Shown here: positions 1 through 64,000 of the stretch, one piece after another
How the letters are laid out: every line of letters begins with the position of its first letter
How positions within the stretch are numbered: position 1 is the first letter of the stretch
Source: an uncultured Bacteroidales bacterium
GTDB taxonomy: Bacteria; Bacteroidota; Bacteroidia; Bacteroidales; UBA932
Length of the DNA: 64,000 nucleotides
Direction: 5' to 3'
NCBI GenBank assembly: GCA_947179325.1
Contig: CAMXAU010000014.1
Location: forward strand, 1,532 to 65,531
Translations under genes and position numbers: made by a program
Notes under the pieces: model-generated
The model's database searches: none
The model's input: only the letters and a program-made list of their open reading frames with translations
What the model was told of the DNA's origin: nothing

Positions 1-1004
1 CTTTCTACAGCATCCATATAGCTTTCCGGGAATTCGTTTCTGAATCCGTTGAGGTCTGCAATCAGCAGGGACTTGTAGAAGATCTCAATTGTGGCGAGGT
101 GGTAATGCGGGTCAAGTTCGTAATGGCCGCCGTCTGGAAGCACCTGTTTCTCTATCTCCCTGTTGAGGATTTCAACGCCGCTTCTTCTCCAGCTCTCAGC
201 TTCCTTGAACTCAGGAAAGAAGGAACCGGCGAGAAGCATCCTCTGCGCTTCGAAGAGAAGGTGGTTTCCTTGTGCGGACCAGTTGCCCATGATGTGTACG
301 GCATGCCTGTGGTAGTTCACGAGAAATTCTGTCAGGAACTCAGGGGTGAATGCCGGCGAGTCAATGAAAAGCTGGAACTGGAGACATTGGTCCTGCAGCC
401 TGTGGCTTGTCTCCAGCGGACGCCATGCAAACCTTGAGTTTTCTGCATCTTTCCCGTACTGGATATTGTCATTAATCTCGTATGCATCTCTGCTGACCTT
501 TACGAGAGGGTTCTTGCGTATCCAGTCAATATATTGCCTTGCCCATTCTTCGGCATATTTCTCATCCCCGCTTGTACGGTAGGCCTTTCCCATTGGGGTG
601 AACCATTTGTGCCGGTGCAGCTGCCATCGCAGCTCGTTGTCCTGTACTGGCCAGTATTTCCAGTCTATGTCTTCTCCGTAGTTGAATGAGGGCTGATATC
701 CATAGTGTACGAAAAAGGTGTGCCCGAGGGCTTCATCAGCCCATTTCTGCTCCTCTTTGTTGATTCCTATGTCTCCAGGATCCTTTATGTCAGGCGTGCA
801 GATTCCCTTGCGTGTGCGGTACCATTCAAGGAGAGCTACAGCCGCAGCCTTGTCGTCGCCTTCTGAATGAAGGGACTTGACAACTGCAAGCCCTGGATGG
901 TCAAGGTCAAGCAAATCAAATACTTCCGTCCTCAGGTCCTGTGCGCAGATTGTGTATGCAATGGAGGTCATCAGTGCGATGGCCGCTGATATATGTCTTT
1001 TCAT
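1..1004 (-). CDS. Heparinase II/III family lyase (PL12, heparinase III-like), truncated by the window's left edge
   Basis: Not in the ORF track (no stop in window). Manual translation from ATG at 1004: MKRHISAAIALMTSIAYTICAQDLRTEVFDLLDLDHPGL...DNELRWQLHRHKWF...WRRLETSHR...GNHHLFEAQR...DGGHYELDPHYHL, typical PL12 N-terminal motifs with an SPI signal; next to GH88. Confidence 0.88.
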   Translation of the reverse strand, partial: MKRHISAAIALMTSIAYTICAQDLRTEVFDLLDLDHPGLAVVKSLHSEGDDKAAAVALLEWYRTRKGICTPDIKDPGDIGINKEEQKWADEALGHTFFVHYGYQPSFNYGEDIDWKYWPVQDNELRWQLHRHKWFTPMGKAYRTSGDEKYAEEWARQYIDWIRKNPLVKVSRDAYEINDNIQYGKDAENSRFAWRPLETSHRLQDQCLQFQLFIDSPAFTPEFLTEFLVNYHRHAVHIMGNWSAQGNHLLFEAQRMLLAGSFFPEFKEAESWRRSGVEILNREIEKQVLPDGGHYELDPHYHLATIEIFYKSLLIADLNGFRNEFPESYMDAVE

Positions 1005-1046
1005 CTCGATATCAATGATATTGTTGAACAGGGAAGTGTATGTGAA

Positions 1047-2321
1047 TTAAAGTCTGCTGTATTCCAGGCCTTTGATTTCCATATATCTCTTGATGGCCTC
1101 AAGATAGTAGTAGTCAGCATAGTTCAGTGCCGTGTCCACCTCTGAGCCGTGAGGGAGGGACCCTGTTGAATGCATCAGGATGAAGCCGTCATTCTCGCCT
1201 GGCGTGGAAAGATAGGCCGGGGATGAAAGGCTTCTGAGAATACCTTCTGCATAGTCAAAGTATCTCTGCCCCTCAGATATGAATGTGCTCAGTTCGAACA
1301 GTCCGCATGAGGTGACAGCAGCTGCCGAGGCGTCACGTGGTGTCTTCGGGCTTTCCGGGGCATCATAGTCCCAATATGGGATGAGGTCATCGGTGTTCAC
1401 CCTTGACATTATCATGTCTGCAATCTCTTGCGCGAATGCGAGATATGTGCTGTCTCCGGTTTCACGGAAGCATTCTGTGTATCCATAGACTCCCCATGCC
1501 TGCCCGCGGGCCCAGGCGGAGTCATCGTTCCTGCCCTGGAATGTCTGCCTGCATTCAACTGTTCCGTCATTGTTGTAGCTGACGACATGCCAGCTGGTAC
1601 GGTCCGGACGGAAATGGTTTGCAAGGGTGGTGTTTGCATGGCGGATGGCTATATCCCTGTACTTTCTGTCCCCGGTCAGCCTCTCTGCGTTGAAAAGCAG
1701 TTCGAGATTCATCATGTTGTCTATTATTACAGGGTAGTTCCATGGGCCGAAATCCCAAGATCGTATCGCCCCTATGCCGCTGTGGAAACGTGAGCATAGA
1801 TTGTCCGCAGTCTCGACAAGGACAGTCGCGACAGTGTCGTCCGGCGAGAGCCTCAGTGCATTCCCGTAGCTGCAGTTCATCATGAACCCGAGGTCATGTG
1901 TGCCATTGTAGCTTCTTATCGGGTTGAGCATGTTTGTGTATTTCACGGCTTCTTCTTTTAGCTCCTTGTCTCCCGTGATTTCAAATCCGTACCAGAGCGA
2001 GCCAGGGAAGAATCCGCTCCTCCAGTCATAGATGCCGCAGAGGTTCATCTTCCCTATCTTGTCTGCAGGCGGGCATGCCCTGAGGGAATCCATGAATGCA
2101 GAAGGCTCCTTGCCGAGCTGCCATCCAAGGAATTCCAGGTCCTGTCCTGCATAGTTGCAGCATGGCAGCATGTCTGTGCCGTCTGCCTTCTCTGCTGCAA
2201 TCTTCAGCTGTGCCACTGATGTGTCAATGCCGTTCTTGAGCCATCCGTAGTCTTCATTGCTGACATTGCACGAAATGGCCGCCCCTAAAATTAGTGTTAC
2301 AGAAATTGATCTGATTCTCAT
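1047..2321 (-). CDS. GH88 unsaturated glucuronyl hydrolase (lipoprotein)
   Basis: Motifs WRSGFFPGSLW, THDLGF, IIDNMMNLELL, WARGQAW, RDASAAA, YADYYYLEA; lipobox AAISC. Confidence 0.93.
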   Translation of the reverse strand: MRIRSISVTLILGAAISCNVSNEDYGWLKNGIDTSVAQLKIAAEKADGTDMLPCCNYAGQDLEFLGWQLGKEPSAFMDSLRACPPADKIGKMNLCGIYDWRSGFFPGSLWYGFEITGDKELKEEAVKYTNMLNPIRSYNGTHDLGFMMNCSYGNALRLSPDDTVATVLVETADNLCSRFHSGIGAIRSWDFGPWNYPVIIDNMMNLELLFNAERLTGDRKYRDIAIRHANTTLANHFRPDRTSWHVVSYNNDGTVECRQTFQGRNDDSAWARGQAWGVYGYTECFRETGDSTYLAFAQEIADMIMSRVNTDDLIPYWDYDAPESPKTPRDASAAAVTSCGLFELSTFISEGQRYFDYAEGILRSLSSPAYLSTPGENDGFILMHSTGSLPHGSEVDTALNYADYYYLEAIKRYMEIKGLEYSRL

Positions 2322-2352
2322 GTCTACGATTTGTTGAAGATTTCAATGGATG

Positions 2353-2360
2353 CAAATTTA
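2353..2360 (-). promoter_or_regulatory. Bacteroidetes housekeeping-sigma -7 box for GH88/PL12 operon
   Basis: Minus strand reads TAAATTTG(CA), matching TAnnTTTG, 32 bp upstream of the GH88 start. Confidence 0.55.
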
Positions 2361-2389
2361 CCCGTAATACCTTTTTATATATCTCCCTA

Positions 2390-2478
2390 TTGTCCAAATG
2401 TGATTAAATACTATTGAAATTATATTGTTTTTGTCCAGAATTGCCTCAATTCTGCTTTCTTCCGGTGGTTTTGGACAA
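2390..2478. promoter_or_regulatory. Candidate HTCS operator boxes TTGTCCA in the divergent promoter region
   Basis: TTGTCCA at 2390 and 2431, inverted copy TGGACAA at 2472; 41-bp spacing. Confidence 0.35.
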
Positions 2479-2569
2479 AAATGAGATTTTTTTCAACAGA
2501 AATGGTGGGCGTTAATCGTTTTTGGGGTAAATAAGGATAAAACAAAAACTCTCCAAAGTGCACAAGAGG

Positions 2570-2577
2570 TAATTTTG
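2570..2577 (+). promoter_or_regulatory. -7 box for the SGBP-susC-susD operon
   Basis: TAATTTTG matches TAnnTTTG; argues against the TTG start at 2575 and for ATG 2626/2638. Confidence 0.5.
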
Positions 2578-2625
2578 TATAACGTAACGTATCACATTAA
2601 AGGCAGCAATGCCGCACTAAAATTT

Positions 2626-4854
2626 ATGACAGAGAATATGAAACAGAGAACAAGGCTGCAAGAAAGATTGAAATCCTTGCTGAAATGCCCGCTGTGGGCG
2701 GCTGCATTGATGTCTATCGTCTTTTATGCCGGTTTCGTCTCATGCGGGAGTGACTCCCTTGTGACAGATACTTCATTTGCCCTGTATTATCCGGGAATAA
2801 GTGAAGTCTGTCCGGGAACTAATATCAATGTCACTCCGACCTGGCATGGGGAGAAACCGGTTGACTTTTCCATCATTGGAGTGAAATTCAACGCCATGCC
2901 TGTGGAGACCGCATGCTTTTCCGTGGATTCGCAGACAGGTGTGTTCAGCATAGGCGGGTCGGACAATATTCCTACCGGAATCTATACAATAGATATGGAA
3001 TGCCGGTCTGGAGGTGTAAGGTATTCCTATATTGATGCGATAACCATAAACATGATGAAGCCTATACCGGACGGAATATTCCTTACTCCGTCCGAGATTA
3101 CCGTGACATTGTCTGAAATCCTGGAGGGGACGGCTGACGAGATGCCGGTCGCCAGGATAACGACCGATGAGAACAGGCATGTGCAGATCAAGAAATACCT
3201 TATATCGAATGTCTACAGGAACGGGGACCTCCATAATGAGACAAAGGACTGGTTTGATCTCAATCCTTCAACGGGGGTCTTTACAGTATTGCCGGGAAAC
3301 AGCGGCTTTGAGCCAGGGGTGTATACGTTTGATTTCAAGCTTACAACGTATGCTGTGGGAAGCGAGGACGAGGATGGCCTCTTCACGAAGGCCTTGAGGC
3401 TTGATGTTGTCTCCGCACCGTATGCCCTGGACTACTCTCCTGCTGTCTCCACGATTGAAATAGGATATTCCGGCAAGTCGGTGAAACCAGAGATAAAAGG
3501 CTCTCTGGACGGGCTTGTCTATTCGCTGAAGTCTGTGCTGCCAGACAATTCAATAGGGATTACTGTTGACGATGCTACAGGTGTCATACGTTTCCCGGAG
3601 AACAGTGATGTCAGGAAAGGAGATGAATATACGGTCAGTGTGACTGCGGCGAATGCGTATGGGGAAATGGATTTTGACAACGTCTATACCTTCAACGTGA
3701 CGGATTTCATCTTCCCTCTGACTGTGCTGGAGTATGATGATATAGACGAGGTGATTACCGGGGTCTCATTTGAGCTCCCTGTCAGGAAAATGACAGGTGA
3801 TGAGGTGTCCTTCTCATTTGATGCCCTTCCGCAGAGCCTTTCCGGGCTGAAGATAAATCCTGCAGACGGGACCGTGTCGTGCGAGAAAGGGACACAGCTT
3901 CCGGTAGGGCTCCATGAAGTGACGGTCTTTGCGAGGAATATCAAGAGCGAGATACGGGCAACGTTCCACATAAACATCGTCGCTAACCCTTATATGTTCA
4001 CATATGTCCGTTGGGGAAACAACCTCGGTCTGTCCCCGATTGAGGAATACGGCAACCAGTTCAGGATCCGTCAGGGAGACCAGGACCTTGTCGTCCCTGT
4101 CGCAGAAAGTGATATCCCGGCCGGTGCCCCTGTGGAATTCACTTTTGTCAACAAGACCTCTGGCTCAAGCTATGAAATGGGGGCGAGCCTTGGAGAGGAC
4201 GGTACCATAACCATAGTCCCTCAGACAAAGGGAGGCCCGGCTGCGAGGACGTATTTTGGTGTGATAACAGTCACTGTCGGAGGGGATTCCGAGGCTGCGG
4301 TCTCAAGGCAGTTCCCTCTGTTCGTGGACCAGGCCGGCTATGTCGGGGGATACAGCATCTCGTACACGCCTTTCGCCTTCAGGGTGAATCCGAGGACAGG
4401 AGGGACTTCTGAGTCGCCTGTTGTCATGAAGGAAGACGGTGGCGCAGTCAACGGGTTTACGATGGACTACAGGAGGAACTTCTATTTCTACAGGCTGGGT
4501 GGCCCGGAGCAGCATGTGGAGGGCAAGCTGGCGACAGATACATTCCTGTATGCACCATGGTATAAATATTATTCTTCCCTGAACAAGGCTGTGAACACAG
4601 GGGCCAATTCCCCGATGTCATGGTATGGCGATTCAAACGGGGACCGTGGCTGGCTCGGGCTGTGTGCGGCATATGTTAACCCAGGTGACCTTAAGCTCGT
4701 GGTAAACCCTGACAAGTATGTGGATGACTATGGATATGCCGATGGTGTGGTAATCGGTACAATGCAGTATAATGTCAACAACAATAACCCGGTGACAACA
4801 GGTACAGAGGTATTCCCGATCATGATATGGCTGGACCCAAGTTACAACAGATAA
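2626..4854 (+). CDS. Surface glycan-binding lipoprotein (BT4661-like, tandem Ig-like domains)
   Basis: ORF 2575..4854; lipobox GFVSC; beta-rich repeats; directly upstream of susC as in the B. thetaiotaomicron heparin PUL. Start uncertain (2626/2638/2710). Confidence 0.72.
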   Translation: MTENMKQRTRLQERLKSLLKCPLWAAALMSIVFYAGFVSCGSDSLVTDTSFALYYPGISEVCPGTNINVTPTWHGEKPVDFSIIGVKFNAMPVETACFSVDSQTGVFSIGGSDNIPTGIYTIDMECRSGGVRYSYIDAITINMMKPIPDGIFLTPSEITVTLSEILEGTADEMPVARITTDENRHVQIKKYLISNVYRNGDLHNETKDWFDLNPSTGVFTVLPGNSGFEPGVYTFDFKLTTYAVGSEDEDGLFTKALRLDVVSAPYALDYSPAVSTIEIGYSGKSVKPEIKGSLDGLVYSLKSVLPDNSIGITVDDATGVIRFPENSDVRKGDEYTVSVTAANAYGEMDFDNVYTFNVTDFIFPLTVLEYDDIDEVITGVSFELPVRKMTGDEVSFSFDALPQSLSGLKINPADGTVSCEKGTQLPVGLHEVTVFARNIKSEIRATFHINIVANPYMFTYVRWGNNLGLSPIEEYGNQFRIRQGDQDLVVPVAESDIPAGAPVEFTFVNKTSGSSYEMGASLGEDGTITIVPQTKGGPAARTYFGVITVTVGGDSEAAVSRQFPLFVDQAGYVGGYSISYTPFAFRVNPRTGGTSESPVVMKEDGGAVNGFTMDYRRNFYFYRLGGPEQHVEGKLATDTFLYAPWYKYYSSLNKAVNTGANSPMSWYGDSNGDRGWLGLCAAYVNPGDLKLVVNPDKYVDDYGYADGVVIGTMQYNVNNNNPVTTGTEVFPIMIWLDPSYNR

Positions 4855-4865
4855 CAGTATTGATT

Positions 4866-7800
4866 ATGAATAACAGGATGTATAGAATTATTCTGGCTCT
4901 CGTCATGTCTCTGCTATGTACCGGGACATTTTCGCAGGAGAGGACTATAACAGTGTCCGGCACGGTCACAGACGAGAACGGGGAGCCGCTCCCGGGTGCG
5001 GGGGTGCTGATAGAGGGGACTTCCAGCGGTGAGATTACTGATCTGGACGGAAAGTATTCCATAAGGGTTGGCTCCCAGGGGGCATTGGTGTTCAGCTTCA
5101 TCGGGTACAGGCCCGTGACATTGTCTGTGCGCGGCAGGGATAAGATGAATGTCTCGCTTGAACCTGACAGGACAATCCTTGATGAGGCTGTTGTGGTAGG
5201 ATACGGCACAATGAAAAGGAGTGACCTTACAGGCTCTGTCTCATCCGTAGGGGCGAAGGCCATTGAAAGCTTCAAGACCGGAACCGTGCTGGAGGCTCTT
5301 GGTGGCCAGATTGCAGGTGTCAATATCACTGCTGCGGATGGAACTCCTGGAGGTGATTTTGATATCAAGATACGTGGTGTGGGGACAGTGAACGGGGATT
5401 CTTCACCGTTGTATATTGTTGACGGGTTTGAGGTTGACAACATCAGCTTCCTCGCCAACCAGGATATCGCCTCCATAGATGTCCTGAAGGATGCATCCGC
5501 TTCCGCCATCTATGGGGCAAGGGCGGCGAATGGAGTTGTGCTCGTCACGACAAAATCAGGAAGGAACGGGCGGACGGAGGTCTCGTACAATGGCTCTGCA
5601 AGCTACAGGACATTGTCCCGTCAGCTTGATGTCCTTGACCCGTATGAATTCGTGAAGCTTCAGCTTGAACTGAATCCCACCAGATATGCAGACCGCTATT
5701 TCAAGGTCGGGGAAGATGCAAATGGCAAGGCGTACCGTTTCCAGAGCCTTGATGACTATATGGGGGCAGATACAGGTATCGACTGGCAGTATGAGGCATT
5801 CCGTCCGACATGGTCGCAGAGCCATGACGTGAGTGTCATCGGCGGAAATGCTGATACCCAGTATTCTGTGTCATTCTCTCATTTTGATGAGGCGGGAATC
5901 TTTGAAAGCAATACTTTCAGGAAGGACAATGCCCGCGTGAAGTTTTCCCAGAAGATTTTCAGGTGGCTTAAGCTTGATGCTTCCGTGAACTATACGCGCA
6001 GCAAGGATACCGGTATCGGTACGGGCGGGAGTACATTGAGCAACATAATCCAGTATCGTCCGGTCGGGGGGCTTTATGTCTCGGACTGGCAGCTGCGGTA
6101 CAATATGGTTGACCCGATGCTTGAAGAGGTCGGCCTGTCAAGCTCGAATTACTTTAACCCTATCCTTAACGCGGAGACTGTCGACCAGGTCAAGAACATT
6201 GACCAGTGGATCGCGAATGCGTCACTGTCTTTCAATCTGGCGAAGGGGCTTACGTTCAGGACATCTGCTTCGTATAATACTGCATTCAGGCGTGATGACG
6301 TGTTCTATGGCTCTGAAAGCTCCAATGCGATACGCGGCTCCGGACCGTATGGAAGTTCAAAGACCACGAGGACATTGAGATGGTCCAACAGCAATGTGCT
6401 TTCGTATGACAGGACATTTGCAAAGAAGCATACTATGCAGCTGACATTCGGGCATGAGGTGTCTTACAGTCTGGTGCAGTTCCTTTCCGGCGAGGCCAGG
6501 GAGTTCCCGCTGGATGCACTTGGGGTGGACAATCTTGGACTTGGTGCCGTCCCGAGCGCCGTGTCCACAGGCAAGACAGACAACAGGCGCCTGTCGTTCT
6601 TTGCCCGGGGATTCTATAACTATGACGACAGGTACATGCTGACAGCTACAGTCCGTGCCGATGCCTCCACAGTCTTCTCCGACAGCCATAAATGGGGATG
6701 CTTCCCTTCTTTTTCTGCGGCATGGAACATTGCCAATGAGCATTTCATGGACGGTGTGGCATGGCTGTCGAACCTTAAGCTGAGGGCTGGATGGGGTGTT
6801 GTCGGAAATGACAGGATCAGCAGCTATCTGTCGCTTGACCTGTATAATCCCCTCAAGTATGGTGCGGGCTCGTCACAGGTGACTGTGCTCCAGCCGAGCC
6901 AGCTTTCCAACAAGGACCTGAAATGGGAGGGGGCGATGACCACGAATGCCGGTATTGACCTTGGCTTCTGGGACAACAGGCTCAATATCACCGTTGACGG
7001 GTTCATAAAGGACTCCCGGGACCTGCTTCTGGCACAGAACCTTTCGCTTGTCACAGGATTTGAGTCCCAGTGGCAGAATGTCGGCAAGCTGCGCAATAAA
7101 GGCATAGAGATAAGCATAAGTTCCGTAAACTTCAACCGTCGGCACTTCTTCTGGTCGACTGATTTCAACATATCCTTCATAAGGAATACTCTCGTGGCTC
7201 TCCAGGACGGCTCTGACTATATTCTCTCCCGTTCCGGCTTCAATTCCAATTTCGCAAGCTATGACTACATCGCCCAGGTAGGGCAGCCTATCGGAAGCAT
7301 GTACGGGTATGTGTTTGACGGCATCTACCAGTATTCGGACTTTGATATCTATGCGGACGGGACAATGCACCTGAAGCCAGGTGTCCCGGATATAAGTGAA
7401 CATGCAGGGGAGACGGTCTCACCCGGCTTTGTGAAATACAGGGACATTGACGGGGACGGGATAATCACTGCGGCGGACAGGACAATAATAGGGAACGGGC
7501 AGCCGGACTGGTTCGGGGGCATCACCAACAGTTTCCAGTTCTATGGAGTGGATTTCAGCTTCATGCTGCAGTTCACCTACGGTAATGATGTCTATAATGC
7601 GCAGAGGATGTTCAGCACACAGTCAAGGCTTGAGATGCAGAATTTCCTTGGCGAGGTGAGGGACAGGTGGACTGCCTCCAATGCCTCCTCCAAGGTGCCT
7701 TCGGCAAAGGGATATGTTGCATACGATGTCTATTCAAGGTTTATCGAAGATGGCTCCTTCCTGAGGCTGAAGAACATCACCCTCGGGTATACTGTACCGG

Positions 7801-7994
7801 AAAGGTTGACCAGGAAGATGTATGTGAGCAAGCTGAGGGTATATGCAAGCGCCCAGAACCTTTTCTGCCTTACAGGATATTCCGGCTACGACCCTGAGGT
7901 GAACATGAAATCCACGCCTCTGATGCCGAGCTTTGACTATGGCGCATATCCGAGAAGCCGTGTATTCACTTTCGGCCTGGAACTTAAATTCTAA
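4866..7994 (+). CDS. SusC-like TonB-dependent transporter
   Basis: CarboxypepD-like N-terminus, VVVGYG, LKDASASAIYGARAANGVVLVTTK plug motif, C-terminal YP...FTFGLELKF. Confidence 0.96.
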   Translation: MNNRMYRIILALVMSLLCTGTFSQERTITVSGTVTDENGEPLPGAGVLIEGTSSGEITDLDGKYSIRVGSQGALVFSFIGYRPVTLSVRGRDKMNVSLEPDRTILDEAVVVGYGTMKRSDLTGSVSSVGAKAIESFKTGTVLEALGGQIAGVNITAADGTPGGDFDIKIRGVGTVNGDSSPLYIVDGFEVDNISFLANQDIASIDVLKDASASAIYGARAANGVVLVTTKSGRNGRTEVSYNGSASYRTLSRQLDVLDPYEFVKLQLELNPTRYADRYFKVGEDANGKAYRFQSLDDYMGADTGIDWQYEAFRPTWSQSHDVSVIGGNADTQYSVSFSHFDEAGIFESNTFRKDNARVKFSQKIFRWLKLDASVNYTRSKDTGIGTGGSTLSNIIQYRPVGGLYVSDWQLRYNMVDPMLEEVGLSSSNYFNPILNAETVDQVKNIDQWIANASLSFNLAKGLTFRTSASYNTAFRRDDVFYGSESSNAIRGSGPYGSSKTTRTLRWSNSNVLSYDRTFAKKHTMQLTFGHEVSYSLVQFLSGEAREFPLDALGVDNLGLGAVPSAVSTGKTDNRRLSFFARGFYNYDDRYMLTATVRADASTVFSDSHKWGCFPSFSAAWNIANEHFMDGVAWLSNLKLRAGWGVVGNDRISSYLSLDLYNPLKYGAGSSQVTVLQPSQLSNKDLKWEGAMTTNAGIDLGFWDNRLNITVDGFIKDSRDLLLAQNLSLVTGFESQWQNVGKLRNKGIEISISSVNFNRRHFFWSTDFNISFIRNTLVALQDGSDYILSRSGFNSNFASYDYIAQVGQPIGSMYGYVFDGIYQYSDFDIYADGTMHLKPGVPDISEHAGETVSPGFVKYRDIDGDGIITAADRTIIGNGQPDWFGGITNSFQFYGVDFSFMLQFTYGNDVYNAQRMFSTQSRLEMQNFLGEVRDRWTASNASSKVPSAKGYVAYDVYSRFIEDGSFLRLKNITLGYTVPERLTRKMYVSKLRVYASAQNLFCLTGYSGYDPEVNMKSTPLMPSFDYGAYPRSRVFTFGLELKF

Positions 7995-8000
7995 ACAGTG

Positions 8001-9713
8001 ATGAACATGAAGAGAAATATATTGATCATTATAGCCTTTACCTGCATGGCAATGAATTCCTGCTCCCTTGATGAAAAGGCGTATACGCAGGTGGAGATGG
8101 GTACATATATCAAGGACGCCCGGCAGGCCGAGACAGTCCTGCTTGGAATCTACAGGCAGATGAATGTCGATGACATATATGGACTTAACCTGTCGATGCT
8201 TTTCCAGCTCCCTACAGATGAGGCAAAGGTTGAGGGGAATGGCCTTACAGGCAACCGCCTGCAGGCAAGCAACGCCTACAGCACTTCCGACTCGTATGTC
8301 CAGGGGTCATGGGGCGCATTGTATAAGGGTATCTATTTCGCAAACAGCTTCCTTGAGGCGATGGATGTGAAAATGGATGTATTCACTTCATCAGACAAGG
8401 CCTTGGGTGAGGTGTATGTCGCAGAGGCAAGGGCATTGAGGGCGCTGTTCTATTTTGAACTGGTGCGCTGGTTCGGGCATGTCCCCCTGATAACCTCGAC
8501 TGCGCAGTCTGCACTTCATCCGTCGCTGTTTGAGCAGGCGGCTCCGGAAGATGTGTTCAGGTTTATTGAAGAGGACCTGAAATATGCAATAGATGTGCTT
8601 CCCTATGCTTCAGATGATGCGTTGAGGGCGGATAACAGCTTCAGGATCTCGAAGGGAGGTGCACTTGGGCTTTTGACAAAGGTATATGCGACATGGGCTG
8701 GATATCCGGTCTGCGATTCATCCAGATGGAGCCTGGCAGTCCAGACAGCAGAGGAGCTGATCGCTTCCGGAAGGCATTATCTCCTGACAGATTTCACACA
8801 GCTGTGGAAAAATGCGGGAAACAATATATGGGACAGCAGAGAAAGCCTTCTTGAGATATCATTCTATTCCCCCCAGTCTACAAATTCGTCAAGCGGACGT
8901 GTGGGCAAATGGAATGGTGTGACTGCGGCGCAGGGATCTATCAGGGGGAACTATAATTTTGCGATTTTCAAGGTCGTGCCGACCTTTATAAAGGAATGGA
9001 AAGAGGCAAATGAAGGTGACCTGAGATGGGGAGTCTCATTCGCTGACTACAAGTATACGGCAGCTGATTACAGGATAGCCCTCACCACTGCGAAGGTGAA
9101 CAATGTGACAACGGAGATTACATTTGAGATGGCGATGGATGACAGCAATGAATACTGGTCCCCGGACTGGAGAAAGGGCATGTGCTATCTGATGACTCCG
9201 GCAAAGTGGGATACTGAAATCTATGTGGACGACGCCAACCAGCTTGCTGACAACAACTACTCGAACGTCAACTGGTATCTCCTGAGATATGCTGACGTCC
9301 TGCTCCTCTATGCCGAGGCGCTTAATGAAATGAACCAGGGCCCGGACGACAAGGCGTACGAGGCTGTGAACATGGTAAGGAGGAGAGGATATGGCCTGAA
9401 CTATACAAAGCCTTCACTGGAGGCAGACCTTCCGGCCGGGCTTTCGTATGAGGAGTTCCGCGATGCCATATATGCTGAACGGTCGTATGAACTTGCCTTC
9501 GAGGGACACCGCCGCCAGGACCTGATCCGCTGGGGCATATACTACGACAGGGTCCAGGAGACCTATTACCGGCAGATGGACTGGCATGAACTGGGGGCTG
9601 ACTATTATATCGGTGCACTCTATACCTACAGGAACAAGAACGAATTGCTCCCTATCCCGCAGAGGGAAATGGACCTTTGCAGCAGATTTGAACAGAACCA
9701 GGGATGGAAATAA
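8001..9713 (+). CDS. SusD-like lipoprotein
   Basis: Lipobox MNSC; ARALRALFYFELVRWFG, LLRYADVLLLYAEA, ERSYELAFEGHR, LLPIP...QNQGW. Confidence 0.95.
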   Translation: MNMKRNILIIIAFTCMAMNSCSLDEKAYTQVEMGTYIKDARQAETVLLGIYRQMNVDDIYGLNLSMLFQLPTDEAKVEGNGLTGNRLQASNAYSTSDSYVQGSWGALYKGIYFANSFLEAMDVKMDVFTSSDKALGEVYVAEARALRALFYFELVRWFGHVPLITSTAQSALHPSLFEQAAPEDVFRFIEEDLKYAIDVLPYASDDALRADNSFRISKGGALGLLTKVYATWAGYPVCDSSRWSLAVQTAEELIASGRHYLLTDFTQLWKNAGNNIWDSRESLLEISFYSPQSTNSSSGRVGKWNGVTAAQGSIRGNYNFAIFKVVPTFIKEWKEANEGDLRWGVSFADYKYTAADYRIALTTAKVNNVTTEITFEMAMDDSNEYWSPDWRKGMCYLMTPAKWDTEIYVDDANQLADNNYSNVNWYLLRYADVLLLYAEALNEMNQGPDDKAYEAVNMVRRRGYGLNYTKPSLEADLPAGLSYEEFRDAIYAERSYELAFEGHRRQDLIRWGIYYDRVQETYYRQMDWHELGADYYIGALYTYRNKNELLPIPQREMDLCSRFEQNQGWK

Positions 9714-9733
9714 TTAATAAACACATGAATTAT

Positions 9734-12061
9734 ATGAAAAAGATTTTACTGACCATCGGGCTTGCCATATTGGCTTTTTGCGGCTGCCAGGATCTTGACA
9801 GCCTTTCGGGCAGGGTCGATGAACTGGAAAGCAGGGTTACATATCTTGAGGAGCTCTGCAAGGATATGAACGGGAACCTGACTGTAATGCAGGCTTTTGT
9901 TGCCGCGCATCAGAACAATCTCTATATCAAGTCTGTGACGGAGGTGACTGACGGGTTCACCATCACCTTTACAGACGGGAAGACCTATACCCTCAAGAAC
10001 GGTGAAAAAGGCTCAAAGGGAGACAAAGGTGACAGGGGAGAGCAGGGGGAGAAGGGAGATACCGGAGCGGATGCTGTTGCTCCGGTGGTAAGTATAACAT
10101 ACGATGAGACAGACGGCGGATATTACTGGACTCTCAATGGCGAACTGATTCTATGGAACGGGGAGAAGATCAGCGCGCTTGGGGTCACTCCTGAGCTTAA
10201 GATTGAGGACGGAGACTGGTATATATCCTACAATGGCGGAGCGACATGGGAGAAGGTTGCACCGGCCTATGACTATTCAACGCAGATTACGATAGCGGAA
10301 GATGCGGATGCAGTGTATTTCACCCTTGCTGACGGCACTGTGTTCACTATCCCGAAGGTTCCAGGATTCTCATTCAAGGTTGATGTGACTGACATTGCAG
10401 TCGTGTCGGGAGGTGTAATGGAACTTCCCTACAGGCTGACAGATGCTGACGGGACAGTCCGGTTTGAAGTCAGGGGAGAAAAATATTCCGGTGCTGTGGT
10501 CCCTTCAGATGAGACATCCGGAATAATAAAGGTTACTGTCCCGGACCCTGTGGAGGACGGCTATCTGCTTGTCACTGCGGTCAAGAATTCAACAAGCGAA
10601 TTCAAGGCCCAGTATATCACCTTTGAACAAGGTGTCCTGGCTGTCGCAACCGATGCATACAGAGTATCTGAGTTCGGTGAAGTCATTTCCGTGGAGATCT
10701 CCACAAACATTGCCAGGGAGGATTATGATATTGAACTTTCTGACAGCTGGATTGCCGTAGTGCCTGACACAAAGGCGATAAGGACCGATGTCGTGCGTCT
10801 GTCTGTTGCTGCGAATGCTGATACCCAGCGTACTGCCACTGTGAGGATATTTGCCGGTGAACTCAGCCAGGATATAACAATAGTCCAGGCCGGTGCATCT
10901 GATGAGAAGCCTTATTTCGCTGTTGATACAGAGGATATACGTGTGCCGTACATCGCAACTGAAGCCAGGATTACAGTAAGCAGCAACCTTCCTTGGTCAG
11001 TTGAGGTTCCGGAAGGTGTCACTGCTGACCCTTCTGTCGGTTCTGGGGATGCGGAGATAACATTGACATTCGTGTCGAATGAGGGCATTTATACGGAGAC
11101 AGAATTCGAGGTTACCGTCTCAACGGAAAATGCCGATGTGGAGACAGGGGCATATACAGTAAAGGTGATAAAAGAGGCTGCCCCGAATCCGAATGCGTTC
11201 ACATATGTCTGCTGGGGGAACAACATAGGCCTTGCACCGATTGAAAAATATGCCAGCCAGTTCAGGATGCTTCCTGGTGATCCTGCCATAGAGATTGATG
11301 TGCAGTCTACAGATATTCCTGCGGGCAAGCCGGTGTCTTACGGGGTAACTTCATATACTGTCACGAATTCTGTGCGTTCAGGTGTAAAGATTGATGCCGC
11401 TACAGGCCGGCTTACCATTTCAGCGGAAGGCACAAGGGATATCCAGTCTGCTTCTGTGCATTGTGTCGTGGTGACGGTCACGGTCGGTGAGGGCGAATCT
11501 GCCGTGTCAAGGGAGATACCTGTGTTTGTAGACCAGGTGGCCGGACCAGGCATGAGGACATATGATGTGAGGTTCACGCCTTTTGCCCTGCGCTTCAATC
11601 CTGTAACGGGCGGCTCTGTGGTTCCGTCTGTCGAGGTCTTTGAGCCTGGCACAGATACGAAGGTAGAGGGATTTACACTCGACTACAGGAGGACTTTCCA
11701 TTGGGAAAGCCTGAACAGCCCGTTCCCGTCCGGCTCATTCCCGACCGTGTCGGAAAATCCGCTTGAAGGCGCGTGGAGATATTATTTCAGTGCCCTTGGG
11801 CAGAATTATAATGCGGCAGGATATGCTCCGGTATCATATTATAACAATAAGGCCACCTCATATGCGGTAATGCCGGTGGCTGTTGAGCCAGGTACATTCC
11901 GGGTATCTGTGTGCCCTGGGGCTTTCCAGTATAATGGAGAATATGGAGAGGGGATGTTCAGCGGAACCCTTGTATGTGGCAGGGACGGTGAAAGCCCTAT
12001 TACGGCAAACAAGGAGCACCGTCCTTTCCTTGTCTGGCTTGACCCTTCATATGAAGAATAA
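9734..12061 (+). CDS. Surface lipoprotein: DUF4988/PL29-N-like coiled-coil and collagen-like stalk, BACON-like domains, C-terminal BT4661-like module
   Basis: Lipobox FCGC; (G-X-Y)8 at 10001-10072; BACON-like segments (EISTN..DSWI, VSSNLPWSV); C-terminal ~290 aa paralogous to the end of 2626..4854. Confidence 0.7.
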   Translation: MKKILLTIGLAILAFCGCQDLDSLSGRVDELESRVTYLEELCKDMNGNLTVMQAFVAAHQNNLYIKSVTEVTDGFTITFTDGKTYTLKNGEKGSKGDKGDRGEQGEKGDTGADAVAPVVSITYDETDGGYYWTLNGELILWNGEKISALGVTPELKIEDGDWYISYNGGATWEKVAPAYDYSTQITIAEDADAVYFTLADGTVFTIPKVPGFSFKVDVTDIAVVSGGVMELPYRLTDADGTVRFEVRGEKYSGAVVPSDETSGIIKVTVPDPVEDGYLLVTAVKNSTSEFKAQYITFEQGVLAVATDAYRVSEFGEVISVEISTNIAREDYDIELSDSWIAVVPDTKAIRTDVVRLSVAANADTQRTATVRIFAGELSQDITIVQAGASDEKPYFAVDTEDIRVPYIATEARITVSSNLPWSVEVPEGVTADPSVGSGDAEITLTFVSNEGIYTETEFEVTVSTENADVETGAYTVKVIKEAAPNPNAFTYVCWGNNIGLAPIEKYASQFRMLPGDPAIEIDVQSTDIPAGKPVSYGVTSYTVTNSVRSGVKIDAATGRLTISAEGTRDIQSASVHCVVVTVTVGEGESAVSREIPVFVDQVAGPGMRTYDVRFTPFALRFNPVTGGSVVPSVEVFEPGTDTKVEGFTLDYRRTFHWESLNSPFPSGSFPTVSENPLEGAWRYYFSALGQNYNAAGYAPVSYYNNKATSYAVMPVAVEPGTFRVSVCPGAFQYNGEYGEGMFSGTLVCGRDGESPITANKEHRPFLVWLDPSYEE
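10001..10072 (+). repeat. Collagen-like Gly-X-Y coding repeat
   Basis: GEK GSK GDK GDR GEQ GEK GDT GAD. Confidence 0.85.
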
Positions 12062-12076
12062 TTATAATATGACATT

Positions 12077-14221
12077 ATGGATATGAGATTCTTGATATTC
12101 ATTGCAGCAATGGCTATGCTCCCTCTCTGCTCCTGCATGAGGGCGGAGACGGAGTTCAGCCGTGATGCCAACAGCGAGAAGGTCGATAAAGGCGAAGAAG
12201 GTCCTTCCGGGCCTGAGTTTCCCGAAGATCCGGAATTGACCGAGGAAGACAGGAAAGTGAACCTTGAGCTGTTTGAAATAATCAATCTTGACTATCCTGG
12301 CCTGGAGACTGTCAAGAGCGAATACGGGCAGAAGCATTATGCGCTGGCGGCACAGGCCCTTGTGGAGTATTACAGGAACCGCCAGGTTGTGAACACGGAG
12401 ATAGACCTGGACGATACGGGTATATCTGCGGAGTACAAGAGGATTGCTGACCAGGCCCTGGAGTACCGTTTCTGTGTAAAGGAGGCGACATGGTATGAAA
12501 GCGTCATGGGGCTGCAGTATACGTATTATAGCTTCGATGACGGCAATGGAGGGATTGACTGGGCATTTGAGGCACCCGGTGCCGGGACTGAGTTCTATCA
12601 GAAACACTGGCATGTCTGGTTCAAGCACCTTGCCTACGCGCTTAACAGCACTGGGGATGACAGATATTTTGATTCGTGGAAAGAGGTATATTCTGACTGG
12701 CTTGAGAATTTCCCGTGCCCGGAGTCGGCCTCTGCATATGGCAACCGCTCCTGGCATCAGCTGTCTGTGGCTTCACGTATCTCCAGCCAGCTCAATATCA
12801 TTCCATATTTCCTCAAGTCTGAAAAGTTTACCGGGGACTGGCTTTCGACTGTCCTTGTGGAATTCTATAAGAGTGTGGAGTTCAGCAGGGCCAATCTCTA
12901 TAAGACAGAGACAAGCAACATAAGGTTTGCCCAGGAGGTCGCAGAAGCCAAGGCCGGTATAATGATGCCGGAATTCAAGGCGGCTGCGGAATGGCTTTCA
13001 GAGGGGGCATCCGCCGTGTCACGGCAGCTTATGACCCAGTTTAATCCAGACGGCACACATAATGAACTGGCACTTAATTACCACCTCGGTGTCATAGATA
13101 ATTTCAGGACGACCTATGAAAATGCACGTGCCAATGACAGGCTTGATGCTTTTTCTCCGGAGTTCCTTGCATATCTCCATAACGCCTGCCGTCTTGTCAT
13201 GGACTATATCTGGCCAGACTATACATGGGAATGGATGAATGATACATTCGAGCAGACTAAAAGCGTCCTTCTGAGGAATATGAGGGCATATTCCATTATG
13301 TTTCCCGAGGATGAGGAGCTTAAATATATGGGCACCGACGGTGCCGAGGGGACGAAGCCTTCTGCGACGTTGCGGCCTTATCCGGATGGAGGCTACTATT
13401 TCCTGAGGAACGGCTGGGATGTACAGTCGACGATGATGATATACAGCAATAATTATTGTGAGACCGGCTCTACTCACTGCCAGCCGGACAACGGTACCAT
13501 ATCCCTGTGGAGCAGGGGCAGGAACTTCCTTCCCGACCCTGGGGTCTATAGCTATGGCGGGACAGCGGAGACAGATGCAATGAAGGCGGAGCTGAGGAAG
13601 ACCTGCAGCCATAATACCCTTACGAAGTCGCTTACTGACATAAGTTCCAAGAATATAAGGGGAAAATGTCTCCTCTCAAGGAATGGGGATGGCTATGATG
13701 TTGTGGTGGCAGAGAATCCGTCATATTCAGACCTGACGCACAGGAGGGCTGTGTTTATGGTTGCCGGGAAGTTTTATGTAATTGTGGATGAGGCGTATGG
13801 AAGTGCCGCTGGAGTCCCGGTCAATGTGAGTTTCCATCTCTGTTCTGACCTCACAGGCGGCAAGGGTGCCGATGTGGTCACCATAGATGACGGGGGAGCG
13901 GATTTCTACGGTGCATATACCTCTTTCCCGGATGGAAATAACATGCTTCTGAGGACATTCTCTGAGACCACTTCCGGATATAAGGCAGAAAATGGCATAA
14001 GCAGATATTCCCCTAAGCTGAACACAGCATATGAACGTAAGTTTTACCGTGTGACGGCAAATAAGGCAGCTGCTTCGGACGTTGTAAGGTTCATAACTGT
14101 AATATATCCGGAGACCGGAAAGGCTGTCAGTGCAGAATTCAAGGCCCCATATTCGGAGAATTCCTGCTCTTTGCAGGTTTCTGTCAACGGCAGTACATAC
14201 AATCTCTCATATAATCTATAG
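12077..14221 (+). CDS. Heparinase II/III family lyase (PL12), lipoprotein (BT4662-like)
   Basis: Lipobox LCSC; N-terminus EVFEIINLDYPGL resembles the left-edge PL12; DGTHNELALNYH, GGYYFLRNGW, HCQPDNGT, DPGVYSY, HNTLT. Confidence 0.9.
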   Translation: MDMRFLIFIAAMAMLPLCSCMRAETEFSRDANSEKVDKGEEGPSGPEFPEDPELTEEDRKVNLELFEIINLDYPGLETVKSEYGQKHYALAAQALVEYYRNRQVVNTEIDLDDTGISAEYKRIADQALEYRFCVKEATWYESVMGLQYTYYSFDDGNGGIDWAFEAPGAGTEFYQKHWHVWFKHLAYALNSTGDDRYFDSWKEVYSDWLENFPCPESASAYGNRSWHQLSVASRISSQLNIIPYFLKSEKFTGDWLSTVLVEFYKSVEFSRANLYKTETSNIRFAQEVAEAKAGIMMPEFKAAAEWLSEGASAVSRQLMTQFNPDGTHNELALNYHLGVIDNFRTTYENARANDRLDAFSPEFLAYLHNACRLVMDYIWPDYTWEWMNDTFEQTKSVLLRNMRAYSIMFPEDEELKYMGTDGAEGTKPSATLRPYPDGGYYFLRNGWDVQSTMMIYSNNYCETGSTHCQPDNGTISLWSRGRNFLPDPGVYSYGGTAETDAMKAELRKTCSHNTLTKSLTDISSKNIRGKCLLSRNGDGYDVVVAENPSYSDLTHRRAVFMVAGKFYVIVDEAYGSAAGVPVNVSFHLCSDLTGGKGADVVTIDDGGADFYGAYTSFPDGNNMLLRTFSETTSGYKAENGISRYSPKLNTAYERKFYRVTANKAAASDVVRFITVIYPETGKAVSAEFKAPYSENSCSLQVSVNGSTYNLSYNL

Positions 14222-14244
14222 TTAGAGTGTTGATTATATAGAAT

Positions 14245-14274
14245 GGGGGACCGGAGATGCAGATCCGGTCCCCC
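14245..14274. terminator. Hairpin between convergent PL12 and HTCS genes
   Basis: Perfect 11-bp stem GGGGGACCGGA / TCCGGTCCCCC. Confidence 0.75.
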
Positions 14275-14331
14275 TTGTCTTATCCTGTCCATTGCCGGCA
14301 AGAGTCATGGCAAAATCGGAATGGCTGAACT

Positions 14332-17300
14332 CTACTGCCTCTTTGCGTACTCAGTTGGCAGGCACCCGATATGCTTCTTGAAGCATGTGGCGAAATAGGA
14401 CGGGGAGCTGAATCCGACCTTGTCGCTGACTTCAGATACAGTATACCTCCCTTCCTTCAGGAGGGCGCAGGCTTTTCTGAAACGTATCTTGTGGATGAAG
14501 TCAAGTGCGGATTCACCTGTGATGGCTTTCAGTTTCAGATGCAGGTTGCTGCGGCTCATGTTCATTGCCTTGGCAAAGTCGTCCGTGGAGAATTCCGAGT
14601 TGTCCAGGTTGTCCTCAACAATCCTGATCGCCCGTTTGAGAAGAGCTTCGTCCAGGGCATTGAATGTTATTTTCTCCGGCTCCACCTCGATGGACCTGGA
14701 ATATTTTTCAAGGATTCTGCTGTGTGCACGCAGGATGTTCTGTATCTTGGCGATAAGCACGGCCATTGAGAACGGCTTCATTATGTAGTCATCCGCACCT
14801 GTCTTCAGTGCCTCCAGCTCCTGGCGGCTGTCTGTCCTGGCAGAAAGCATTATTATTGGGATATGCCTGGTGTTTATGTCCTGCTTGAGATGCTGGCACA
14901 GCTTTATCCCGTCCATGACAGGCATCATAACATCGCTTACTATGAGGTCCACCCTGTTTGCCTTGATTATATCCATGGCCTCTTCTCCGTTGGATGCAAG
15001 AAGAGTATTGAACATTGCGGAAAGCCCGCTGTTCATGTATGTGCGTATCTCATCATTGTCCTCCACAATCAGCAGTGTCCATTTCTTGTCTCTGCTTTCA
15101 CCGGGCATGGCCATGTCTTCCTGGTTATCCGTGTCAAGCAGGTACATCTCCTTGCTGTTGGTAGTGTGCGTGTCAGTGCTCTCCTCCCCAAGCTCTTCTT
15201 CAGAGTATATACTGAGGTCCTGCGGGAAGAGAACCCTGAAAGTTGAACCTTTGCCTTCTTCACTTTCCAGCTCGAGCTTGGCATGGTGCAGCTCAACAAG
15301 CCTCTGGACAAGCGAAAGGCCGATCCCGCTTCCGACATGATGGCTTCCTATCTGGTAGAACCTTTCGAAAATCCTTTCCTGGAGACTGGCCGGAATGCCG
15401 TCTCCCGTGTCGGTCACCTCAAGGATGAAATTTGCCCTGTCCATATATGCCCTTACAGAGATGCTGCCTTTGTCTGTGTATTTGAATGCGTTGGACAGCA
15501 GGTTGTTGAGAATCAGGTCAAGGTACTGTTCGTCAATGTACAGGGGCTTGTCCTCAATTTCGGAGGCCAGTGTGTATTTCAGTTTCTTGCCCTGAGCCAG
15601 CCTTTCATAATATGAGAATATGTCCTGTATTGTATGATGTGCATCCTGATGCTTGACATGCAGCCTGAAGACACCAAGTTCGGCTCTTCTGTAGTCCATC
15701 AGCTGGTTTACGATATGAAGCATCCTCTGTGCATTCCTGTATATGGATTTCAGCTGTTTTCTTGTCCATACATCGGACACTTTCCCGATTACTTCCTGCA
15801 AAGGGGTGATTATCAGCGTGAGCGGGGTCCTCAGTTCATGGGATATGTTTATGAAGAACCTCAGCTTCATCTGGTTTATCTCTTCCTGGTGCTCTTTCTC
15901 CTTCTTCTCCAGTTCGAGCCTGGCTTCAATTGTCTGGCGGTATATGAGGAATTTAATGATTCCAGCTATCAGCATTACGAAAAGAATGAGGAATGCCAGC
16001 TTGGCAAACAGTGTCTTGTACCAGACAGGCAGGATGAGAATCTCGATTACAGTTGGCTCTACGCTCCATTTGCCGTCATTATTGGCGGCATTTACAGCAA
16101 ATCTGTATCTTCCATGCGGCAGATTGGAATAAGTCGCGTTTCGTGACTGGGTGGTTATCCATTCCCTGTCAAATCCTTCCAGCCTGTATGCGAATGTATT
16201 GTGGCCTCCTGCTATATAGTCCGTGACTGTGAATTCTATTGTAAATGAGTTCTGGTTATGCCTGAGGACAATGCTTTCAGTTGACGGCATTCCTTCAGAA
16301 AGTATTCCGCTGCTGTCTCCAGGCCTGACCTTCCTGTTGAATATCTGCAGTCCTGAAAGGACAGGTGATGGAGCATACGGGTTGTCTGCCATCTTCTCCG
16401 GAATGAATGTCGTGATTCCCCTGATTCCCCCGAAGAACATCTCTCCTGAGCTTCTGCGGCAGTGTGAGCCGGTGTTGAACTGCTTGCTCTGTATCCCGTC
16501 TTCAGTGGTGAAATTCCTGAATGTTCCGGAATATGGATTGAAGCAGCTCAGCCCATTGTTTGTGCTGATCCACAGTCTCCCGAAAGAGTCTTCCTCAATG
16601 CCCTCTATGACATTGCCTGGCAGTCCGTCAGACGTGGAATATCTCTGAAGGCTTCTGTCCTTGTCATTGTACGAGTACAGCCCTCCCTGGGTGGCAATCC
16701 ATATCACTTTTGAAGAGCTTTCCAGAAATACATGTATGGATTGCAGCGATCTGATCCGGCTGTCAATGCTGCTGACCGGTTCAAGTGACGGGCCATCTGC
16801 ATGGAATACCTCCAGGCCGTTCTCTCCGCCTACCCATAGTCTTCCCTGGGAGTCATGCATCATTGTCCTGATGCGGAGCTTGCGTATGGCATCCCCCTTT
16901 GAGTCCCTGTCCTTGACTGACATCCTGCCTGTCTTCTTGTCAAATGAATACAGTCCCTGCAAAGATCCTATCCAGATGCTTTCAGGGGTGTTTTCTATTA
17001 TGGAGTAGATGTCTCTTGGAGGAGTTCCGACGCAGTGGAACTCGCATCTCTCCATGTTGCTGCGGCCTTTGTGCAGGATGCTCAGCCCGCCTGCCTGCGC
17101 ACCTATGTATATGTTGTCTGAATATTTGTCTATGTATATTGTCTTGATGTCGTTTGCCTCAATCCCTTCAAACCTGTTCTGGGGGTCAGGCGCATAATAG
17201 CTGAACTCACCGGTGTCCGGGCTGTAGCTGTTTACACCTCCGTTGTTTGTCCCGATCCACAGCGTCCCCCTGCTGTCTTCCACTATGCAGTTTATTATGT

Positions 17301-18360
17301 TGTCATTAAGCGAATTGGTCCCTGGTATTCTCCTGATGTTCAGAAACCTTTCACGCAGCGGATGCCAATAGTCTATTCCTCCGAAATATGTCCCGAGCCA
17401 CATCCCTCCCTGCCTGTCTTTCATGATGCTTCTGACAGAGTTATGCGACAGGCTTCCTTCCAGGAACGGGTCATTCGTATATGTCTCGAACTCTCCTGTG
17501 GAGCTGTCATAGATGTTGAGGCTGTTGAATGTCCCGGCCCACAGCCTTCCTTCATCATCTGTCCCGAGTGAACGTATATAGTTGGAGCCGATGCTTCCAG
17601 GCTTGTCAGAATGCCTGAAATTCCTGATCTGCCCGTCCGGGATGTCATATCTGTATAGCCCGTCTCCTTCTGTACCTATCCATATTATGTCGTTTCCCTC
17701 GCAGAATATTGTCTGTATCTGGCTTTGGCCTGAATATATCGGGAGCCTCCTGAATTCATTTTCCGTTGTGGAATATGTAAACAGCCCGTCTTCTGCACAT
17801 CCGATATAGACCGTATGTCCGTTCCTTTGCATCGCAGTGGCCCTAAGGCTGGCAATGTTGGCCGGAAGCCCGCCTGTGAATAGCCTGGTGCCGCAGTCAA
17901 AGATGTCCATGGCATTCTCTGTCCCTACGAGTATCCGGTCTCTGTCTATCTCCGCAATGGACGTGACAGGTGCTGAAGTCGGATAATTTTCAAAGATTTC
18001 CGTCTCACGGTTCCAGACGGAAAGGCTCCTTCCTGTTCCCGCCCACAGCTTTCCCCCGCTGTCGAGGAAAAGTGTCCTCACGTCACTGTCTGCAATGCTT
18101 GCCGGGTCATTGTCGTCATGGAGATAGACAGTGAAGCTATGCCCGTCATATCTGTTCAGTCCGTCAAGCGTGGCGAACCATATATAGCCTTCGTTGTCCT
18201 GGCATATGGACAGTACGGTGTTGTGAGAAAGCCCGTTGTCAATGGAAATGTTTGAAAATCTGATTCTTCCGTCCTGACTTGCATGTATCTCGCCAGTCAG
18301 TCCCGCCAGCAAGGCTGCAAAGATTGCAGTGGCTTTAAGTATGGTATGGATATTTTTCAT
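14332..18360 (-). CDS. Hybrid two-component system regulator (beta-propeller sensor, HisKA, HATPase, REC, AraC)
   Basis: Reg_prop repeats, FFINISHELRTP, NLLSNAFKYT, GSGIGLS, SDVMMPVMDG, AraC C-terminus GFSSPSYFATCFKK. Confidence 0.96.
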   Translation of the reverse strand: MKNIHTILKATAIFAALLAGLTGEIHASQDGRIRFSNISIDNGLSHNTVLSICQDNEGYIWFATLDGLNRYDGHSFTVYLHDDNDPASIADSDVRTLFLDSGGKLWAGTGRSLSVWNRETEIFENYPTSAPVTSIAEIDRDRILVGTENAMDIFDCGTRLFTGGLPANIASLRATAMQRNGHTVYIGCAEDGLFTYSTTENEFRRLPIYSGQSQIQTIFCEGNDIIWIGTEGDGLYRYDIPDGQIRNFRHSDKPGSIGSNYIRSLGTDDEGRLWAGTFNSLNIYDSSTGEFETYTNDPFLEGSLSHNSVRSIMKDRQGGMWLGTYFGGIDYWHPLRERFLNIRRIPGTNSLNDNIINCIVEDSRGTLWIGTNNGGVNSYSPDTGEFSYYAPDPQNRFEGIEANDIKTIYIDKYSDNIYIGAQAGGLSILHKGRSNMERCEFHCVGTPPRDIYSIIENTPESIWIGSLQGLYSFDKKTGRMSVKDRDSKGDAIRKLRIRTMMHDSQGRLWVGGENGLEVFHADGPSLEPVSSIDSRIRSLQSIHVFLESSSKVIWIATQGGLYSYNDKDRSLQRYSTSDGLPGNVIEGIEEDSFGRLWISTNNGLSCFNPYSGTFRNFTTEDGIQSKQFNTGSHCRRSSGEMFFGGIRGITTFIPEKMADNPYAPSPVLSGLQIFNRKVRPGDSSGILSEGMPSTESIVLRHNQNSFTIEFTVTDYIAGGHNTFAYRLEGFDREWITTQSRNATYSNLPHGRYRFAVNAANNDGKWSVEPTVIEILILPVWYKTLFAKLAFLILFVMLIAGIIKFLIYRQTIEARLELEKKEKEHQEEINQMKLRFFINISHELRTPLTLIITPLQEVIGKVSDVWTRKQLKSIYRNAQRMLHIVNQLMDYRRAELGVFRLHVKHQDAHHTIQDIFSYYERLAQGKKLKYTLASEIEDKPLYIDEQYLDLILNNLLSNAFKYTDKGSISVRAYMDRANFILEVTDTGDGIPASLQERIFERFYQIGSHHVGSGIGLSLVQRLVELHHAKLELESEEGKGSTFRVLFPQDLSIYSEEELGEESTDTHTTNSKEMYLLDTDNQEDMAMPGESRDKKWTLLIVEDNDEIRTYMNSGLSAMFNTLLASNGEEAMDIIKANRVDLIVSDVMMPVMDGIKLCQHLKQDINTRHIPIIMLSARTDSRQELEALKTGADDYIMKPFSMAVLIAKIQNILRAHSRILEKYSRSIEVEPEKITFNALDEALLKRAIRIVEDNLDNSEFSTDDFAKAMNMSRSNLHLKLKAITGESALDFIHKIRFRKACALLKEGRYTVSEVSDKVGFSSPSYFATCFKKHIGCLPTEYAKRQ

Positions 18361-18430
18361 GAAATTCCTGAAATAGACAACTAAAATACATAAAAAATGC
18401 GCAATATGAAAATTCTGTGGAGCGGCATCG

Positions 18431-18523
18431 CCCTGCCTTGTCTGCCTTGTTCCGCATCTCCCTGCATTGTTTGACTTGTCTGCCTTGTTCCCGCCTTGCC
18501 TTGTGGATGTTGTTCTGCCTTGT
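18431..18523. repeat. Degenerate GCCTTGT repeat cluster
   Basis: GCCTTGT at 18435, 18444, 18482, 18498, 18517; exact 17-mer CTTGTCTGCCTTGTTCC at 18437 and 18475. Confidence 0.8.
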
Positions 18524-18685
18524 TGACGTTATTGGCATTTCCTGATTCAGGTTGATTCCGCTGGAATCTGGCCGTCTGAATCAGGATGGGGGAACAGGTC
18601 CGGGCTTGCCACCATGGCCAGACAAATGGCGCCCATGCTTCTGCGGCTGTTCCGTCAGGGAACGATGGTAAGCAGGTGTATACAT

Positions 18686-18721
18686 AAAAAAAGTAGCTGC
18701 AGGTAATCTGCAACTACTTTT
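18686..18721 (-). terminator. Intrinsic terminator of the small conserved gene
   Basis: AAAAGTAGCTGCAG-GTAAT-CTGCAACTACTTTT stem with an A-run giving a U-tail on the minus strand. Confidence 0.8.
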
Positions 18722-18745
18722 CTCAGCTATGATAGATAAAATCTA

Positions 18746-19033
18746 TTATTCCTCTTTGCCTGAAGCTACGATTGTCTCGCTGAGCTTCTCGCAGAGTGCG
18801 TCAAGTTTCTCGAACATCTCTTTGCGGATACCGTTGTAGTATGCTTTCCTTGAACCCTCTGCAGGATTGTTGATCTTGTCTTTCAGGTCGTTGTAAAGCT
18901 CTACAGCCTCATCAACTATCTTGGAGATTTCGTCTGCGTCCTTGTGAGGATTGATTGCAATGAACAATGCGCAATCATCGATGAACTCACCAATGAAATA
19001 CTCGATGTCTTTTTTTATAACTCTAAGGTTCAT
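18746..19033 (-). CDS. Small helical hypothetical protein (95 aa)
   Basis: Clean ATG ORF, -7 box upstream, terminator downstream; resembles short conserved Bacteroidales proteins starting with an 'LKKDI(N/E)Y' motif. Confidence 0.75.
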   Translation of the reverse strand: MNLRVIKKDIEYFIGEFIDDCALFIAINPHKDADEISKIVDEAVELYNDLKDKINNPAEGSRKAYYNGIRKEMFEKLDALCEKLSETIVASGKEE

Positions 19034-19068
19034 AATATTGTATATTTAGTTCTTTTGTTTTCGCGATG

Positions 19069-19076
19069 CAAATATA
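19069..19076 (-). promoter_or_regulatory. -7 box for 18746..19033
   Basis: TATATTTG(CA) on the minus strand. Confidence 0.55.
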
Positions 19077-19180
19077 GCAATTTAACCGGAATTCTGCACT
19101 GCTGCTGCAAGAAATGCCTGAAATATACACAGCATGTATCTCCTCAATAATCCCCCCACTAAAAAAAACAGAAAATAACC

Positions 19181-19256
19181 TTAGGGTATTTAAAAAACTT
19201 AAGTCTTATATGCAGGAATGCGGATTTTTTCTATATGTGATTCTTTTGAATCTCCT
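19181..19256 (+). repeat. Left direct repeat of the 18.5-kb insertion (promoter plus signal-peptide-coding remnant)
   Basis: 19181-19226 matches 37718-37764 except A6 vs A7; 19227-19256 matches 37823-37852 at 29/30. Confidence 0.9.
19183..19210 (+). promoter_or_regulatory. Putative ECF-sigma promoter AGGGTA-N13-AGTCTTATA
   Basis: Same bipartite motif at 37720 (N14) and immediately upstream of the anti-sigma gene at 53174 (N15). Confidence 0.55.
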
Positions 19257-19628
19257 TATAGTCATCGGTTTGTATCCGGGGATGCCTGTGGACTTTATGT
19301 CGTGAAGGGCGAAGAGCTAATTGTGTCCAATGCTAAGTTTGAGGCTGAGGTTTCCGGTGAGGACATCAGATGGGTCCCTGCAGATGGAAGCATTGATATT
19401 GTCCATAATGAGGGCAATGTTTATTTCCTATATTATCCTCTCCATACTGTGAGGACGGCTATATGGATGGTAAGGCTGACAGGCGGTATGCCGCAAGCAG
19501 TGAACGATACAGGTATTTTTATCACTCTGGCTTTCATGGATAAGGACGTAATGGAGAAATGTCATTTATCCAACAGGCCCCCGCAATCGCCATTGTCCTT
19601 GCGGAACTTGTCCAGGTCAATCAGCATG

Positions 19629-19690
19629 ATTGAGACAATATTGCATGTTTTGAGACGAAAGTTTCAGGCTTCCGGAAATATATGTCATAA
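19629..19690 (+). promoter_or_regulatory. Conserved TGAGAY tandem motif, copy 1
   Basis: 19631-19667 is 33/38 identical to 21147-21184; followed by TGTCATAA and the -7 box TAATTTTG (19688-19695). Confidence 0.6.
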
Positions 19691-19730
19691 TTTTGCAGTC
19701 ACCAATAATATAGACACTAAAACATATCAG

Positions 19731-20174
19731 ATGAAAGGCAGTATCACATCAATAGGTGATGCCATACGGTGCAATAGGGCAGATATGGCCGTCTTGTGTC
19801 TCGTCGTACTGTATATCATATCAGCTGATGTGCATGGCAATATTGTATCTTGGGCTGTGCTTTCGGATGCTTTGCCTTATGTTCTGCTGTATGCTGTAGC
19901 CAGACTGTGCTTTTCCTTGTCCTACAGAAAGATGACGCTTTTAGTGTATGCCACTCTCTGTGTATGGACAATCTATGAATCGGTGCTGGGACTGACCCGG
20001 CTTTGGGGGATTACGGCGTCCGGACATGCAGGATTTCCTATGACAGGAACATTCTTTAATCCGGGACCTTTGGGAGGACTTGTCTCAATAGGTCTGGCGG
20101 CATCATTGGCCTATCTTTGCGGCCACAAGAAATTTATATCGGCAAAAATACCTTTTAAATGTCTATGCCGGTAA
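19731..20174 (+). pseudogene. Truncated O-antigen-ligase-like gene (N-terminal TM segment only)
   Basis: CVWTIYESVLGL...SGHAGFPMTGTFFNPGPLGG aligns with CIWGIYESALGL...SGHESFVLTGSFTNPGPYGG of 25369..27282 but stops after ~147 aa. Confidence 0.75.
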
Positions 20175-20249
20175 ATGAAAGGCGTCGCCCTATGTTGAGG
20201 ATGAAGATGGAAACAAAATAAAAACTGTCATATTTAAGAAAGGATAGCA

Positions 20250-21125
20250 ATGAATAATAGAAAGATCTATAGGATACTTGGTACTGTGGTGATGACAGTG
20301 GCAGCAATAGTGGTCCTTGCCGTTACAGTTCCGGTGTTCTTCTTTGACCAGTTCCTGATTGGCGGAAGTTCCATGGAGCCGACCTTGCATACCGGTGACC
20401 ATGTGCTTGTGAACAAACTGCTTCATGGAGCAAGAATCTACAGGACATATGATTTTTCTGTTCCTGAGATGGAATGTTTCCGTATGCCTGGCTTCAGGAA
20501 GGTGAGGCCTGGGGATATTGTCGTTTTTAACAATCCTGACGCCCATAAGGGCAAAGGGCTAAGTTTCAGGATAAATGATGTCTATGCCAAAAGATGCATA
20601 GGAAATCCTGGCGACACGGTGTCTGTGGTCAATGGCTTTTATTCCAATAGCAGCATTAAGGGGCCGATAGGTAACGTCATGAACCAGCAGGAATTGTCAG
20701 AAACGCCGGATTCTGTCTTGAATGGACATGGAGTGGTACTTAAGGCTGCCCAGTTTGCCGGACGTTATGGCAAGTGGACTATAAAGGATTTCGGACCGTT
20801 GAGGGTGCCGGCGAAAGGAGACATCGTAAAGTTGTCTTCCGGAAATGTCAGGCTATATAGTAAGATTATACGTTACGAGACCGGTATGGCTCCATCTGTA
20901 AAGGATGGTAAAGTGCTGTTTGGCGGTATCCCTGTTGATGAATACGAATTTACGCATGACTATTATTTTTTCGGGGGAGACAATGTTCTGGATTCGCGTG
21001 ACAGCCGTTATTTCGGCCTTGTTCCCGATGAATTCATAGTAGGAGTGGCAACCAGAGTGCTGTTTTCCCGTCCGGCAGCTACCGGCAAGACAGATCGGAG
21101 CAGATTCTGGAAAAAACTTCCCTGA
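20250..21125 (+). CDS. lepB: Signal peptidase I (S26), accessory long form
   Basis: N-terminal TM; catalytic Ser box GGSSMEPTL..GD; Lys box YAKRCIGNPGD; GDNVLDSRDSRYFG. Confidence 0.93.
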   Translation: MNNRKIYRILGTVVMTVAAIVVLAVTVPVFFFDQFLIGGSSMEPTLHTGDHVLVNKLLHGARIYRTYDFSVPEMECFRMPGFRKVRPGDIVVFNNPDAHKGKGLSFRINDVYAKRCIGNPGDTVSVVNGFYSNSSIKGPIGNVMNQQELSETPDSVLNGHGVVLKAAQFAGRYGKWTIKDFGPLRVPAKGDIVKLSSGNVRLYSKIIRYETGMAPSVKDGKVLFGGIPVDEYEFTHDYYFFGGDNVLDSRDSRYFGLVPDEFIVGVATRVLFSRPAATGKTDRSRFWKKLP

Positions 21126-21144
21126 CTTCAGTTATAACTGGTTG

Positions 21145-21196
21145 ACTGAGATAATATTACAAGTTTTTGAGACGAAAGTTGCAGTTTTTGTCATAA
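21145..21196 (+). promoter_or_regulatory. Conserved TGAGAY tandem motif, copy 2
   Basis: TGAGAT 21147, TGAGAC 21168, TGTCAT 21189: 21-bp period, upstream of the transglutaminase operon. Confidence 0.6.
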
Positions 21197-21217
21197 AAAC
21201 AATATTTCTTTGCAATA

Positions 21218-23260
21218 TTGATAACCTATACCATTTTGAGACCACATAAATTAATTGCCGTAACTATAACCTTATGTGCGTTATGTTTTTCCATGCTCAG
21301 CTGTTCTGGACCTGATAGCCGTCTTGAACAGGTGCTGGCACTTGCTGGAAGCAACCGTCCGGAACTTGAAAAAGTGCTGAGGAGATATTCATCTCCTGAA
21401 GACAGCCTGAAATACCGTGCCGCAGTTTTTCTTATTGAGAACATGCCGGGATACGGGTATTATGAAGGGACGCCCCTTGACAATTTTCTTGAATATTACC
21501 CTCTGCTGCGGAGTGTCAGACTCAAGAAGCAGTCTCCTGATGTTGCAGTGGATTCCATAAACAGGAAATACGGAAAATTTGACCTCTCCGCTCTGCATTA
21601 TAAAGAGGATATCCGTACAGTCGATTCCGCATATCTCTGCAGGAATATAGAATGGGCTTTCAGGGTGTGGGAGGAACAGCCTTGGGGCAGGAATGTAGGC
21701 TTTAGGGATTTCTGTGAATATATACTTCCTTATCGTGTCGGCAATGAGACTCTTGCAGACTGGAGGGAAATGTACTATGAAAAGTATAACGGCATACTTG
21801 ACGGTCTGCGCAATTCTGGCTGTTCTGACCGTGAGGATCCTGCGGCTGCAGCCCGTATTATAACAGACTCCCTTACCGGGCCTAAGAAGATATTCTTCAC
21901 AAGTGCGGCTCCCGCAGCCCTGCCCCATATAGGGCCTGTGGCAGCCGATTACCGTAGCGGCAGCTGCCGCGATTTGGTGGACTTTGCCCTCTATGTCTGC
22001 CGTGCCTTGGGAATACCGTGTGCATCTGACTACATGCCTTTCAGAGGGGACGGGAATGTTGGGCATGAATGGGCGGCTTTTCTCGGGCGTGACAGCCTCT
22101 ACTGTCAGGATATGGGAAACCCTATGGTCAATTCAAGTAAAATCAGTACTCTCCGTAAGTTGAAAGTGTATCGCCGGACATTCAGTATAAACAACAGGCT
22201 CAATGATGTGGATATACCTGATTCTGACAGGCCTGAATTCCTGAAAAGACCATGTTTCGAAGATGTGACGCCGGCCTATGCCATAGATTTCCTGAAGACG
22301 CTTAAAGTCCCTGTAACTGAACTCTACAGTGGACTCAAGCCGAAGACGGTCTGTCTGTGCATGAGCAGCCGCTTTTCATGGGTTCCGGTAGCTGTCGGAA
22401 AGTTCTGCCGGGGTAATGCGGAGTTTGAGGATATAGACTGCAATACTCAGGTTATGAGGGTGGCTTCTGTCAAGGACGGCAAGGTCATGTTCCTGAGTGA
22501 CCCGTTCTATGTAAAGGAATCCGGCGACCTGCATTTCTACCGTGCCGGCAAAGAACTTCGGGACATTACGGTGTTCCGTAAGTTTCCTGAGCTTCAAGAG
22601 TTGTGGCTTCAGAGGCGTATGCTTGGTGGCGTCTTTGAGGGAAGCAACAGTCCGGATTTCACAATGAAAGATACGCTTCATATTATTACAGAACTTCCTA
22701 AGCGCCTTCTTGTCCCGGCCCGACCCCGGAAATCCGGCCCTTATCGGTATGTGCGGTATTTCGGTCCGAGGAACGGCTTCTGTAACATTGCTGACATGTA
22801 TGTCTACGGAGCAGACGGGGAACTGCTGACCGGAAAGCCTATAGGTGTTCCTGGCAGCTATAGTGGTGACAATAAGTACGACTATTGGAGTGCATTGGAT
22901 GGAAACGGTGAGACTTCATTTGATTCACGCACATCGTATGGGGCATGGGTGGGGCTTGATTTGGGCAAGCCAAAAGAGATTGGCAGGATTGTCTACACAG
23001 CAAGGAATCGGGACAATCATGTGCGCCCTGGAGACGAGTACGAACTGTTCTATTGTGACGGGAACTGGAAGTCTGCCGGAAGGGTAACGGCATCATCTGA
23101 TTCGATTCTTTACAAAGGCATTCCCAAAGGGGCACTCTATATTCTTGATAATCTTACTCGTGGTACTCAGATAAGAGTATTTTCATACGATGAAGGTGTT
23201 CAGGAATGGTTAAGACCACGTCAACAAGAGAATTTAGCCATTCAAAATGGCAATATTTAA
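21218..23260 (+). CDS. Transglutaminase-like domain lipoprotein with C-terminal F5/8 type C (discoidin) domains
   Basis: Lipobox MLSC; FCEYILPYR, GSCRD (Cys), RALGIP, GHEW (His); discoidin-like ALDGN...WVGLDLGKPKEI. Confidence 0.82.
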   Translation: MITYTILRPHKLIAVTITLCALCFSMLSCSGPDSRLEQVLALAGSNRPELEKVLRRYSSPEDSLKYRAAVFLIENMPGYGYYEGTPLDNFLEYYPLLRSVRLKKQSPDVAVDSINRKYGKFDLSALHYKEDIRTVDSAYLCRNIEWAFRVWEEQPWGRNVGFRDFCEYILPYRVGNETLADWREMYYEKYNGILDGLRNSGCSDREDPAAAARIITDSLTGPKKIFFTSAAPAALPHIGPVAADYRSGSCRDLVDFALYVCRALGIPCASDYMPFRGDGNVGHEWAAFLGRDSLYCQDMGNPMVNSSKISTLRKLKVYRRTFSINNRLNDVDIPDSDRPEFLKRPCFEDVTPAYAIDFLKTLKVPVTELYSGLKPKTVCLCMSSRFSWVPVAVGKFCRGNAEFEDIDCNTQVMRVASVKDGKVMFLSDPFYVKESGDLHFYRAGKELRDITVFRKFPELQELWLQRRMLGGVFEGSNSPDFTMKDTLHIITELPKRLLVPARPRKSGPYRYVRYFGPRNGFCNIADMYVYGADGELLTGKPIGVPGSYSGDNKYDYWSALDGNGETSFDSRTSYGAWVGLDLGKPKEIGRIVYTARNRDNHVRPGDEYELFYCDGNWKSAGRVTASSDSILYKGIPKGALYILDNLTRGTQIRVFSYDEGVQEWLRPRQQENLAIQNGNI

Positions 23261-23288
23261 TATTGTTAACTTTAAAATTTATCTTATT

Positions 23289-23657
23289 ATGAGAAAATTT
23301 TTTGTTTTATTGGCAGGAATGGTTCTATTCCTTGCTTCCTCTTTAACTTTCATTTATGTGAAAGGAGAAAATGATTCTGTGAACGATTTACTGTCAGCAA
23401 ATGTAGATGCTTTGGCGGATAATGAATCAAGTGGAGGGCTTGATGCAAATTATCACCGGATTGACTCCAAGTGTGAAGTCTTTGTATCTGCAGGAATGCA
23501 AATCGATATCTTTGGAATAGGAATAATAACTGCCAAAGCTGATGGTAAAATTGCTATTGATGGAAAGGTTGTCTGTCAATCTAAAGGTAATGAGACATGC
23601 CGTCCTGTCGAATGCTCTGATCTGTATAGTGTCATATTGCATGGAGGAGAGCGATGA
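23289..23657 (+). CDS. NVEALA-family secreted Cys-rich peptide (122 aa; NVDALA variant)
   Basis: Basic N-terminus, hydrophobic helix, polar spacer, LLSANVDALA (aa 34-43), then 79 aa with C62, C96, C104, C109. ATG at 23289 within ORF 23247. Confidence 0.8.
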   Translation: MRKFFVLLAGMVLFLASSLTFIYVKGENDSVNDLLSANVDALADNESSGGLDANYHRIDSKCEVFVSAGMQIDIFGIGIITAKADGKIAIDGKVVCQSKGNETCRPVECSDLYSVILHGGER

Positions 23658-24778
23658 GAAAATTTCCATATTTTTCTTTTGTACTTAGTCTGGTTGTCAT
23701 ATCATGTGTCAGCCAGACCAAGAATGAACCTAATGTTCAGGGGATATCTGTTGACATAAACAAACAGGCTGATATCAGCGAGTTCGTATCCTCGTTTGAC
23801 GGTTATGTCTGTCTTGAAACATACGAAGAATGCCTTGTCAATGAAATCCGGAAACTGAAGATGGTTGGTGATACTATTTATGTTGCCGATGATACTAAGA
23901 TTACGATGTTCAGTCGCAGGGATGGTTCTTATCTCGGCAAGATTCATAAGCATGGCCGGGGGCCTGGAGAATACATTACATTAACTGATTTTGATGTATT
24001 TGACTCCAGATTGTATGTGTTGTCGAATGTAGATCGCGAGATTATTATGTACAATGCCTCCGGTGATGTTCTGAGAATTATCAATACCGGTGAAGGATTC
24101 AGCAACTTGTCGGTGATAGACGAAGACAATATCTGGCTTTATTCTTCTGACAGCAATGACAGTATGTACAACTTCATTCTGATTGGTCCGGATGCCGATG
24201 TGAAAGCAAAGTACGACAAATTTTCTAAGAATCAGAGTTATACAATTGAAGACATTACATTCTGCGGTTCTGTTTCGGATACGTTGTATGTCTCCCAATA
24301 TTATGACAACATCGTGTATTCCTTGCATTATGACGGTTATGTTCCGTTATACCGTTTTGATATGAACCTCCGGAACACTGTGTCTCAGGAGGAGCTGTCG
24401 GCAACACCTTTAAGTGAACTGCACAAGACTTATAAATATAAGGAATCATTTCGTAGTATAATGCATATTGACAGAAACAGGCACACGTTATTTGCTGAAA
24501 CATGGTGCTTTCTTGACGGTCTGGCATTGAAGACCTGTTTTGTCAAAGCCGACATGGTGACCGGAAAATCTCATTTTTATATCTGCGGTTACGATGTTGA
24601 TGAGCGATTCCCATTGTTTGATCTATCTGACGTGATAGGGTACGACGGTAAGGTATTGATTTCATATCTTACTGCATTCTCAGCTAAAAAACATGGGAAA
24701 AAATATAAGATAGGCAATCTCGCTGACATATCCGAATACGACAATCCAGTCATCGTCTTTCACACTTTAAATTATTAA
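23654..24778 (+). CDS. 6-bladed beta-propeller lipoprotein, copy 1
   Basis: Lipobox VISC; LET..ECLV..I, GRGPGEY motif, C-terminal DNPVIVF; 4-nt overlap with the peptide gene. Confidence 0.85.
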   Translation: MRKFPYFSFVLSLVVISCVSQTKNEPNVQGISVDINKQADISEFVSSFDGYVCLETYEECLVNEIRKLKMVGDTIYVADDTKITMFSRRDGSYLGKIHKHGRGPGEYITLTDFDVFDSRLYVLSNVDREIIMYNASGDVLRIINTGEGFSNLSVIDEDNIWLYSSDSNDSMYNFILIGPDADVKAKYDKFSKNQSYTIEDITFCGSVSDTLYVSQYYDNIVYSLHYDGYVPLYRFDMNLRNTVSQEELSATPLSELHKTYKYKESFRSIMHIDRNRHTLFAETWCFLDGLALKTCFVKADMVTGKSHFYICGYDVDERFPLFDLSDVIGYDGKVLISYLTAFSAKKHGKKYKIGNLADISEYDNPVIVFHTLNY

Positions 24779-24781
24779 GCG

Positions 24782-25363
24782 GTGAACAGGTATCTATTCG
24801 GAATCCTTATTATGTTATCGTCTTTGTCGGTTTCTTGCTCGAACAGCCAAAATGATATGAAAGATGCTATTGTGGCATTTCGTCAGAAGCAGATAATATT
24901 ACCGGAAGAACTTGTCAAAGTGGAAAACAGGAATATATCGAAGAGTATATTGGAGCAGGCTGAGGTAAAGATGGTCATTTACTATGACTCTTTGGAGTGC
25001 AGCTCCTGTAAAGTCTCCCATCTGAAAGAGATGCAATATCTTTATGAACTTTCTGACAAGTTACCTATGTTAGAGGTTTATACGATTTTTTCTCCCTTGC
25101 AGCAGGAATATGACCAGACTATGGTAGATCTGATGATGTTAAATTTCCCATATCCGATATATGTAGACAATACTTGTTCTTTTGAAAAGAATAATCCTGA
25201 TTTTCCTGAAGACAAACGCTTTCATAGTTTTCTTTTGGATAAAACCGGACATCCGGTTTTTGTCGGTAACCCGACAGCAAGCGATAAGCTTTGGGACCTG
25301 TTCCTGAAAGTTATGGATAACCTTCAGGAAAATGATGGAGTCTATATAGATGTTTTGAAATAA
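24782..25363 (+). CDS. Thioredoxin-like lipoprotein with CxxC
   Basis: Lipobox SVSC; YYDSLECSSC; FLLDK...VFVGNP; GTG start. Confidence 0.7.
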   Translation: MNRYLFGILIMLSSLSVSCSNSQNDMKDAIVAFRQKQIILPEELVKVENRNISKSILEQAEVKMVIYYDSLECSSCKVSHLKEMQYLYELSDKLPMLEVYTIFSPLQQEYDQTMVDLMMLNFPYPIYVDNTCSFEKNNPDFPEDKRFHSFLLDKTGHPVFVGNPTASDKLWDLFLKVMDNLQENDGVYIDVLK

Positions 25364-25368
25364 ACGCT

Positions 25369-27282
25369 TTGAGACAATTTAAAAACATAATTCTATTGAT
25401 TGTATGGACGGTTGCGGCTGTTGCAATTGTCCATACAATTATTCTCGTGTCTAAGCCTGTAGAATTAATGCATTATACTACTGCAGGCCTATTGGTGTGT
25501 GCTACATCTCTGTTTATACCGACTATAATAATATTAGTGGTAGAACAGAAAGTTATACAATGGAACATAGTGGATATAGTTCTCGTCTGTCTGGTGATTC
25601 TTTATTGTATATCAGCATCAGTGAATAATCAACGTATTTCAATCTTTTGGATGCAGGAATTCTTTCCGTATGCTATCATGTATATATCCTTTAAGGTTCT
25701 TTTCGGCATAAAGAAAAGATTGGTAAGCTGGTTTGTATTTATCATATTTTGTATTTGGGGAATTTATGAAAGTGCTTTAGGATTGGGACAGATTTTCGGC
25801 AGTGTACCTTCTGGACATGAATCTTTTGTATTGACAGGCAGTTTTACTAATCCGGGACCATACGGAGGATTTATAGCTTTTCTTATGACTGTTTTGGTCG
25901 GATACTTGATTGAATATGGGAAATGTGTCAATGTTATATGTCGGCCTGTTATTGACGGGATGCGTACTATTGGATTAAAACGATTAACCAGTAGCCGCTA
26001 TGCCGCATGGTGTATATTCAGGTTATTGCCTATAATTTTAGCTGCTATTGCTGTGATTTTATGCATTGTAGTGTTTCCTGCCTCAATGAGCCGTGCTGGT
26101 TGGTTGGCATTTGCTTGTGGCTTAATGCTTTGTCTTATACGTGAAACAGGAATTATCAAGTCTGTATTAAGTCATAAAGCAATATCTGCCATTATGTTGA
26201 TTACCATATTGTCTGCTGTCGCGACGATATTCATGATGAAGAAAGATTCAGCAATCGGAAGATTCCATATCTGGAATATGGAGGCAAAGGCAATAATTGA
26301 AACTCCGTTTATCGGTACTGGACCAGGTGCTGTTCTTGGGCAATACGCAAAGATTCAAGAAAATTATTTTAAGGAAAACGAGTGTTCACAAAAAACTGTA
26401 AATGTTGCAGGTGCACCATCGTATGCATTCAACGAATATCTTAAAATAGGTATGGAGACAGGAATTGCAGGCACATTACTGGCTTTATGTGTCGTTGTTC
26501 TTGCAATTATACAGCTTTTACGCTCGAATGATATATTCGGTTATGGGCTTGTAGCAATAGCGGTTTTTGCATTTTTTTCTTATCCTTTAAGTGTAGCACA
26601 GTTTTCTATATGTATAGTTGCAATGCTTGCATTGTCAAGTTGCCATGATTCTGAAGTGCTTAAGTTACAAAAGAAAAAGAATACATATGTATTGTGCAAT
26701 TCATTGTTGACGATTTTTGTCATTGGTCTTGTGCTATTTGGAATAACTGATTTATATAAAGTTTATAAATCACGGGAAAAGGCATCTGATGATTGGCGGA
26801 TGGCAAGGCAATGGACTCTTATGAAAAAATATGATTGTGCTGCAGAAGAACTTGAGACATTATATCCGTACCTATTCTGGAGTTATCAGTATCTTTACGA
26901 ATATGGATACGCTTTGCATAGGGCTGGTATGTATGAAAAAAGCAATGTAATCTTTACTGAAGGCACTTTGATATCCGCAGATCCAATGTTTCATAACATG
27001 ATAGGGAAAAATTATATGGAAATGGGTTCTTATGATTATGCGGAAAAGGAGTTAATTAAGTCGCATTATACTGTTCCATGTCGTCTATATCCATTGGTCT
27101 TGCTTATGGAAATGTATATGGACATCAATTTGACAGAAAAGGCTAAAGAAGTAGGTGATAAAGTCTTGAATATGAAGATAAATAAAAAGAATGGAACTAT
27201 GATAGAACTTAGAAGGCGTGCAGAAGAATGTTTAAAGATTTTGAAACATGATGTTAATGAAATTAATGGCATTTCCAATTGA
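25369..27282 (+). CDS. O-antigen-ligase-like (Wzy_C) polytopic membrane protein with C-terminal TPR
   Basis: Many TM helices; SRAGWLA, DSAIGRFHIW, PFIGTGPG, AFNEYL; TPR-like YEYGYAL...NMIGKNY...AEKEL. Confidence 0.85.
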   Translation: MRQFKNIILLIVWTVAAVAIVHTIILVSKPVELMHYTTAGLLVCATSLFIPTIIILVVEQKVIQWNIVDIVLVCLVILYCISASVNNQRISIFWMQEFFPYAIMYISFKVLFGIKKRLVSWFVFIIFCIWGIYESALGLGQIFGSVPSGHESFVLTGSFTNPGPYGGFIAFLMTVLVGYLIEYGKCVNVICRPVIDGMRTIGLKRLTSSRYAAWCIFRLLPIILAAIAVILCIVVFPASMSRAGWLAFACGLMLCLIRETGIIKSVLSHKAISAIMLITILSAVATIFMMKKDSAIGRFHIWNMEAKAIIETPFIGTGPGAVLGQYAKIQENYFKENECSQKTVNVAGAPSYAFNEYLKIGMETGIAGTLLALCVVVLAIIQLLRSNDIFGYGLVAIAVFAFFSYPLSVAQFSICIVAMLALSSCHDSEVLKLQKKKNTYVLCNSLLTIFVIGLVLFGITDLYKVYKSREKASDDWRMARQWTLMKKYDCAAEELETLYPYLFWSYQYLYEYGYALHRAGMYEKSNVIFTEGTLISADPMFHNMIGKNYMEMGSYDYAEKELIKSHYTVPCRLYPLVLLMEMYMDINLTEKAKEVGDKVLNMKINKKNGTMIELRRRAEECLKILKHDVNEINGISN

Positions 27283-27465
27283 GACGAATACGAACTGTTC
27301 TATTGCGATGGTAACTGGAAATCGGCCGGCACTCTCTATATCCTGAACAATCTTACGCGCGGTAAAGACATAAGAGTGTTTTCCTGCGATGAAGGTGTGC
27401 AGGAATGGGACCGTCCGAAACGTAAAGAAAATCTACCATTGTATTATGATATTATTCATATTTAA
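27283..27465 (+). pseudogene. 3' remnant of a second transglutaminase-discoidin gene
   Basis: DEYELFYCDGNWKSAG-TLYILNNLTRGKDIRVFSCDEGVQEW versus DEYELFYCDGNWKSAG[17 aa]ALYILDNLTRGTQIRVFSYDEGVQEW at the end of 21218..23260. Confidence 0.9.
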
Positions 27466-27477
27466 ACTAAGTGAACA

Positions 27478-28605
27478 ATGAAAAGGGTATTCAACATTTC
27501 AGTATTATTGCTTGGGTTCATTGTGACAGCTTGTGTCAATGAGCCCAAGCGTCAGGACGATGTCCGGGTGATAACAGTGGATGTCACCAGGCAGGCTGAC
27601 ATCAGCAAGTTCGTGTCGTCCTTTGACGGATGTGTGCCTCTTGAGACGAATGAAGACTGTTTGGTTGATGAAATCCGGAAACTGAAGATGGTTGGTGATA
27701 CTATTTACATTGCCGATGATACTAAGATTATAATGTTCAGCCGCAGGGATGGTTCTTATCTCGGCAAGATTCATAAGCAGGGTCGGGGGCCGGGGGAATA
27801 CATTACATTAACCAATTTTGATGTATTTGATTCCAAATTGTATGTACTATCAAGTATTGATGAAGAAATTATAGAATATAGTTCTTGCGGTGATGTATTG
27901 AGAACAATTGATACAAAAGAAGGATTTAGAGATTTGTTGGTAATGAACAAGAACAATATTTGGCTATATTCTTCTGATAGTAATGATTTAATGTATAATT
28001 TCATATTGATTAACTCGGATTCAAACGTAAAGGCTAAATATGATTCATTTTCAGAAAATCAAAGTTTTATATTGTCAGATGATGTCTTTGTGAATCAGAG
28101 TCCGGATACATTATATACTGCTAAATATTTTGATAATACAGTCTATGTTTTACATAGTGATGGCTATTACCCGAAATACAGATTTAATATGAATCTTAAA
28201 CATCTAATATCTCAAGAAGAATTGTCATCAACACGCATAAAAGTTCTATATGATACATATAAATACAAAGAAACTTTGTGTCAGGTAATGCATATTGACA
28301 GAAATGAGAATACGCTGTTTGCGGAAATTTTATGTTTTCTTGACGGTCTGGCATTGAAGACCTGTTTTGTCAAAACCGACATGGTAACCGGGAAATCCCA
28401 TTTTTATATCCGTGGTAATGAAGTTGACGAACGATTTCCATTGTTTGATTTGTCAAGAGCTATAGGCTATGATGGCAAGACTCTGATTTCATATCTTCCG
28501 GCATCTTCGGCAAAAAGATTCCAACGGGAATATAAACTGGATTATTTTTCCGACATATCCGAATACGACAATCCAGTCATTGTCTTTCATACTTTAAATT
28601 ATTAA
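27478..28605 (+). CDS. 6-bladed beta-propeller lipoprotein, copy 2 (no adjacent peptide gene)
   Basis: Lipobox VTAC; colinear paralog of 23654..24778 with the same C-terminus DISEYDNPVIVFHTLNY. Confidence 0.87.
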   Translation: MKRVFNISVLLLGFIVTACVNEPKRQDDVRVITVDVTRQADISKFVSSFDGCVPLETNEDCLVDEIRKLKMVGDTIYIADDTKIIMFSRRDGSYLGKIHKQGRGPGEYITLTNFDVFDSKLYVLSSIDEEIIEYSSCGDVLRTIDTKEGFRDLLVMNKNNIWLYSSDSNDLMYNFILINSDSNVKAKYDSFSENQSFILSDDVFVNQSPDTLYTAKYFDNTVYVLHSDGYYPKYRFNMNLKHLISQEELSSTRIKVLYDTYKYKETLCQVMHIDRNENTLFAEILCFLDGLALKTCFVKTDMVTGKSHFYIRGNEVDERFPLFDLSRAIGYDGKTLISYLPASSAKRFQREYKLDYFSDISEYDNPVIVFHTLNY

Positions 28606-28608
28606 GCG

Positions 28609-28671
28609 ATGAACAAGTATATATTTGGAATACTTATTCTGTTTTACTGTGGGGTGTTGTGCACATGGTAG
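28609..28671 (+). pseudogene. 5' stub of a second thioredoxin-like gene
   Basis: MNKYIFGILILF versus MNRYLFGILIML, at the same 3-nt spacing after the propeller stop; homology ends after ~11 codons. Confidence 0.7.
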
Positions 28672-28808
28672 TTTGCGAACAGAAAAGACTCAATCATCAC
28701 TGGTTAGTGCATATGACTGTCCTTACTTTGGCCGTGGGCGATTGTGATAAGATTGCATACGGTGCCAATTCAAACTGATTTAAGGGTAATGCGTTGATAT
28801 ATAATATT

Positions 28809-30317
28809 ATGGTGGTAAGAAAGAAATTAATGATGATATATGTTGCCCTGCTGCTTGTCTGTCCGGTCATGCTGCTTCCTGCTCAGGAGAGAGGTGGAAT
28901 GCTTGCCGCAAGGATGAGCCTGGAGGAGGTAATTGATTCTGCCCGGACGCGTTCGGTGTCTGCACTGGCGGCCAAGGCTTCGTTCGTGTCGAGCTACTGG
29001 GCATTCCGTTCCTATAAGGCGAGCCGTCTGCCGTCACTCAATTTCTATGGAAATCTTGCCTCATTTGACAGGTCCCTGCGTCTGCTTCAGAACTATGAGA
29101 CCGGAGAAATGGTCTATACGGGCAATTACAACATGCAGAACAAGGTCGGGCTGTCCATAAAGCAGAATATCACTTTCACGGGAGGAAGTCTTTCGCTCTA
29201 TTCTGACCTTTCCCGTATAGACCAGTTCGGAAGCAATGCCCACAAGACTTATTATGCGCAGCCGATAACCCTTTATTACGAACAGCCTCTTCTTGCCTAC
29301 AACCGTTTCAAGTGGGACAGGAAAATTTCACCGAAGGAATACGAGAAGGCAAAGAGGACATATCTGGAGGCTATGGAGGCTGTTACAATCCGTGCCGTGA
29401 AGTATTATTTTGACTTGATGAAGGCCAAGCTCAACCACGAAAAGGCCGTGACCAACTATTCCAACACCCGTCAGATGTGCTCTGTGGCGGCAGAACGCAT
29501 GAGTCTTGGCAGCGTGACACGTGATGAATATCTCCAGCTTGAGCTGCGCATGCTTAACGACAGCATTTCAATCAATGAGTCGGCAATCAGGGTGAAGGAG
29601 GCGCAGATGACGCTCAATTCCCTTCTTGGCTACGGTGAAGGACTTGAGATTGAACCGGAAGTCACAGGAGAATTGCCTGATATCTGGATGGATTATGATG
29701 TGGTAATGTCCAAGGCTCTGGAGAATTCTTCATTCCTGCTTGACAATGAAATCCGGGTGCTCAATGCGGAGTCTGCCATTGCCCAGGCAAAGGCCAACAG
29801 AGGGGCTTCCGTCTCCCTGAGCGCAAGGTTCGGACTTAGCAATTCCAACGGGCATTTCCGTGAGACCTATACAGGCCTTCTCGACCAGGAAGTGGTGGGC
29901 ATCACATTCTCTGTTCCGATTTTCGACTGGGGACTTGGCAAGGGACGTGTGAAGAATGCCAAGGCAAAGGCGGCTGTGGTGAAGGCAGAAGTCGCACAGG
30001 CTGAGCAGGACTACCGTAGAAGTGTCTATACGGCAGTGGGACAGTTCAACAACCAGAGGCAGCAATGCATGGTTTCTGCACGTGCAAGCCGGATAGCACA
30101 GGAACGCTACTCGCTGATGATGGAGAAATTCCGTAGCGGACGGGCTTCCGTTACCGACCTGAATACGGCACAGAACGAGAATGATTCCGCAGTGAGCCGT
30201 TATGTGACTGACCTGAGCAATTTCTGGAACTATTATTATACTCTCAGGCAGCTGACCCTGTATGATTTCATCCGTAATGCGGATATTGATGTTGATTTTC
30301 TTGAACTTATAAGATAA
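28809..30317 (+). CDS. TolC-family outer membrane channel
   Basis: ORF 28794..30317; signal peptide; LSLEEVI-like start, VPIFDWG, two OEP-like coiled-coil repeats. Confidence 0.9.
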   Translation: MVVRKKLMMIYVALLLVCPVMLLPAQERGGMLAARMSLEEVIDSARTRSVSALAAKASFVSSYWAFRSYKASRLPSLNFYGNLASFDRSLRLLQNYETGEMVYTGNYNMQNKVGLSIKQNITFTGGSLSLYSDLSRIDQFGSNAHKTYYAQPITLYYEQPLLAYNRFKWDRKISPKEYEKAKRTYLEAMEAVTIRAVKYYFDLMKAKLNHEKAVTNYSNTRQMCSVAAERMSLGSVTRDEYLQLELRMLNDSISINESAIRVKEAQMTLNSLLGYGEGLEIEPEVTGELPDIWMDYDVVMSKALENSSFLLDNEIRVLNAESAIAQAKANRGASVSLSARFGLSNSNGHFRETYTGLLDQEVVGITFSVPIFDWGLGKGRVKNAKAKAAVVKAEVAQAEQDYRRSVYTAVGQFNNQRQQCMVSARASRIAQERYSLMMEKFRSGRASVTDLNTAQNENDSAVSRYVTDLSNFWNYYYTLRQLTLYDFIRNADIDVDFLELIR

Positions 30318-30321
30318 TAGG

Positions 30322-31407
30322 ATGGCTATGGATATTTATAGAACAATGATTGTTTCCGTTGCTGCATTTTCAGTAGCTTATGGATGTGGAGTCAAGGGTG
30401 GAAATGACGGAGGACGTGACGGAAGGCTCCAGTATACTCCTGAGGTGAATAAGGTGGAGGTCATGGAACTGAAGCGGTGCAGTTTCATGAGACAGCTGAC
30501 CGCCAATGGCAAGCTTGTCGCTGCAGGAAAGAGCTCCCTGTCGTTCAACACTTCCGGTACGGTGTCTGAGCTATATGTCAGCAATGGCCAGTCTGTCAGG
30601 GCTGGAGATGTGCTTGCCGAGCTGGAGCAGCGTGAGAAGAAGCTTGCATTGGAGGCGGCGGGCATTTCCCTGGAGAAGGCAGAGATAGATTTTTATGACG
30701 TTCTTGCCGGGCAGGGCTATCAGGCCAGGGATACGGCATCTGTTCCTAAGGATATCCTTGATATGGCAAAGATGCGTTCCGGCTACAGGTCAGCATTGAA
30801 CAGCTATCAGAGGGCGGCCATAGATTTTGAACGGACAGTGCTCAAGGCCCCTTTTGCCGGCAAAGTGGCTGACGTGAAGTTCAGGAAATATGACAATGTG
30901 TCTTCCGGGGCCTTCTGTATGCTGATTGACGACAGTATGCTTGATGTGGACTTCTCCGTCCTGGAGTCTGAATATAGCTTTGTAAAGGAAGGCCTTACGG
31001 TGTCTGTCGCTCCTTTCACCGGAGCCGGTGTGGCTCTGGAGGGGCATGTTACGGAAATAAACCCGACAGTGGACAAGTATGGGCTTGTGGCTGTGAGGGC
31101 ACGTGTCAGGAATGACGGCAGCCTTATTGACGGTATGAATGTGAGTGTGACGGTCTGCAGGGATGTCCCGGATGTGTTGGTGGTCCCTAAAAGTGCAGTG
31201 GTGATAAGGGATAATCTGGATGTGCTGTTCAGATATAAGGACGGAAAGGCAATGTGGACATATGTCCATGTGCTTATGTCCAACAGTGCCAGCCATGTGG
31301 TGACGGCAAATACGGACCGTGGGGCGGAGCTGAATGAAGGTGACATGGTCATTGTATCCGGAAACCTTAATCTCGGTGACGGCTCGTCCGTAGAAATCGT
31401 AGACTGA
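30322..31407 (+). CDS. RND periplasmic adaptor (membrane fusion protein)
   Basis: Lipoyl half motifs G.VSELYV.NGQ.V.AGD and LKAPFAGKV; LVVPKSAV. Confidence 0.92.
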   Translation: MAMDIYRTMIVSVAAFSVAYGCGVKGGNDGGRDGRLQYTPEVNKVEVMELKRCSFMRQLTANGKLVAAGKSSLSFNTSGTVSELYVSNGQSVRAGDVLAELEQREKKLALEAAGISLEKAEIDFYDVLAGQGYQARDTASVPKDILDMAKMRSGYRSALNSYQRAAIDFERTVLKAPFAGKVADVKFRKYDNVSSGAFCMLIDDSMLDVDFSVLESEYSFVKEGLTVSVAPFTGAGVALEGHVTEINPTVDKYGLVAVRARVRNDGSLIDGMNVSVTVCRDVPDVLVVPKSAVVIRDNLDVLFRYKDGKAMWTYVHVLMSNSASHVVTANTDRGAELNEGDMVIVSGNLNLGDGSSVEIVD

Positions 31408-31409
31408 CT

Positions 31410-34400
31410 ATGCTGAACAGACTGATAGACCGCCCTATAAGTGTCACGATGGTCCTCCTCGTGGTGCTTGTGCTTGGAATCACAGCAATCCGTCTTCTCC
31501 CTGTGTCCCTGATTCCTGATGTGGATGTGCCTTATATTACGGTTCAGGTGACAGCTCCGGACCTTTCCGCGCGGGAGATAGACGAGACCATCCTCAAGCC
31601 GCTCAGGCAGCAGCTTGTGCAGGTCGGTTCTCTTGAAGATGTAAGGAGCGAGGCTAAAGACGGAAGCGGTACCGTTGCCCTGACCTTCTCTCAAGGTGCT
31701 GACATGGATTATCTCTTTATCGAGGTCAACGAGAAAATTGACAGGTGCATGTCATCGTTCCGGGATGTGGAGAGGCCGAAAGTCCTCAAGTCCGGTGCTG
31801 CTGATATTCCGGCTTTCTATGTCAACATCACCCTCCGGGATGAAACGGTCCTGCCGGATGAGACTGATAGGGGACTGTTTCCGGTGTCCCAGTCGTTTCT
31901 TGACATGAGTTGTTTCGCTTCAGATGTAGTGGCCAAGAGGATTGAGCAGCTTAAGGAGGTCGCAATGGTTGACCTGAGCGGTGGTGTGCGTCCGGAGCTT
32001 CTGATTATCCCTGACAGGGATGCGCTGAAGAGATTGGGCATGACGGAGTCTGGTTTTGAGAATGTAGTCAAGGCTGCCGATATCCGCCTTGGCAGTCTGA
32101 CTATAAGGGACGGGGAGTACCGCTATAATGTGAAGTTCCGCTCTTTTGCTTCAGACAGGTCCGATATAGAGGACCTTTATCTGGAAGTTGGCGGTAAGGT
32201 GATGCAGGTCAAGGATATTGCCCGTGTGATAGAGCATCCTTCCAAGAGGACAGGGCTGGTGATGTCCGACGGCAGGGATGCTGTGACCATGGCAGTGATA
32301 AAGCAGAGCAGCGCCAGGATGGCAGAACTGAAGAAGGCTATGAACAGTCTGATGAAGCAGTTCCGCCGTGACTATCCTGAAATGGAGTTTACCGTGACGC
32401 GTGACCAGACAGAGCTTCTGGAATATTCCATTGACAATCTGATTCAGAATATAGTAGTGGGTATCCTGCTGGCCTGTCTGATAATTTTCCTTTTCATGAA
32501 GGATTTCAGGTCTCCTATGCTGGTGGTTTTCACCATTCCTGCCGCACTGGTGTTCTCGATGCTTGTCTTCTACGTGATAGGATTGACCATCAATATCATA
32601 TCACTTTCCGGCCTTGTGCTTGGAGTGGGAATGATGGTGGACAATACCATAGTGCTTATAGACAATATCACGGCACGGTGGCAGAGGGGAGAACAGCTGC
32701 GCCGTGCAGTTGTGAAAGGTACATCGGAAGTGCTTGCTCCTATGCTGAGTTCCATGCTCACTACATGTGCAGTATTCATCCCGCTGATTTTTATGAGCGG
32801 TATAGCCGGAGCCATGTTCTATGACCAGGCTATGGCAATAACAGTGGTGCTTGCCACATCGTATGTGGTGACTGTGACTGTCGTGCCTGTATATTACTGG
32901 TGGTGGTACCACAGATCCGATGCTTTTGTGCCGAACCGCTTTCTTGAACGGCTGTCTTCCGGGAAGGGTGTACTTATGTATGAAAAGGGTGTGGAATGGC
33001 TCGTGAGGCGAAGATTGGTCTGCTGGGGAGTCCTTGCGGTGTCGGTTGCCGGCATCATCGTGTGTTTTTCATATATGCCCAAGGAGAAGCTTCCCGAAGT
33101 TACCTACACGGACACTTTGTTGAAAATCAACTGGAACAGCCAGCTTGCGCTTGACAGGAATACAGAGCGTGTCAGACGTCTGGACTCTTTGGCGAAAGGC
33201 TACTCCATGCAGTCCACTGCGCTTGTGGGGATGCAGCAGTTTGTCCTCGGCCATAGCGGGGACCAGTCTGTTTCAGAGACTACGGTCTATCTTAAGGCTC
33301 ACGATGCCCATAGCCTTGGCAGGCTTAAGGATGAGATTTCTACATTTCTTATGAAGGAATATCCCGACTGCATATATTCCTTTGAGTCTTCGGGCAATAT
33401 TTTCGACATGGTCTTTTCCGAAAAGGAACCTGAACTTCTTGCGCGTTTCCGTCCTGTGTCTCTTCCGGAGCTTGATGTGGAGTCCATTCAGGGGCTGACT
33501 TCAGACCTTGCACGTAGTCTTCCATATCTGCATATACCTCCGGTCCCTCTCAAGACAGATGTCCTGTATGTCGCAGATCCTCAGGTGATGGCGCTTTACG
33601 GTGTGTCATACTCCCAGCTTGCAGGGGTTCTGAAGAATGCCCTCAATGAGAACCGTCTGTTCAATATTGTCCAGGGGGACAGGACATTGCCTGTAGTCAT
33701 GGGTGTTGACACAAGGGAGATGGACGATATTGTCCGGAACACCTTCCTGTATCGTGACGGTGCCGGACTGCCGGTGAGTGCTTTTATGAAGCAGACATAC
33801 GAAGAGGACCTCAAGAGTATAGTTTCCGGGGTGGAGGGCAGCTACTATCCTCTTCCGCTTGACCTCCCTGACAGCGATGTCTCCAGTGTCATGGATGACA
33901 TCCGCGAAGTGACATACAGGAACGGGAATTTCGATGTAAGCTTTACTGGGTCATATTTCAGCAGCAGGAAGATGGTCAGGGAACTTGCTCTTGTGCTTAT
34001 TGTGGCTGTAGTCCTTCTTTACCTCATACTTGCCTCTCAGTTCGAGTCCCTTGTCCAGCCTCTGATAATCCTGTCAGAAATTGTGATAGACATTTTTGTC
34101 TCACTTGCCGTGCTCTGGCTCTGTGGCGCATCCGTCAATCTCATGTCAATGATAGGCCTTGTGGTCGTGTGTGGCATCGTCATCAATGATTCCATCCTTA
34201 AGATTGACACCATCAACAGGCTGCGGCGTTCCGGAACGGGACTCTACCATGCCATTCTTCTCGGGGGGCAAAGAAGGCTGAAGGCTATAGTCATGACTTC
34301 ATTGACTACAATCCTTGCGGTATGTCCGTTTCTTGTCCGGGGTAATATGGGGGCGGACCTCCAGTATCCTATGTCACTTGTCATCATTGCGGGAATGATA

Positions 34401-34469
34401 ACAGGTACTGCTGTCAGTCTCTTCTTTGTGCCGATTGTCTATTATGAAATATACAGGAAGAGGAAATGA
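31410..34469 (+). CDS. RND transporter permease, subunit 1
   Basis: LIDRPISV start, LPVSLIPDVD, GMMVDNTIV, LASQFES, RRLKAIVMTSLTT. Confidence 0.92.
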   Translation: MLNRLIDRPISVTMVLLVVLVLGITAIRLLPVSLIPDVDVPYITVQVTAPDLSAREIDETILKPLRQQLVQVGSLEDVRSEAKDGSGTVALTFSQGADMDYLFIEVNEKIDRCMSSFRDVERPKVLKSGAADIPAFYVNITLRDETVLPDETDRGLFPVSQSFLDMSCFASDVVAKRIEQLKEVAMVDLSGGVRPELLIIPDRDALKRLGMTESGFENVVKAADIRLGSLTIRDGEYRYNVKFRSFASDRSDIEDLYLEVGGKVMQVKDIARVIEHPSKRTGLVMSDGRDAVTMAVIKQSSARMAELKKAMNSLMKQFRRDYPEMEFTVTRDQTELLEYSIDNLIQNIVVGILLACLIIFLFMKDFRSPMLVVFTIPAALVFSMLVFYVIGLTINIISLSGLVLGVGMMVDNTIVLIDNITARWQRGEQLRRAVVKGTSEVLAPMLSSMLTTCAVFIPLIFMSGIAGAMFYDQAMAITVVLATSYVVTVTVVPVYYWWWYHRSDAFVPNRFLERLSSGKGVLMYEKGVEWLVRRRLVCWGVLAVSVAGIIVCFSYMPKEKLPEVTYTDTLLKINWNSQLALDRNTERVRRLDSLAKGYSMQSTALVGMQQFVLGHSGDQSVSETTVYLKAHDAHSLGRLKDEISTFLMKEYPDCIYSFESSGNIFDMVFSEKEPELLARFRPVSLPELDVESIQGLTSDLARSLPYLHIPPVPLKTDVLYVADPQVMALYGVSYSQLAGVLKNALNENRLFNIVQGDRTLPVVMGVDTREMDDIVRNTFLYRDGAGLPVSAFMKQTYEEDLKSIVSGVEGSYYPLPLDLPDSDVSSVMDDIREVTYRNGNFDVSFTGSYFSSRKMVRELALVLIVAVVLLYLILASQFESLVQPLIILSEIVIDIFVSLAVLWLCGASVNLMSMIGLVVVCGIVINDSILKIDTINRLRRSGTGLYHAILLGGQRRLKAIVMTSLTTILAVCPFLVRGNMGADLQYPMSLVIIAGMITGTAVSLFFVPIVYYEIYRKRK

Positions 34470-37400
34470 AAGTGAACAGCGGCATAAGGATTCCTTCGTT
34501 TTCGGTCCTGCTCATCACTGCGGTGATTGCGGTGCTTGGCATTGCATCTGTACCAATGCTCAATGTCCGCTACACTCCGGAACAGGCCGGGAATACAATC
34601 AGCGTCTCGTTTTCGTGGAACGGTGTCTCCGCAAGGATAATGGAGGCGGAGGTTACATCCAGGATTGAGGGTGTGCTTTCCGGTATCAGGGACAACAGCG
34701 GTGTCAGTTCCACATCTGACCGCGGAAAGGGAAGCGTACGGGTCAAGTTCAGGAAAGGTACGGATATGGCTGCCGCCCGTTTTGAGGTGGCGTCACGTAT
34801 CAGGAACATATATCCAAAGCTTCCGGAAGGTGTCAGCTATCCGGCCATTTCTCTTGGTACAAGAGGGACAGGGGGCACTACGGCGGTGACATTTGTCCTG
34901 AAGGCGGACATTCCCTCCAAGGAGATAGAGAAATTTGTGACTGCAAGGCTGATGACACCGTTGTCACGTATAGATGGTGTGGAGAAAGTCTCTTTCTGGG
35001 GGGCATCGCCTTTCGAATGGGTGGTGACCTTCGACATGCACAAGGCCGATGCTGTAGGGGTGGATGCAGATGCCATAGCTTCTGCGTTCAACTACTGGTT
35101 TGGTGCAGAGATGATAGGGATGGCAAGTACGGATGACGGGATGGTGAGTGTAAAGCTTGCATGCATGTCGGGTGAGGACTTCGGTGATATTCCGATTGTC
35201 AACAGAAACGGCAGGATTGTGTATCTGAGGGAAATTGCTGATTTCCGCTATCAGGAGTCGCTGCCGAGTTCATATCACAGGATCAACGGTCTGAACACCA
35301 TAAACCTTTCCGTGTCAGTGGAACCGGAGACCAACCTTCTGCGGATGTCGTCTGAAATAAGGTCGACGATGAGCGGGCTGGAGGCGTCTTTTCCGGAAGA
35401 GATAACAGTATCTGTCAGTCATGATGCATCAGAATACATTGCAAAGGAGCTTGACAGGATATATTTCAGGACTTTTCTGTGTCTCCTTGTCCTTCTTGTA
35501 TTTGTGTTCCTTGTCAGCCGCTCCTGGCGATACCTGTTCGTGATAGCCCTTACCCTTGTCGCGGACATACTCGCGGCGATAGTGCTCTATAACCTGCTTG
35601 ACATAACCGTGCATATCTATACGCTTGCCGGAATAACAGTCTCCCTCGGTATCATGATAGATACAGCGATAGTGATGGCGGACCATTATTCATACTGCCG
35701 GAACCGTTCAGTCTTTCCTGCTCTTCTCGGTGCGACGGGCACTACGGTGGGTGCGCTTTGCGTAATACTTCTTCTCCCGGAGCAGGACAGGAAGAACCTC
35801 ACTGACTTTGCATGGATCATCATGGTCAACCTGTCAGTTTCCTTGATTACTGCATATCTCTTCATTCCTTCGCTGATAGACAGATATCCGTTAAGGAGAT
35901 CGGCGTACAGCCTTTCTCTGAAAAGGCGCAGGAGAATAATCAGGTGGAACAGACGGTATCAGGCTTTCATAGAGGCATGCCTTCGCCGCAGATGGGTGTT
36001 GGCCGTTGTACTTGTGGCTTCTTTCGGCATTCCTACCTGCCTTCTGCCCGAGAAGCTCGGTTCCAGAAACCCTGACCGGATGCAGAAGGTCTACAATGGG
36101 ATTATGGGGTGGCCTCCGTATGCCGACAACCGGAAAGATGTTGACGGGATTCTCGGCACTTCGTTCGCCATGTTCAGCAAGGCTATGGACCGTTCTGACT
36201 TTTATCGTGAGCCGGGACGCCAGTCCCTGCAGATAGATGCAGCAATGCCTGAGGGATGTACGGTCGGCCAGCTCAACGAAGTGGTCAGGAGCATGGAGAA
36301 CTATCTCTGCAAGTTCGGGCAGATTGAAATGTTCACTACGGATGTCAAAAGTTATGACAACGCATCCATCTCCGTCAGCTTCAGGCCGGAATATGAAAAT
36401 ACCTCCTTTCCAGCGGAACTCAAGTCCCAGGTGATATCAATGGCAAACAATTTCGGCGGGGCCACATGGCGGGTCTATGGGGTGAACAACAATTATTTCA
36501 GCAATAATGTCCGTTCTGATTATAAGTCATATACAATCTCGCTTAAAGGGTACAATTATGATGAACTTGTCAGCTATGCTGACACTCTGATGGATATCCT
36601 TTCAGTTAACCGGCGAGTGTCCGAACTGGAGTTTGTAACTCCTTCCGGACGGCTTCCGGTCAATGAGTACAACATGGAATATGATTTCGGGAAAATGTCG
36701 GTATCCGGAGTAAATCCTTATAGATACTACCAGAAGCTGTCTACAGTTCTGTATCAGCGTAACCTTGTTTCAGTGGTGGAGGACGGGGAGATGACGTCCG
36801 TGGTCCTGAAATCTTCAGAGTCGGAGAATTTTGACTATTGGCATGTCGTGAACTCGCAGGTTAGGGTAGATTCCACATATGCGAGGCTGTCTGAACTCGG
36901 GTCGGTGGAGAAAAGAAGGACCGGCTTCCCGATAGTGAGGAACAACCAGTCCTACGAGGTGAAGGTGGGATTCAACTTCATAGGTTCTTATGAACTTTCC
37001 AATTCTTTGATAAGCAAGACTGTAAAATATATGAATGATGAAGTCCTTCCTGTTGGCTATAAGGCGTCTTCACGTGGATGGGGAGTATGGTCTCAGGAAA
37101 AGAAAGGCAAATATGGAAAGCTGATTCTGCTTGTGGCGGCAATAATCTTTGTGATGTGCGCTACGGTCTTCAATTCTTTGAGGCTTCCTTTTGCTGTTAT
37201 TCTCATGATACCCGTGTCTTTCATCGGGGTTTTCCTTGCGTTCGGGCTGTCGGACTTCACTTTTGATCAGGGTGGCTTTGCGGCTTTTGTCATGTTGAGC
37301 GGAGTGGTGGTCAATGCGGGGATCTATCTTGTGGACACTTTCCGGAAAGACAGGAGCGGACGTAGTGATGTAAGGAGATATATCAGGGCATTCAATCATA

Positions 37401-37600
37401 AGATAAACCCGATTATGCTTACTGTCATTTCCACAGTCCTTGGTCTGCTTCCGTTCCTTTCGGATGGCCCGGAGGAGGTGTTCTGGTTTGCATTTGCGGT
37501 GGGCACCATTTCCGGAATGCTGTTTTCTCTCATTGCCCTTGTGGTCTATCTTCCGGTCTTCTGCCTTGCCAGGCCCTCGGGAAAAGGCAAACGTGGATAA
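34466..37600 (+). CDS. RND transporter permease, subunit 2
   Basis: AcrB-like topology, GIMIDTAIV, PIMLTVIST; 4-nt overlap with subunit 1. Confidence 0.9.
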   Translation: MKVNSGIRIPSFSVLLITAVIAVLGIASVPMLNVRYTPEQAGNTISVSFSWNGVSARIMEAEVTSRIEGVLSGIRDNSGVSSTSDRGKGSVRVKFRKGTDMAAARFEVASRIRNIYPKLPEGVSYPAISLGTRGTGGTTAVTFVLKADIPSKEIEKFVTARLMTPLSRIDGVEKVSFWGASPFEWVVTFDMHKADAVGVDADAIASAFNYWFGAEMIGMASTDDGMVSVKLACMSGEDFGDIPIVNRNGRIVYLREIADFRYQESLPSSYHRINGLNTINLSVSVEPETNLLRMSSEIRSTMSGLEASFPEEITVSVSHDASEYIAKELDRIYFRTFLCLLVLLVFVFLVSRSWRYLFVIALTLVADILAAIVLYNLLDITVHIYTLAGITVSLGIMIDTAIVMADHYSYCRNRSVFPALLGATGTTVGALCVILLLPEQDRKNLTDFAWIIMVNLSVSLITAYLFIPSLIDRYPLRRSAYSLSLKRRRRIIRWNRRYQAFIEACLRRRWVLAVVLVASFGIPTCLLPEKLGSRNPDRMQKVYNGIMGWPPYADNRKDVDGILGTSFAMFSKAMDRSDFYREPGRQSLQIDAAMPEGCTVGQLNEVVRSMENYLCKFGQIEMFTTDVKSYDNASISVSFRPEYENTSFPAELKSQVISMANNFGGATWRVYGVNNNYFSNNVRSDYKSYTISLKGYNYDELVSYADTLMDILSVNRRVSELEFVTPSGRLPVNEYNMEYDFGKMSVSGVNPYRYYQKLSTVLYQRNLVSVVEDGEMTSVVLKSSESENFDYWHVVNSQVRVDSTYARLSELGSVEKRRTGFPIVRNNQSYEVKVGFNFIGSYELSNSLISKTVKYMNDEVLPVGYKASSRGWGVWSQEKKGKYGKLILLVAAIIFVMCATVFNSLRLPFAVILMIPVSFIGVFLAFGLSDFTFDQGGFAAFVMLSGVVVNAGIYLVDTFRKDRSGRSDVRRYIRAFNHKINPIMLTVISTVLGLLPFLSDGPEEVFWFAFAVGTISGMLFSLIALVVYLPVFCLARPSGKGKRG

Positions 37601-37645
37601 TATGATGAATTGAGACAGGATTACATATTTATGCACCGGATTTCA

Positions 37646-37697
37646 TCTGCGTGCAGGGCTTCATGAACCATTTGAGCCCTGCACGCAGAATTTTTTT
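37646..37697 (+). terminator. Intrinsic terminator after the RND operon
   Basis: 15-bp stem TCTGCGTGCAGGGCT / AGCCCTGCACGCAGA followed by ATTTTTTT. Confidence 0.88.
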
Positions 37698-37717
37698 AAT
37701 AAAGTTTGTAAATATGT

Positions 37718-37852
37718 TTAGGGTATTTAAAAAAACTTAAGTCTTATATGCAGGAATGCGGATTCTGGTTGAGCCGCGTCTATTGATGTAACACTAAACT
37801 TTCTGTTGATGAAAACAAGTCATTTTCTGTATGTGATTCTTTTGAATCTCCT
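37718..37852 (+). repeat. Right direct repeat (intact ECF-type promoter and start of the phosphoesterase gene)
   Basis: Matches 19181-19256, plus 58 bp (37765-37822, containing the start codon) that the left copy lacks. Confidence 0.9.
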
Positions 37853-38942
37853 GCCTGTTTCACTTTTCGCCCAGGCCGGCTTGGGACCATGGGTGCCGGA
37901 TGTATCCGAAACATCATTCACTGTCAATTGGGAGACTCCTGATTCTCAGCTTGTCAGGGTCGAGGTTGTCAAAGACGGTGCTGCCGATACCCTGAACTTC
38001 TATCAGACAAGATACGGCCGTAGTCTTGTCGGCACCAGCCATTCGGTAAAGGTTACAGGCCTTGAAGCCGGTACAAGATACGCCTACCGCGTCTGCGGGA
38101 TAAAGGTGCTGGACGAGTCCCAGCCATATCAGCTTGTATATGAAAAGGAGGAGAAGAAAGGGGAGTGGCACGGCATTGTCACCCTGGACAGCAAGGCACC
38201 TGTGTGCCGTTTCTCCATGGTGAATGACATACATGGCGACAAAGAACTGTTTGCTGAACTGTTCAAGGGGATTTCGCCGCAGGACATGGATTTCATGCTC
38301 ATGAATGGTGACATGGTGTCTTACATGACTTCGATTGATGTTGTCAAGGACTGCATAATATCCCCGGTGGAGACACTGCTGCATGATGTCCCGATGCTCT
38401 ACGCAAGAGGCAACCATGAGGGCCGCGGCCAGGACTTCTGGCGTTTTGAGGAAGTCTCCCCGTCGCGTGACGGAAAGGCCTGGTATGCATTCAGGCAGGG
38501 ACCGGTCGCCTTTATAGTGATAGACTGCGGCGAGGACAAGCCGGACGGGCATCCTGCATATTGCGGAAATGCGCATTTCGACCAGTACCGCGCAGAAGAG
38601 GCTGAATGGCTGAGAAGCGTGACCAAAGAAAAATGGTTCAGGACTGCGCCCTACAAGGTCTGTGTGTCGCATATACCGATGTCACTTGAAGAGGATTCAT
38701 GGTATACACAGAAACAATTGCACGAGACAATGCTTCCTATACTTAACAAGGCCGGCGTGGACCTCATGCTCAGCGCGCATTTCCACCGCCATGTGTTCGT
38801 GCCGGAGGGAAAATGCGGCAACAGTTTCCCTATCATCGTGAATGACTGCGATGAACGTCTTGACTTTGTCTGTGACGGCAGGAAAGCGAAGCTGGAAATC
38901 TATGACCGTGATGGCAATGCTGTCCATGAATATGAATTTTGA
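37809..38942 (+). CDS. Purple-acid-phosphatase-like metallophosphoesterase (FN3 + calcineurin-like)
   Basis: SPI signal ending LFA-Q; NDIH, NGDMV, RGNHE, SHIP, SAHFH metal motifs. Confidence 0.88.
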   Translation: MKTSHFLYVILLNLLPVSLFAQAGLGPWVPDVSETSFTVNWETPDSQLVRVEVVKDGAADTLNFYQTRYGRSLVGTSHSVKVTGLEAGTRYAYRVCGIKVLDESQPYQLVYEKEEKKGEWHGIVTLDSKAPVCRFSMVNDIHGDKELFAELFKGISPQDMDFMLMNGDMVSYMTSIDVVKDCIISPVETLLHDVPMLYARGNHEGRGQDFWRFEEVSPSRDGKAWYAFRQGPVAFIVIDCGEDKPDGHPAYCGNAHFDQYRAEEAEWLRSVTKEKWFRTAPYKVCVSHIPMSLEEDSWYTQKQLHETMLPILNKAGVDLMLSAHFHRHVFVPEGKCGNSFPIIVNDCDERLDFVCDGRKAKLEIYDRDGNAVHEYEF

Positions 38943-38965
38943 TCTACGGAAAATCCCCATTTATA

Positions 38966-40684
38966 ATGTGTATTAAATTGTTTTCTTCGAAAAGCTTTGG
39001 CCTCATTGCTGTCATCCTGATGCTGGCGGCGTGCAGCCCGCGGAAGACCTCCAGGCCTTTCCATGTGATACCTTATCCGCAGGAAGTTGAATTCCAGGAT
39101 GGTGTGTTTGACATTGCAGGTGCACGGTTTACGGTCGCTGCAGGAATTGACGCAATGGCAGAAGACTATATACAGTCATTCGCAGACCGCCTGGAGGCAG
39201 TTACGGGCAAGCACAATGCAATCCGCCGCGGAACAGCCGAGAGGGGAGTCGTCTTTGTGCTTGACGAGACGCTCGGGCAGGAAGCATACACAATCGATGT
39301 CACCCGAAGGTGCGCCAGGATCTCGGCATCTTCCTACAGCGGCTTTGTGTATGCCTTGCAGACGGTCGGCCAGATGCTTCCGGTGGAGTACTATGGCGGG
39401 GCAAGGTCGAAGGCAGACTTTGTCCTGCCGTGTGTCTCCATCAGCGATTCTCCGCGATTCCCGTACCGCGGCCTGCTTCTGGACGTGGGACGCCAGTATT
39501 TCAGCGTGGAGGAACTGAAGAGGGTTCTTGACATCATGTCTGTCTATAAGGCCAATGTCTTCCACTGGCATCTTAATGAGGATGCGGGGTGGCGCATGGA
39601 GATCAAGAAGTATCCGCGGCTGACCGAAGTCGGGTCGGTGCGCAGCGCAAGCCAGACAGATTTTGACCCTACGCATCTTGACGGAGTGCCGCAGAGCGGC
39701 TTCTATACCCAGGATGACATGCGTGAAGTTGTTGCCTATGCCGCAAAGCTTGGCATAACCGTTATCCCGGAGCTTGACCTTCCCGGACATATGCTCAGTG
39801 CATTGGCCTCATACCCTGAACTGGGATGTACGGGAGGTCCATATGAGGTGGCATGTACGTGGGGAGTGAAAAAGGATGTCCTGTGTGTAGGCAAGGAGGA
39901 GACATTCACCTTCCTTGAGGATGTCCTGACCGAGCTGCTGGATATATTTCCGTCGGAGTATATCAACATCGGAGGCGATGAAGTCCCGAAAGACCGCTGG
40001 AAGGCATGTCCTCACTGTCAGGCGCGCATAAGGGAGCTTGGCCTTAAAGATAAGGACGGGCATACCGCCGAGCAGTATCTCCAGAACTATGTGACAGCGC
40101 GTATGCAGAGCTTTCTTGCAAAGCACGGCCGCAAGATTATAGGCTGGGAGGAGATTCTTGAAGGAGAACTTTCGGAAGGAGTCACAGTGATGTCATGGAA
40201 AGGTACGGAAGAGGGCGTGGATGAACGCATATGGAACTACAATACCATAATGAGTCCCCGGGGCTACATGTATATTGACCGCTATCAGTCGCATGACCAG
40301 GACCATGAGCCATTTTCAATCGGAGCATATCTTCCTGTGGAACGCGTGTACGAATATGAACCTTACAAAGGTGTTCCGGAGTCCGGCAAGGACAAGATAC
40401 TTGGAGTGCAGGCAAACCTGTGGGGAGAGTATATCCGCACAGAGGAATATATGGAGTATATGCTTCTCCCGCGCCTGGCCGCTCTCAGCGAGGTTCAGTG
40501 GTGCACTCCGGAGAACCGCCAGTATCCGAGATTTGTAGAGTCGATGGACCATCATCGTGAAATCTATGGGCAGAAAGGGCTTACCTATGCCAAACACCTG
40601 TGGGGCATAGTGGGGCTTCCGGGGGCGGAATACCCGGCAAGGACTCCGGAAGAGATTGAAGAATACTGGGCATCCATGGAATAG
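38966..40684 (+). CDS. GH20 beta-N-acetylhexosaminidase (lipoprotein)
   Basis: D.PRFPYRG.LLDVGR, FHWHLNED.GWR, PELDLPGH, NIGGDE, GVQANLW.EY; lipobox LAAC. Confidence 0.95.
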   Translation: MCIKLFSSKSFGLIAVILMLAACSPRKTSRPFHVIPYPQEVEFQDGVFDIAGARFTVAAGIDAMAEDYIQSFADRLEAVTGKHNAIRRGTAERGVVFVLDETLGQEAYTIDVTRRCARISASSYSGFVYALQTVGQMLPVEYYGGARSKADFVLPCVSISDSPRFPYRGLLLDVGRQYFSVEELKRVLDIMSVYKANVFHWHLNEDAGWRMEIKKYPRLTEVGSVRSASQTDFDPTHLDGVPQSGFYTQDDMREVVAYAAKLGITVIPELDLPGHMLSALASYPELGCTGGPYEVACTWGVKKDVLCVGKEETFTFLEDVLTELLDIFPSEYINIGGDEVPKDRWKACPHCQARIRELGLKDKDGHTAEQYLQNYVTARMQSFLAKHGRKIIGWEEILEGELSEGVTVMSWKGTEEGVDERIWNYNTIMSPRGYMYIDRYQSHDQDHEPFSIGAYLPVERVYEYEPYKGVPESGKDKILGVQANLWGEYIRTEEYMEYMLLPRLAALSEVQWCTPENRQYPRFVESMDHHREIYGQKGLTYAKHLWGIVGLPGAEYPARTPEEIEEYWASME

Positions 40685-40764
40685 CCCTGCCGGGATGCGG
40701 GCTTTGCCCTCAATCTCGGTATAAATCACCAGTATAAGAATTAAGCAACTAAACACTAACTGCA

Positions 40765-42219
40765 ATGAATAATATCCTAAAATCATTAGCTGTCTGCGCT
40801 GCAGCAATAGTGCTTGCCGGCGCGGCTGTCTCCTGCACACAGGAGAACTCAAAGATAATAAAGACTGAAATCCCGGCCCGCTCTGCCGGACAGGAAGATG
40901 TAATCGGACTCAGGCTTGCTCCGATGGATACCGTCAGAATCGGTTTCGTCGGTCTCGGCGGCCGTGGCTCGTATGCCCTTTACAGATACCTTTCAGTTCC
41001 ATGGACCAAGATTGTTGCACTTTGTGACATAGAGCCTGACAGGGTCGAGAAGAATGTGAAGTTTCTTAAGGAACATGATATTGAAGTCGCGGCCACGTAC
41101 ACTGGAGACAGCGGATTCAAGGAACTTTGCCGTCGCGGCGACATCGATCTTGTCTATATCTGTACCGACTGGGCCAATCATGCTCCTGTCGCTCTTGAAG
41201 CCCTGAACAACGGGAAGAATGTGGCATGCGAGGTGCCTTCTGCCACTTCCCTTGAAGAATGCTGGGCACTTGTGGATGCGGCCGAGAAGAACCGCCGCCA
41301 CTGCATGATGCTCGAGAACTGCTGCTATGACTTCTTTGAACTTTCTGCCCTGGAGATGGCACGTAATGGCGTATTCGGGGAGGTCGTCCATGCGGAAGGA
41401 GCCTACTGCCATAACCTCACCGACTATTGGGACGGCTACTGGAGGAACTGGCGCCTCGATTTCAACAGCAAGCATAAGGGAGATGTATATCCGACACATG
41501 GTCTCGGACCTGTCTGCCAGGTCCTGAACATCCATAGGGGAGACCGTATGAAGACTCTTGTTGCTATGGACACTCCGTCTGTAAACGGTGTGAAGTCCGT
41601 AAAGAGGTACCAGGGCATCGATATGCCTGATTTCAAGAACGGAGACCTTACGGCAACAATGATTCTTACAGAAAAGGGCAAGTCCATCCTCATTGAACAT
41701 GATGTCATGACCCCGCGTCCGTACAACAGGATGTATCAGCTCGTCGGAACCGAAGGCTATGCGGCAAAATATCCGATAGAGCAGTGGAGCGTCAGCAAGG
41801 GACAGGCTGATTCATTGGGACTTTTCATTGAAGAGGATGCCGCAGGTGGCGACGGCCGCATGACAGAGCGTGACCGCATTGATTTCCATGGTGCGCTGCC
41901 GGCGGATGTTGTGGAAAGGCTTCAGAAAAAATATCCGACCCCTATCCTGGACAAGGACCTTGAGGAGCTTGCAAAGCGTGTCGGCGGGCACGGCGGAATG
42001 GACTTCCTCATGGACTACCGCCTCATCTACTGCCTGCACTACGGGCTTCCTCTTGACATGGACGTATATGACCTTGCGGAATGGTGCTGCATCTCTGAGC
42101 TTGGTGCAATATCCATAGAAAACGGCTGTGCGCCGGTTGAGGTCCCTGACTTCACGCGCGGTGCATGGGACAAGGTTGACGGATTCAGATATGCATTCGC
42201 GGACGGGTCTTTCAGATAG
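40765..42219 (+). CDS. GH109 NAD+-dependent alpha-N-acetylgalactosaminidase-like (Gfo/Idh/MocA fold)
   Basis: GFVGLGGRG, CEVP, ENCCY, YPTHG, GGHGGMD. Confidence 0.88.
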   Translation: MNNILKSLAVCAAAIVLAGAAVSCTQENSKIIKTEIPARSAGQEDVIGLRLAPMDTVRIGFVGLGGRGSYALYRYLSVPWTKIVALCDIEPDRVEKNVKFLKEHDIEVAATYTGDSGFKELCRRGDIDLVYICTDWANHAPVALEALNNGKNVACEVPSATSLEECWALVDAAEKNRRHCMMLENCCYDFFELSALEMARNGVFGEVVHAEGAYCHNLTDYWDGYWRNWRLDFNSKHKGDVYPTHGLGPVCQVLNIHRGDRMKTLVAMDTPSVNGVKSVKRYQGIDMPDFKNGDLTATMILTEKGKSILIEHDVMTPRPYNRMYQLVGTEGYAAKYPIEQWSVSKGQADSLGLFIEEDAAGGDGRMTERDRIDFHGALPADVVERLQKKYPTPILDKDLEELAKRVGGHGGMDFLMDYRLIYCLHYGLPLDMDVYDLAEWCCISELGAISIENGCAPVEVPDFTRGAWDKVDGFRYAFADGSFR

Positions 42220-42228
42220 ACATCGGAA

Positions 42229-45207
42229 ATGAATATTAGGATTGGTTTAAAAGTATGCCTGCTGGCCATTCTTATGATGGCCGGCGGCATTGTCTCCCTC
42301 GCCCAGGTGTCCGTAGCCGGAATCGTTACGGACAAGGCGACGGGAGAGCCTTTGGTCGGGGTCAGCGTGGCCGTGCAGGGTACATCTGCAGGTGTGGTCA
42401 CTGACATTGACGGAAGATTCCGCGCAGATGTCCCCGAAGATGCTTCTCTTATATTCGGCTATCTCGGCTACAGGACCCTAACAGTTCCGGTAGACGGCAG
42501 GAAGATGCTTGAAATTGTCATGGAATCTGACATAAATACTCTTGACGAAGTTGTCCTGATGGGATACTCTTCCATGAAGAAGACAGAGCTTTCAAGTTCG
42601 GTCGTCTCTGTGCAGGGGGACAGGCTGAGGGACATCGTTACGTCTGATCTCGGCACTATGCTGCAGGGCAAGGTTGCCGGTGTCGTTGTCACCAATTCTT
42701 CGGGTGCCCCGGGTTCCGGCTCGACAATCCGAATACGCGGTACAGGCAGCATCGCGGCAAGTTCTGACCCTCTATATGTGGTGGACGGAGTGGTCGGAGG
42801 GACATTCAGCCCTAACGATGTAGAGACTATCACGGTCTTGAAGGATGCCGGTTCTACAGGTATATATGGTGCCTCCGGAGCCGGTGGAGTCATTGTGGTG
42901 ACTACGAAGCAGGCAAAGAACGGCCAGGAGCCGTCAGTGGACTTCAAGGCGCAGGTAGGGGTGAAGCAGATGCTCACCGGCCGCTTCCATATGATGGATG
43001 CCTCGGAACTGTATGATCTTTACAAGTCCATAATGTCTTCCGGGGCAATGAAGAGCTATCCGGAAAAGCTCCGTACGCAGAATTTCGACTGGATAAAGGA
43101 TATGGAGAGGACCGGTGTCACACAGAACTACTGGCTCTCTGCAAGCGGAAGCCTGAAAAAGATGAATTTCCTTGTAAGCCTGGACTATTACGACGAGGAC
43201 GGCACTCAGAGGGAATCTGCATACAACAGGATTTCCGGAAGGGTGAATGTCGGGGCAGAGATCGCCAGGAACCTGACGCTCAACGCAAGGGTAAGCTACA
43301 CCCAGTCAAAGACAGTTGAAGGCACGGGGCTGACCAGCTATAACCAGCTTCCGTGGAACAATCCGTATGACCAGAATACCGGCAAATACATGTACCTTTC
43401 ATCAGCCGTGCGTCCTGACAATGGAGAGCTGTGGTATGGACGTGAGGCTGTCAATCCGCTGTATGCCTCATCTGTCAATCCGAACCCGTACGGTGTCTCC
43501 AAGTCATTTGTCGGAGACCTCCAGCTGAGCTGGGCAGTCACGGACTGGCTGACAGTGACCTCGACCAACAGATATTCAACCGGCAGTACCCTCAACAAGT
43601 CTGTCGTTGTCCCGGAGGCCTACAATGCCACATGGCCTGACGGTAAGATCAGCCAGGATATTTCATGGAGCAACTCTTTCTGCACCACAAATATCATCAA
43701 ATACTTTGACACCTTCAATGGCGTCCACAGCGTGTCCGCGCTTGCCGGATATGAATACGGCTACAGCTCGGACGACTATATGAATGTCATTGCCTCCGGT
43801 CTGAAAAACGGCCTGCAGGTCCTCAACGGAACGGTTGCGGAGAACGTCTACGGGACAAAGACCGAGATGGCAAGCTGGTCGGCATTCGCACAGGCGCAGT
43901 ACAGCTACAAGGAAAAATATATCCTGAATGCCGTCTTCCGTGCAGACGCCTCATCTGTATTCGCACCAAAGAACAGGGTCGGATATTTCCCTTCCGTCTC
44001 TGCCGCATGGCTTGTGAGCGGTGAGGATTTCATGAAAAACCAGAATGTCGTCTCTTTCCTCAAGATAAGGGCAAGCTACGGAATGACCGGAAACTCAGGT
44101 CTCGGCGCGTATAAATATCTTGACCTCTATGGCTTTTCTGACAAGTTCCAGTACCAGGGTGTGCAGGGGGCTGTCCCGATGACTGTTGCCAATCCGTATC
44201 TCCACTGGGAGACAGCCGTGATGAAGAACCTCGGTGTCGACATCTCGTTCGGCAACTGGCTCACCCTTAATGTGGATGTCTACAGCAACCTCAACAAGGA
44301 CCTTCTCCTGTCGGTGCCGCTCGCGCTCAGCTCAGGCTTTGACAGCCGCACGGAGAATACCGGAAAAATACGCAACAGCGGAGTCGAGGTGCAGGTAACT
44401 TCAAACAACTTCAGCCGCAGGAACTTCAAATGGTCCACATCGCTGAATCTCGGACACAACAAGAATGTGGTTGTCTATCTTCCTGAACATAAGGATATAA
44501 TTGTCTCCCACTCGCAGGGCGACCAGATATATCGCGAGGGAGAGCCGCTCTACAGCTGGTACATGCCTAAATGGCTCGGTGTGGACCCTGCAAACGGAAA
44601 TCCGCAGTGGGAGATCCTGACGCGTGACGAAGACGGCAACATCACGGGACGCGAGCCCGGGAGCAACCTGAACAATACGCGCGATGTCCAGATTGTCGGG
44701 TGCGCCCAGCCTAAGCTGACCGGAGGCATGCTGAACTCCTTCAATGTCTATGGGGTCGAGATCAGTGCAAACCTGCAGTTCGTCTACGGCAACGATGTCT
44801 ACAACGATACCCGCCGCTATATAGACTCTGACGGAGCATACATCGACTACAATTTCATGTCCCTTGACAACGGTCTTGGATGGAGCCGCTGGGAGAAGGA
44901 AGGTGACATTGCGACCCATCCAAGGGCGAGGGTGGGAGGAAACAGGCGTTCCAATGAGCTGACTTCCCGCTATCTTGAGGACGGAAGCTACCTGCGCATA
45001 AAGAATGTGACGATAAGCTGGCCTCTGCCTGCCAATGTGACCAAGAAGATGCATTTCCGCAGCTTCAGGATTTTCCTCTCGGGGGATAATCTCTATACTT
45101 TCACAAAATTCTCGGGCATGGATCCGGAAGTCGGGGTGAAGGGGCTGTTCAGCTACAACTACCCTGTCTCAAGGACATTCTCGCTCGGCCTTGACATCAA
45201 ATTCTGA
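42229..45207 (+). CDS. SusC-like TonB-dependent transporter
   Basis: LKDAGSTGIYGASGAGGVIVVTTK plug; C-terminal YPVSRTFSLGLDIKF. Confidence 0.95.
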   Translation: MNIRIGLKVCLLAILMMAGGIVSLAQVSVAGIVTDKATGEPLVGVSVAVQGTSAGVVTDIDGRFRADVPEDASLIFGYLGYRTLTVPVDGRKMLEIVMESDINTLDEVVLMGYSSMKKTELSSSVVSVQGDRLRDIVTSDLGTMLQGKVAGVVVTNSSGAPGSGSTIRIRGTGSIAASSDPLYVVDGVVGGTFSPNDVETITVLKDAGSTGIYGASGAGGVIVVTTKQAKNGQEPSVDFKAQVGVKQMLTGRFHMMDASELYDLYKSIMSSGAMKSYPEKLRTQNFDWIKDMERTGVTQNYWLSASGSLKKMNFLVSLDYYDEDGTQRESAYNRISGRVNVGAEIARNLTLNARVSYTQSKTVEGTGLTSYNQLPWNNPYDQNTGKYMYLSSAVRPDNGELWYGREAVNPLYASSVNPNPYGVSKSFVGDLQLSWAVTDWLTVTSTNRYSTGSTLNKSVVVPEAYNATWPDGKISQDISWSNSFCTTNIIKYFDTFNGVHSVSALAGYEYGYSSDDYMNVIASGLKNGLQVLNGTVAENVYGTKTEMASWSAFAQAQYSYKEKYILNAVFRADASSVFAPKNRVGYFPSVSAAWLVSGEDFMKNQNVVSFLKIRASYGMTGNSGLGAYKYLDLYGFSDKFQYQGVQGAVPMTVANPYLHWETAVMKNLGVDISFGNWLTLNVDVYSNLNKDLLLSVPLALSSGFDSRTENTGKIRNSGVEVQVTSNNFSRRNFKWSTSLNLGHNKNVVVYLPEHKDIIVSHSQGDQIYREGEPLYSWYMPKWLGVDPANGNPQWEILTRDEDGNITGREPGSNLNNTRDVQIVGCAQPKLTGGMLNSFNVYGVEISANLQFVYGNDVYNDTRRYIDSDGAYIDYNFMSLDNGLGWSRWEKEGDIATHPRARVGGNRRSNELTSRYLEDGSYLRIKNVTISWPLPANVTKKMHFRSFRIFLSGDNLYTFTKFSGMDPEVGVKGLFSYNYPVSRTFSLGLDIKF

Positions 45208-45214
45208 CACAGCC

Positions 45215-46948
45215 ATGAAAAAGTACATAATATTGATTTTTGCGGCCCTGTCTGCTCTCTCATGCAACCTGGACTATTTCCCTTACGACAAAGTGTCGTC
45301 CGGAAGCATGCAGCACGTATCCTCTGCCACTACGGCCACGGACGGAAACTACGCCCTCTTCAAGGCCCCGGTGGAGTACAGCGGATTCTACACTGTAGGC
45401 AATACCTATATCCGCCACTACATGCTCATGTCCGAGCTGAAAGGCGACAATATCCTCATGTCTGCAAAGAGCACAGACCCGCTGTTTCTTGACGCAGTGC
45501 TTGAAGACTCGTCAAGCGATACGAATGTGGAGTATTTCTGGTTCATATCATACAAGATAGCCTATTCGGCATCTGTGGTCATCAATATGATAGACGACAA
45601 CACCGATGATGCCGTGCTGCGCCATATCAAGGGGGAGAACCTCGTGATGAGGGCACTGGCCCACATGAACCTGTGCCATTTCTTTGCAAACCCGTACATC
45701 TGGGACAACGGTGCCTCCCCCGGTGTCGTCATAAATCTCGGGGACGGGAACACTGATGTCTCAAGGGCTTCTGTTGCGCAGGTCTATGACCGTGTCGAGA
45801 AAGACCTTCTTGATGCTGTACGGTGCATGGACGGAGGTTCGCGCAGAGGCAACAGAGGGTATATGGACAAAAGCACTGCCCAGGGCTTCCTTGCGCGCCT
45901 GTATCTGTACATGGGACGCTATGAGGACTGCATAAGGGTAGTGGATGAAATGCTGGCCGGGGCAGATCCGGGCTCCATGCTGGATGAGGACTATGAGCAT
46001 CTTTTCCAATTCAGCCGCGAGTCAAAGGAAGTGCTGTGGTGCGTGGGCATGATTGACAATACGACTGACATTGCAGGGGAGCAGGGCGTGCTCGGCTCGA
46101 TGTACTGGTCGAACGGAGATCCCGGTGACGGCTCCGGATGGGCTGAGATATATTACTCGCAGCCGCTGATCGACCTTTATGAACGTCATGCCGGAGACAT
46201 GAGGCAGGCGACGATGCGTGTGCCTAAGCACATCTCCACAACCGGAAGGAAGATGATATACTGGCCGGTGCCTACCGATGACGGCTTCTACGAGAACTAT
46301 ATAGACAGGGACCCTTCATATGATGAGTCAACCGGCAGATACACATGTACATATGTCCGTACTGATGCCGCAGGCAATGAAAAGGGCGAGAGGTATGCGG
46401 TAGAAACGGAGATTGTGGATACATATCCGCGCAATTATATCGTCATGGACGGGAAGAAGCAATATGTGACGGTGACTGATTCGCTCGGATGCCGCACAGG
46501 TTCAGGCGGAAACGTCTATCCTCTGAACTACATGAAGAAATTCTCATGCCAGGAAGGCAGGATCACCAATCTCGCATCTCCGATAATGCTCCGCTGGGGC
46601 GAGCTTATCCTTGACAGGGCAGAGGCGTATGCCCATCTCGGGAATGTCTCCAAGGCGCTTGATGACGTTAACGTGATGCGCAGACGTGCCGGACTCGGGG
46701 AAGATGACATGTTCACTCTCTCCAATATGGAGGCGCGCGGCTATGGCGATGTGCTGGATGTCGTGCTGGATGAACGCCGTCTTGAGCTGTGCTTTGAAGG
46801 CTTCAGGGTGCTGGACCTCAGGAGGAACATGCGGGACATGGACCGCCGCTATGCCGGCAGGCAGATATGGGAGGTCGTGCCGTACAATGACACGAGGCTC
46901 ATGTACCAGATACCGCGCGCTGAAACCAATGTCAGCGGAATACAATAA
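45215..46948 (+). CDS. SusD-like lipoprotein
   Basis: Lipobox ALSC; GENLVMRAL, MLRWGELILDRAEA, ERRLELCFEG. Confidence 0.92.
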   Translation: MKKYIILIFAALSALSCNLDYFPYDKVSSGSMQHVSSATTATDGNYALFKAPVEYSGFYTVGNTYIRHYMLMSELKGDNILMSAKSTDPLFLDAVLEDSSSDTNVEYFWFISYKIAYSASVVINMIDDNTDDAVLRHIKGENLVMRALAHMNLCHFFANPYIWDNGASPGVVINLGDGNTDVSRASVAQVYDRVEKDLLDAVRCMDGGSRRGNRGYMDKSTAQGFLARLYLYMGRYEDCIRVVDEMLAGADPGSMLDEDYEHLFQFSRESKEVLWCVGMIDNTTDIAGEQGVLGSMYWSNGDPGDGSGWAEIYYSQPLIDLYERHAGDMRQATMRVPKHISTTGRKMIYWPVPTDDGFYENYIDRDPSYDESTGRYTCTYVRTDAAGNEKGERYAVETEIVDTYPRNYIVMDGKKQYVTVTDSLGCRTGSGGNVYPLNYMKKFSCQEGRITNLASPIMLRWGELILDRAEAYAHLGNVSKALDDVNVMRRRAGLGEDDMFTLSNMEARGYGDVLDVVLDERRLELCFEGFRVLDLRRNMRDMDRRYAGRQIWEVVPYNDTRLMYQIPRAETNVSGIQ

Positions 46949-46968
46949 CTGATAACCCAATAACTCTT

Positions 46969-48492
46969 ATGAACAGAAAGACAATTATACTTACCATGCT
47001 TGCAGTTCTCCTGCTTTCCTGCGGGAAAGAGCCGGTACCTGCAGGCATCCCTGTGGTAAAGCCCGGAATTGACATAGAGTCAGGCATGGACGGGATATAT
47101 GCTTCGCGGCAGATTTTCCAGCCAAAGGAAGTTGACGTCCCGGTGGAGCATTTCATCGCTCCTGAGCCTCCGTTCCCTTATGATGTCGTCTATTCCTATG
47201 ACGAGACCAATTTCCCGAATCCGGAACGCGGCCCTTATTTCAATGTCGCCTACAACTTCAATGACGGGAATGTCCCTGAAGTCGCTACAGTGGAGCGGCT
47301 CGCAAGCGCAAGGGAAGACGGCACATCGCTTGTGTTCACCTTCCTGTACCTGTGCGACTTTGTGGACAGGGAGATTCTTTCCGATGATGTCCTCAGGGTG
47401 ATGAGGGAGCATTTTGTGAACCTCAGGCAGTCCGGCTGCAAGGCGGTGTGCAGGATTGCATACTCATGGAACGACAAATGGCCTGTGCAGGAGCCTCCTG
47501 CGGACATGATTGTCAGCCATGTAAACCAGCTCAAGCCTATCTTCCAGGAATTCGGCGATGTGATCTATGTGATGCAGGCCGGCCTTATAGGCACATACGG
47601 AGAGTGGGCATATACAACCAATGTGAAATCTGAAGAGGATCATGCCAAGGTAGTGAAAGCCTTGCTTGAAGCCTTGCCGGAAAACAGGGCTGTCGCAATC
47701 AGGACTCCGTCATGGAAACAGAGGCTTCTACAGGAGTTCAACGGTGACGGCAAAGCTGTTACGGAGAAGGATTCGATAACTGTTGCAGATGCCTTCGGCC
47801 CTTCATACAAGGCAAGGATGGCCATACATAACGACTGTGCGTTTGTGAATGGAAATGACGGAGGAACATTCGGAAACGTGTTTTCAAGAATGTATGTCAA
47901 TGCAGAGTCCAATTACTACCCGTACGGAGGGGAGTCGTGCTACCAGGGAAATAACGAATACTGCGAGTGTACTCCGTCATATGTCAACCTGAGGACCTAT
48001 CACTGGTCCTATCTGAGCAACCACTATGCAATCAGGGAGTTATGGCAGAACGAGGGCTGCTACAACGATGCGAGCACTCGTGTCGGATACAGATTTGTCT
48101 TGAACGGTGCCGCTTTCCATGGTACATTTGCATCAGATGAGGACTTCGGGATAAGCCTGTGCCTGTCCAACTACGGGTTCGCATCGCTCATAAACAAGAG
48201 GGATATGGAGTTTGTCATCGTCAACCAGAAAAGGCCGAATGAGAAATATGTCTACCCGCTGGACAAGGACCCGCGTGAATGGAAAGGAGGCAAGGCATAT
48301 GTCTTCACGGACCGTATTGTCCTGCCTTCGGCGCTTCAGAAAGGTGCAGAGTACAGCCTGTACCTGAACCTGCCTGACGAGTCCCCGTTCCTGCATGACA
48401 ACCCGGACTACAGTGTCAGGTTTGCAAACAAGTACACATGGGACGAAAGCACGGGATATAATCTGATAGCCTCATTTAAAGCAGAATATTAG
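46969..48492 (+). CDS. DUF4874/DUF4832-like lipoprotein (putative glycoside hydrolase fold)
   Basis: Lipobox LLSC; FPNPERG, QAGLIGTYGEW, HNDCAF, GGES, VGYRFVL. Confidence 0.75.
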   Translation: MNRKTIILTMLAVLLLSCGKEPVPAGIPVVKPGIDIESGMDGIYASRQIFQPKEVDVPVEHFIAPEPPFPYDVVYSYDETNFPNPERGPYFNVAYNFNDGNVPEVATVERLASAREDGTSLVFTFLYLCDFVDREILSDDVLRVMREHFVNLRQSGCKAVCRIAYSWNDKWPVQEPPADMIVSHVNQLKPIFQEFGDVIYVMQAGLIGTYGEWAYTTNVKSEEDHAKVVKALLEALPENRAVAIRTPSWKQRLLQEFNGDGKAVTEKDSITVADAFGPSYKARMAIHNDCAFVNGNDGGTFGNVFSRMYVNAESNYYPYGGESCYQGNNEYCECTPSYVNLRTYHWSYLSNHYAIRELWQNEGCYNDASTRVGYRFVLNGAAFHGTFASDEDFGISLCLSNYGFASLINKRDMEFVIVNQKRPNEKYVYPLDKDPREWKGGKAYVFTDRIVLPSALQKGAEYSLYLNLPDESPFLHDNPDYSVRFANKYTWDESTGYNLIASFKAEY

Positions 48493-48494
48493 TC

Positions 48495-50306
48495 ATGAAG
48501 AAACTTTATATACTTATTGCGGCGGCTCTTGCCCTGCTCTCATGCACAAAGCAGGAGACCGACACAGTCCCGTTCATATTCCGGGGCACCACTGTCGCCG
48601 AATTCAACAGCCAGGCTGCAGACGACAATTATTACTATTACCTGACAGGCACAATCGCAGAAATCATCGATGCCGCCAACTCCCATTTCATCCTTCAGGA
48701 CGGGACTGGTGAAGTGCTTGTCTACGGCCTGTGGCGGAACATCCATGGGAAGAGAATCCGGAACATGGGGGACTACAAGGCCGGTGACAACATTACAATC
48801 GCTGCATTGAAAGGCAAGTTCGCCGATGAGCCTTATGCCAAAGAAGCGTATGTCGTGGATGTGGACAAGGCAAAGATGTGGGTGACCCCTACCGATACCC
48901 ACCTTCCTGACGCAGGCGGTGAAATCGAGCTGAAGGTGTTCACTGACGGGGCTTTCACACTTGCCGCGTCCGAGGACTGGATAAAGGTGGGGGAGGCTGA
49001 CGGCAATATAATACCGGTTGAAATCGCTGCAAACGAAAGCATATTTGTGCGTTTCGGCTACATCAATGTAAGGTCAGCTGACATGACCATAAGGGTAAAG
49101 GTCACCCAGGACGGCTATCTTCCGCAGCTCAGCACGATGAAGGAAGCAATTCTTATGGACTATGCCAGGGTCGAGGGAACCGTCCTCGCCATTGTGGAAG
49201 ACGGCTATCTTCTTGCAGACCGGACAGGTGTCCTTTTTGTCTCTACGACAAAATTCAACGGGATATACCCCGGAGCCACATTGTCCGTGACAGGAAGCCT
49301 CGGGACAGCCGACTATATGACAAGGCTGACTCCAGAGCTTACGGCTGCCGTGCAGATTGAACCTTTGCCTTCTGCGGAGCCGAGAGTCCTTGGCACAGAT
49401 GAAATCAACTCCATAATTGCCGGGGCATCCTCCAAGGACCCGGGCAAGGCCGGAAACCTGGAATATGAATTTGTAAGGGTAGGCGGCACCATTGTGCTCA
49501 TTGACGGCAAGACAAGGCTTGTGTCAGACGGCAAGGCAATCAATGTCGAGCCGTACAAGGCCGGGGCGGAACTTAATTTTGACGACCTCAACGGCCATCA
49601 GCTCGAGCTGGACGGCTACATTGTCTCGCTTTCGGGCGGCACTCTCAAAATGATTGTCACGGGCTATGAGGATGTTCCTGTCGTGAGCCGGATAACAATA
49701 GACGGAGACTATTCCGACTGGGACGGCCTGGAGGACATGACACCTGGCAATGACATGAGTGCATCGCACAACCTGAAGCCGGTGGTGAAGCTGCACTGCG
49801 AGAACGGCTATGTCTACGGCTACATAAGGGTGGACAAGAGCGAAGAGAACGGAGGTTTCCCTAAAGACCCTGAAAGCCAGTATCTCCTTAAGATTGCCGG
49901 ACGCTTCTATGTGTGGATTGACAATGATGACACTGCTGAGGGCCAGGGCGGCGGATGGCTGTTCGATCCTCAGCGCTATGACAATGTCATCTGCTACCGC
50001 ATCACAAGCACAGCCGGAGGCTGGACAGGCTGGTCGACAGTTGCCCCGCGCGCAAATGAATACTATGGTGCATGCGTTGTCGGCAACAAGCATACGGACG
50101 ATGAAAGCAACAAGGACACAGTCGGGTATATGGCGACAACTGTTGACGGGGACATCCTTGAGGGCGAATTCTCGTTCCTTGCAGCCAAAGTCGGTCTTTT
50201 CGGAAAGGACAAGGCCGTGATAGGGCTTGAGATAGGATGGGACAACGGATTCAACACCGGTGCCGCCTCTCTCGGAAAGAAAGGTTATGAAATAAATTTG
50301 AATTAG
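48495..50306 (+). CDS. Surface lipoprotein: OB-fold-like repeats, BACON-like domain, C-terminal DOMON/CBM9-like module
   Basis: Lipobox LLSC; DGTGEVLVYG; ASEDWIKV; ITIDGDYSDW. Confidence 0.65.
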   Translation: MKKLYILIAAALALLSCTKQETDTVPFIFRGTTVAEFNSQAADDNYYYYLTGTIAEIIDAANSHFILQDGTGEVLVYGLWRNIHGKRIRNMGDYKAGDNITIAALKGKFADEPYAKEAYVVDVDKAKMWVTPTDTHLPDAGGEIELKVFTDGAFTLAASEDWIKVGEADGNIIPVEIAANESIFVRFGYINVRSADMTIRVKVTQDGYLPQLSTMKEAILMDYARVEGTVLAIVEDGYLLADRTGVLFVSTTKFNGIYPGATLSVTGSLGTADYMTRLTPELTAAVQIEPLPSAEPRVLGTDEINSIIAGASSKDPGKAGNLEYEFVRVGGTIVLIDGKTRLVSDGKAINVEPYKAGAELNFDDLNGHQLELDGYIVSLSGGTLKMIVTGYEDVPVVSRITIDGDYSDWDGLEDMTPGNDMSASHNLKPVVKLHCENGYVYGYIRVDKSEENGGFPKDPESQYLLKIAGRFYVWIDNDDTAEGQGGGWLFDPQRYDNVICYRITSTAGGWTGWSTVAPRANEYYGACVVGNKHTDDESNKDTVGYMATTVDGDILEGEFSFLAAKVGLFGKDKAVIGLEIGWDNGFNTGAASLGKKGYEINLN

Positions 50307-50315
50307 TGTAGAGAG

Positions 50316-51251
50316 ATGAAAAGATTCTTTTATTTAGTAGTGGTTCTGGCGGTGATACCTGTTCTGTCGTGTACAGAACAGGCGTCACTTAAATTCATTG
50401 AACAGGACGGCGTATGGGTGCCTGACCAAAGGTCGCTCACTTCATTTGCCGGCAGATTGCAGCAGGCAGACATGGCCGGGGCGTCGGCCATGATATCCAG
50501 GGCCTTTGCAGAGGCGGACAGTCTCGGTGCGCTGAAATCCACCTCTGAAACTGTCGCACGTCTTTCTGATGGACTTTATTCAAGGCTTACAGGGGAAGGG
50601 GCGTCCATGAGGGATTATGAACTTGCAGAGGCAATGCTCGGCAGGGAAGTGCTCTGCTCGACTCTTGACCCGATCGATTTCAAGAGGATTGACTACAAGC
50701 GGGGACGGCTGAACCTTAACCGCCCCGGTTTCATGGTAAATGACTTTCCTGTAGTATCGGCTGACGGGAGCGAATGCATGCTCAGGGAACTTTTTACAGA
50801 AAGGACGCTCCTTTTCATATATGGCGCAGAATGTAAAGAATGCGACAGGATGGTGAAGGATATACAGCGTTCTCCATTCATCAGAAAGGCAAAGGCAGAC
50901 TCGTCCCTGAACCTTGTCGCTCTCTATACGGGAGAAGACAGAGGTGGATTCAAGCCAGGTCTTGAGGGCTGGACCAATGTCATTGACAGGGACAATGCGG
51001 TCATTTATGAAAACGCATTTGACAGCGGAATGGTCCCGTCTTTTTATCTTATTTCTGAAAATTGCATTGTTGACCTGAAGGCTGCGCGTTCCCTGAAAGA
51101 AGTGGAAAAAGCTGATGCGGCCGCCCGCCTGACAAGCCTGGATATTGCCCTGGAGCCGTCTGAGCTGGCCTGGGGGGGGCAAGATAGCAGATGGGCAATA
51201 CATGCCCTTCAGGGACAGTTCTTACCTGACCCTGTACGAAAACGGAGGTAA
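50316..51251 (+). CDS. DUF5106/thioredoxin-like lipoprotein; N-terminal part of a frameshifted fusion with GH31
   Basis: Lipobox VLSC; NRPG..VNDF, TLLFIY.AECKEC, VPSFYLI; its last in-register residues (DIALEPSELAWGG) look like a GH31 N-terminus. Confidence 0.7.
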   Translation: MKRFFYLVVVLAVIPVLSCTEQASLKFIEQDGVWVPDQRSLTSFAGRLQQADMAGASAMISRAFAEADSLGALKSTSETVARLSDGLYSRLTGEGASMRDYELAEAMLGREVLCSTLDPIDFKRIDYKRGRLNLNRPGFMVNDFPVVSADGSECMLRELFTERTLLFIYGAECKECDRMVKDIQRSPFIRKAKADSSLNLVALYTGEDRGGFKPGLEGWTNVIDRDNAVIYENAFDSGMVPSFYLISENCIVDLKAARSLKEVEKADAAARLTSLDIALEPSELAWGGQDSRWAIHALQGQFLPDPVRKRR

Positions 51252-52635
51252 CCAGGTCCAGCCTCTCATCCTCACAAGCCATGGGCGTTATGTCTGGAGC
51301 GATCAGCCGTTCAAGTACAGTATCAGGGACGGTGTCCTCCATATCGAAGACGCACTGGCAGAAATCAACACGGCAAAGGTCGGCAGCTCTCTTGCTGATG
51401 CCTATCGTTTCGCCCAGAAGGCATTCTTCCCGGTAGAGGGCCTGCTCCCTCCTGTGGAATTCTTTGAAAAGCCTCAATGGAATACCTGGATAGAGCTTCA
51501 GTACAATCAGAACCAGAAAGATATCCTTGAGTATGCCCGTGGAATAATCCGCAACGGGCTTCCTGCCGGCATCATCATGATTGACGACACATGGCAGGAG
51601 GACTATGGCAAGTGGGTGTTCCATCCGGGCCGCTTCCCTGACCCTAAGGCCATGTGTGACGAACTGCACCGCATGGGATTCAAGGTCATGCTTTGGGTGA
51701 CTCCTTTTGTCAGCATGGACCAGTATGAAATCTGCGTAAGGGTCGGTGACGGCTTCCTCAAGAAAGAAGGGACCGGGACCTATCCTGTCTACTGGTGGAA
51801 CGGATACTCAGCTTCGATAGACTTCTCAAGCGAACAGGGATACAGATGGTTCGACGAAGAACTCGGCAGGCTCGTCGATGAGTTCGGCGTGGACGGATTC
51901 AAGTTCGATGCCGGCGACTTCAACCTCTTCCCTTCTGATGCAATCTCTGCAGGAGGCATGACTGCATGGGAATACTGCGCGGCATTTGCCGGCTTCGGCG
52001 AGAAATATCCTTACAATGAATTCCGTGCTGCATGGAAATCCGGAGGCAAGCCGCTGGTCCAGAGGCTTCACGACAAGGGACATTCATGGCAGGCTCTCAA
52101 CGCACTCATCCCTGAGATGATGGCTGCCAACCTTAACGGATACTGGTTCTGTGCCCCGGACATGATCGGGGGAGGCAGCTTCGCCTCTTTCCTGCCGGGA
52201 TGTGTGATCGACAGTGACCTTGTGGTGCGTTCCGCACAGGTCCATGCTCTCATGCCTATGATGCAGTTCTCTGTGGCTCCATGGAGGATTCTTGACAAGG
52301 AACATCTTGATGCGGTGCTTGAGGCCGTCAGGATAAGGGACCGTTTCCTGGACAGGATAGTCTCCCTTATGCATAAGGCTTCGGTGTCAGGTGAGCCAGT
52401 CGTTGCACCGCTTGAGTTTTGGTTTCCTCATCAGGGGCTTGCAGAAGTGAAGAACCAGTTCATGCTCGGTCCTGACGTCATGGTTGCACCTATGACAGAG
52501 CCGGGTACTGTGCGTACTGTGGCCCTCCCTCGCGGGAAATGGCTTTCTGATGACGGTGTCATCTATGAAGGCGGCCAGGATATAACAGTTGAAGTCCCTT
52601 TGGAGAGAATCCCGTATTTCTATGCTGTTCAATGA
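51145..52635 (+). CDS. GH31 glycosidase, MYORG/NET37-like (no own start or signal; in frame with the upstream ORF if G7)
   Basis: PQWNTWIEL, MIDDTWQ, RFPDPK, nucleophile KFDAGD, acid/base PDMIGG, MMQFSVAPW, QFMLG. Confidence 0.88.
   Translation: MPWSRLSWPGGGKIADGQYMPFRDSSYLTLYENGGNQVQPLILTSHGRYVWSDQPFKYSIRDGVLHIEDALAEINTAKVGSSLADAYRFAQKAFFPVEGLLPPVEFFEKPQWNTWIELQYNQNQKDILEYARGIIRNGLPAGIIMIDDTWQEDYGKWVFHPGRFPDPKAMCDELHRMGFKVMLWVTPFVSMDQYEICVRVGDGFLKKEGTGTYPVYWWNGYSASIDFSSEQGYRWFDEELGRLVDEFGVDGFKFDAGDFNLFPSDAISAGGMTAWEYCAAFAGFGEKYPYNEFRAAWKSGGKPLVQRLHDKGHSWQALNALIPEMMAANLNGYWFCAPDMIGGGSFASFLPGCVIDSDLVVRSAQVHALMPMMQFSVAPWRILDKEHLDAVLEAVRIRDRFLDRIVSLMHKASVSGEPVVAPLEFWFPHQGLAEVKNQFMLGPDVMVAPMTEPGTVRTVALPRGKWLSDDGVIYEGGQDITVEVPLERIPYFYAVQ
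51172..51179 (+). repeat. G8 homopolymer at the frameshift junction
   Basis: GCC T GGGGGGGG C AAG; removing one G joins 50316.. to ..52635 in frame. Confidence 0.9.
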
Positions 52636-53170
52636 GACTGAGCTGATTGTAAAGATGAAGAATGACTCCCGCGAGGCGTTCTTCATCTTTTATCAGAAAT
52701 ACCTGCCGCTGGTGGAGAATTTCGCTTTGTCGCTGGTCAAGGAACCTGATGTGGCAAAGGAGATTTCCCAGAATGTCTTCATAAAGATCTGGGACAGGAG
52801 ACGGAAACTGGAGAATGTGGACTCTTTCAAGTCATACCTTTTCAGGATGACAAAGAATGCAGTCTATGACTATTTCCGTTCATGCAGGGGCAGGGCATTG
52901 GTAAGCCTTGACGAGATGTCGGAGAATATCAGCCTGGGCGATTTTTCAATAGACACGGGCGGCCCGGACATAGACTCCAAGAATCTGCTGATGAAAGTCC
53001 TCATTGAGATGGACAGGCTTCCTGAGAAATGCAGGAAGGTGTTCATCATGAGCAGGATGCTTGGAATGAAGAACCAGGAGATTGCAGACACTCTTGCCAT
53101 TTCGCTCAAGACCGTCGAATACCATATAACCAACGCCTTGGCGATTTTAAGAAAAAAAGTGAAAATATGA
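52622..53170 (+). CDS. ECF RNA polymerase sigma-70 factor (PUL type)
   Basis: AKEISQNVFIKIW, FKSYLFRMTKN, LPEKCRKVF.MSR, EIADTLAIS.KTVE.HI..AL; start overlaps the GH31 3' end. Confidence 0.95.
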   Translation: MLFNETELIVKMKNDSREAFFIFYQKYLPLVENFALSLVKEPDVAKEISQNVFIKIWDRRRKLENVDSFKSYLFRMTKNAVYDYFRSCRGRALVSLDEMSENISLGDFSIDTGGPDIDSKNLLMKVLIEMDRLPEKCRKVFIMSRMLGMKNQEIADTLAISLKTVEYHITNALAILRKKVKI

Positions 53171-53173
53171 CCC

Positions 53174-53203
53174 AGGGTAAATCCTTGCAGGCTCAGTCTT
53201 ATA
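53174..53203 (+). promoter_or_regulatory. Putative ECF-sigma promoter AGGGTA-N15-AGTCTTATA upstream of the anti-sigma gene
   Basis: Fills the 37-bp sigma/anti-sigma gap; same motif at 19183 and 37720. Confidence 0.6.
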
Positions 53204-53207
53204 GGCG

Positions 53208-54197
53208 ATGAGAAACAGAAGCGTCATATACAATATCATAGACTCTTTCATGCGTCATGATAATCCGTCAGAGCCGGTCCGGGGATTTTTCCGCAGCTGG
53301 CTCATCGATGATGAACACAAGGATGAGAAAAGCATGGCCCTGGAGGACCAGTGGAGCAGGATGAATGATGTCCTGGATGCCATAGACGGGCCTGGGGATG
53401 GCCGGGTGCAATATGAAATGCTGGAGCATATGGAGAAGACAGGGAAGAGAAGAGGGTTCTATATGCGCTGGCATGTGGCGGCATCGCTGCTTGTCGTCTT
53501 TGCCGGCCTTGCCGCATATTCAGCCTGGTCTTCGCGGAATGCAGCCGGGACAGACAGGATGTGCTATGTCACAGGGCAAGGCTCCAAGGGGGAATTCTTT
53601 CTTCCTGACGGCTCGCATGTGTGGATGAACGCAAATTCCAGGCTGGAGTTCTCCGGTGATTTCGGCATGGGTGACGAGAGGAGGGTATCTGTGGATGGAG
53701 AGGCGTTTTTCGATGTGGTCAAGGACAGACGTCCGTTCATCGTTTCCCTTGGTGATGAAGTGAACGTAAAGGTCCATGGGACAAGGTTCAATGTCCGCAA
53801 TTCGGAAATCTTCGAGTCTGTCCAGGTCGCCTTGCAGTCCGGTTCCGTTGAAATCGTCAACGGCGGCAGCCAGAGGACAATGCTTGCTCCAGGATGCTGC
53901 TATACCTTCAACCCCTCCAGGGGGACATACAGTATATCCCATGTCAACACTGCCAATTTCAGCAACTGGACAAAGCCTGCCGTGGTCTTCAGGGATGAAA
54001 CCCTTGGAGATGTACTGACCACTCTGGAGCATTGGTATAACACGAAGATAACAGTGGAGAAAGGTGTGGACATAACGCTGTCCCTCTCCTTTACCTTGAA
54101 GAACGAGCCTATGGACGATACATTCCTGCTGCTGCAGACCTTGACAAGATACCGGTGCACGGTCGTTGACGGCAGCCATGTGGTGATTTCACGGTAA
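53208..54197 (+). CDS. FecR-family anti-sigma factor
   Basis: TM (AASLLVV), LPDGSHVWMNANS, GEAFFDV, GTRFNV, LEHWYN. Confidence 0.93.
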   Translation: MRNRSVIYNIIDSFMRHDNPSEPVRGFFRSWLIDDEHKDEKSMALEDQWSRMNDVLDAIDGPGDGRVQYEMLEHMEKTGKRRGFYMRWHVAASLLVVFAGLAAYSAWSSRNAAGTDRMCYVTGQGSKGEFFLPDGSHVWMNANSRLEFSGDFGMGDERRVSVDGEAFFDVVKDRRPFIVSLGDEVNVKVHGTRFNVRNSEIFESVQVALQSGSVEIVNGGSQRTMLAPGCCYTFNPSRGTYSISHVNTANFSNWTKPAVVFRDETLGDVLTTLEHWYNTKITVEKGVDITLSLSFTLKNEPMDDTFLLLQTLTRYRCTVVDGSHVVISR

Positions 54198-54234
54198 AGA
54201 CAATTATGTAACCCAACACTAAACTATAATTTTA

Positions 54235-57200
54235 ATGAAAAGTAGACTAATCAGTATTCTGCTCTTGCTTGCTGTCCTGTCCGGTCTTGTCCCGGTCTAT
54301 GGGCAGACCAGGAGTGTCACTGTCCATGAGGGCAGGATTGAGGCAGGCGAGTTTCTGCAGATCCTTGAAAAGCAGACCGGCTACACTTTTGCGTACAAGA
54401 CTTCTGACATTGACCTGTCGGCTGTTGTCGATGCGGATGCGGACGGGGAAGATATTCTGACCGTTCTTAGGCAGGCCTTGTCTTCGCAAAACCTTGACTT
54501 TACGCTCTCCGGGACAAGGATTGTCATTTCCAGGAAGGAACAGGGGCAGTCCACGGATAAAGGACGCCATGTCTCCGGAAGGGTCCTTGATCCAGACAAT
54601 AGCCCTGTGATAGGGGCTGTGGTCATGACCTCAGGCCTGAACGGTACCGTCACGGATGAGAACGGTGCTTTCCGGCTTGCTCTTTCCGGAGGAGAGAATT
54701 CAATTACCGTCGAATGTCTCGGCTATTCCTCCAAGAAGGTCAATCTCACCTCTTCGCAGGACAATCTTGTGATATATCTTGCAGAAGATGCGATGAATAT
54801 CGAGGAGACAGTTGTAGTCGGCTACGGTGTGCAGAAAAAGATAAACCTTACCGGAGCGATATCAACTGTCGAGACGAAGGCATTGGCTGACCGTCCTTCA
54901 CAGGATCTGGGACATATGCTGCAGGGCTCGGTGCCGGGTCTTTTTGTGACCACTTCAAGCGGGGACCCCGAGGCTGAAATATCAATCAACATCCGTGGAT
55001 ATAATTCAATCAATGGTGGTAAGCCTCTTGTCCTCATTGACGGCGTTGAGGGAGACATGACTATAGTCAATCCAGCTGACGTGGAGTCTATATCTGTCAT
55101 CAAGGATGCATCGTCCGCCGCAATCTATGGAGCGCGTGCATCTTTCGGAGTCGTTCTGATAACAACGAAGAGCGGTTCTGCCAATGACGGCAAGCCGACT
55201 GTCCGCTATAACGGAAAAGTTGGATTCTCCGCCCCGACAACCCGTACCGACTACGAGACGACAGGCTATTGGTCAGTGTATATAAATGACTATTTCTACA
55301 ATAGCTCATTTGGCCGTAACTGGACAAGGTACACGGAAGAGGACATGAACCAGCTGTGGCTCAGGCGCAATGACAAGACCGAGAACCCTGAGCGTCCTTG
55401 GGTGCTTACAGAGATGCGTGACGGCAAGGAAAGCTATATCTATTATTGCAATACGGACTGGTATCACGAGATGTTCCGGGACATCAATCCTTTTACACAG
55501 CATAATGTCTCTGTCAACGGTGGGAACAAGTTCGTGAAATATTTCTTCTCGGCCGGCTACGAGCATAAGGAGGGAGTCTTCCAGGTCAGGCCGGAGAAAT
55601 TCAACAAGTACAATCTCCGCAGCAAGACTGACTTCGCTTTGACAAAGTGGATGACGCTGAGCAACAACATGAGTTTCTACACCACTGATTATGATTATCC
55701 GGGCAATGCCGGCCAAAACATCACTTTCCAGTATTCCGGATACCATGCCTTTGCCAGCATGCCGCTTCAGAATCCGGACGGCACATGGGTGTACAAGACC
55801 ATCTTCACTGATTCAAATGTCGCCAATGGCTGTCATATGGAGCTTGGGCAGGATACAAAGCAGAACCATAGATACAGGTACAATTTCTCCAATACGGCAG
55901 AGCTTTCTGTGCGTCCTGTGGAAGGGCTTGACATACGTGCGAACTTCACCTACACGATGGATATCAACAAGTCATGGAACAGGTCCACTCCAGCTACTTA
56001 TTCCAAATATCCAGATGTTATTGAGACAGATGACAACGGACGTTTCTGGAACCGTCTCCTTGAGACGCATGACCAGAGCAAATACATCTCGACTAACATC
56101 TACGGGACATATAACCGCACTTTTGGCGGGAATCATAATATGCAGCTGACAGCCGGATATAACTATGAGACATGGTATCAGAAAAAGCATTCCACCGAAG
56201 CGCACAACCTGTCTTCGCTCTACCTCAGTGACTATGAAATGGTCCTTCCCCTGGAAGACGGCACATATAACTGGAACATCCACGGAGGGCAAAGTGAATA
56301 TGCACTCCAGGGCTTCTTTGCCCGTGCAAATTATGACTATAAGGGAAAATACCTTTTCGAGGCCAGCATCCGTTTTGACGGTACATCACGTTTCGTAAGG
56401 GAGCACCGCTGGGGATATTTCCCGTCGGCATCGGCTGGATGGCGGTTCTCTGAGGAAGACTTCTTTGCCCCTGTCAAGGGATGGTGGGACCTGGCCAAGA
56501 TACGCTTCTCTGTCGGCTCTCTTGGCAACCAGCAGGTAGGCTACTATGATTTCATCAGGACAATAAATAAGAAGTCCGGCAGCTACATGTTCGAGGGAGA
56601 GACATCTATGGGCAGCATGGTCACGGTCTCGAACCCGAATGCATCGGACTTTACATGGGAGACTACCAACCATTACAACCTCGGACTGGATATGGCTTTC
56701 TTCGGCAACAGGCTGGCCTTTACCGGTGAGGCCTATATAAGGCAGACAAAGGGCATGCTGACATCAGGAGAACCTCTTCCGGAGGTCTATGGTGCAGGCT
56801 CCCCGATGAAAAATGCCGCGGACCTGTGTTCTTACGGATACGAGCTCTCGCTGGAATGGAAAGATGCATTTGCATTGGGAAGCAAGCCGTTTTCGTACAG
56901 TGTAAGGGCTACATTGAGTGACTATGTCACCAAAATAACAAAGTTCAAGAATCCGACACGCCTCCTTGGCTCATACTATGAAGGGATGACCATAGGCGAG
57001 ATCTGGGGCTATACGACAGACGGGTTCTTCAAGACAGACGAAGAGGCTCAGGCTTATGCAAAGCAGGTCGACCTCTCGGACATCGCCGCAGGGCTGAACG
57101 ACGGATGGCGCGCCGGAGACCTGAAATATCTGGATCTGAATTCTGACGGCATAATCAATTCCGGAGGCTATAGCGTAGACTCTCCCGGAGACAAGAAAAT

Positions 57201-57738
57201 CATAGGAAATACAGAGCCTCGCTGGCAGTATGGAATAACACTTTCCGCCTCCTGGAACGGTATTGACATCTCAACTTTCATTCAGGGAATCGGGCGGATA
57301 AACATGTATCCGGACGGTGAAAACCGTGCTTTCTGGAACTGCTATACGCAGATACCGCTTTCTTTCCTTCCTAAGAATTATATGGACAATATCTGGTCTG
57401 AAGACAATCCTGGTGCCTATTTCTCAAGGCCGAGAGCGGAGATAGCCAAAGATGGAAACTCGTATTTGGGCACAGTAAATGACCATTATCTGCAGAATAT
57501 CGGATATATCAGGATGAGAAACCTCACGGTAGGCTATTCATTGCCGGTTTCTGTGTGCAGGAAAGCTAAGTTTGACAGTCTCCGGATCTATCTTTCAGGG
57601 GAGAATCTGTGGTATTGGTCCCCTTTGCGCAAGGCAACAAAATATCTTGATCCGGAAATGGCCTATTCAAAGAAGCAGTTCGGATATGGCTATCCATGGC
57701 AGCGCACATTCGTTCTTGGACTGGACATAACATTCTAA
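54235..57738 (+). CDS. SusC-like TonB-dependent transducer with N-terminal signalling (STN) extension
   Basis: LEKQTGYTFAY STN-like region; KDASSAAIYGARASFGV; YPWQRTFVLGLDITF. Confidence 0.95.
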   Translation: MKSRLISILLLLAVLSGLVPVYGQTRSVTVHEGRIEAGEFLQILEKQTGYTFAYKTSDIDLSAVVDADADGEDILTVLRQALSSQNLDFTLSGTRIVISRKEQGQSTDKGRHVSGRVLDPDNSPVIGAVVMTSGLNGTVTDENGAFRLALSGGENSITVECLGYSSKKVNLTSSQDNLVIYLAEDAMNIEETVVVGYGVQKKINLTGAISTVETKALADRPSQDLGHMLQGSVPGLFVTTSSGDPEAEISINIRGYNSINGGKPLVLIDGVEGDMTIVNPADVESISVIKDASSAAIYGARASFGVVLITTKSGSANDGKPTVRYNGKVGFSAPTTRTDYETTGYWSVYINDYFYNSSFGRNWTRYTEEDMNQLWLRRNDKTENPERPWVLTEMRDGKESYIYYCNTDWYHEMFRDINPFTQHNVSVNGGNKFVKYFFSAGYEHKEGVFQVRPEKFNKYNLRSKTDFALTKWMTLSNNMSFYTTDYDYPGNAGQNITFQYSGYHAFASMPLQNPDGTWVYKTIFTDSNVANGCHMELGQDTKQNHRYRYNFSNTAELSVRPVEGLDIRANFTYTMDINKSWNRSTPATYSKYPDVIETDDNGRFWNRLLETHDQSKYISTNIYGTYNRTFGGNHNMQLTAGYNYETWYQKKHSTEAHNLSSLYLSDYEMVLPLEDGTYNWNIHGGQSEYALQGFFARANYDYKGKYLFEASIRFDGTSRFVREHRWGYFPSASAGWRFSEEDFFAPVKGWWDLAKIRFSVGSLGNQQVGYYDFIRTINKKSGSYMFEGETSMGSMVTVSNPNASDFTWETTNHYNLGLDMAFFGNRLAFTGEAYIRQTKGMLTSGEPLPEVYGAGSPMKNAADLCSYGYELSLEWKDAFALGSKPFSYSVRATLSDYVTKITKFKNPTRLLGSYYEGMTIGEIWGYTTDGFFKTDEEAQAYAKQVDLSDIAAGLNDGWRAGDLKYLDLNSDGIINSGGYSVDSPGDKKIIGNTEPRWQYGITLSASWNGIDISTFIQGIGRINMYPDGENRAFWNCYTQIPLSFLPKNYMDNIWSEDNPGAYFSRPRAEIAKDGNSYLGTVNDHYLQNIGYIRMRNLTVGYSLPVSVCRKAKFDSLRIYLSGENLWYWSPLRKATKYLDPEMAYSKKQFGYGYPWQRTFVLGLDITF

Positions 57739-57749
57739 ACATGCCGTAT

Positions 57750-59540
57750 ATGAAAAAATATTATATCCTGTTGGCAGCTTTGCTGATTTCCGCAGTTTCC
57801 TGCAATCTTGACAGGTATCCCCTGGATAGGGAGACCCTGGATACATATCTTTTGGATGAGGCGCAGTGCCAGAGCTTTTCCAATACATTCTACGAAGCAT
57901 TGTTCGGAGGGACTTCCAATCCGATATTCGATGCTGAAAATGATTTATATATGTCGAAAACCCTGCCTGCGATAATAAGGGGAGGCACATCGCGTACGAC
58001 CCCCTCAGGCGGTGGTGGATGGAGTTTTACGACATTGAGGTCTATAAATACAATGCTCGGGCATATGGACAACTGCAAGGACCCAGATGTCCGTCAGAAA
58101 TATACCGCCCTGGCAAGGTTTTTCCGTGCGTACTGGTACTACAAGATGGTACGTGACTTCGGTGATGTCCCATGGTATGACCACGAGCTTGGGACAGATG
58201 AGACTGATGAACTGTACAAGGCGCGTGACTCCCGTGACTATGTCTTTGAAAAGATGCTTGAGGACATTGACTTCGCAATAGAAGTCCTTCCCAAGACACC
58301 TAACCTGTATCGGGTCACAAGCTGGACCGTGCTTGCCCTGAAGTCGCGCATGTGCCTCTTTGAGGGAACATGGAGAAAATATCACGGACTCTCCCTTGAA
58401 CACGATGCGGACTATTATCTCAAGCTCGCTGCAGATGCGGCCAGGACCTTCATTGAGACTTCGCCTTATGGCATCTATGTGTATGACAAGGACCCTTCCA
58501 TGAGCTACACCTGGCTGTTCTCCTCAATGACAGCTCCGATTGAGGAACATGTCCTGGCAAAGGCATACAGCCTTGACGTCCAGCTGTCACACAAGGCAAC
58601 CTATTATTCTTTCAGCGACGGTGCCAACATCAATATAAACAAGAAATTCATTGATGCCTTCCTGATGGCGGACGGCAGCAGATACACCGATAAGGAAGGC
58701 TGGGAGACCGACATCTACTATGACGAGGTCACCGGAAGGGATCCGCGCCTTGCGCAGATTGTCCGTTGCCCGGGCTATCACCGTCTTGACCATGACGAAA
58801 TCATGACTACTGACTTTTCCGCCTCCCTTACCGGCTATCCATATGTGAAATATGCCGTGAGCTGGAAAGATCAGGATAATTCATTTGCAGCCTCTGATAA
58901 TGATCTGCCGCTTGTAAGGGCAGCGGAAGTCTATCTGAATTATGCCGAGGCCATGGCGGAGAGGAGTGATGTCAAGATTACACAGGATGACATTGACCTT
59001 AGCATCAACCCGATACGCAAAAGGGCCGGGATGCCTGACATGGACCTTGCGTGGTGCAATGCCAATCCGGACGACAACTATATGGGTTCGGCAAAGTATG
59101 GCTACCGCAATGTCAAGGGAGAGAACAGGGGAGTCATCCTTGAAATCCGCAGGGAACGCATGGTTGAACTTGCCCAGGAGTGTGATTTCCGCTGGTACGA
59201 CCTTATGAGGTGGAAAGAGGGCAAGTGCATAGAGCAGGACATACTCGGGCAATACTTCCCGGGGCCGGGCGAATATGACTTTGACGGTGACGGCGTTGTG
59301 GACATCTGTCTCTATGAGACTGAAAAAGCCCCTGCAACTGAGGCCCGGCTTGTCTACAAGATAGGTGTCAACCCTATAGTCCTGACAGACGGGAATAAGG
59401 GAAATGTCAATCCTTACAAGACCCAGAAGCATCAGTTCGATGAAGCCAGGGACTATCTCTTCCCGATTCCTACCGGTGAACTTGCAATGAACAATAATCT
59501 TACGCAGAATCCTGGATGGACCGACATAAAACGTGAGTAA
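57750..59540 (+). CDS. SusD-like lipoprotein
   Basis: Lipobox AVSC; ARFFRAYWY, RAAEVYLNYAEA, RERMVELAQE, YLFPIP...QNPGW. Confidence 0.94.
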   Translation: MKKYYILLAALLISAVSCNLDRYPLDRETLDTYLLDEAQCQSFSNTFYEALFGGTSNPIFDAENDLYMSKTLPAIIRGGTSRTTPSGGGGWSFTTLRSINTMLGHMDNCKDPDVRQKYTALARFFRAYWYYKMVRDFGDVPWYDHELGTDETDELYKARDSRDYVFEKMLEDIDFAIEVLPKTPNLYRVTSWTVLALKSRMCLFEGTWRKYHGLSLEHDADYYLKLAADAARTFIETSPYGIYVYDKDPSMSYTWLFSSMTAPIEEHVLAKAYSLDVQLSHKATYYSFSDGANININKKFIDAFLMADGSRYTDKEGWETDIYYDEVTGRDPRLAQIVRCPGYHRLDHDEIMTTDFSASLTGYPYVKYAVSWKDQDNSFAASDNDLPLVRAAEVYLNYAEAMAERSDVKITQDDIDLSINPIRKRAGMPDMDLAWCNANPDDNYMGSAKYGYRNVKGENRGVILEIRRERMVELAQECDFRWYDLMRWKEGKCIEQDILGQYFPGPGEYDFDGDGVVDICLYETEKAPATEARLVYKIGVNPIVLTDGNKGNVNPYKTQKHQFDEARDYLFPIPTGELAMNNNLTQNPGWTDIKRE

Positions 59541-59597
59541 AGACAGACTAAAACCTGGACAATAACATTATTACTAACAATTTTAAAATCATTAAAG

Positions 59598-60527
59598 ATG
59601 AAAAAATGTTTTTCTTTCTTGGCAGTTGCCGCAATGGCTTGCTGTGCAGTAGTTTCTTGTGACAAGGCCCCTAATGGCGGGAATGGCCCGGATGATGAAG
59701 GCGGGGTAACTCCAGGCATTTCAGAAGTCAATATCTCAATTGACGGAGACTTCTCAGACTGGAATGCCATAACTGAGAGCAGCGAGGACGGCACAGTCTA
59801 TTTCTGTGCTTCCGGAGCGGATGGATATAAGAATATCCGTAATCTGAAGGCGACTTCTGACCCTGATTATATCTATATGTATTTTGAGGTTTCGGCCAGC
59901 AAGATATATATGGGATCAGGCGGACATCATGGAGACAGCTGGGAAGGAATGGGATTTGCCACTCCTGCTCCTATCTGGATTTATATTGATTCCGACAACA
60001 ATCCTTCCACAGGACTTTTGCCTCATTGGGTCGGTGACATAGACTCCGGTGGATATGCTTTCTCGGATCTCGGATTTGACAATGGCCTCAACCTTTACAC
60101 ATGGATTGCTACCGAGACCGGACTTTGGGACATGGGCTGGCAGCAGAGCAATGTCAAGATCGGTTCATATAAAGATGGAGACAAGGAAATAAAAGTTGAA
60201 GACGGAACAAGCATTGAGGACTCTCAGAATTATAAATGGATAACAGACGACTATCCGGACGGCTATGGCTGGAGTCATCTGAAGGACAATACAATCATTA
60301 CCTTCGATAACTTCAAGACAAAAATCAGTAATGGCTGGGCTATCTGTGAGTTGGCAATAGACAGGTCGCTTCTTGTGGACAACAATGCAGTGGAGGGACC
60401 GGATATGACAGAGGTTGCCTTCGGTGTAGCAAACCAGTGCTCATCAGCCGAGACAGGCAAAGGTGGCTGGTCAGGCATCATCCCGAGTGACCGCAAACCT
60501 GCTGTCCTGAAACTGATCAACAAATAA
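59598..60527 (+). CDS. Surface lipoprotein with DOMON/CBM9-like module
   Basis: Lipobox VVSC; ISIDGDFSDW, IYIDSDNNPSTG. Confidence 0.65.
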   Translation: MKKCFSFLAVAAMACCAVVSCDKAPNGGNGPDDEGGVTPGISEVNISIDGDFSDWNAITESSEDGTVYFCASGADGYKNIRNLKATSDPDYIYMYFEVSASKIYMGSGGHHGDSWEGMGFATPAPIWIYIDSDNNPSTGLLPHWVGDIDSGGYAFSDLGFDNGLNLYTWIATETGLWDMGWQQSNVKIGSYKDGDKEIKVEDGTSIEDSQNYKWITDDYPDGYGWSHLKDNTIITFDNFKTKISNGWAICELAIDRSLLVDNNAVEGPDMTEVAFGVANQCSSAETGKGGWSGIIPSDRKPAVLKLINK

Positions 60528-60552
60528 AGGATATTTTAGCATTTGTACCGGG

Positions 60553-60589
60553 GGGGCTTGAGTAAAACTTTTTTATTCAAGCCCCTTTT
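60553..60589 (+). terminator. Intrinsic terminator ending the second PUL
   Basis: GGGGCTTGAGTAAAA-CTT-TTTTATTCAAGCCCC followed by TTTT. Confidence 0.8.
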
Positions 60590-60859
60590 GGTCAAAATAC
60601 CATGTTTTAATAACACAGAATATATTATGACCAAAGTTGTGAAAAGTAATTTGATTACTGTTTTGATATTATTTGTATCCTCCTCTTGTCAAGTAATCCC
60701 TGGGGATCTGACTTCTCAAATAGAAACAGGGTGACACTCTGACAGCGATACCATATGTCAAGGGGTATGTGGAATGCAACTTTGGACGAGACTCATTAAA
60801 AGAAGCAATAAATTTTCCAGCCTATTCAAGTCATTGAAATGGACAAAGTAAGAAGGTTT

Positions 60860-60964
60860 TCCGGAGCCGTCTCCATATTGATGACTGAGCAGATTTCTCT
60901 TCACACCGAAATTGCTCTACGCCGCATCGAGATGAAATAAGCAGAGCGGAGACAGGCTTCCGGA
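60860..60964. ncRNA. Candidate structured RNA (unidentified)
   Basis: Outer stem 60860-74/60948-64, inner stem 60887-97/60908-17, small hairpin CATC-GA-GATG; no family recognised. Confidence 0.3.
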
Positions 60965-61000
60965 TAATAGATTATTTGTCGCTTGCTGAGTACGGAAGTT

Positions 61001-61031
61001 ATTGGAAATTGGAAAATTATGATTATATTTG
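61001..61031 (+). promoter_or_regulatory. str operon promoter
   Basis: ATTG (61001-04), 19-nt spacer, TATATTTG(CA) at 61024-31. Confidence 0.65.
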
Positions 61032-61082
61032 CAGCCCCAAATTATGGGGTAAGAAACATAAATTAAAGATTTACAATTATTT

Positions 61083-61481
61083 ATGCCTACAATTCAACAA
61101 TTAGTTCGCAAAGGACGCGAGGTGATAGTCGAGAAGAGCAAATCACGCGCGTTGGATGCTTGCCCTCAGAGAAGGGGCGTATGCGTTCGTGTGTACACAA
61201 CCACACCTAAGAAACCTAACTCAGCAATGCGTAAGGTTGCCCGTGTACGTCTTACCAACTCTAAAGAGGTCAACGCGTACATCCCTGGCGAAGGTCACAA
61301 CCTCCAGGAGCACTCAATCGTGCTCGTAAGGGGCGGTCGTGTGAAAGACCTTCCTGGTGTACGTTACCACATCCTTAGGGGAGCTTTGGATACTGCAGGT
61401 GTAGAGGGAAGGACACAGTCCCGTTCACTCTATGGCGCAAAACGTCCTAAAGCCGGAAAGAAACCAGCCTCTAAGAAGTAA
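61083..61481 (+). CDS. rpsL: 30S ribosomal protein S12
   Basis: [35 protein letters not shown]. Confidence 0.99.
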
Positions 61482-61518
61482 TTTTATTCATTTACACCTT
61501 ATTTAATTTTCTACAAAA

Positions 61519-61995
61519 ATGAGAAAATCGAAGCCTAAGAAGAGGATTCTACTTCCTGATCCTAAGTTTCACGATGCAATGGTAACACGCTTCGTGAACA
61601 ATCTTATGTTGCAGGGGAAGAAGAGTATCGCGTATTCTATTTTTTACGATGCCATTGACATGGTAGGCGAGAAGATGAAAGATTCTGACAAGGCTCCTCT
61701 CGATATTTGGAGGAAAGCAATCGAGAATGTGACCCCTCAGCTTGAGGTAAAGAGCCGCAGGATCGGTGGAGCTAACTTCCAGGTGCCGACAGAGGTGCGT
61801 CCGGAAAGGAAGATTTCACTCGCTATGAAGAATATGATCATCTTCGCCCGCAAGCGTTCCGGCCACTCTATGGCAGAAAAGCTCTGTGCTGAAATCATCG
61901 CCGCATACAACTGCGAGGGTGCAGCATACAAGAGAAAAGAAGACATGCACAGAATGGCAGAGGCCAACAAGGCTTTTGCACACTTCCGTTTCTAA
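61519..61995 (+). CDS. rpsG: 30S ribosomal protein S7
   Basis: [30 protein letters not shown]. Confidence 0.99.
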
Positions 61996-62019
61996 AATCC
62001 CCCAAGTAAGTAACGAAAA

Positions 62020-64000
62020 ATGGCAAGAGATCTTAAATTCACCAGAAACATCGGTATCATGGCTCACATCGATGCCGGAAAGACAACAACCTCAGAGCGT
62101 ATCCTGTTCTATACGGGTAAGACCCACAAGATCGGTGAGGTTCATGAGGGTGCTGCCACAATGGACTGGATGGTTCAGGAGCAGGAGCGCGGTATCACAA
62201 TCACTTCCGCTGCTACAACTGCATTCTGGCACTACAAAGGGGATACTTATCAGATTAACTTGATCGACACTCCGGGCCACGTTGACTTCACCGTTGAGGT
62301 GGAGCGTTCACTTCGTGTCCTTGACGGTACAGTCGCTACCTTCTGTGCGGTAGGACGTGTACAGCCTCAGTCAGAGACCGTATGGCGTCAGGCTGACAAA
62401 TATGGAGTGCCTAAGATTGCTTATATCAACAAGATGGACCGTGTCGGAGCGGACTTCCTTGCAGTCGTTGACGAAATCAAGGAGAAGCTCGGTGCACGTG
62501 CAGTTCCAATCTGCCTTCCTATAGGTGCAGAGGACAAGTTCCAGGGCATTGTTGACCTTATCGCCAACAAGGCTATGGTTTACGACGGCAGCGAAAACCT
62601 CGTGAACTATAAACTGGAGGATGTTCCTGCAGAGATGGCAGACGAGGTTGCAATGTGGAGGGAGAAGCTCATCGAGGCAGCAGCCGAGTATGACGAGACC
62701 CTCATGGAGAAATTCTTCGATGATCCAGACTCAATTTCAGAGGAGGAGATCATCTCTGCTCTCCGCAAGGCGACAATTGACATGTCCATCGTACCTGCTT
62801 GCTGCGGTTCTTCATTCAAGAACAAGGGCGTGCAGTTCCTTCTTGACGCAGTAATGCGTTATCTCCCGTCTCCACTTGACAAGGGAGCTGTCACAGGAAC
62901 CAATCCTAAGACAGGCGAGGAAGAGGATCGCAAGCCGTCAGCAAGCGAGCCATTCTGCGCTCTCGTGTTCAAGATTGCAACCGATCCTTTCGTGGGACGC
63001 CTTGCATTCCTCCGCGCTTATTCAGGACGTCTTGATGCAGGTTCATACGTGCTCAACACACGTTCAGACAAGAAGGAGCGTGTAGCACGACTTTACCAGA
63101 TGCACTCAAACAAGCAGAACCCTATCGAATTCGTAGAGGCTGGAGATATCTGCGCAGCTGTAGGATTCAAGGATCTCCGCACTGGAGATACAATCTGCTT
63201 CGAGAACAATCCTATCACCCTTGAGTCTATGGAGTTCCCAGATCCGGTTATCGGACTCGCTGTGGAGCCTAAGACCCAGAAAGACCTTGACAAGCTTGGA
63301 ATCGCCCTTGCAAAACTTGCAGAGGAGGACCCAACATTTACTGTCAAGACTGACCATGAGACAGGACAGACTGTCATCAGCGGTATGGGTGAGCTTCACC
63401 TTGACATCATCGTTGACCGTCTCCGCCGTGAGTTCAACGTGGACATCAACCAGGGTGCGCCTCAGGTTAACTACAAAGAGGCCATCACTCAGCCTGTTCA
63501 GCACCGTGAGGTGTTCAAGAAGCAGACTGGTGGACGTGGTAAGTTCGCAGACATCATTGTCGAGATCGGACCTGCTGACGAAGGCGTTACTGGACTTCAG
63601 TTCGTTGACGAGGTTAAGGGAGGTAACATTCCTAAGGAATTCATCCCTTCTGTTGAGAAAGGATTCAAGTCTGCCATGGCAAATGGTGTACTTGCCGGAT
63701 ATGAGGTTCCGTCCCTCAAGGTAATCCTCAAGGACGGTTCTTTCCACCCTGTCGATTCAGACCAGCTCTCATTTGAGATCTGCGCACGTCAGGCTTTCCG
63801 TCATGCATGCCCTAAGGCAAGGCCGGTTCTCCTTGAGCCTATCATGAACCTTGAGGTTGTGACACCGGAAGACTACATGGGAGATATCGTCGGAGACCTT
63901 AACCGCCGCAGGGGACAGATCAACGCGATGGATTCAACTACAGGTGCACGTATTGTAAAGGCATTCGTTCCGCTCGCAGAGCAGTTCGGCTATGTAACCA
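62020..64000 (+). CDS. fusA: Elongation factor G, truncated by the window's right edge
   Basis: Manual translation from ATG 62020: [27 protein letters not shown]...ERGITITSA...IDTPGHVDF...NKMD; follows rpsL-rpsG. Confidence 0.98.

What the first reader, a model, noticed from the sequence alone, without database searches (positions are those of the whole stretch)
27280..28671. Partial module duplication kept the propeller but lost the peptide: orphan-immunity signature
Seen: module 1 = TGase end, peptide, propeller, thioredoxin-like. Module 2 = TGase 3' remnant (51-bp in-frame deletion), 12-bp gap with no peptide, intact propeller, 11-codon thioredoxin stub. Established: polymorphic toxin and bacteriocin loci accumulate orphan immunity genes with flanking remnants. 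Inference: propellers are cognate immunity/receptor proteins, and copy 2 recognises another strain's peptide.
Basis: partly seen in the sequence, partly recalled or inferred. Interest (0 to 1): 0.68.

Follow-up and report, generated by a model that had tools for sequence, protein, structure and literature searches.

The report
Orphan propeller gene without its peptide
In an uncultured mouse-gut Bacteroidales strain, a decayed second copy of a peptide-plus-propeller gene cassette has kept only the propeller gene, while sister strains still carry the partner peptide; this is the pattern expected of a spare antidote gene, but no toxin or protective activity has been shown.

Summary
Window 27280-28671 holds a 3' remnant of the transglutaminase-like (TGase) gene lacking 51 bp, then a 12-bp spacer. 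An intact 375-aa propeller lipoprotein gene follows, then an 11-codon stub of the CxxC-lipoprotein gene.

Public sequences give an allelic series:
- Relatives have one module: TGase, peptide, propeller, CxxC protein, Wzy-like protein, TolC.
- L030 has a complete tandem second module.
- L002, 99% identical to the window, has lost the second CxxC and Wzy genes but keeps a 122-aa NVEALA-leader peptide with a different core.
- The window strain has swapped that peptide plus the first ~38 propeller codons for the 5' end of an existing peptide-less propeller cassette. An independent assembly confirms this junction.

So "kept the propeller, lost the peptide" holds, as an allelic replacement rather than a simple deletion.

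The immunity reading is only indirectly supported. Peptide cores and propeller centres fall into four matching types. Peptide-less propellers elsewhere are under purifying selection and carry centres 96-99% identical to peptide-linked ones in other strains. The fold is a generic binding propeller. The window event is too recent to show retention by selection, and nothing shows toxicity, binding or protection. No literature exists on the system.

The parts
20250..21125 (+). Context: dedicated S26 signal peptidase I paralogue at the head of the cluster
   Evidence: Pfam Peptidase_S26 at 99.6 bits; TIGR02227 at 92 bits.
21218..23260 (+). Context: transglutaminase-like lipoprotein with an F5/8-type-C / CBM-like C-terminal domain. 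It is the source of the remnant in module 2.
   Evidence: Weak Pfam hits to Transglut_core and F5_F8_type_C. PDB hit to CBM6. A GSCRD...GHEW motif is read from the sequence.
23289..23657 (+). Module 1 precursor (pep1, 122 aa): signal anchor, NVDALA leader, type-A core with 4 Cys. Its stop overlaps the propeller start (ATGA).
   Evidence: Pfam NVEALA E=3e-5, 24 bits, below the 27-bit cut-off. Alignment A2 shows an invariant leader and a variable core.
23654..24778 (+). Module 1 propeller lipoprotein (374 aa, type-A centre)
   Evidence: Pfam DUF5128 at 95.6 bits and DUF4934. Type matrix.
24782..25363 (+). Module 1 CxxC lipoprotein (193 aa, weakly thioredoxin-like)
   Evidence: No Pfam hit. Profile A3 against PDB finds 2M72, a thioredoxin-like protein, at E=0.012; C73 and C76 are invariant.
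25369..27282 (+). Wzy_C / O-antigen-ligase-like membrane protein with a C-terminal TPR-like region. It ends at the duplication junction.
   Evidence: Pfam Wzy_C at 67.7 bits. Canonical relatives end ...ISNGGEYRE*.
27280..27282 (+). TGA stop at the Wzy|TGase' junction, a strain-specific G>T change. L002, L030 and runs X2, X3, X4 and X8 have GGA, so their Wzy ORF runs 44 codons into the remnant (681 aa).
27281..27465 (+). TGase 3' remnant: the left homology arm of the cassette, lacking 51 bp, with its canonical 3' flank up to CATATTTA
27466..27477 (+). 12-bp spacer and ribosome-binding region of the peptide-less cassette. The join with the TGase' flank lies at TATTT(T)AAA (27457-27468).
27469..27595 (+). 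Imported 5' block of propeller 2. It is 95-98% identical to L007, 90-100% to L026 and L028, and only 57-62% to L002's module 2.
27478..28605 (+). Propeller 2: an intact 375-aa lipoprotein gene with a type-B centre and no peptide gene upstream
27838..28378 (+). Variable central region of propeller 2 (type B). It is 97-100% nt identical to L003 and L002 and 50-88% to module 1.
28609..28671 (+). Stub of the CxxC-lipoprotein gene: the right homology arm. Homology ends at 28643 and the ORF runs on to a TAG.
   Evidence: Run X4 and L030 continue here into a full gene.
28644..28820 (+). 177 bp between the stub and the TolC gene with no counterpart in single-module relatives; origin unknown
28809..37600 (+). 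Context: TolC-like channel, HlyD-type adaptor and two RND pumps. They directly follow the cluster in all relatives examined.

Best explanation
SHOWN.
- The region is the decayed second copy of a tandemly duplicated cassette from an uncharacterised Bacteroidales envelope system.
- The system's gene order is: S26 signal peptidase, transglutaminase-like lipoprotein, NVEALA-leader precursor, six-bladed propeller lipoprotein, CxxC lipoprotein, Wzy_C/TPR membrane protein, then TolC, adaptor and 2x RND pump.
- The duplication joined Wzy codon ~637 to TGase codon ~604 at a G-x-E-Y microhomology.
- L030 and run X4 keep the whole second module.
- L002 and runs X2 and X8 keep the second-module peptide, and L002 has lost the second CxxC and Wzy genes. 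X3 carries the same peptide-type flank and G at 27280; its downstream end was not seen.
- The window strain (run X1) then exchanged [peptide 2 + first ~38 propeller codons] for the 5' end of a circulating peptide-less propeller cassette. This most likely happened by homologous recombination, using the TGase 3' arm on the left and the propeller body on the right.

INFERRED.
- The precursor is Sec-inserted by its signal anchor.
- The dedicated S26 peptidase probably releases it after the invariant NV(E/D)ALA (an A-x-A site).
- It is probably oxidised to a ~78-aa protein with two disulfides, and probably exported by the adjacent RND/TolC pump.
- The propeller lipoprotein translated from the overlapping downstream ORF is a type-specific binding partner of the variable core.
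- The leading functional model is a periplasmic immunity protein that neutralises a bacteriocin-like product.
- On that model, propeller 2 (type B) is an orphan immunity gene against the type-B peptide still made by sister strains.

My confidence by step: evolutionary anatomy about 0.9; specific binding partner about 0.65; immunity about 0.4.
For: Anatomy:
- Homology and offsets within the window.
- L002 is 98.8-99.2% identical on both sides but has 468 bp, holding a 122-aa peptide, where the window has 95 bp.
- L030 has Wzy-TGase'-pep2-propeller followed by full second copies of the CxxC and Wzy genes.
- Single-module relatives L022, L024, L026, L027, L015 and L016 run straight into TolC.
- The same TGase-3'-to-propeller junction occurs in L028/L029 and in runs X9, X10 and X13.
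- The window junction is confirmed in X1, while the peptide allele is present in X2, X3, X4 and X8.

Pairing:
- Every long-type peptide gene is directly followed by a propeller gene, overlapping or abutting it.
- The leader (residues 1-44) is almost invariant while the core is 43-81% identical.
- Cores fall into types A, B, C and D. Propeller centres fall into the same four types: 96-100% identical within types B and C and the close type-A copies, 77-88% for the more distant type-A members (L014_a, L022), and 57-64% between types.
- The two sets of types matched in all linked pairs seen. Core distance against propeller distance gives r=0.93 for 8 pairs, which are not independent.

Orphans are real genes:
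- Peptide-less propellers have dN/dS of 0.03-0.23 at dS of 0.04-0.3, similar to peptide-linked ones at 0.06-0.14.
- Their centres are 96-99% identical to peptide-linked centres in other strains: L003b matches type B, L007b and L014b type A, L028b type C.

Fold and location:
- The Cys19 lipobox is invariant.
- The AF2 model has pLDDT 72. The best PDB match is 4RAA (BF0058, 'putative exported protein'), followed by BamB, NHL and BtuG binding propellers. No enzyme appears among the top matches.

Expression: metatranscriptome contigs of runs X20 and X21 span peptide, propeller, CxxC and Wzy of a related strain at depth ~45.
Against: - No experiment or known homologue shows that any NVEALA protein is toxic or that any DUF5128/DUF4934 propeller protects. 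The literature search found nothing.
- The window's propeller 2 differs from L002's by only 2 substitutions beyond codon 40. Its intactness therefore cannot be attributed to selection.
- Peptide cores show no positive selection (dN/dS 0.27-0.46).
- Co-variation of adjacent genes is expected from linkage alone, and the number of independent pairs is about 5.
- Strongly conserved propeller motifs (GRGPGEY, FPLFD, SEYDNPV[IL]VFHTLNY) could mark a catalytic or leader-binding site rather than an immunity surface.
- A 375-aa propeller is unusually large as an immunity protein for a ~78-aa product.
- The peptide model was unusable (pLDDT 49), so its fold gives no hint of toxicity.
- Export by the RND/TolC pump and cleavage after NVEALA rest on gene order and motif logic only.
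Confidence: 0.45

Rival explanations
1. The propeller is a dedicated periplasmic maturation factor, chaperone or escort for its own precursor: it binds the leader and core, presents the precursor to the peptidase, TGase or oxidoreductase, or hands it to the RND/TolC pump. It is not an immunity protein. A peptide-less copy then either serves peptides encoded elsewhere, such as pep1, or is surplus.
For: - One propeller per precursor with overlapping ORFs, as in two-component lantibiotic clusters where each precursor has its own LanM enzyme (my own knowledge).
- Invariant motifs and a conserved first blade next to an invariant leader.
- The cluster is otherwise made of processing-type genes.
Against: - Peptide-less propellers are conserved at the same site across species under purifying selection.
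- Their variable centres match peptide-linked types from other strains rather than the peptide of their own locus: the window has pep A with an orphan B, and L028 has an orphan C beside a type-B core.
- Foldseek gives no enzyme-like match, only binding propellers.
Confidence: 0.2
2. Module 2 in this strain is simply a duplicate in neutral decay. The propeller ORF is intact only because the last rearrangement is very recent, and it has no function of its own here.
For: - Stepwise loss of the second CxxC and Wzy genes and then the peptide.
- Only 2 substitutions separate it from L002's copy beyond codon 40.
- The allele was seen at this position in only one of 19 runs.
- The remnant and stub are non-functional debris, and 177 bp are of unknown origin.
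Against: - The replacement brought in a complete start region in frame and left no frameshift.
- Equivalent peptide-less propellers are maintained elsewhere (dN/dS 0.03-0.23).
- The same TGase-to-propeller junction is established in other genomes.
- The propeller is the only module-2 gene that survived two separate rearrangements.
Confidence: 0.2
3. Peptide and propeller form a strain-specific ligand-receptor pair for signalling, kin recognition or surface attachment. Peptide-less propellers are 'solo' receptors that detect neighbours' peptides.
For: - Discrete matched types and solo copies.
- A binding-type propeller fold similar to BamB, NHL and BtuG.
Against: - The propeller is a bare lipoprotein with no signalling domain.
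- No regulator is embedded in the cluster. The neighbouring hybrid two-component gene is divergent and looks PUL-associated.
- Translational coupling in 1:1 arrangement fits neutralisation better than sensing.
Confidence: 0.1

Closest known systems
Orphan immunity genes / acquired interbacterial defence (AID) clusters of gut Bacteroidales (T6SS immunity; bioRxiv 10.1101/471110, PMC12247911; titles and abstracts as listed)
   Same: Immunity-like genes are kept without the cognate toxin gene. They match toxin-linked copies in other strains of the same habitat, and they evolve and exchange quickly.
   Different: There is no T6SS and no known toxin domain. The gene family is different (DUF5128/DUF4934 propeller lipoprotein). 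Here the orphan arose in situ by decay of a tandem duplicate and cassette exchange, not in a mobile immunity array. Protection is unproven.
Orphan toxin-tip/immunity cassettes downstream of rhs and cdiA genes (my own knowledge; not tested here)
   Same: A fragment of the conserved upstream gene's 3' end precedes a displaced variable module, and conserved flanks act as recombination arms.
   Different: The remnant comes from a neighbouring non-toxin gene (TGase-like), and the variable payload is a separate small precursor gene. In the window the payload has gone and only the downstream partner remains.
Leader-bearing bacteriocin plus adjacent immunity gene operons (class II bacteriocins and bacteroidetocins; my own knowledge, review PMC11901371 listed)
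   Same: Invariant leader, variable Cys-containing core, and a partner gene immediately downstream.
   Different: - The leader is a Sec-type signal anchor plus NVEALA rather than a double-glycine leader.
- There is no C39/ABC exporter. Instead the cluster has an S26 peptidase, TGase-like, CxxC and Wzy_C proteins and an RND/TolC pump.
- The mature product is ~78 aa.
- The partner is a 375-aa propeller lipoprotein.
PDB 4RAA (BF0058, 'putative exported protein', Bacteroides fragilis) and Pfam DUF5128/DUF4934
   Same: Same family by HMM, and the closest fold (TM 0.67-0.70, E=2e-15).
   Different: It is a structural-genomics entry with no assigned function, and it is only 17% identical.
Binding propeller lipoproteins BamB and BtuG
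   Same: Lipoprotein propellers of the Gram-negative envelope that bind proteins or ligands; they are next-best fold matches.
   Different: TM is only about 0.4. They have eight or seven blades. There is no sequence relationship and the gene context is different.

Membership tests
Pfam DUF5128 / DUF4934 six-bladed beta-propeller (BF0058-like lipoproteins) | HMM score above the curated cut-off | tested here: met
   DUF5128 at 103.7 bits (cut-off 22.9) and DUF4934 at 40.1 bits (cut-off 27) for propeller 2.
Pfam DUF5128 / DUF4934 six-bladed beta-propeller (BF0058-like lipoproteins) | Propeller fold resembling the family's solved structure | tested here: met
   AF2 model with pLDDT 72 and about 24 strands forming six blades. 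The top Foldseek hit is 4RAA, E=1.9e-15, TM 0.67/0.70.
Pfam DUF5128 / DUF4934 six-bladed beta-propeller (BF0058-like lipoproteins) | Lipoprotein signal (hydrophobic stretch followed by an invariant Cys) | tested here: met
   Cys19 is invariant in 22 sequences, in the context ...IVTAC / VVISC. No dedicated predictor was run.
Orphan immunity gene of a polymorphic toxin or bacteriocin locus | The same gene type sits directly downstream of a variable effector gene in other strains | tested here: met
   L002 and L030 have a type-B peptide followed by a type-B propeller at the homologous site.
Orphan immunity gene of a polymorphic toxin or bacteriocin locus | Flanking remnants or homology arms of the parent module | tested here: met
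   TGase 3' remnant at 27281-27465 and CxxC-gene stub at 28609-28643.
Orphan immunity gene of a polymorphic toxin or bacteriocin locus | Effector and partner co-vary in discrete specificity types | tested here: met
   Four core types and four propeller-centre types were concordant in all linked pairs. The sample is small and the genes are linked.
Orphan immunity gene of a polymorphic toxin or bacteriocin locus | Orphan copies maintained by purifying selection | tested here: inconclusive
   Met for peptide-less propellers in L003, L007, L014, L017 and L020 (dN/dS 0.03-0.23). Not assessable for the window copy, which has 2 substitutions since the event.
Orphan immunity gene of a polymorphic toxin or bacteriocin locus | The upstream gene product is toxic to cells lacking the partner | not testable with these tools
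   No homologue of known function. The peptide model has pLDDT 49. No literature was found.
Orphan immunity gene of a polymorphic toxin or bacteriocin locus | The partner binds and neutralises the effector and protects | not testable with these tools
   No complex prediction or assay was available.
Pfam NVEALA (PF14055) precursor | HMM score above the cut-off and an NVEALA motif after an N-terminal hydrophobic segment | tested here: inconclusive
   pep1 scores 24.0 bits against a 27-bit cut-off (E=3e-5). The NVDALA motif is present and invariant in 9 homologues. In module 2 of the window no such ORF exists.
RiPP precursor with a cognate modifying enzyme | Conserved leader with variable core | tested here: met
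   Alignment A2 and the pairwise comparisons.
RiPP precursor with a cognate modifying enzyme | The partner protein belongs to a recognisable modifying-enzyme family | tested here: not met
   No enzyme family was found in Pfam, NCBIfam or PDB, and the fold matches are binding propellers.
Thioredoxin-fold (TlpA-like) oxidoreductase (the stub's parent gene) | Family HMM match and a conserved CxxC | tested here: inconclusive
   No Pfam or NCBIfam hit even at E<=10. The profile against PDB finds thioredoxin-like chains at E=0.012-0.45, with the CxxC aligned and invariant.

The most novel reading that the evidence does not exclude
NVEALA-leader small proteins and their downstream propeller lipoproteins form a previously undescribed polymorphic effector/immunity system of gut Bacteroidales. 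The effector is matured in the periplasm by a dedicated S26 peptidase, a transglutaminase-like lipoprotein, a CxxC lipoprotein and a Wzy_C/TPR protein, and it is exported through an RND/TolC pump. Specificity types are shuffled between strains by recombination on conserved arms, and peptide-less propellers serve as orphan immunity.
Probability: 0.3. Interest if true: 0.85.

Novelty: new variant of a known kind. Interest (0 to 1): 0.62.

Why it matters
NVEALA, DUF5128 and DUF4934 are Pfam families with no assigned function. Full-text searches found no paper on NVEALA or DUF4934/DUF5128, and only unrelated mentions for the other names and accessions tried.

This locus offers a natural allelic series: single module, full duplicate, duplicate without processing genes, and propeller only. 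It also offers four matched peptide and propeller types. Together these turn "what are these genes for?" into a directly testable 4x4 binding and cross-protection experiment.

If the immunity reading holds, it would add a new secreted-toxin family, a new immunity fold and an unusual Sec plus RND/TolC export route to the known antagonism repertoire of gut Bacteroidales. It would also explain paralogous peptide/propeller arrays like the one seen in L007. If it fails, the same data still define a recombining cassette system whose pairing logic needs another explanation.

Tried and rejected
- Assembly artefact: rejected. An independent Logan contig of X1 spans the junction with 0 differences.
- Simple deletion of the peptide: rejected. 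The first ~120 bp of propeller 2 are only 57-62% identical to L002's but 95-98% identical to L007's, so this was a replacement.
- L002's peptide arising by recent gene conversion from its own module 1: rejected. pep2 is only 71% identical to pep1, and only the peptide tail plus the propeller 5' end are 92-97% alike.
- Illegitimate join arising in the window lineage: unnecessary. L028/L029 and runs X9, X10 and X13 already carry the same junction.
- Peptide structure: AF2 gave pLDDT 49, so no fold search was attempted.
- Genome and metagenome scans with the propeller profile returned only 3 and 5 loci. The plasmid collection gave one weak hit.
- The promoter and terminator scan was at chance level, and Bacteroidetes promoters are not covered by it.
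- Six literature searches returned nothing on the system: NVEALA, the DUF names, the Pfam accessions, and propeller/immunity/bacteriocin term combinations.
- Mapping variable residues onto the propeller faces was not possible because the model coordinates are not exposed.

Full report
WHAT IS THERE

The window is contig JAIDOH010000012.1 of MAG GCA_029063375.1, an uncultured Bacteroidales genome. Runs that hold this stretch are mouse-gut, gut and manure metagenomes.

On the + strand the locus reads:
- S26 signal peptidase I, 20250-21125.
- Transglutaminase-like lipoprotein with an F5/8-C-type domain, 21218-23260.
- A 122-aa precursor with a signal anchor and an NVDALA motif, 23289-23657.
- A DUF5128/DUF4934 six-bladed propeller lipoprotein, 23654-24778. 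Its start overlaps the precursor's stop.
- A 193-aa CxxC lipoprotein, 24782-25363.
- A Wzy_C (O-antigen-ligase-like) membrane protein, 25369-27282.
- The region in question.
- TolC, an HlyD-type adaptor and two RND pumps.

G+C falls to 37-39% between 23000 and 29000, against about 50% in the flanks.

Repeat finding and BLAST show four things:
- 27281-27329 and 27334-27408 are copies (88% and 81%) of the TGase 3' end, with 51 bp (17 codons) missing.
- A 12-bp spacer follows.
- 27478-28605 is an intact 375-aa propeller gene, 68% aa identical to propeller 1.
- Homology continues to 28643, which is the first ~11 codons of the CxxC gene. The ORF then runs on to a stop at 28671.

No NVEALA-type ORF lies in the gap. 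An independent Logan contig from run X1 covers 26900-27697 without a single difference, so the junction is not a MAG mis-join.

The label "thioredoxin-like" is only weakly supported. There is no Pfam or NCBIfam hit. A profile of 30 homologues reaches thioredoxin-like PDB chains at E=0.012-0.45, and the CxxC pair is invariant.

AN ALLELIC SERIES IN PUBLIC DATA SHOWS HOW IT AROSE

Stage 0, single module. L022, L024, L026 and L027, and more distantly L015 and L016, have one module that runs directly into TolC. Their Wzy protein ends ...ISNGGEYRE*.

Stage 1, full tandem duplicate. L030 reads Wzy-3'-end | TGase remnant - peptide - propeller - full CxxC gene - full Wzy gene. The junction is ...ISNG|DEYELF, at a G-x-E-Y microhomology between the Wzy end and TGase ...PGDEYELF. 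Run X4 also continues from 28643 into a full CxxC gene.

Stage 2, processing genes lost. L002 is 98.8-99.2% identical to the window over 9.6 kb on the left and 10.4 kb on the right. It has the same remnant, the same stub and the same 177 bp before TolC. It carries a 122-aa peptide gene (L002 9636-10004) overlapping the propeller start. Runs X2, X3, X4 and X8 carry the peptide-type flank after 27439, and those whose contigs cover 27280 show G there.

Stage 3, the window and run X1. The 468 bp of L002 that hold the peptide and the first ~32 propeller codons are replaced by 95 bp.

Of 19 runs that hold parts of this stretch, only X1 holds all words across the junction at this position.

A further difference is a G>T change in the window. 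It turns GGA into the TGA stop at 27280-27282, so the Wzy ORF no longer reads 44 codons into the TGase remnant.

THE LOSS WAS A CASSETTE EXCHANGE, NOT A PLAIN DELETION
- The first ~120 bp of propeller 2 are only 57-62% identical to L002's copy. They are 95-98% identical to L007, 90-93% to L003 and 90-100% to L026 and L028. From about 27595 onward the gene is 98-100% identical to L002's.
- In L003, L005, L007, L014 and L017-L020 this 5' type heads a propeller gene with no peptide upstream. That gene sits directly after a Big_2/F5-8C gene of a polysaccharide-utilisation locus.
- L028 and L029 carry the very junction seen in the window: TGase 3' end ...CATATTTAAAC[C/T]AAGTGAACA|ATG, then the propeller with no peptide. 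Short contigs of runs X9, X10 and X13 span it too.
- The window allele is therefore most simply explained by homologous recombination with such a donor, crossing over in the TGase arm and in the propeller body.
- A second peptide presence/absence polymorphism of the same kind separates L020 (propeller-CxxC-Wzy) from L014/L019 (propeller - CxxC fragment - TGase remnant - peptide - propeller - CxxC - Wzy).

WHAT THE GENES LOOK LIKE

Peptides:
- The nine long-type peptides found among 5.8 billion proteins share an almost invariant leader, MRKIFVLLAGMVLFLASSLTFIYVKGENDSVNDLLSANVDALAD, and four invariant Cys.
- Their cores fall into four groups: A (60-81% within), B (94-98%), C (92%) and D. Identity between groups is 43-62%.
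- Core dN/dS is 0.27-0.46. The leader and tail are lower.

Propellers:
- They are mosaics. The 5' third and the last ~15 codons are conserved or exchanged between copies.
- The centre (alignment columns 120-300) falls into four discrete types. Identity is 96-100% within types B and C and among the close type-A copies, 77-88% for the more distant type-A members (L014_a, L022), and 57-64% between types.

Pairing was concordant in every linked case:
- Type A: window module 1, L014, L022.
- Type B: L002 module 2, L030.
- Type C: L026/L027.
- Type D: L024/L025.
- An RNA-derived contig in X20/X21 joins an A-type leader, a core unlike A (it did not align at 92% or more), and a B-type propeller centre. 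This matches what L028's peptide P0026 (A leader, B core) predicts.

Peptide-less propellers:
- They carry the same centre types: L003b is B, L007b and L014b are A, L028b is C, and the window's module 2 is B.
- They are under purifying selection. dN/dS is 0.15 for L003b against L017b, 0.23 for L007b against L014b, and 0.03 for L014b against L020b. Peptide-linked copies give 0.06-0.14.

Structure:
- The AF2 model of propeller 2 (pLDDT 72) is a six-bladed propeller.
- Its only close structural relative is 4RAA (BF0058, "putative exported protein"). BamB, NHL and BtuG-type binding propellers follow. No enzyme appears among the top matches.
- Cys19 after the hydrophobic N-terminus is invariant, so these are lipoproteins.

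MOST LIKELY MECHANISM (INFERENCE)
- Conserved leader plus variable core, one translationally coupled partner per precursor, and matched discrete types together point to a specific protein-protein pair.
- The system's parts are all extracytoplasmic. They are a dedicated S26 peptidase, a TGase-like lipoprotein, a CxxC lipoprotein, a Wzy_C/TPR membrane protein and an RND/TolC pump.
- The invariant NV(E/D)ALA provides an A-x-A cleavage site for the S26 peptidase. The CxxC lipoprotein could form the two disulfides.
- The pump stays adjacent even in relatives whose propellers are only 45% identical.
- I therefore propose Sec insertion, periplasmic maturation and pump-mediated release of a ~78-aa product.
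- The propeller acts as its type-specific periplasmic binder. The most economical role for that binder is self-protection (immunity).
- On that reading the window strain makes type A, no longer makes type B, and keeps the type-B binder. Sister strains in the same study still make type B: X2 and X8 are from the same study as X1.

LIMITS
- Nothing here shows toxicity, binding or protection.
- The window's propeller 2 has had no time to decay: there is 1 synonymous and 1 non-synonymous change beyond codon 40.
- Co-variation of neighbouring genes is expected from linkage, and the number of independent pairs is small.
- The conserved propeller motifs could mark a leader-binding or catalytic site.
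- The peptide model was unusable.
- The rivals remain open: maturation factor or chaperone, neutral decay, and ligand-receptor pair.

COMPARISON WITH KNOWN SYSTEMS
- In logic the locus resembles orphan immunity genes of Bacteroidales T6SS systems (papers listed).
- It also resembles the orphan cassettes behind rhs/cdiA genes and leader-bearing bacteriocin/immunity operons (both from my own knowledge).
- It shares none of their defining proteins.
- Membership in DUF5128/DUF4934 is met. Membership in "orphan immunity" is met for the genomic criteria and untestable for the functional ones.
- Full-text searches found no paper on NVEALA or DUF4934/DUF5128. The other names and accessions gave only unrelated mentions: one phylogeny paper for BF3164, Plasmodium gene identifiers for PF14055, and one outer-membrane-tethering preprint for PF15869.

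VERDICT
- The evolutionary reading is supported and corrected: a tandem duplicate, stepwise decay, and peptide loss by cassette exchange.
- The immunity reading is plausible but unproven.

Noticed in passing
window 27280-27282: The stop codon of the Wzy-like gene is a strain-specific G>T change. L002, L030 and runs X2, X3, X4 and X8 have GGA there, so their Wzy ORF runs 44 codons into the TGase remnant (681 aa against 637 aa). Canonical relatives end ...ISNGGEYRE*.
   Followed up: yes
window 28809-37600; L015, L016, L024, L026, L027: A TolC / HlyD-adaptor / 2x RND pump operon directly follows the peptide-propeller-CxxC-Wzy genes, even in relatives whose propellers are only 45% identical. The pump may be the exporter of the system.
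   Followed up: partly
window 19218-20174: A 318-aa ORF upstream of the S26 gene has a C-terminal 125 aa that are 36% identical to residues 61-185 of the Wzy-like protein. This looks like an older, truncated Wzy-like remnant. In L002 the same region is split into two ORFs.
   Followed up: partly
window 23000-29000: G+C drops to 36-39% across peptide, propeller, CxxC, Wzy and module 2, against about 50% on both sides. This suggests the cassette region is exchanged horizontally or has a different origin from the genome backbone.
   Followed up: no
window 28644-28820: The 177 bp between the stub and the TolC start have no counterpart in single-module relatives, where Wzy's stop is about 25 bp from TolC. 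Their origin is unknown.
   Followed up: partly
L007 10001-21128; L003, L017, L018: Next to a polysaccharide-utilisation locus lies a long array of other NVEALA peptide classes (78-95 aa, NVEALT/NVEALS). Each is followed by its own propeller (DUF5128 or TolB_like type). The array also holds another TGase gene and a TGase 3' remnant that lacks the 51-bp deletion, so partial-module duplication recurs.
   Followed up: partly
L014/L019 versus L020: This is a second peptide presence/absence polymorphism. L020 has propeller-CxxC-Wzy with no long peptide. L014 and L019 have propeller - CxxC fragment - TGase remnant - peptide - propeller - CxxC - Wzy. The difference is consistent with recombination between the two propeller copies.
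   Followed up: partly
L014 15525-15873, L019 13525-13873, L020 11737-12085: Two overlapping NVEALS-motif ORFs in different frames lie downstream of Wzy. They look like a frameshifted or chimeric peptide gene ahead of a distant propeller.
   Followed up: no
L018 2855-3992: The peptide-less propeller here aligns in two overlapping pieces (residues 1-351 and 342-375). This is a possible frameshift, or an assembly error on a contig with 2.6x coverage.
   Followed up: no
L002 9943-10100 versus L002 5740-5900; window 23600-23790: The peptide tail plus the first ~100 bp of the propeller are 92-97% nt identical between modules whose remaining parts are 50-75% identical. This is either a gene-conversion tract or a conserved coupling region.
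   Followed up: partly
window 23174-26593 and 27537-28581 (RNA runs X20, X21): Mouse-gut metatranscriptome contigs (depth ~45) join an upstream propeller, then peptide, propeller, CxxC and Wzy of a related strain. The locus appears to be transcribed in vivo, although DNA carry-over cannot be excluded.
   Followed up: partly

What the first reader, a model, noticed from the sequence alone, without database searches (positions are those of the whole stretch)
51140..51260. G8 tract frameshift: candidate phase-variable switch
Seen: G8 gives ...ELAWGGQD and a stop at 51251; G7 gives ...ELAWGGKIADGQYMPF and a single 772-aa ORF (50316-52635). WGG..G..MPF resembles the N-terminus of Bacteroidetes GH31 homologs as I recall them, and the GH31 frame has no credible own start. 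Established: poly-G tracts drive slipped-strand phase variation but are also common sequencing errors.
Basis: partly seen in the sequence, partly recalled or inferred. Interest (0 to 1): 0.65.

Follow-up and report, generated by a model that had tools for sequence, protein, structure and literature searches.

The report
Poly-G on/off switch in glycosidase gene
A run of eight G's has knocked a sugar-cleaving enzyme gene of a mouse-gut Muribaculaceae bacterium out of frame, and otherwise identical strains carry 7, 8, 9 or 10 G's at this spot, so it is most likely a slippage-driven on/off switch, a type I found no report of in this bacterial order.

Summary
A G8 run at 51172-51179 splits a gene into a 311-aa lipoprotein ORF (50316-51251) and a GH31 ORF ending at 52635. 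G7 restores one 772-aa protein.

That protein has a lipoprotein signal, a thioredoxin-like CxxC domain and a GH31 alpha-galactosidase. It is the last gene of a polysaccharide-utilisation locus.

The fused form is ancestral: more than 30 full-length homologues exist at 50-85% identity. Independent strains of the window's own species carry G7 (in frame) or G8 (out of frame).

In a sister species, four tract lengths sit on identical protein backgrounds: G7 on 23 contigs, G8 (in frame) on 51, G9 on 177 and G10 on 5. Three strain backgrounds each have in-frame and out-of-frame alleles.

- No out-of-frame allele has a second lesion.
- dN/dS is 0.03-0.04.
- The tract is the only internal indel in 4.3-6.7 kb within-species alignments.
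- The GGG codons persist although synonymous sites are saturated.
- A related lineage that lost this tract has a second variable G8, 60 codons upstream.

An assembly error is very unlikely. A slipped-strand phase-variable locus caught OFF is the best reading. Mixtures within one sample and switching rates could not be measured, because no raw reads were available.

The parts
51172..51179 (+). Poly-G tract, G8 here. It covers the W-G-G codons (TGG GGG GGC in frame at G7). This is the variable element.
   Evidence: for the sequence. Lengths G7/G8 (GGC-type) and G7/G8/G9/G10 (GGG-type) are seen in relatives.
50316..52635 (+). The whole gene. At G7 it is one 772-aa lipoprotein made of a signal peptide with lipobox (VLSC), a helical DUF5106-like region, a thioredoxin-like CxxC domain and a GH31 alpha-galactosidase.
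   Evidence: 772-aa reading. (full-length homologues of 762-786 aa at 50-85% identity). P0146 is the in-frame allele of the same species. The AlphaFold model of ortholog P0003 has pLDDT 86.6 and pTM 0.85.
50316..51251 (+). OFF-state product 1 (311 aa): the complete signal peptide, helical region and thioredoxin-like domain (286 aa), followed by 25 out-of-frame residues.
   Evidence: The CxxC and cis-Pro motifs are invariant. The profile hits Bacteroides thioredoxin-like proteins 3eur (5e-18), 4yod (2e-14, a 287-aa stand-alone protein) and 3ewl.
51202..52635 (+). OFF-state GH31 body (477 aa from ATG 51202; the frame is open from TTG 51145). It has no signal peptide and lacks the first conserved strand.
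   Evidence: PF01055 7.6e-29, PF21365 1.3e-14. (8j53 'GH31 alpha-galactosidase' 1.2e-146; MYORG 7qqf 3.6e-53).
52622..53170 (+). ECF sigma factor gene. Its ATG (52622) overlaps the GH31 stop codon (52633-52635) by 14 nt. FecR-type anti-sigma (53208-54197), an STN-domain SusC (54235-57738) and SusD (57696-59540) follow.
   Evidence: The same 14-nt overlap appears in the gene calls of L001, L007, L010, L012, L022 and L029.
38939..50306 (+). Upstream genes of the same-strand PUL: GH20 (38939-40684), GH109 (40765-42219), SusC (42229-45207), SusD (45191-46948), DUF4874/DUF4832 (46969-48492) and a BACON-domain protein (48495-50306).
   Evidence: Pfam scans.

Best explanation
The tract is a hypermutable homopolymer inside the coding sequence of a PUL lipoprotein gene. 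Replication slippage adds or removes G's, which is the inferred mechanism and the established behaviour of poly-G tracts. The gene then flips heritably between two states. ON is G7 in the window's lineage and G8 in lineages whose second Gly codon is GGG; it makes an approximately 86-kDa thioredoxin-like/GH31 alpha-galactosidase fusion. OFF is any other length. The window's genome is in the +1 OFF state. In OFF, translation from the normal start makes only the thioredoxin-like lipoprotein with a short nonsense tail. The GH31 body, which would remove alpha-linked galactose in the glycan breakdown pathway of this PUL, is not exported and probably not made. Shown here: the tract length varies among otherwise identical genes, the frame toggles, no other damage accumulates, purifying selection persists, and the tract is conserved at synonymous sites. 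Inferred: slippage as the mechanism, reversibility on short time scales, loss of enzyme in OFF, and an adaptive (contingency) role.
For: (1) The fused architecture is ancestral. More than 30 full-length homologues have an in-frame WGG(K/R)(I/V)ADG junction.

(2) DNA of 25 related loci was read. In-frame: G7 (L008) and G8 (L009-L013). Out of frame: G8 (window, L007, L022-25), G9 (L026-31, L033) and G10 (L001-06).

(3) One sister species has four alleles with 0 amino-acid differences on either side of the tract. ON G8 is P0158 (27 contigs, plus 13 and 11 on variant backgrounds). +1 is P0154 'WGGEDSR' (165 contigs, plus 12 for its one-residue variant P0162). -1 is P0159 'WGGR*' with P0160 'MGGK' (23 and 14). 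+2 is P0009 'MGGGK' (5).

(4) Three strain backgrounds of that species, marked by K189E, V347L and K451N, each have ON and OFF alleles.

(5) Every lineage examined has both ON and OFF alleles.

(6) No OFF allele has any other stop or frameshift.

(7) dN/dS is 0.03-0.04 for GH31 and 0.09-0.19 for the N-terminal part, even between two OFF alleles, with dS up to more than 1. Within OFF lineages the GH31 half shows 20 nucleotide differences and only 1 amino-acid change.

(8) In within-species alignments of 4.3-6.7 kb, the tract is the only indel away from contig ends.

(9) The tract's GGG codons are kept in 9 lineages. None of 46 other conserved Gly columns is all-GGG. Only 4 of 167 fourfold columns keep one codon. 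A Gly four codons away varies freely.

(10) Relatives with a broken tract (TGGGGCGGN) are all in frame: L014-L020 and L034-L037.

(11) The L014 lineage lost this tract but has another G8 at L-G-G-V codons, 60 codons upstream. It has an ON form (L014, P0201) and +1 OFF forms ('ARLGGGME*', 11 contigs).
Against: No read-level data were available for any sample, so a mixture of tract lengths inside one population, the hallmark of phase variation, has not been seen. Switching rates are also unknown.

Six samples of one clone all show G10. However, they were retrieved by exact protein identity, which forces that result.

OFF alleles outnumber ON about 3:1 among the listed contigs. That would also fit a conditionally dispensable gene being lost repeatedly.

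Parsimony needs only 4 changes if reversions are allowed, and no reversion is directly demonstrated.

Contig counts come from partial cluster listings (15 of up to 41 members) and may include related samples.

Slippage-based phase variation is not an established mechanism in Bacteroidales in the literature I could search.
Confidence: 0.7

Rival explanations
1. Mutational hot spot without a switch function. The G run is simply fragile, and the gene is dispensable in many guts, for example in laboratory mice. It is repeatedly and in effect irreversibly inactivated, so the window holds a young pseudogene.
For: OFF alleles predominate, about 235 against about 70 contigs among listed cluster members. 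All DNA-level OFF alleles are insertions. One clone shows G10 in six samples. Reversion is not directly shown.
Against: No OFF allele in 7 lineages has a second lesion. dN/dS is 0.03-0.04, and 19 of 20 within-OFF-lineage changes in the GH31 half are synonymous. The tract has been retained in 9 lineages despite saturated synonymous sites, where a merely harmful tract should have been broken by any G-to-A/C/T third-position change. A new tract arose in the lineage that lost the old one. Lengths of -1, +1 and +2 sit on identical backgrounds, which implies stepwise movement in both directions.
Confidence: 0.18
2. Assembly or sequencing error. The organism really has G7, and the extra G is a homopolymer artefact of this assembly.
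For: Homopolymers are error-prone. The window's own reads could not be examined. Logan contigs of runs X4 and X7 break at the tract at 2-6x depth.
Against: The identical +1 allele occurs in independent strains of the species that differ by 4-7 residues (P0143, P0152). Out-of-frame lengths are reproduced across assemblers and sources (SPAdes/ENA, MEGAHIT, Logan, NCBI MAGs). The same run length G8 is called ON in one lineage and OFF in another, so there is no systematic length bias. In the sister species, a distribution of G9 > G8 > G7 > G10 does not fit errors around one true length. The rest of the window has long intact ORFs.
Confidence: 0.05
3. Recoding or a split-gene reading. OFF alleles still yield functional GH31, either by transcriptional slippage or ribosomal frameshifting on the G run, or by independent initiation at ATG 51202 giving a cytoplasmic enzyme.
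For: Purifying selection is maintained on the GH31 half of OFF alleles. ATG 51202 is conserved and lies 47 nt upstream of the ORF1 stop. In G10 and G7 alleles of one lineage, an ATG abuts the tract (MGGGK/MGGK).
Against: In-frame alleles exist in every lineage, so no recoding is required. OFF alleles occupy both wrong frames (+1, and +2/-1), which one programmed frameshift could not rescue. A product starting at MPF lacks the signal peptide and the first conserved strand of the N-terminal beta domain; W288-G290 lies in strand 287-289 of the model. Natural 520-aa homologues all carry their own lipoprotein signal.
Confidence: 0.07

Closest known systems
Poly-G/C contingency loci of Campylobacter jejuni and Neisseria meningitidis (for example hmbR and hpuAB, with a poly-G tract in the ORF; PMC3786947, PMC8355987, review PMC11868660)
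   Same: An intragenic G run of 7-10 bases. Single-base gains and losses toggle the reading frame. Several lengths occur among otherwise identical strains. The genes act at the host interface.
   Different: The host is a gut commensal of the order Bacteroidales. The tract sits 286 codons into the gene at a domain boundary, not near the 5' end, so OFF still makes a complete thioredoxin-like lipoprotein. Switching rates and phenotypes are unmeasured here.
Gardnerella NanH3 sialidase, slipped-strand mispairing at a homopolymer in the ORF (Kurukulasuriya et al. 2021, cited as ref. 62 in PMC11868660)
   Same: A glycoside hydrolase that acts on host-type glycans, switched by a homopolymer inside its own coding sequence.
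   Different: A different phylum (Actinomycetota) and enzyme family (GH33 against GH31), and not part of a SusC/SusD PUL. I did not read the primary paper.
Invertase-mediated phase variation of SusC/SusD and PUL genes and capsule loci in Bacteroides fragilis and B. thetaiotaomicron (Nakayama-Imaohji 2009, cited in PMC11868660; 10.1101/2025.06.24.661302)
   Same: The same biological target, namely heritable ON/OFF heterogeneity of glycan-utilisation functions in gut Bacteroidales.
   Different: The mechanism is site-specific DNA inversion between inverted repeats by a recombinase. Here there is no recombinase and no inverted repeat, only a simple repeat.
Mycobacterium tuberculosis glpK homopolymer (7C) frameshift phase variation (10.1101/717272; PMC10334774)
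   Same: A reversible frameshift at a homopolymer in a metabolic enzyme gene. It was detected largely by population genomics as recurrent indels on near-identical backgrounds.
   Different: That enzyme is a cytoplasmic kinase and the phenotype is drug tolerance. The organism and tract composition also differ.
Bacterial GH31 alpha-galactosidases of PDB 8j50-8j53 and human MYORG (PMC9491548)
   Same: The GH31 body aligns over its full length with these structures (E 1e-146 to 4e-148). The KFD nucleophile motif and the PDMIGGG acid/base motif are conserved.
   Different: Those enzymes have no N-terminal thioredoxin-like domain and no poly-G tract is reported. The preference of the bacterial enzymes for alpha-1,4-galactobiose is my recollection, not read here.

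Membership tests
Simple-sequence-repeat (homopolymer) phase-variable / contingency locus | A homopolymeric tract of about 7 or more bases inside an ORF or promoter | tested here: met
   G8 at 51172-51179 inside the ORF.
Simple-sequence-repeat (homopolymer) phase-variable / contingency locus | Tract length differs among otherwise identical or near-identical strains, and the indels are confined to the tract | tested here: met
   G7, G8, G9 and G10 occur on backgrounds with 0 amino-acid differences. Three strain backgrounds each have ON and OFF. The tract is the only internal indel in 4.3-6.7 kb.
Simple-sequence-repeat (homopolymer) phase-variable / contingency locus | Length changes toggle an otherwise intact reading frame | tested here: met
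   All OFF alleles keep both halves open: 286-291 aa upstream of the tract and 483-484 aa downstream.
Simple-sequence-repeat (homopolymer) phase-variable / contingency locus | High-frequency, reversible switching within a clonal population (mixed lengths in reads, measured rates) | not testable with these tools
   No raw-read run holds the window; only Logan contigs were available.
Simple-sequence-repeat (homopolymer) phase-variable / contingency locus | Expression or phenotype follows the tract length | not testable with these tools
   No proteome or RNA data were available.
Simple-sequence-repeat (homopolymer) phase-variable / contingency locus | The tract is maintained by selection (codon choice kept against synonymous drift) | tested here: met
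   The first Gly codon is GGG in all 9 lineages and the second is GGG or GGC. None of 46 other conserved Gly columns is all-GGG, and 4 of 167 fourfold columns are invariant. Neighbouring codons vary. Lineages are not fully independent, so this is supportive and not a formal test.
GH31 alpha-galactosidase group of PDB 8j50-8j53 / MYORG | GH31 TIM-barrel and C-terminal domains above Pfam thresholds | tested here: met
   PF01055 scores 101.5 bits (cut-off 23.5) and PF21365 scores 54.8 bits (cut-off 24.4).
GH31 alpha-galactosidase group of PDB 8j50-8j53 / MYORG | Full-length similarity to characterised members, with a conserved nucleophile (K-x-D) and general acid Asp | tested here: met
   8j53 at 4.1e-148 over residues 282-770. 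K531-F532-D533 and D617 are invariant in 30 homologues. MYORG has K461, D463 and D520. The positional match to MYORG is by motif, not by a residue-by-residue alignment.
GH31 alpha-galactosidase group of PDB 8j50-8j53 / MYORG | Alpha-galactosidase activity and linkage preference | not testable with these tools
   This needs an enzyme assay.
Thioredoxin-like (TlpA/DUF5106-type) Bacteroidales lipoproteins | Thioredoxin fold with a CxxC motif and a cis-Pro loop | tested here: met
   YGxxCxxC and PS.YL are invariant. The profile hits 3eur, 4yod, 3ewl and ResA. The model shows a beta-alpha-beta thioredoxin-type pattern at residues 144-271.
Thioredoxin-like (TlpA/DUF5106-type) Bacteroidales lipoproteins | A Pfam family hit above the gathering threshold | tested here: not met
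   The window's protein gives Thioredoxin_2 at E 0.14 and Thioredoxin_8 at E 0.18, both below the 27-bit cut-off. DUF5106 passes only in homologue P0012, at 30.5 bits against a cut-off of 28.
Programmed ribosomal frameshift / transcriptional-slippage gene | The out-of-frame arrangement is the conserved, normal state in orthologues | tested here: not met
   In-frame alleles exist in every lineage, and OFF alleles occupy both wrong frames.

The most novel reading that the evidence does not exclude
The tract is a selected contingency switch, and one of a set of simple-repeat switches in Muribaculaceae that forms a second, recombinase-free layer of phase variation in gut Bacteroidales. At this locus it toggles between two products, not simply on and off: a thioredoxin-like lipoprotein alone, or the thioredoxin-GH31 fusion. 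Selection for switchability is strong enough that a lineage which lost the W-G-G tract evolved a new G8 60 codons upstream. The ECF sigma gene of the next PUL overlaps the GH31 stop by 14 nt, so the OFF state may also lower expression of that regulator, through loss of translational coupling or through polarity.
Probability: 0.3. Interest if true: 0.75.

Novelty: new member of a known kind. Interest (0 to 1): 0.62.

Why it matters
In gut Bacteroidales, phase variation is known in the papers I could search only as recombinase-driven DNA inversion. A slippage-type switch inside a PUL glycosidase gene would be new there. It would mean that commensal populations also diversify their glycan-degrading capacity by simple-repeat mutation.

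Such changes are invisible to inverted-repeat scans and are usually discarded as homopolymer noise or annotated as pseudogenes. For Muribaculaceae, dominant and hard-to-culture members of the mouse gut, this affects several things:
- how MAG 'pseudogenes' are read;
- how metabolic capacity is predicted from genomes;
- how strain-level differences between mouse facilities are interpreted.

The locus is also a ready test case. A common laboratory-mouse strain carries four tract lengths across hundreds of public assemblies.

Tried and rejected
**Read pile-up.** Three run searches with window stretches found only Logan contigs of related strains, with at most 0.69 of the words, and no raw reads. 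A search with L013 found nothing. Contig breaks at the tract in X4 and X7 occur at 2-6x depth and are uninformative.

**Biased or thin scans.** The search for related loci on genome contigs chose the peptide pattern [VIA]WGG[KR][IV]ADG. This spans the tract, so it could only return in-frame alleles; I used it only for taxonomy and for distant codon usage. The unbiased DNA pattern scan of metagenome contigs returned only two contigs, both OFF.

**A lead that failed.** I suspected that the 474-478-aa homologues starting at 'MPF/MPY' (P0086, P0097, P0099) marked frameshifts at W-G-G in other lineages. This was rejected. L034 and L036 have an in-frame upstream ATG with a lipoprotein signal and only TGGGGCGG, so these are gene-calling artefacts.

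**Chance.** Whether one G8 in the window exceeds chance was tested, and it does not.

**Other readings considered.** Programmed frameshifting and an independent cytoplasmic GH31 were both judged unlikely; see the rival explanations.

**The other G run.** The G7 at 60550 is the stem of a terminator-like hairpin and is not a second switch.
Full report
**What is in the window**

The + strand carries exactly eight G's at 51172-51179. ORF1 (50316-51251, 311 aa) starts with a lipoprotein signal (MKRFFYLVVVLAVIPVLSC) and ends in 25 residues of out-of-frame sequence after ...ELAWGG. The next frame is open from 51145 to 52635 and holds the GH31 TIM-barrel and C-terminal domains (PF01055 7.6e-29, PF21365 1.3e-14).

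Removing one G in silico gives one 772-aa reading, and adding one gives an immediate stop. One G8 in 64 kb is not surprising by itself: shuffles give a mean of 2.18, and G7 runs are depleted.

**Context**

The gene is the last of a same-strand polysaccharide-utilisation locus:
- GH20 (38939)
- GH109 (40765)
- SusC (42229)
- SusD (45191)
- DUF4874/DUF4832 (46969)
- a BACON-domain protein (48495)
- this gene

An ECF sigma gene starts at ATG 52622, 14 nt before the GH31 stop. A FecR anti-sigma, an STN-type SusC and a SusD follow. Record titles of related loci place the clade in Muribaculaceae or uncultured Bacteroidales.

**What the intact protein is**

A search with the read-through found more than 30 full-length proteins of 762-786 aa at 50-85% identity, all with an in-frame WGG(K/R)(I/V)ADG junction. 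The fusion is therefore ancestral.

The C-terminal 490 residues align end to end with the 'GH31 alpha-galactosidase' structures 8j50-8j53 (E down to 4e-148) and with human MYORG. The KFD and PDMIGGG motifs, which hold the catalytic aspartates in MYORG (PMC9491548), are invariant.

The N-terminal 286 residues are a helical region plus a thioredoxin-like domain with invariant CxxC. The closest solved structures are Bacteroides thioredoxin-like proteins 3eur, 4yod and 3ewl. Pfam thresholds are not reached for the window's own sequence.

Stand-alone 520-aa GH31 homologues carry their own lipoprotein signal and then I.L..GE.VWGG.I.DG..MPF. The tract therefore lies about ten residues inside the GH31 homology. 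In an AlphaFold model of ortholog P0003 (pLDDT 86.6, pTM 0.85), V287-G289 form a beta strand at the start of the GH31 N-terminal beta domain.

An OFF allele thus makes a complete thioredoxin-like lipoprotein, with the same architecture as the 287-aa protein 4yod. It leaves the GH31 body without a signal peptide and without its first strand.

**The tract varies**

I fetched DNA for 25 related loci. Two codon types exist.

| Codon type | In-frame length | In-frame loci | Out-of-frame loci |
|---|---|---|---|
| T-G7-C-AAG | G7 | L008, a 98.2%-identical strain of the window's species | G8: window, L007, L022-25 |
| T-G8-AAR | G8 | L009-L013 | G9: L026-31, L033; G10: L001-06 |

Logan contigs of three gut metagenomes with 97-98%-identical strains also have G7.

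Cluster listings then showed that every 90% cluster mixes full-length and split forms. In the L001 species, the ON protein P0158 is identical, with 0 differences on either side, to all of the split fragments:

| Tract | State | Proteins | Contigs |
|---|---|---|---|
| G8 | ON | P0158 | 27 |
| G9 | +1 | P0154 with P0155 | 165 and 74 |
| G7 | -1 | P0159 'WGGR*' with P0160 'MGGK' | 23 and 14 |
| G10 | +2 | P0009 'MGGGK' | 5 |

Three strain backgrounds of that species, marked by K189E, V347L and K451N, each occur as ON and OFF.

In the window's own species, ON alleles are P0006, P0144, P0146 and P0150. +1 alleles are the window itself, P0152 and P0143, which differ from the window by 7 and 4 residues.

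Among listed members I count roughly 70 ON and 235 OFF contigs. These are lower bounds from partial listings.

**It is neither noise nor decay**

- Within-species alignments show the tract as the only indel away from contig ends: window against L008 over 4.5 kb, L009 against L026 over 4.3 kb, and L009 against L033 over 6.7 kb.
- All OFF alleles keep both halves open.
- dN/dS is 0.03-0.04 for GH31 and 0.09-0.19 for the N-terminal part, including OFF-OFF pairs with dS of 0.45 to more than 1.
- Within OFF lineages, the GH31 half shows 20 nucleotide differences and only one amino-acid change.
- On a gene tree, ON/OFF needs at least 4 changes if reversion is allowed, and 7 if it is not.

**The tract itself is conserved**

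Across nine lineages whose synonymous sites are largely saturated, the first Gly codon is always GGG and the second is GGG or GGC. None of 46 other conserved Gly columns is all-GGG, only 4 of 167 fourfold columns keep one codon, and a Gly four codons downstream uses GGG, GGA and GGT freely.

More distant fused and stand-alone homologues use TGGGGCGGN or TGGGGAGGC and are all in frame.

The L014 lineage (a human-gut MAG) lost the W-G-G tract but has a different G8 at L-G-G-V codons, 60 codons upstream (L014 nt 2940). It has an ON form (L014, P0201) and +1 OFF forms ending ARLGGGME* on 11 contigs.

**Interpretation**

The tract is a genuine hypermutable site that flips the gene between frames, and the window's genome is in the +1 OFF state. 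I put 0.7 on a slipped-strand phase-variable (contingency) locus. The rivals are a fragile site in a conditionally dispensable gene (0.18), recoding or an independent GH31 product (0.07), and an assembly error (0.05).

Two things remain unshown: mixtures of lengths within one population, and a measured, reversible switching rate.

**Comparison with what is known**

The mechanism matches the classical poly-G contingency loci of Neisseria and Campylobacter. The nearest functional analogue is the homopolymer-switched sialidase NanH3 of Gardnerella (review PMC11868660).

In Bacteroidales, the papers I could search describe phase variation only through invertases and shufflons. Earlier notes of this scan list other poly-G/C frameshift sites in Muribaculaceae and related gut Bacteroidales. 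They are unchecked leads and not independent support, but they fit the idea of a set of such loci.

I file this as a new member of a known kind. The unusual features are the tract's position at a domain boundary and the convergent second tract.

Noticed in passing
L014:2940-2947 (CTGGGGGGGGTA, L-G-G-V codons): A second, independent G8 tract lies in the orthologous gene of a human-gut lineage that lacks the W-G-G tract. +1 alleles (proteins ending ARLGGGME*) are commoner than the in-frame form in cluster 8.
   Followed up: partly
window 50316-51170 and homologues P0003-P0037: A thioredoxin-like domain with invariant CxxC is fused N-terminally to a GH31 alpha-galactosidase. The fusion is conserved in more than 30 Bacteroidales proteins at 50-85% identity. 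I know of no function for a redox domain on a glycosidase.
   Followed up: partly
window 52622-52635: The ECF sigma gene of the next PUL starts 14 nt before the GH31 stop codon. The same overlap appears in most related loci but not in L009, where there is a 20-nt gap. The switch may therefore have polar or coupling effects on the regulator.
   Followed up: no
window 38939-52635: The PUL's enzyme set is GH20, GH109, DUF4874/DUF4832 and a GH31 alpha-galactosidase. I confirmed only the family assignments.
   Followed up: partly
L034:2376-2510; L036:2374-2510: Gene callers start several 520-aa-type GH31 genes at the conserved internal Met (MPF/MPY), although an in-frame upstream ATG with a lipoprotein signal exists. 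This makes them look truncated in protein databases.
   Followed up: yes
protein P0136 (cluster of L009 lineage): An in-frame allele has W to R at the 5' edge of the tract (ESVRGGKIADG). This changes an otherwise invariant Trp.
   Followed up: no
window 60550-60556: The only other G7 in the window is the 5' arm of a terminator-like hairpin (GGGGCTTGA...TCAAGCCCC followed by TTTT), just after the 59598-60527 gene.
   Followed up: yes
window 51137-51265 in runs X4-X7: Logan contigs of four runs of one study all end at or near the tract, at 2-9x depth. This could reflect mixed tract lengths or poor assembly of G runs, and it cannot be decided from contigs.
   Followed up: partly
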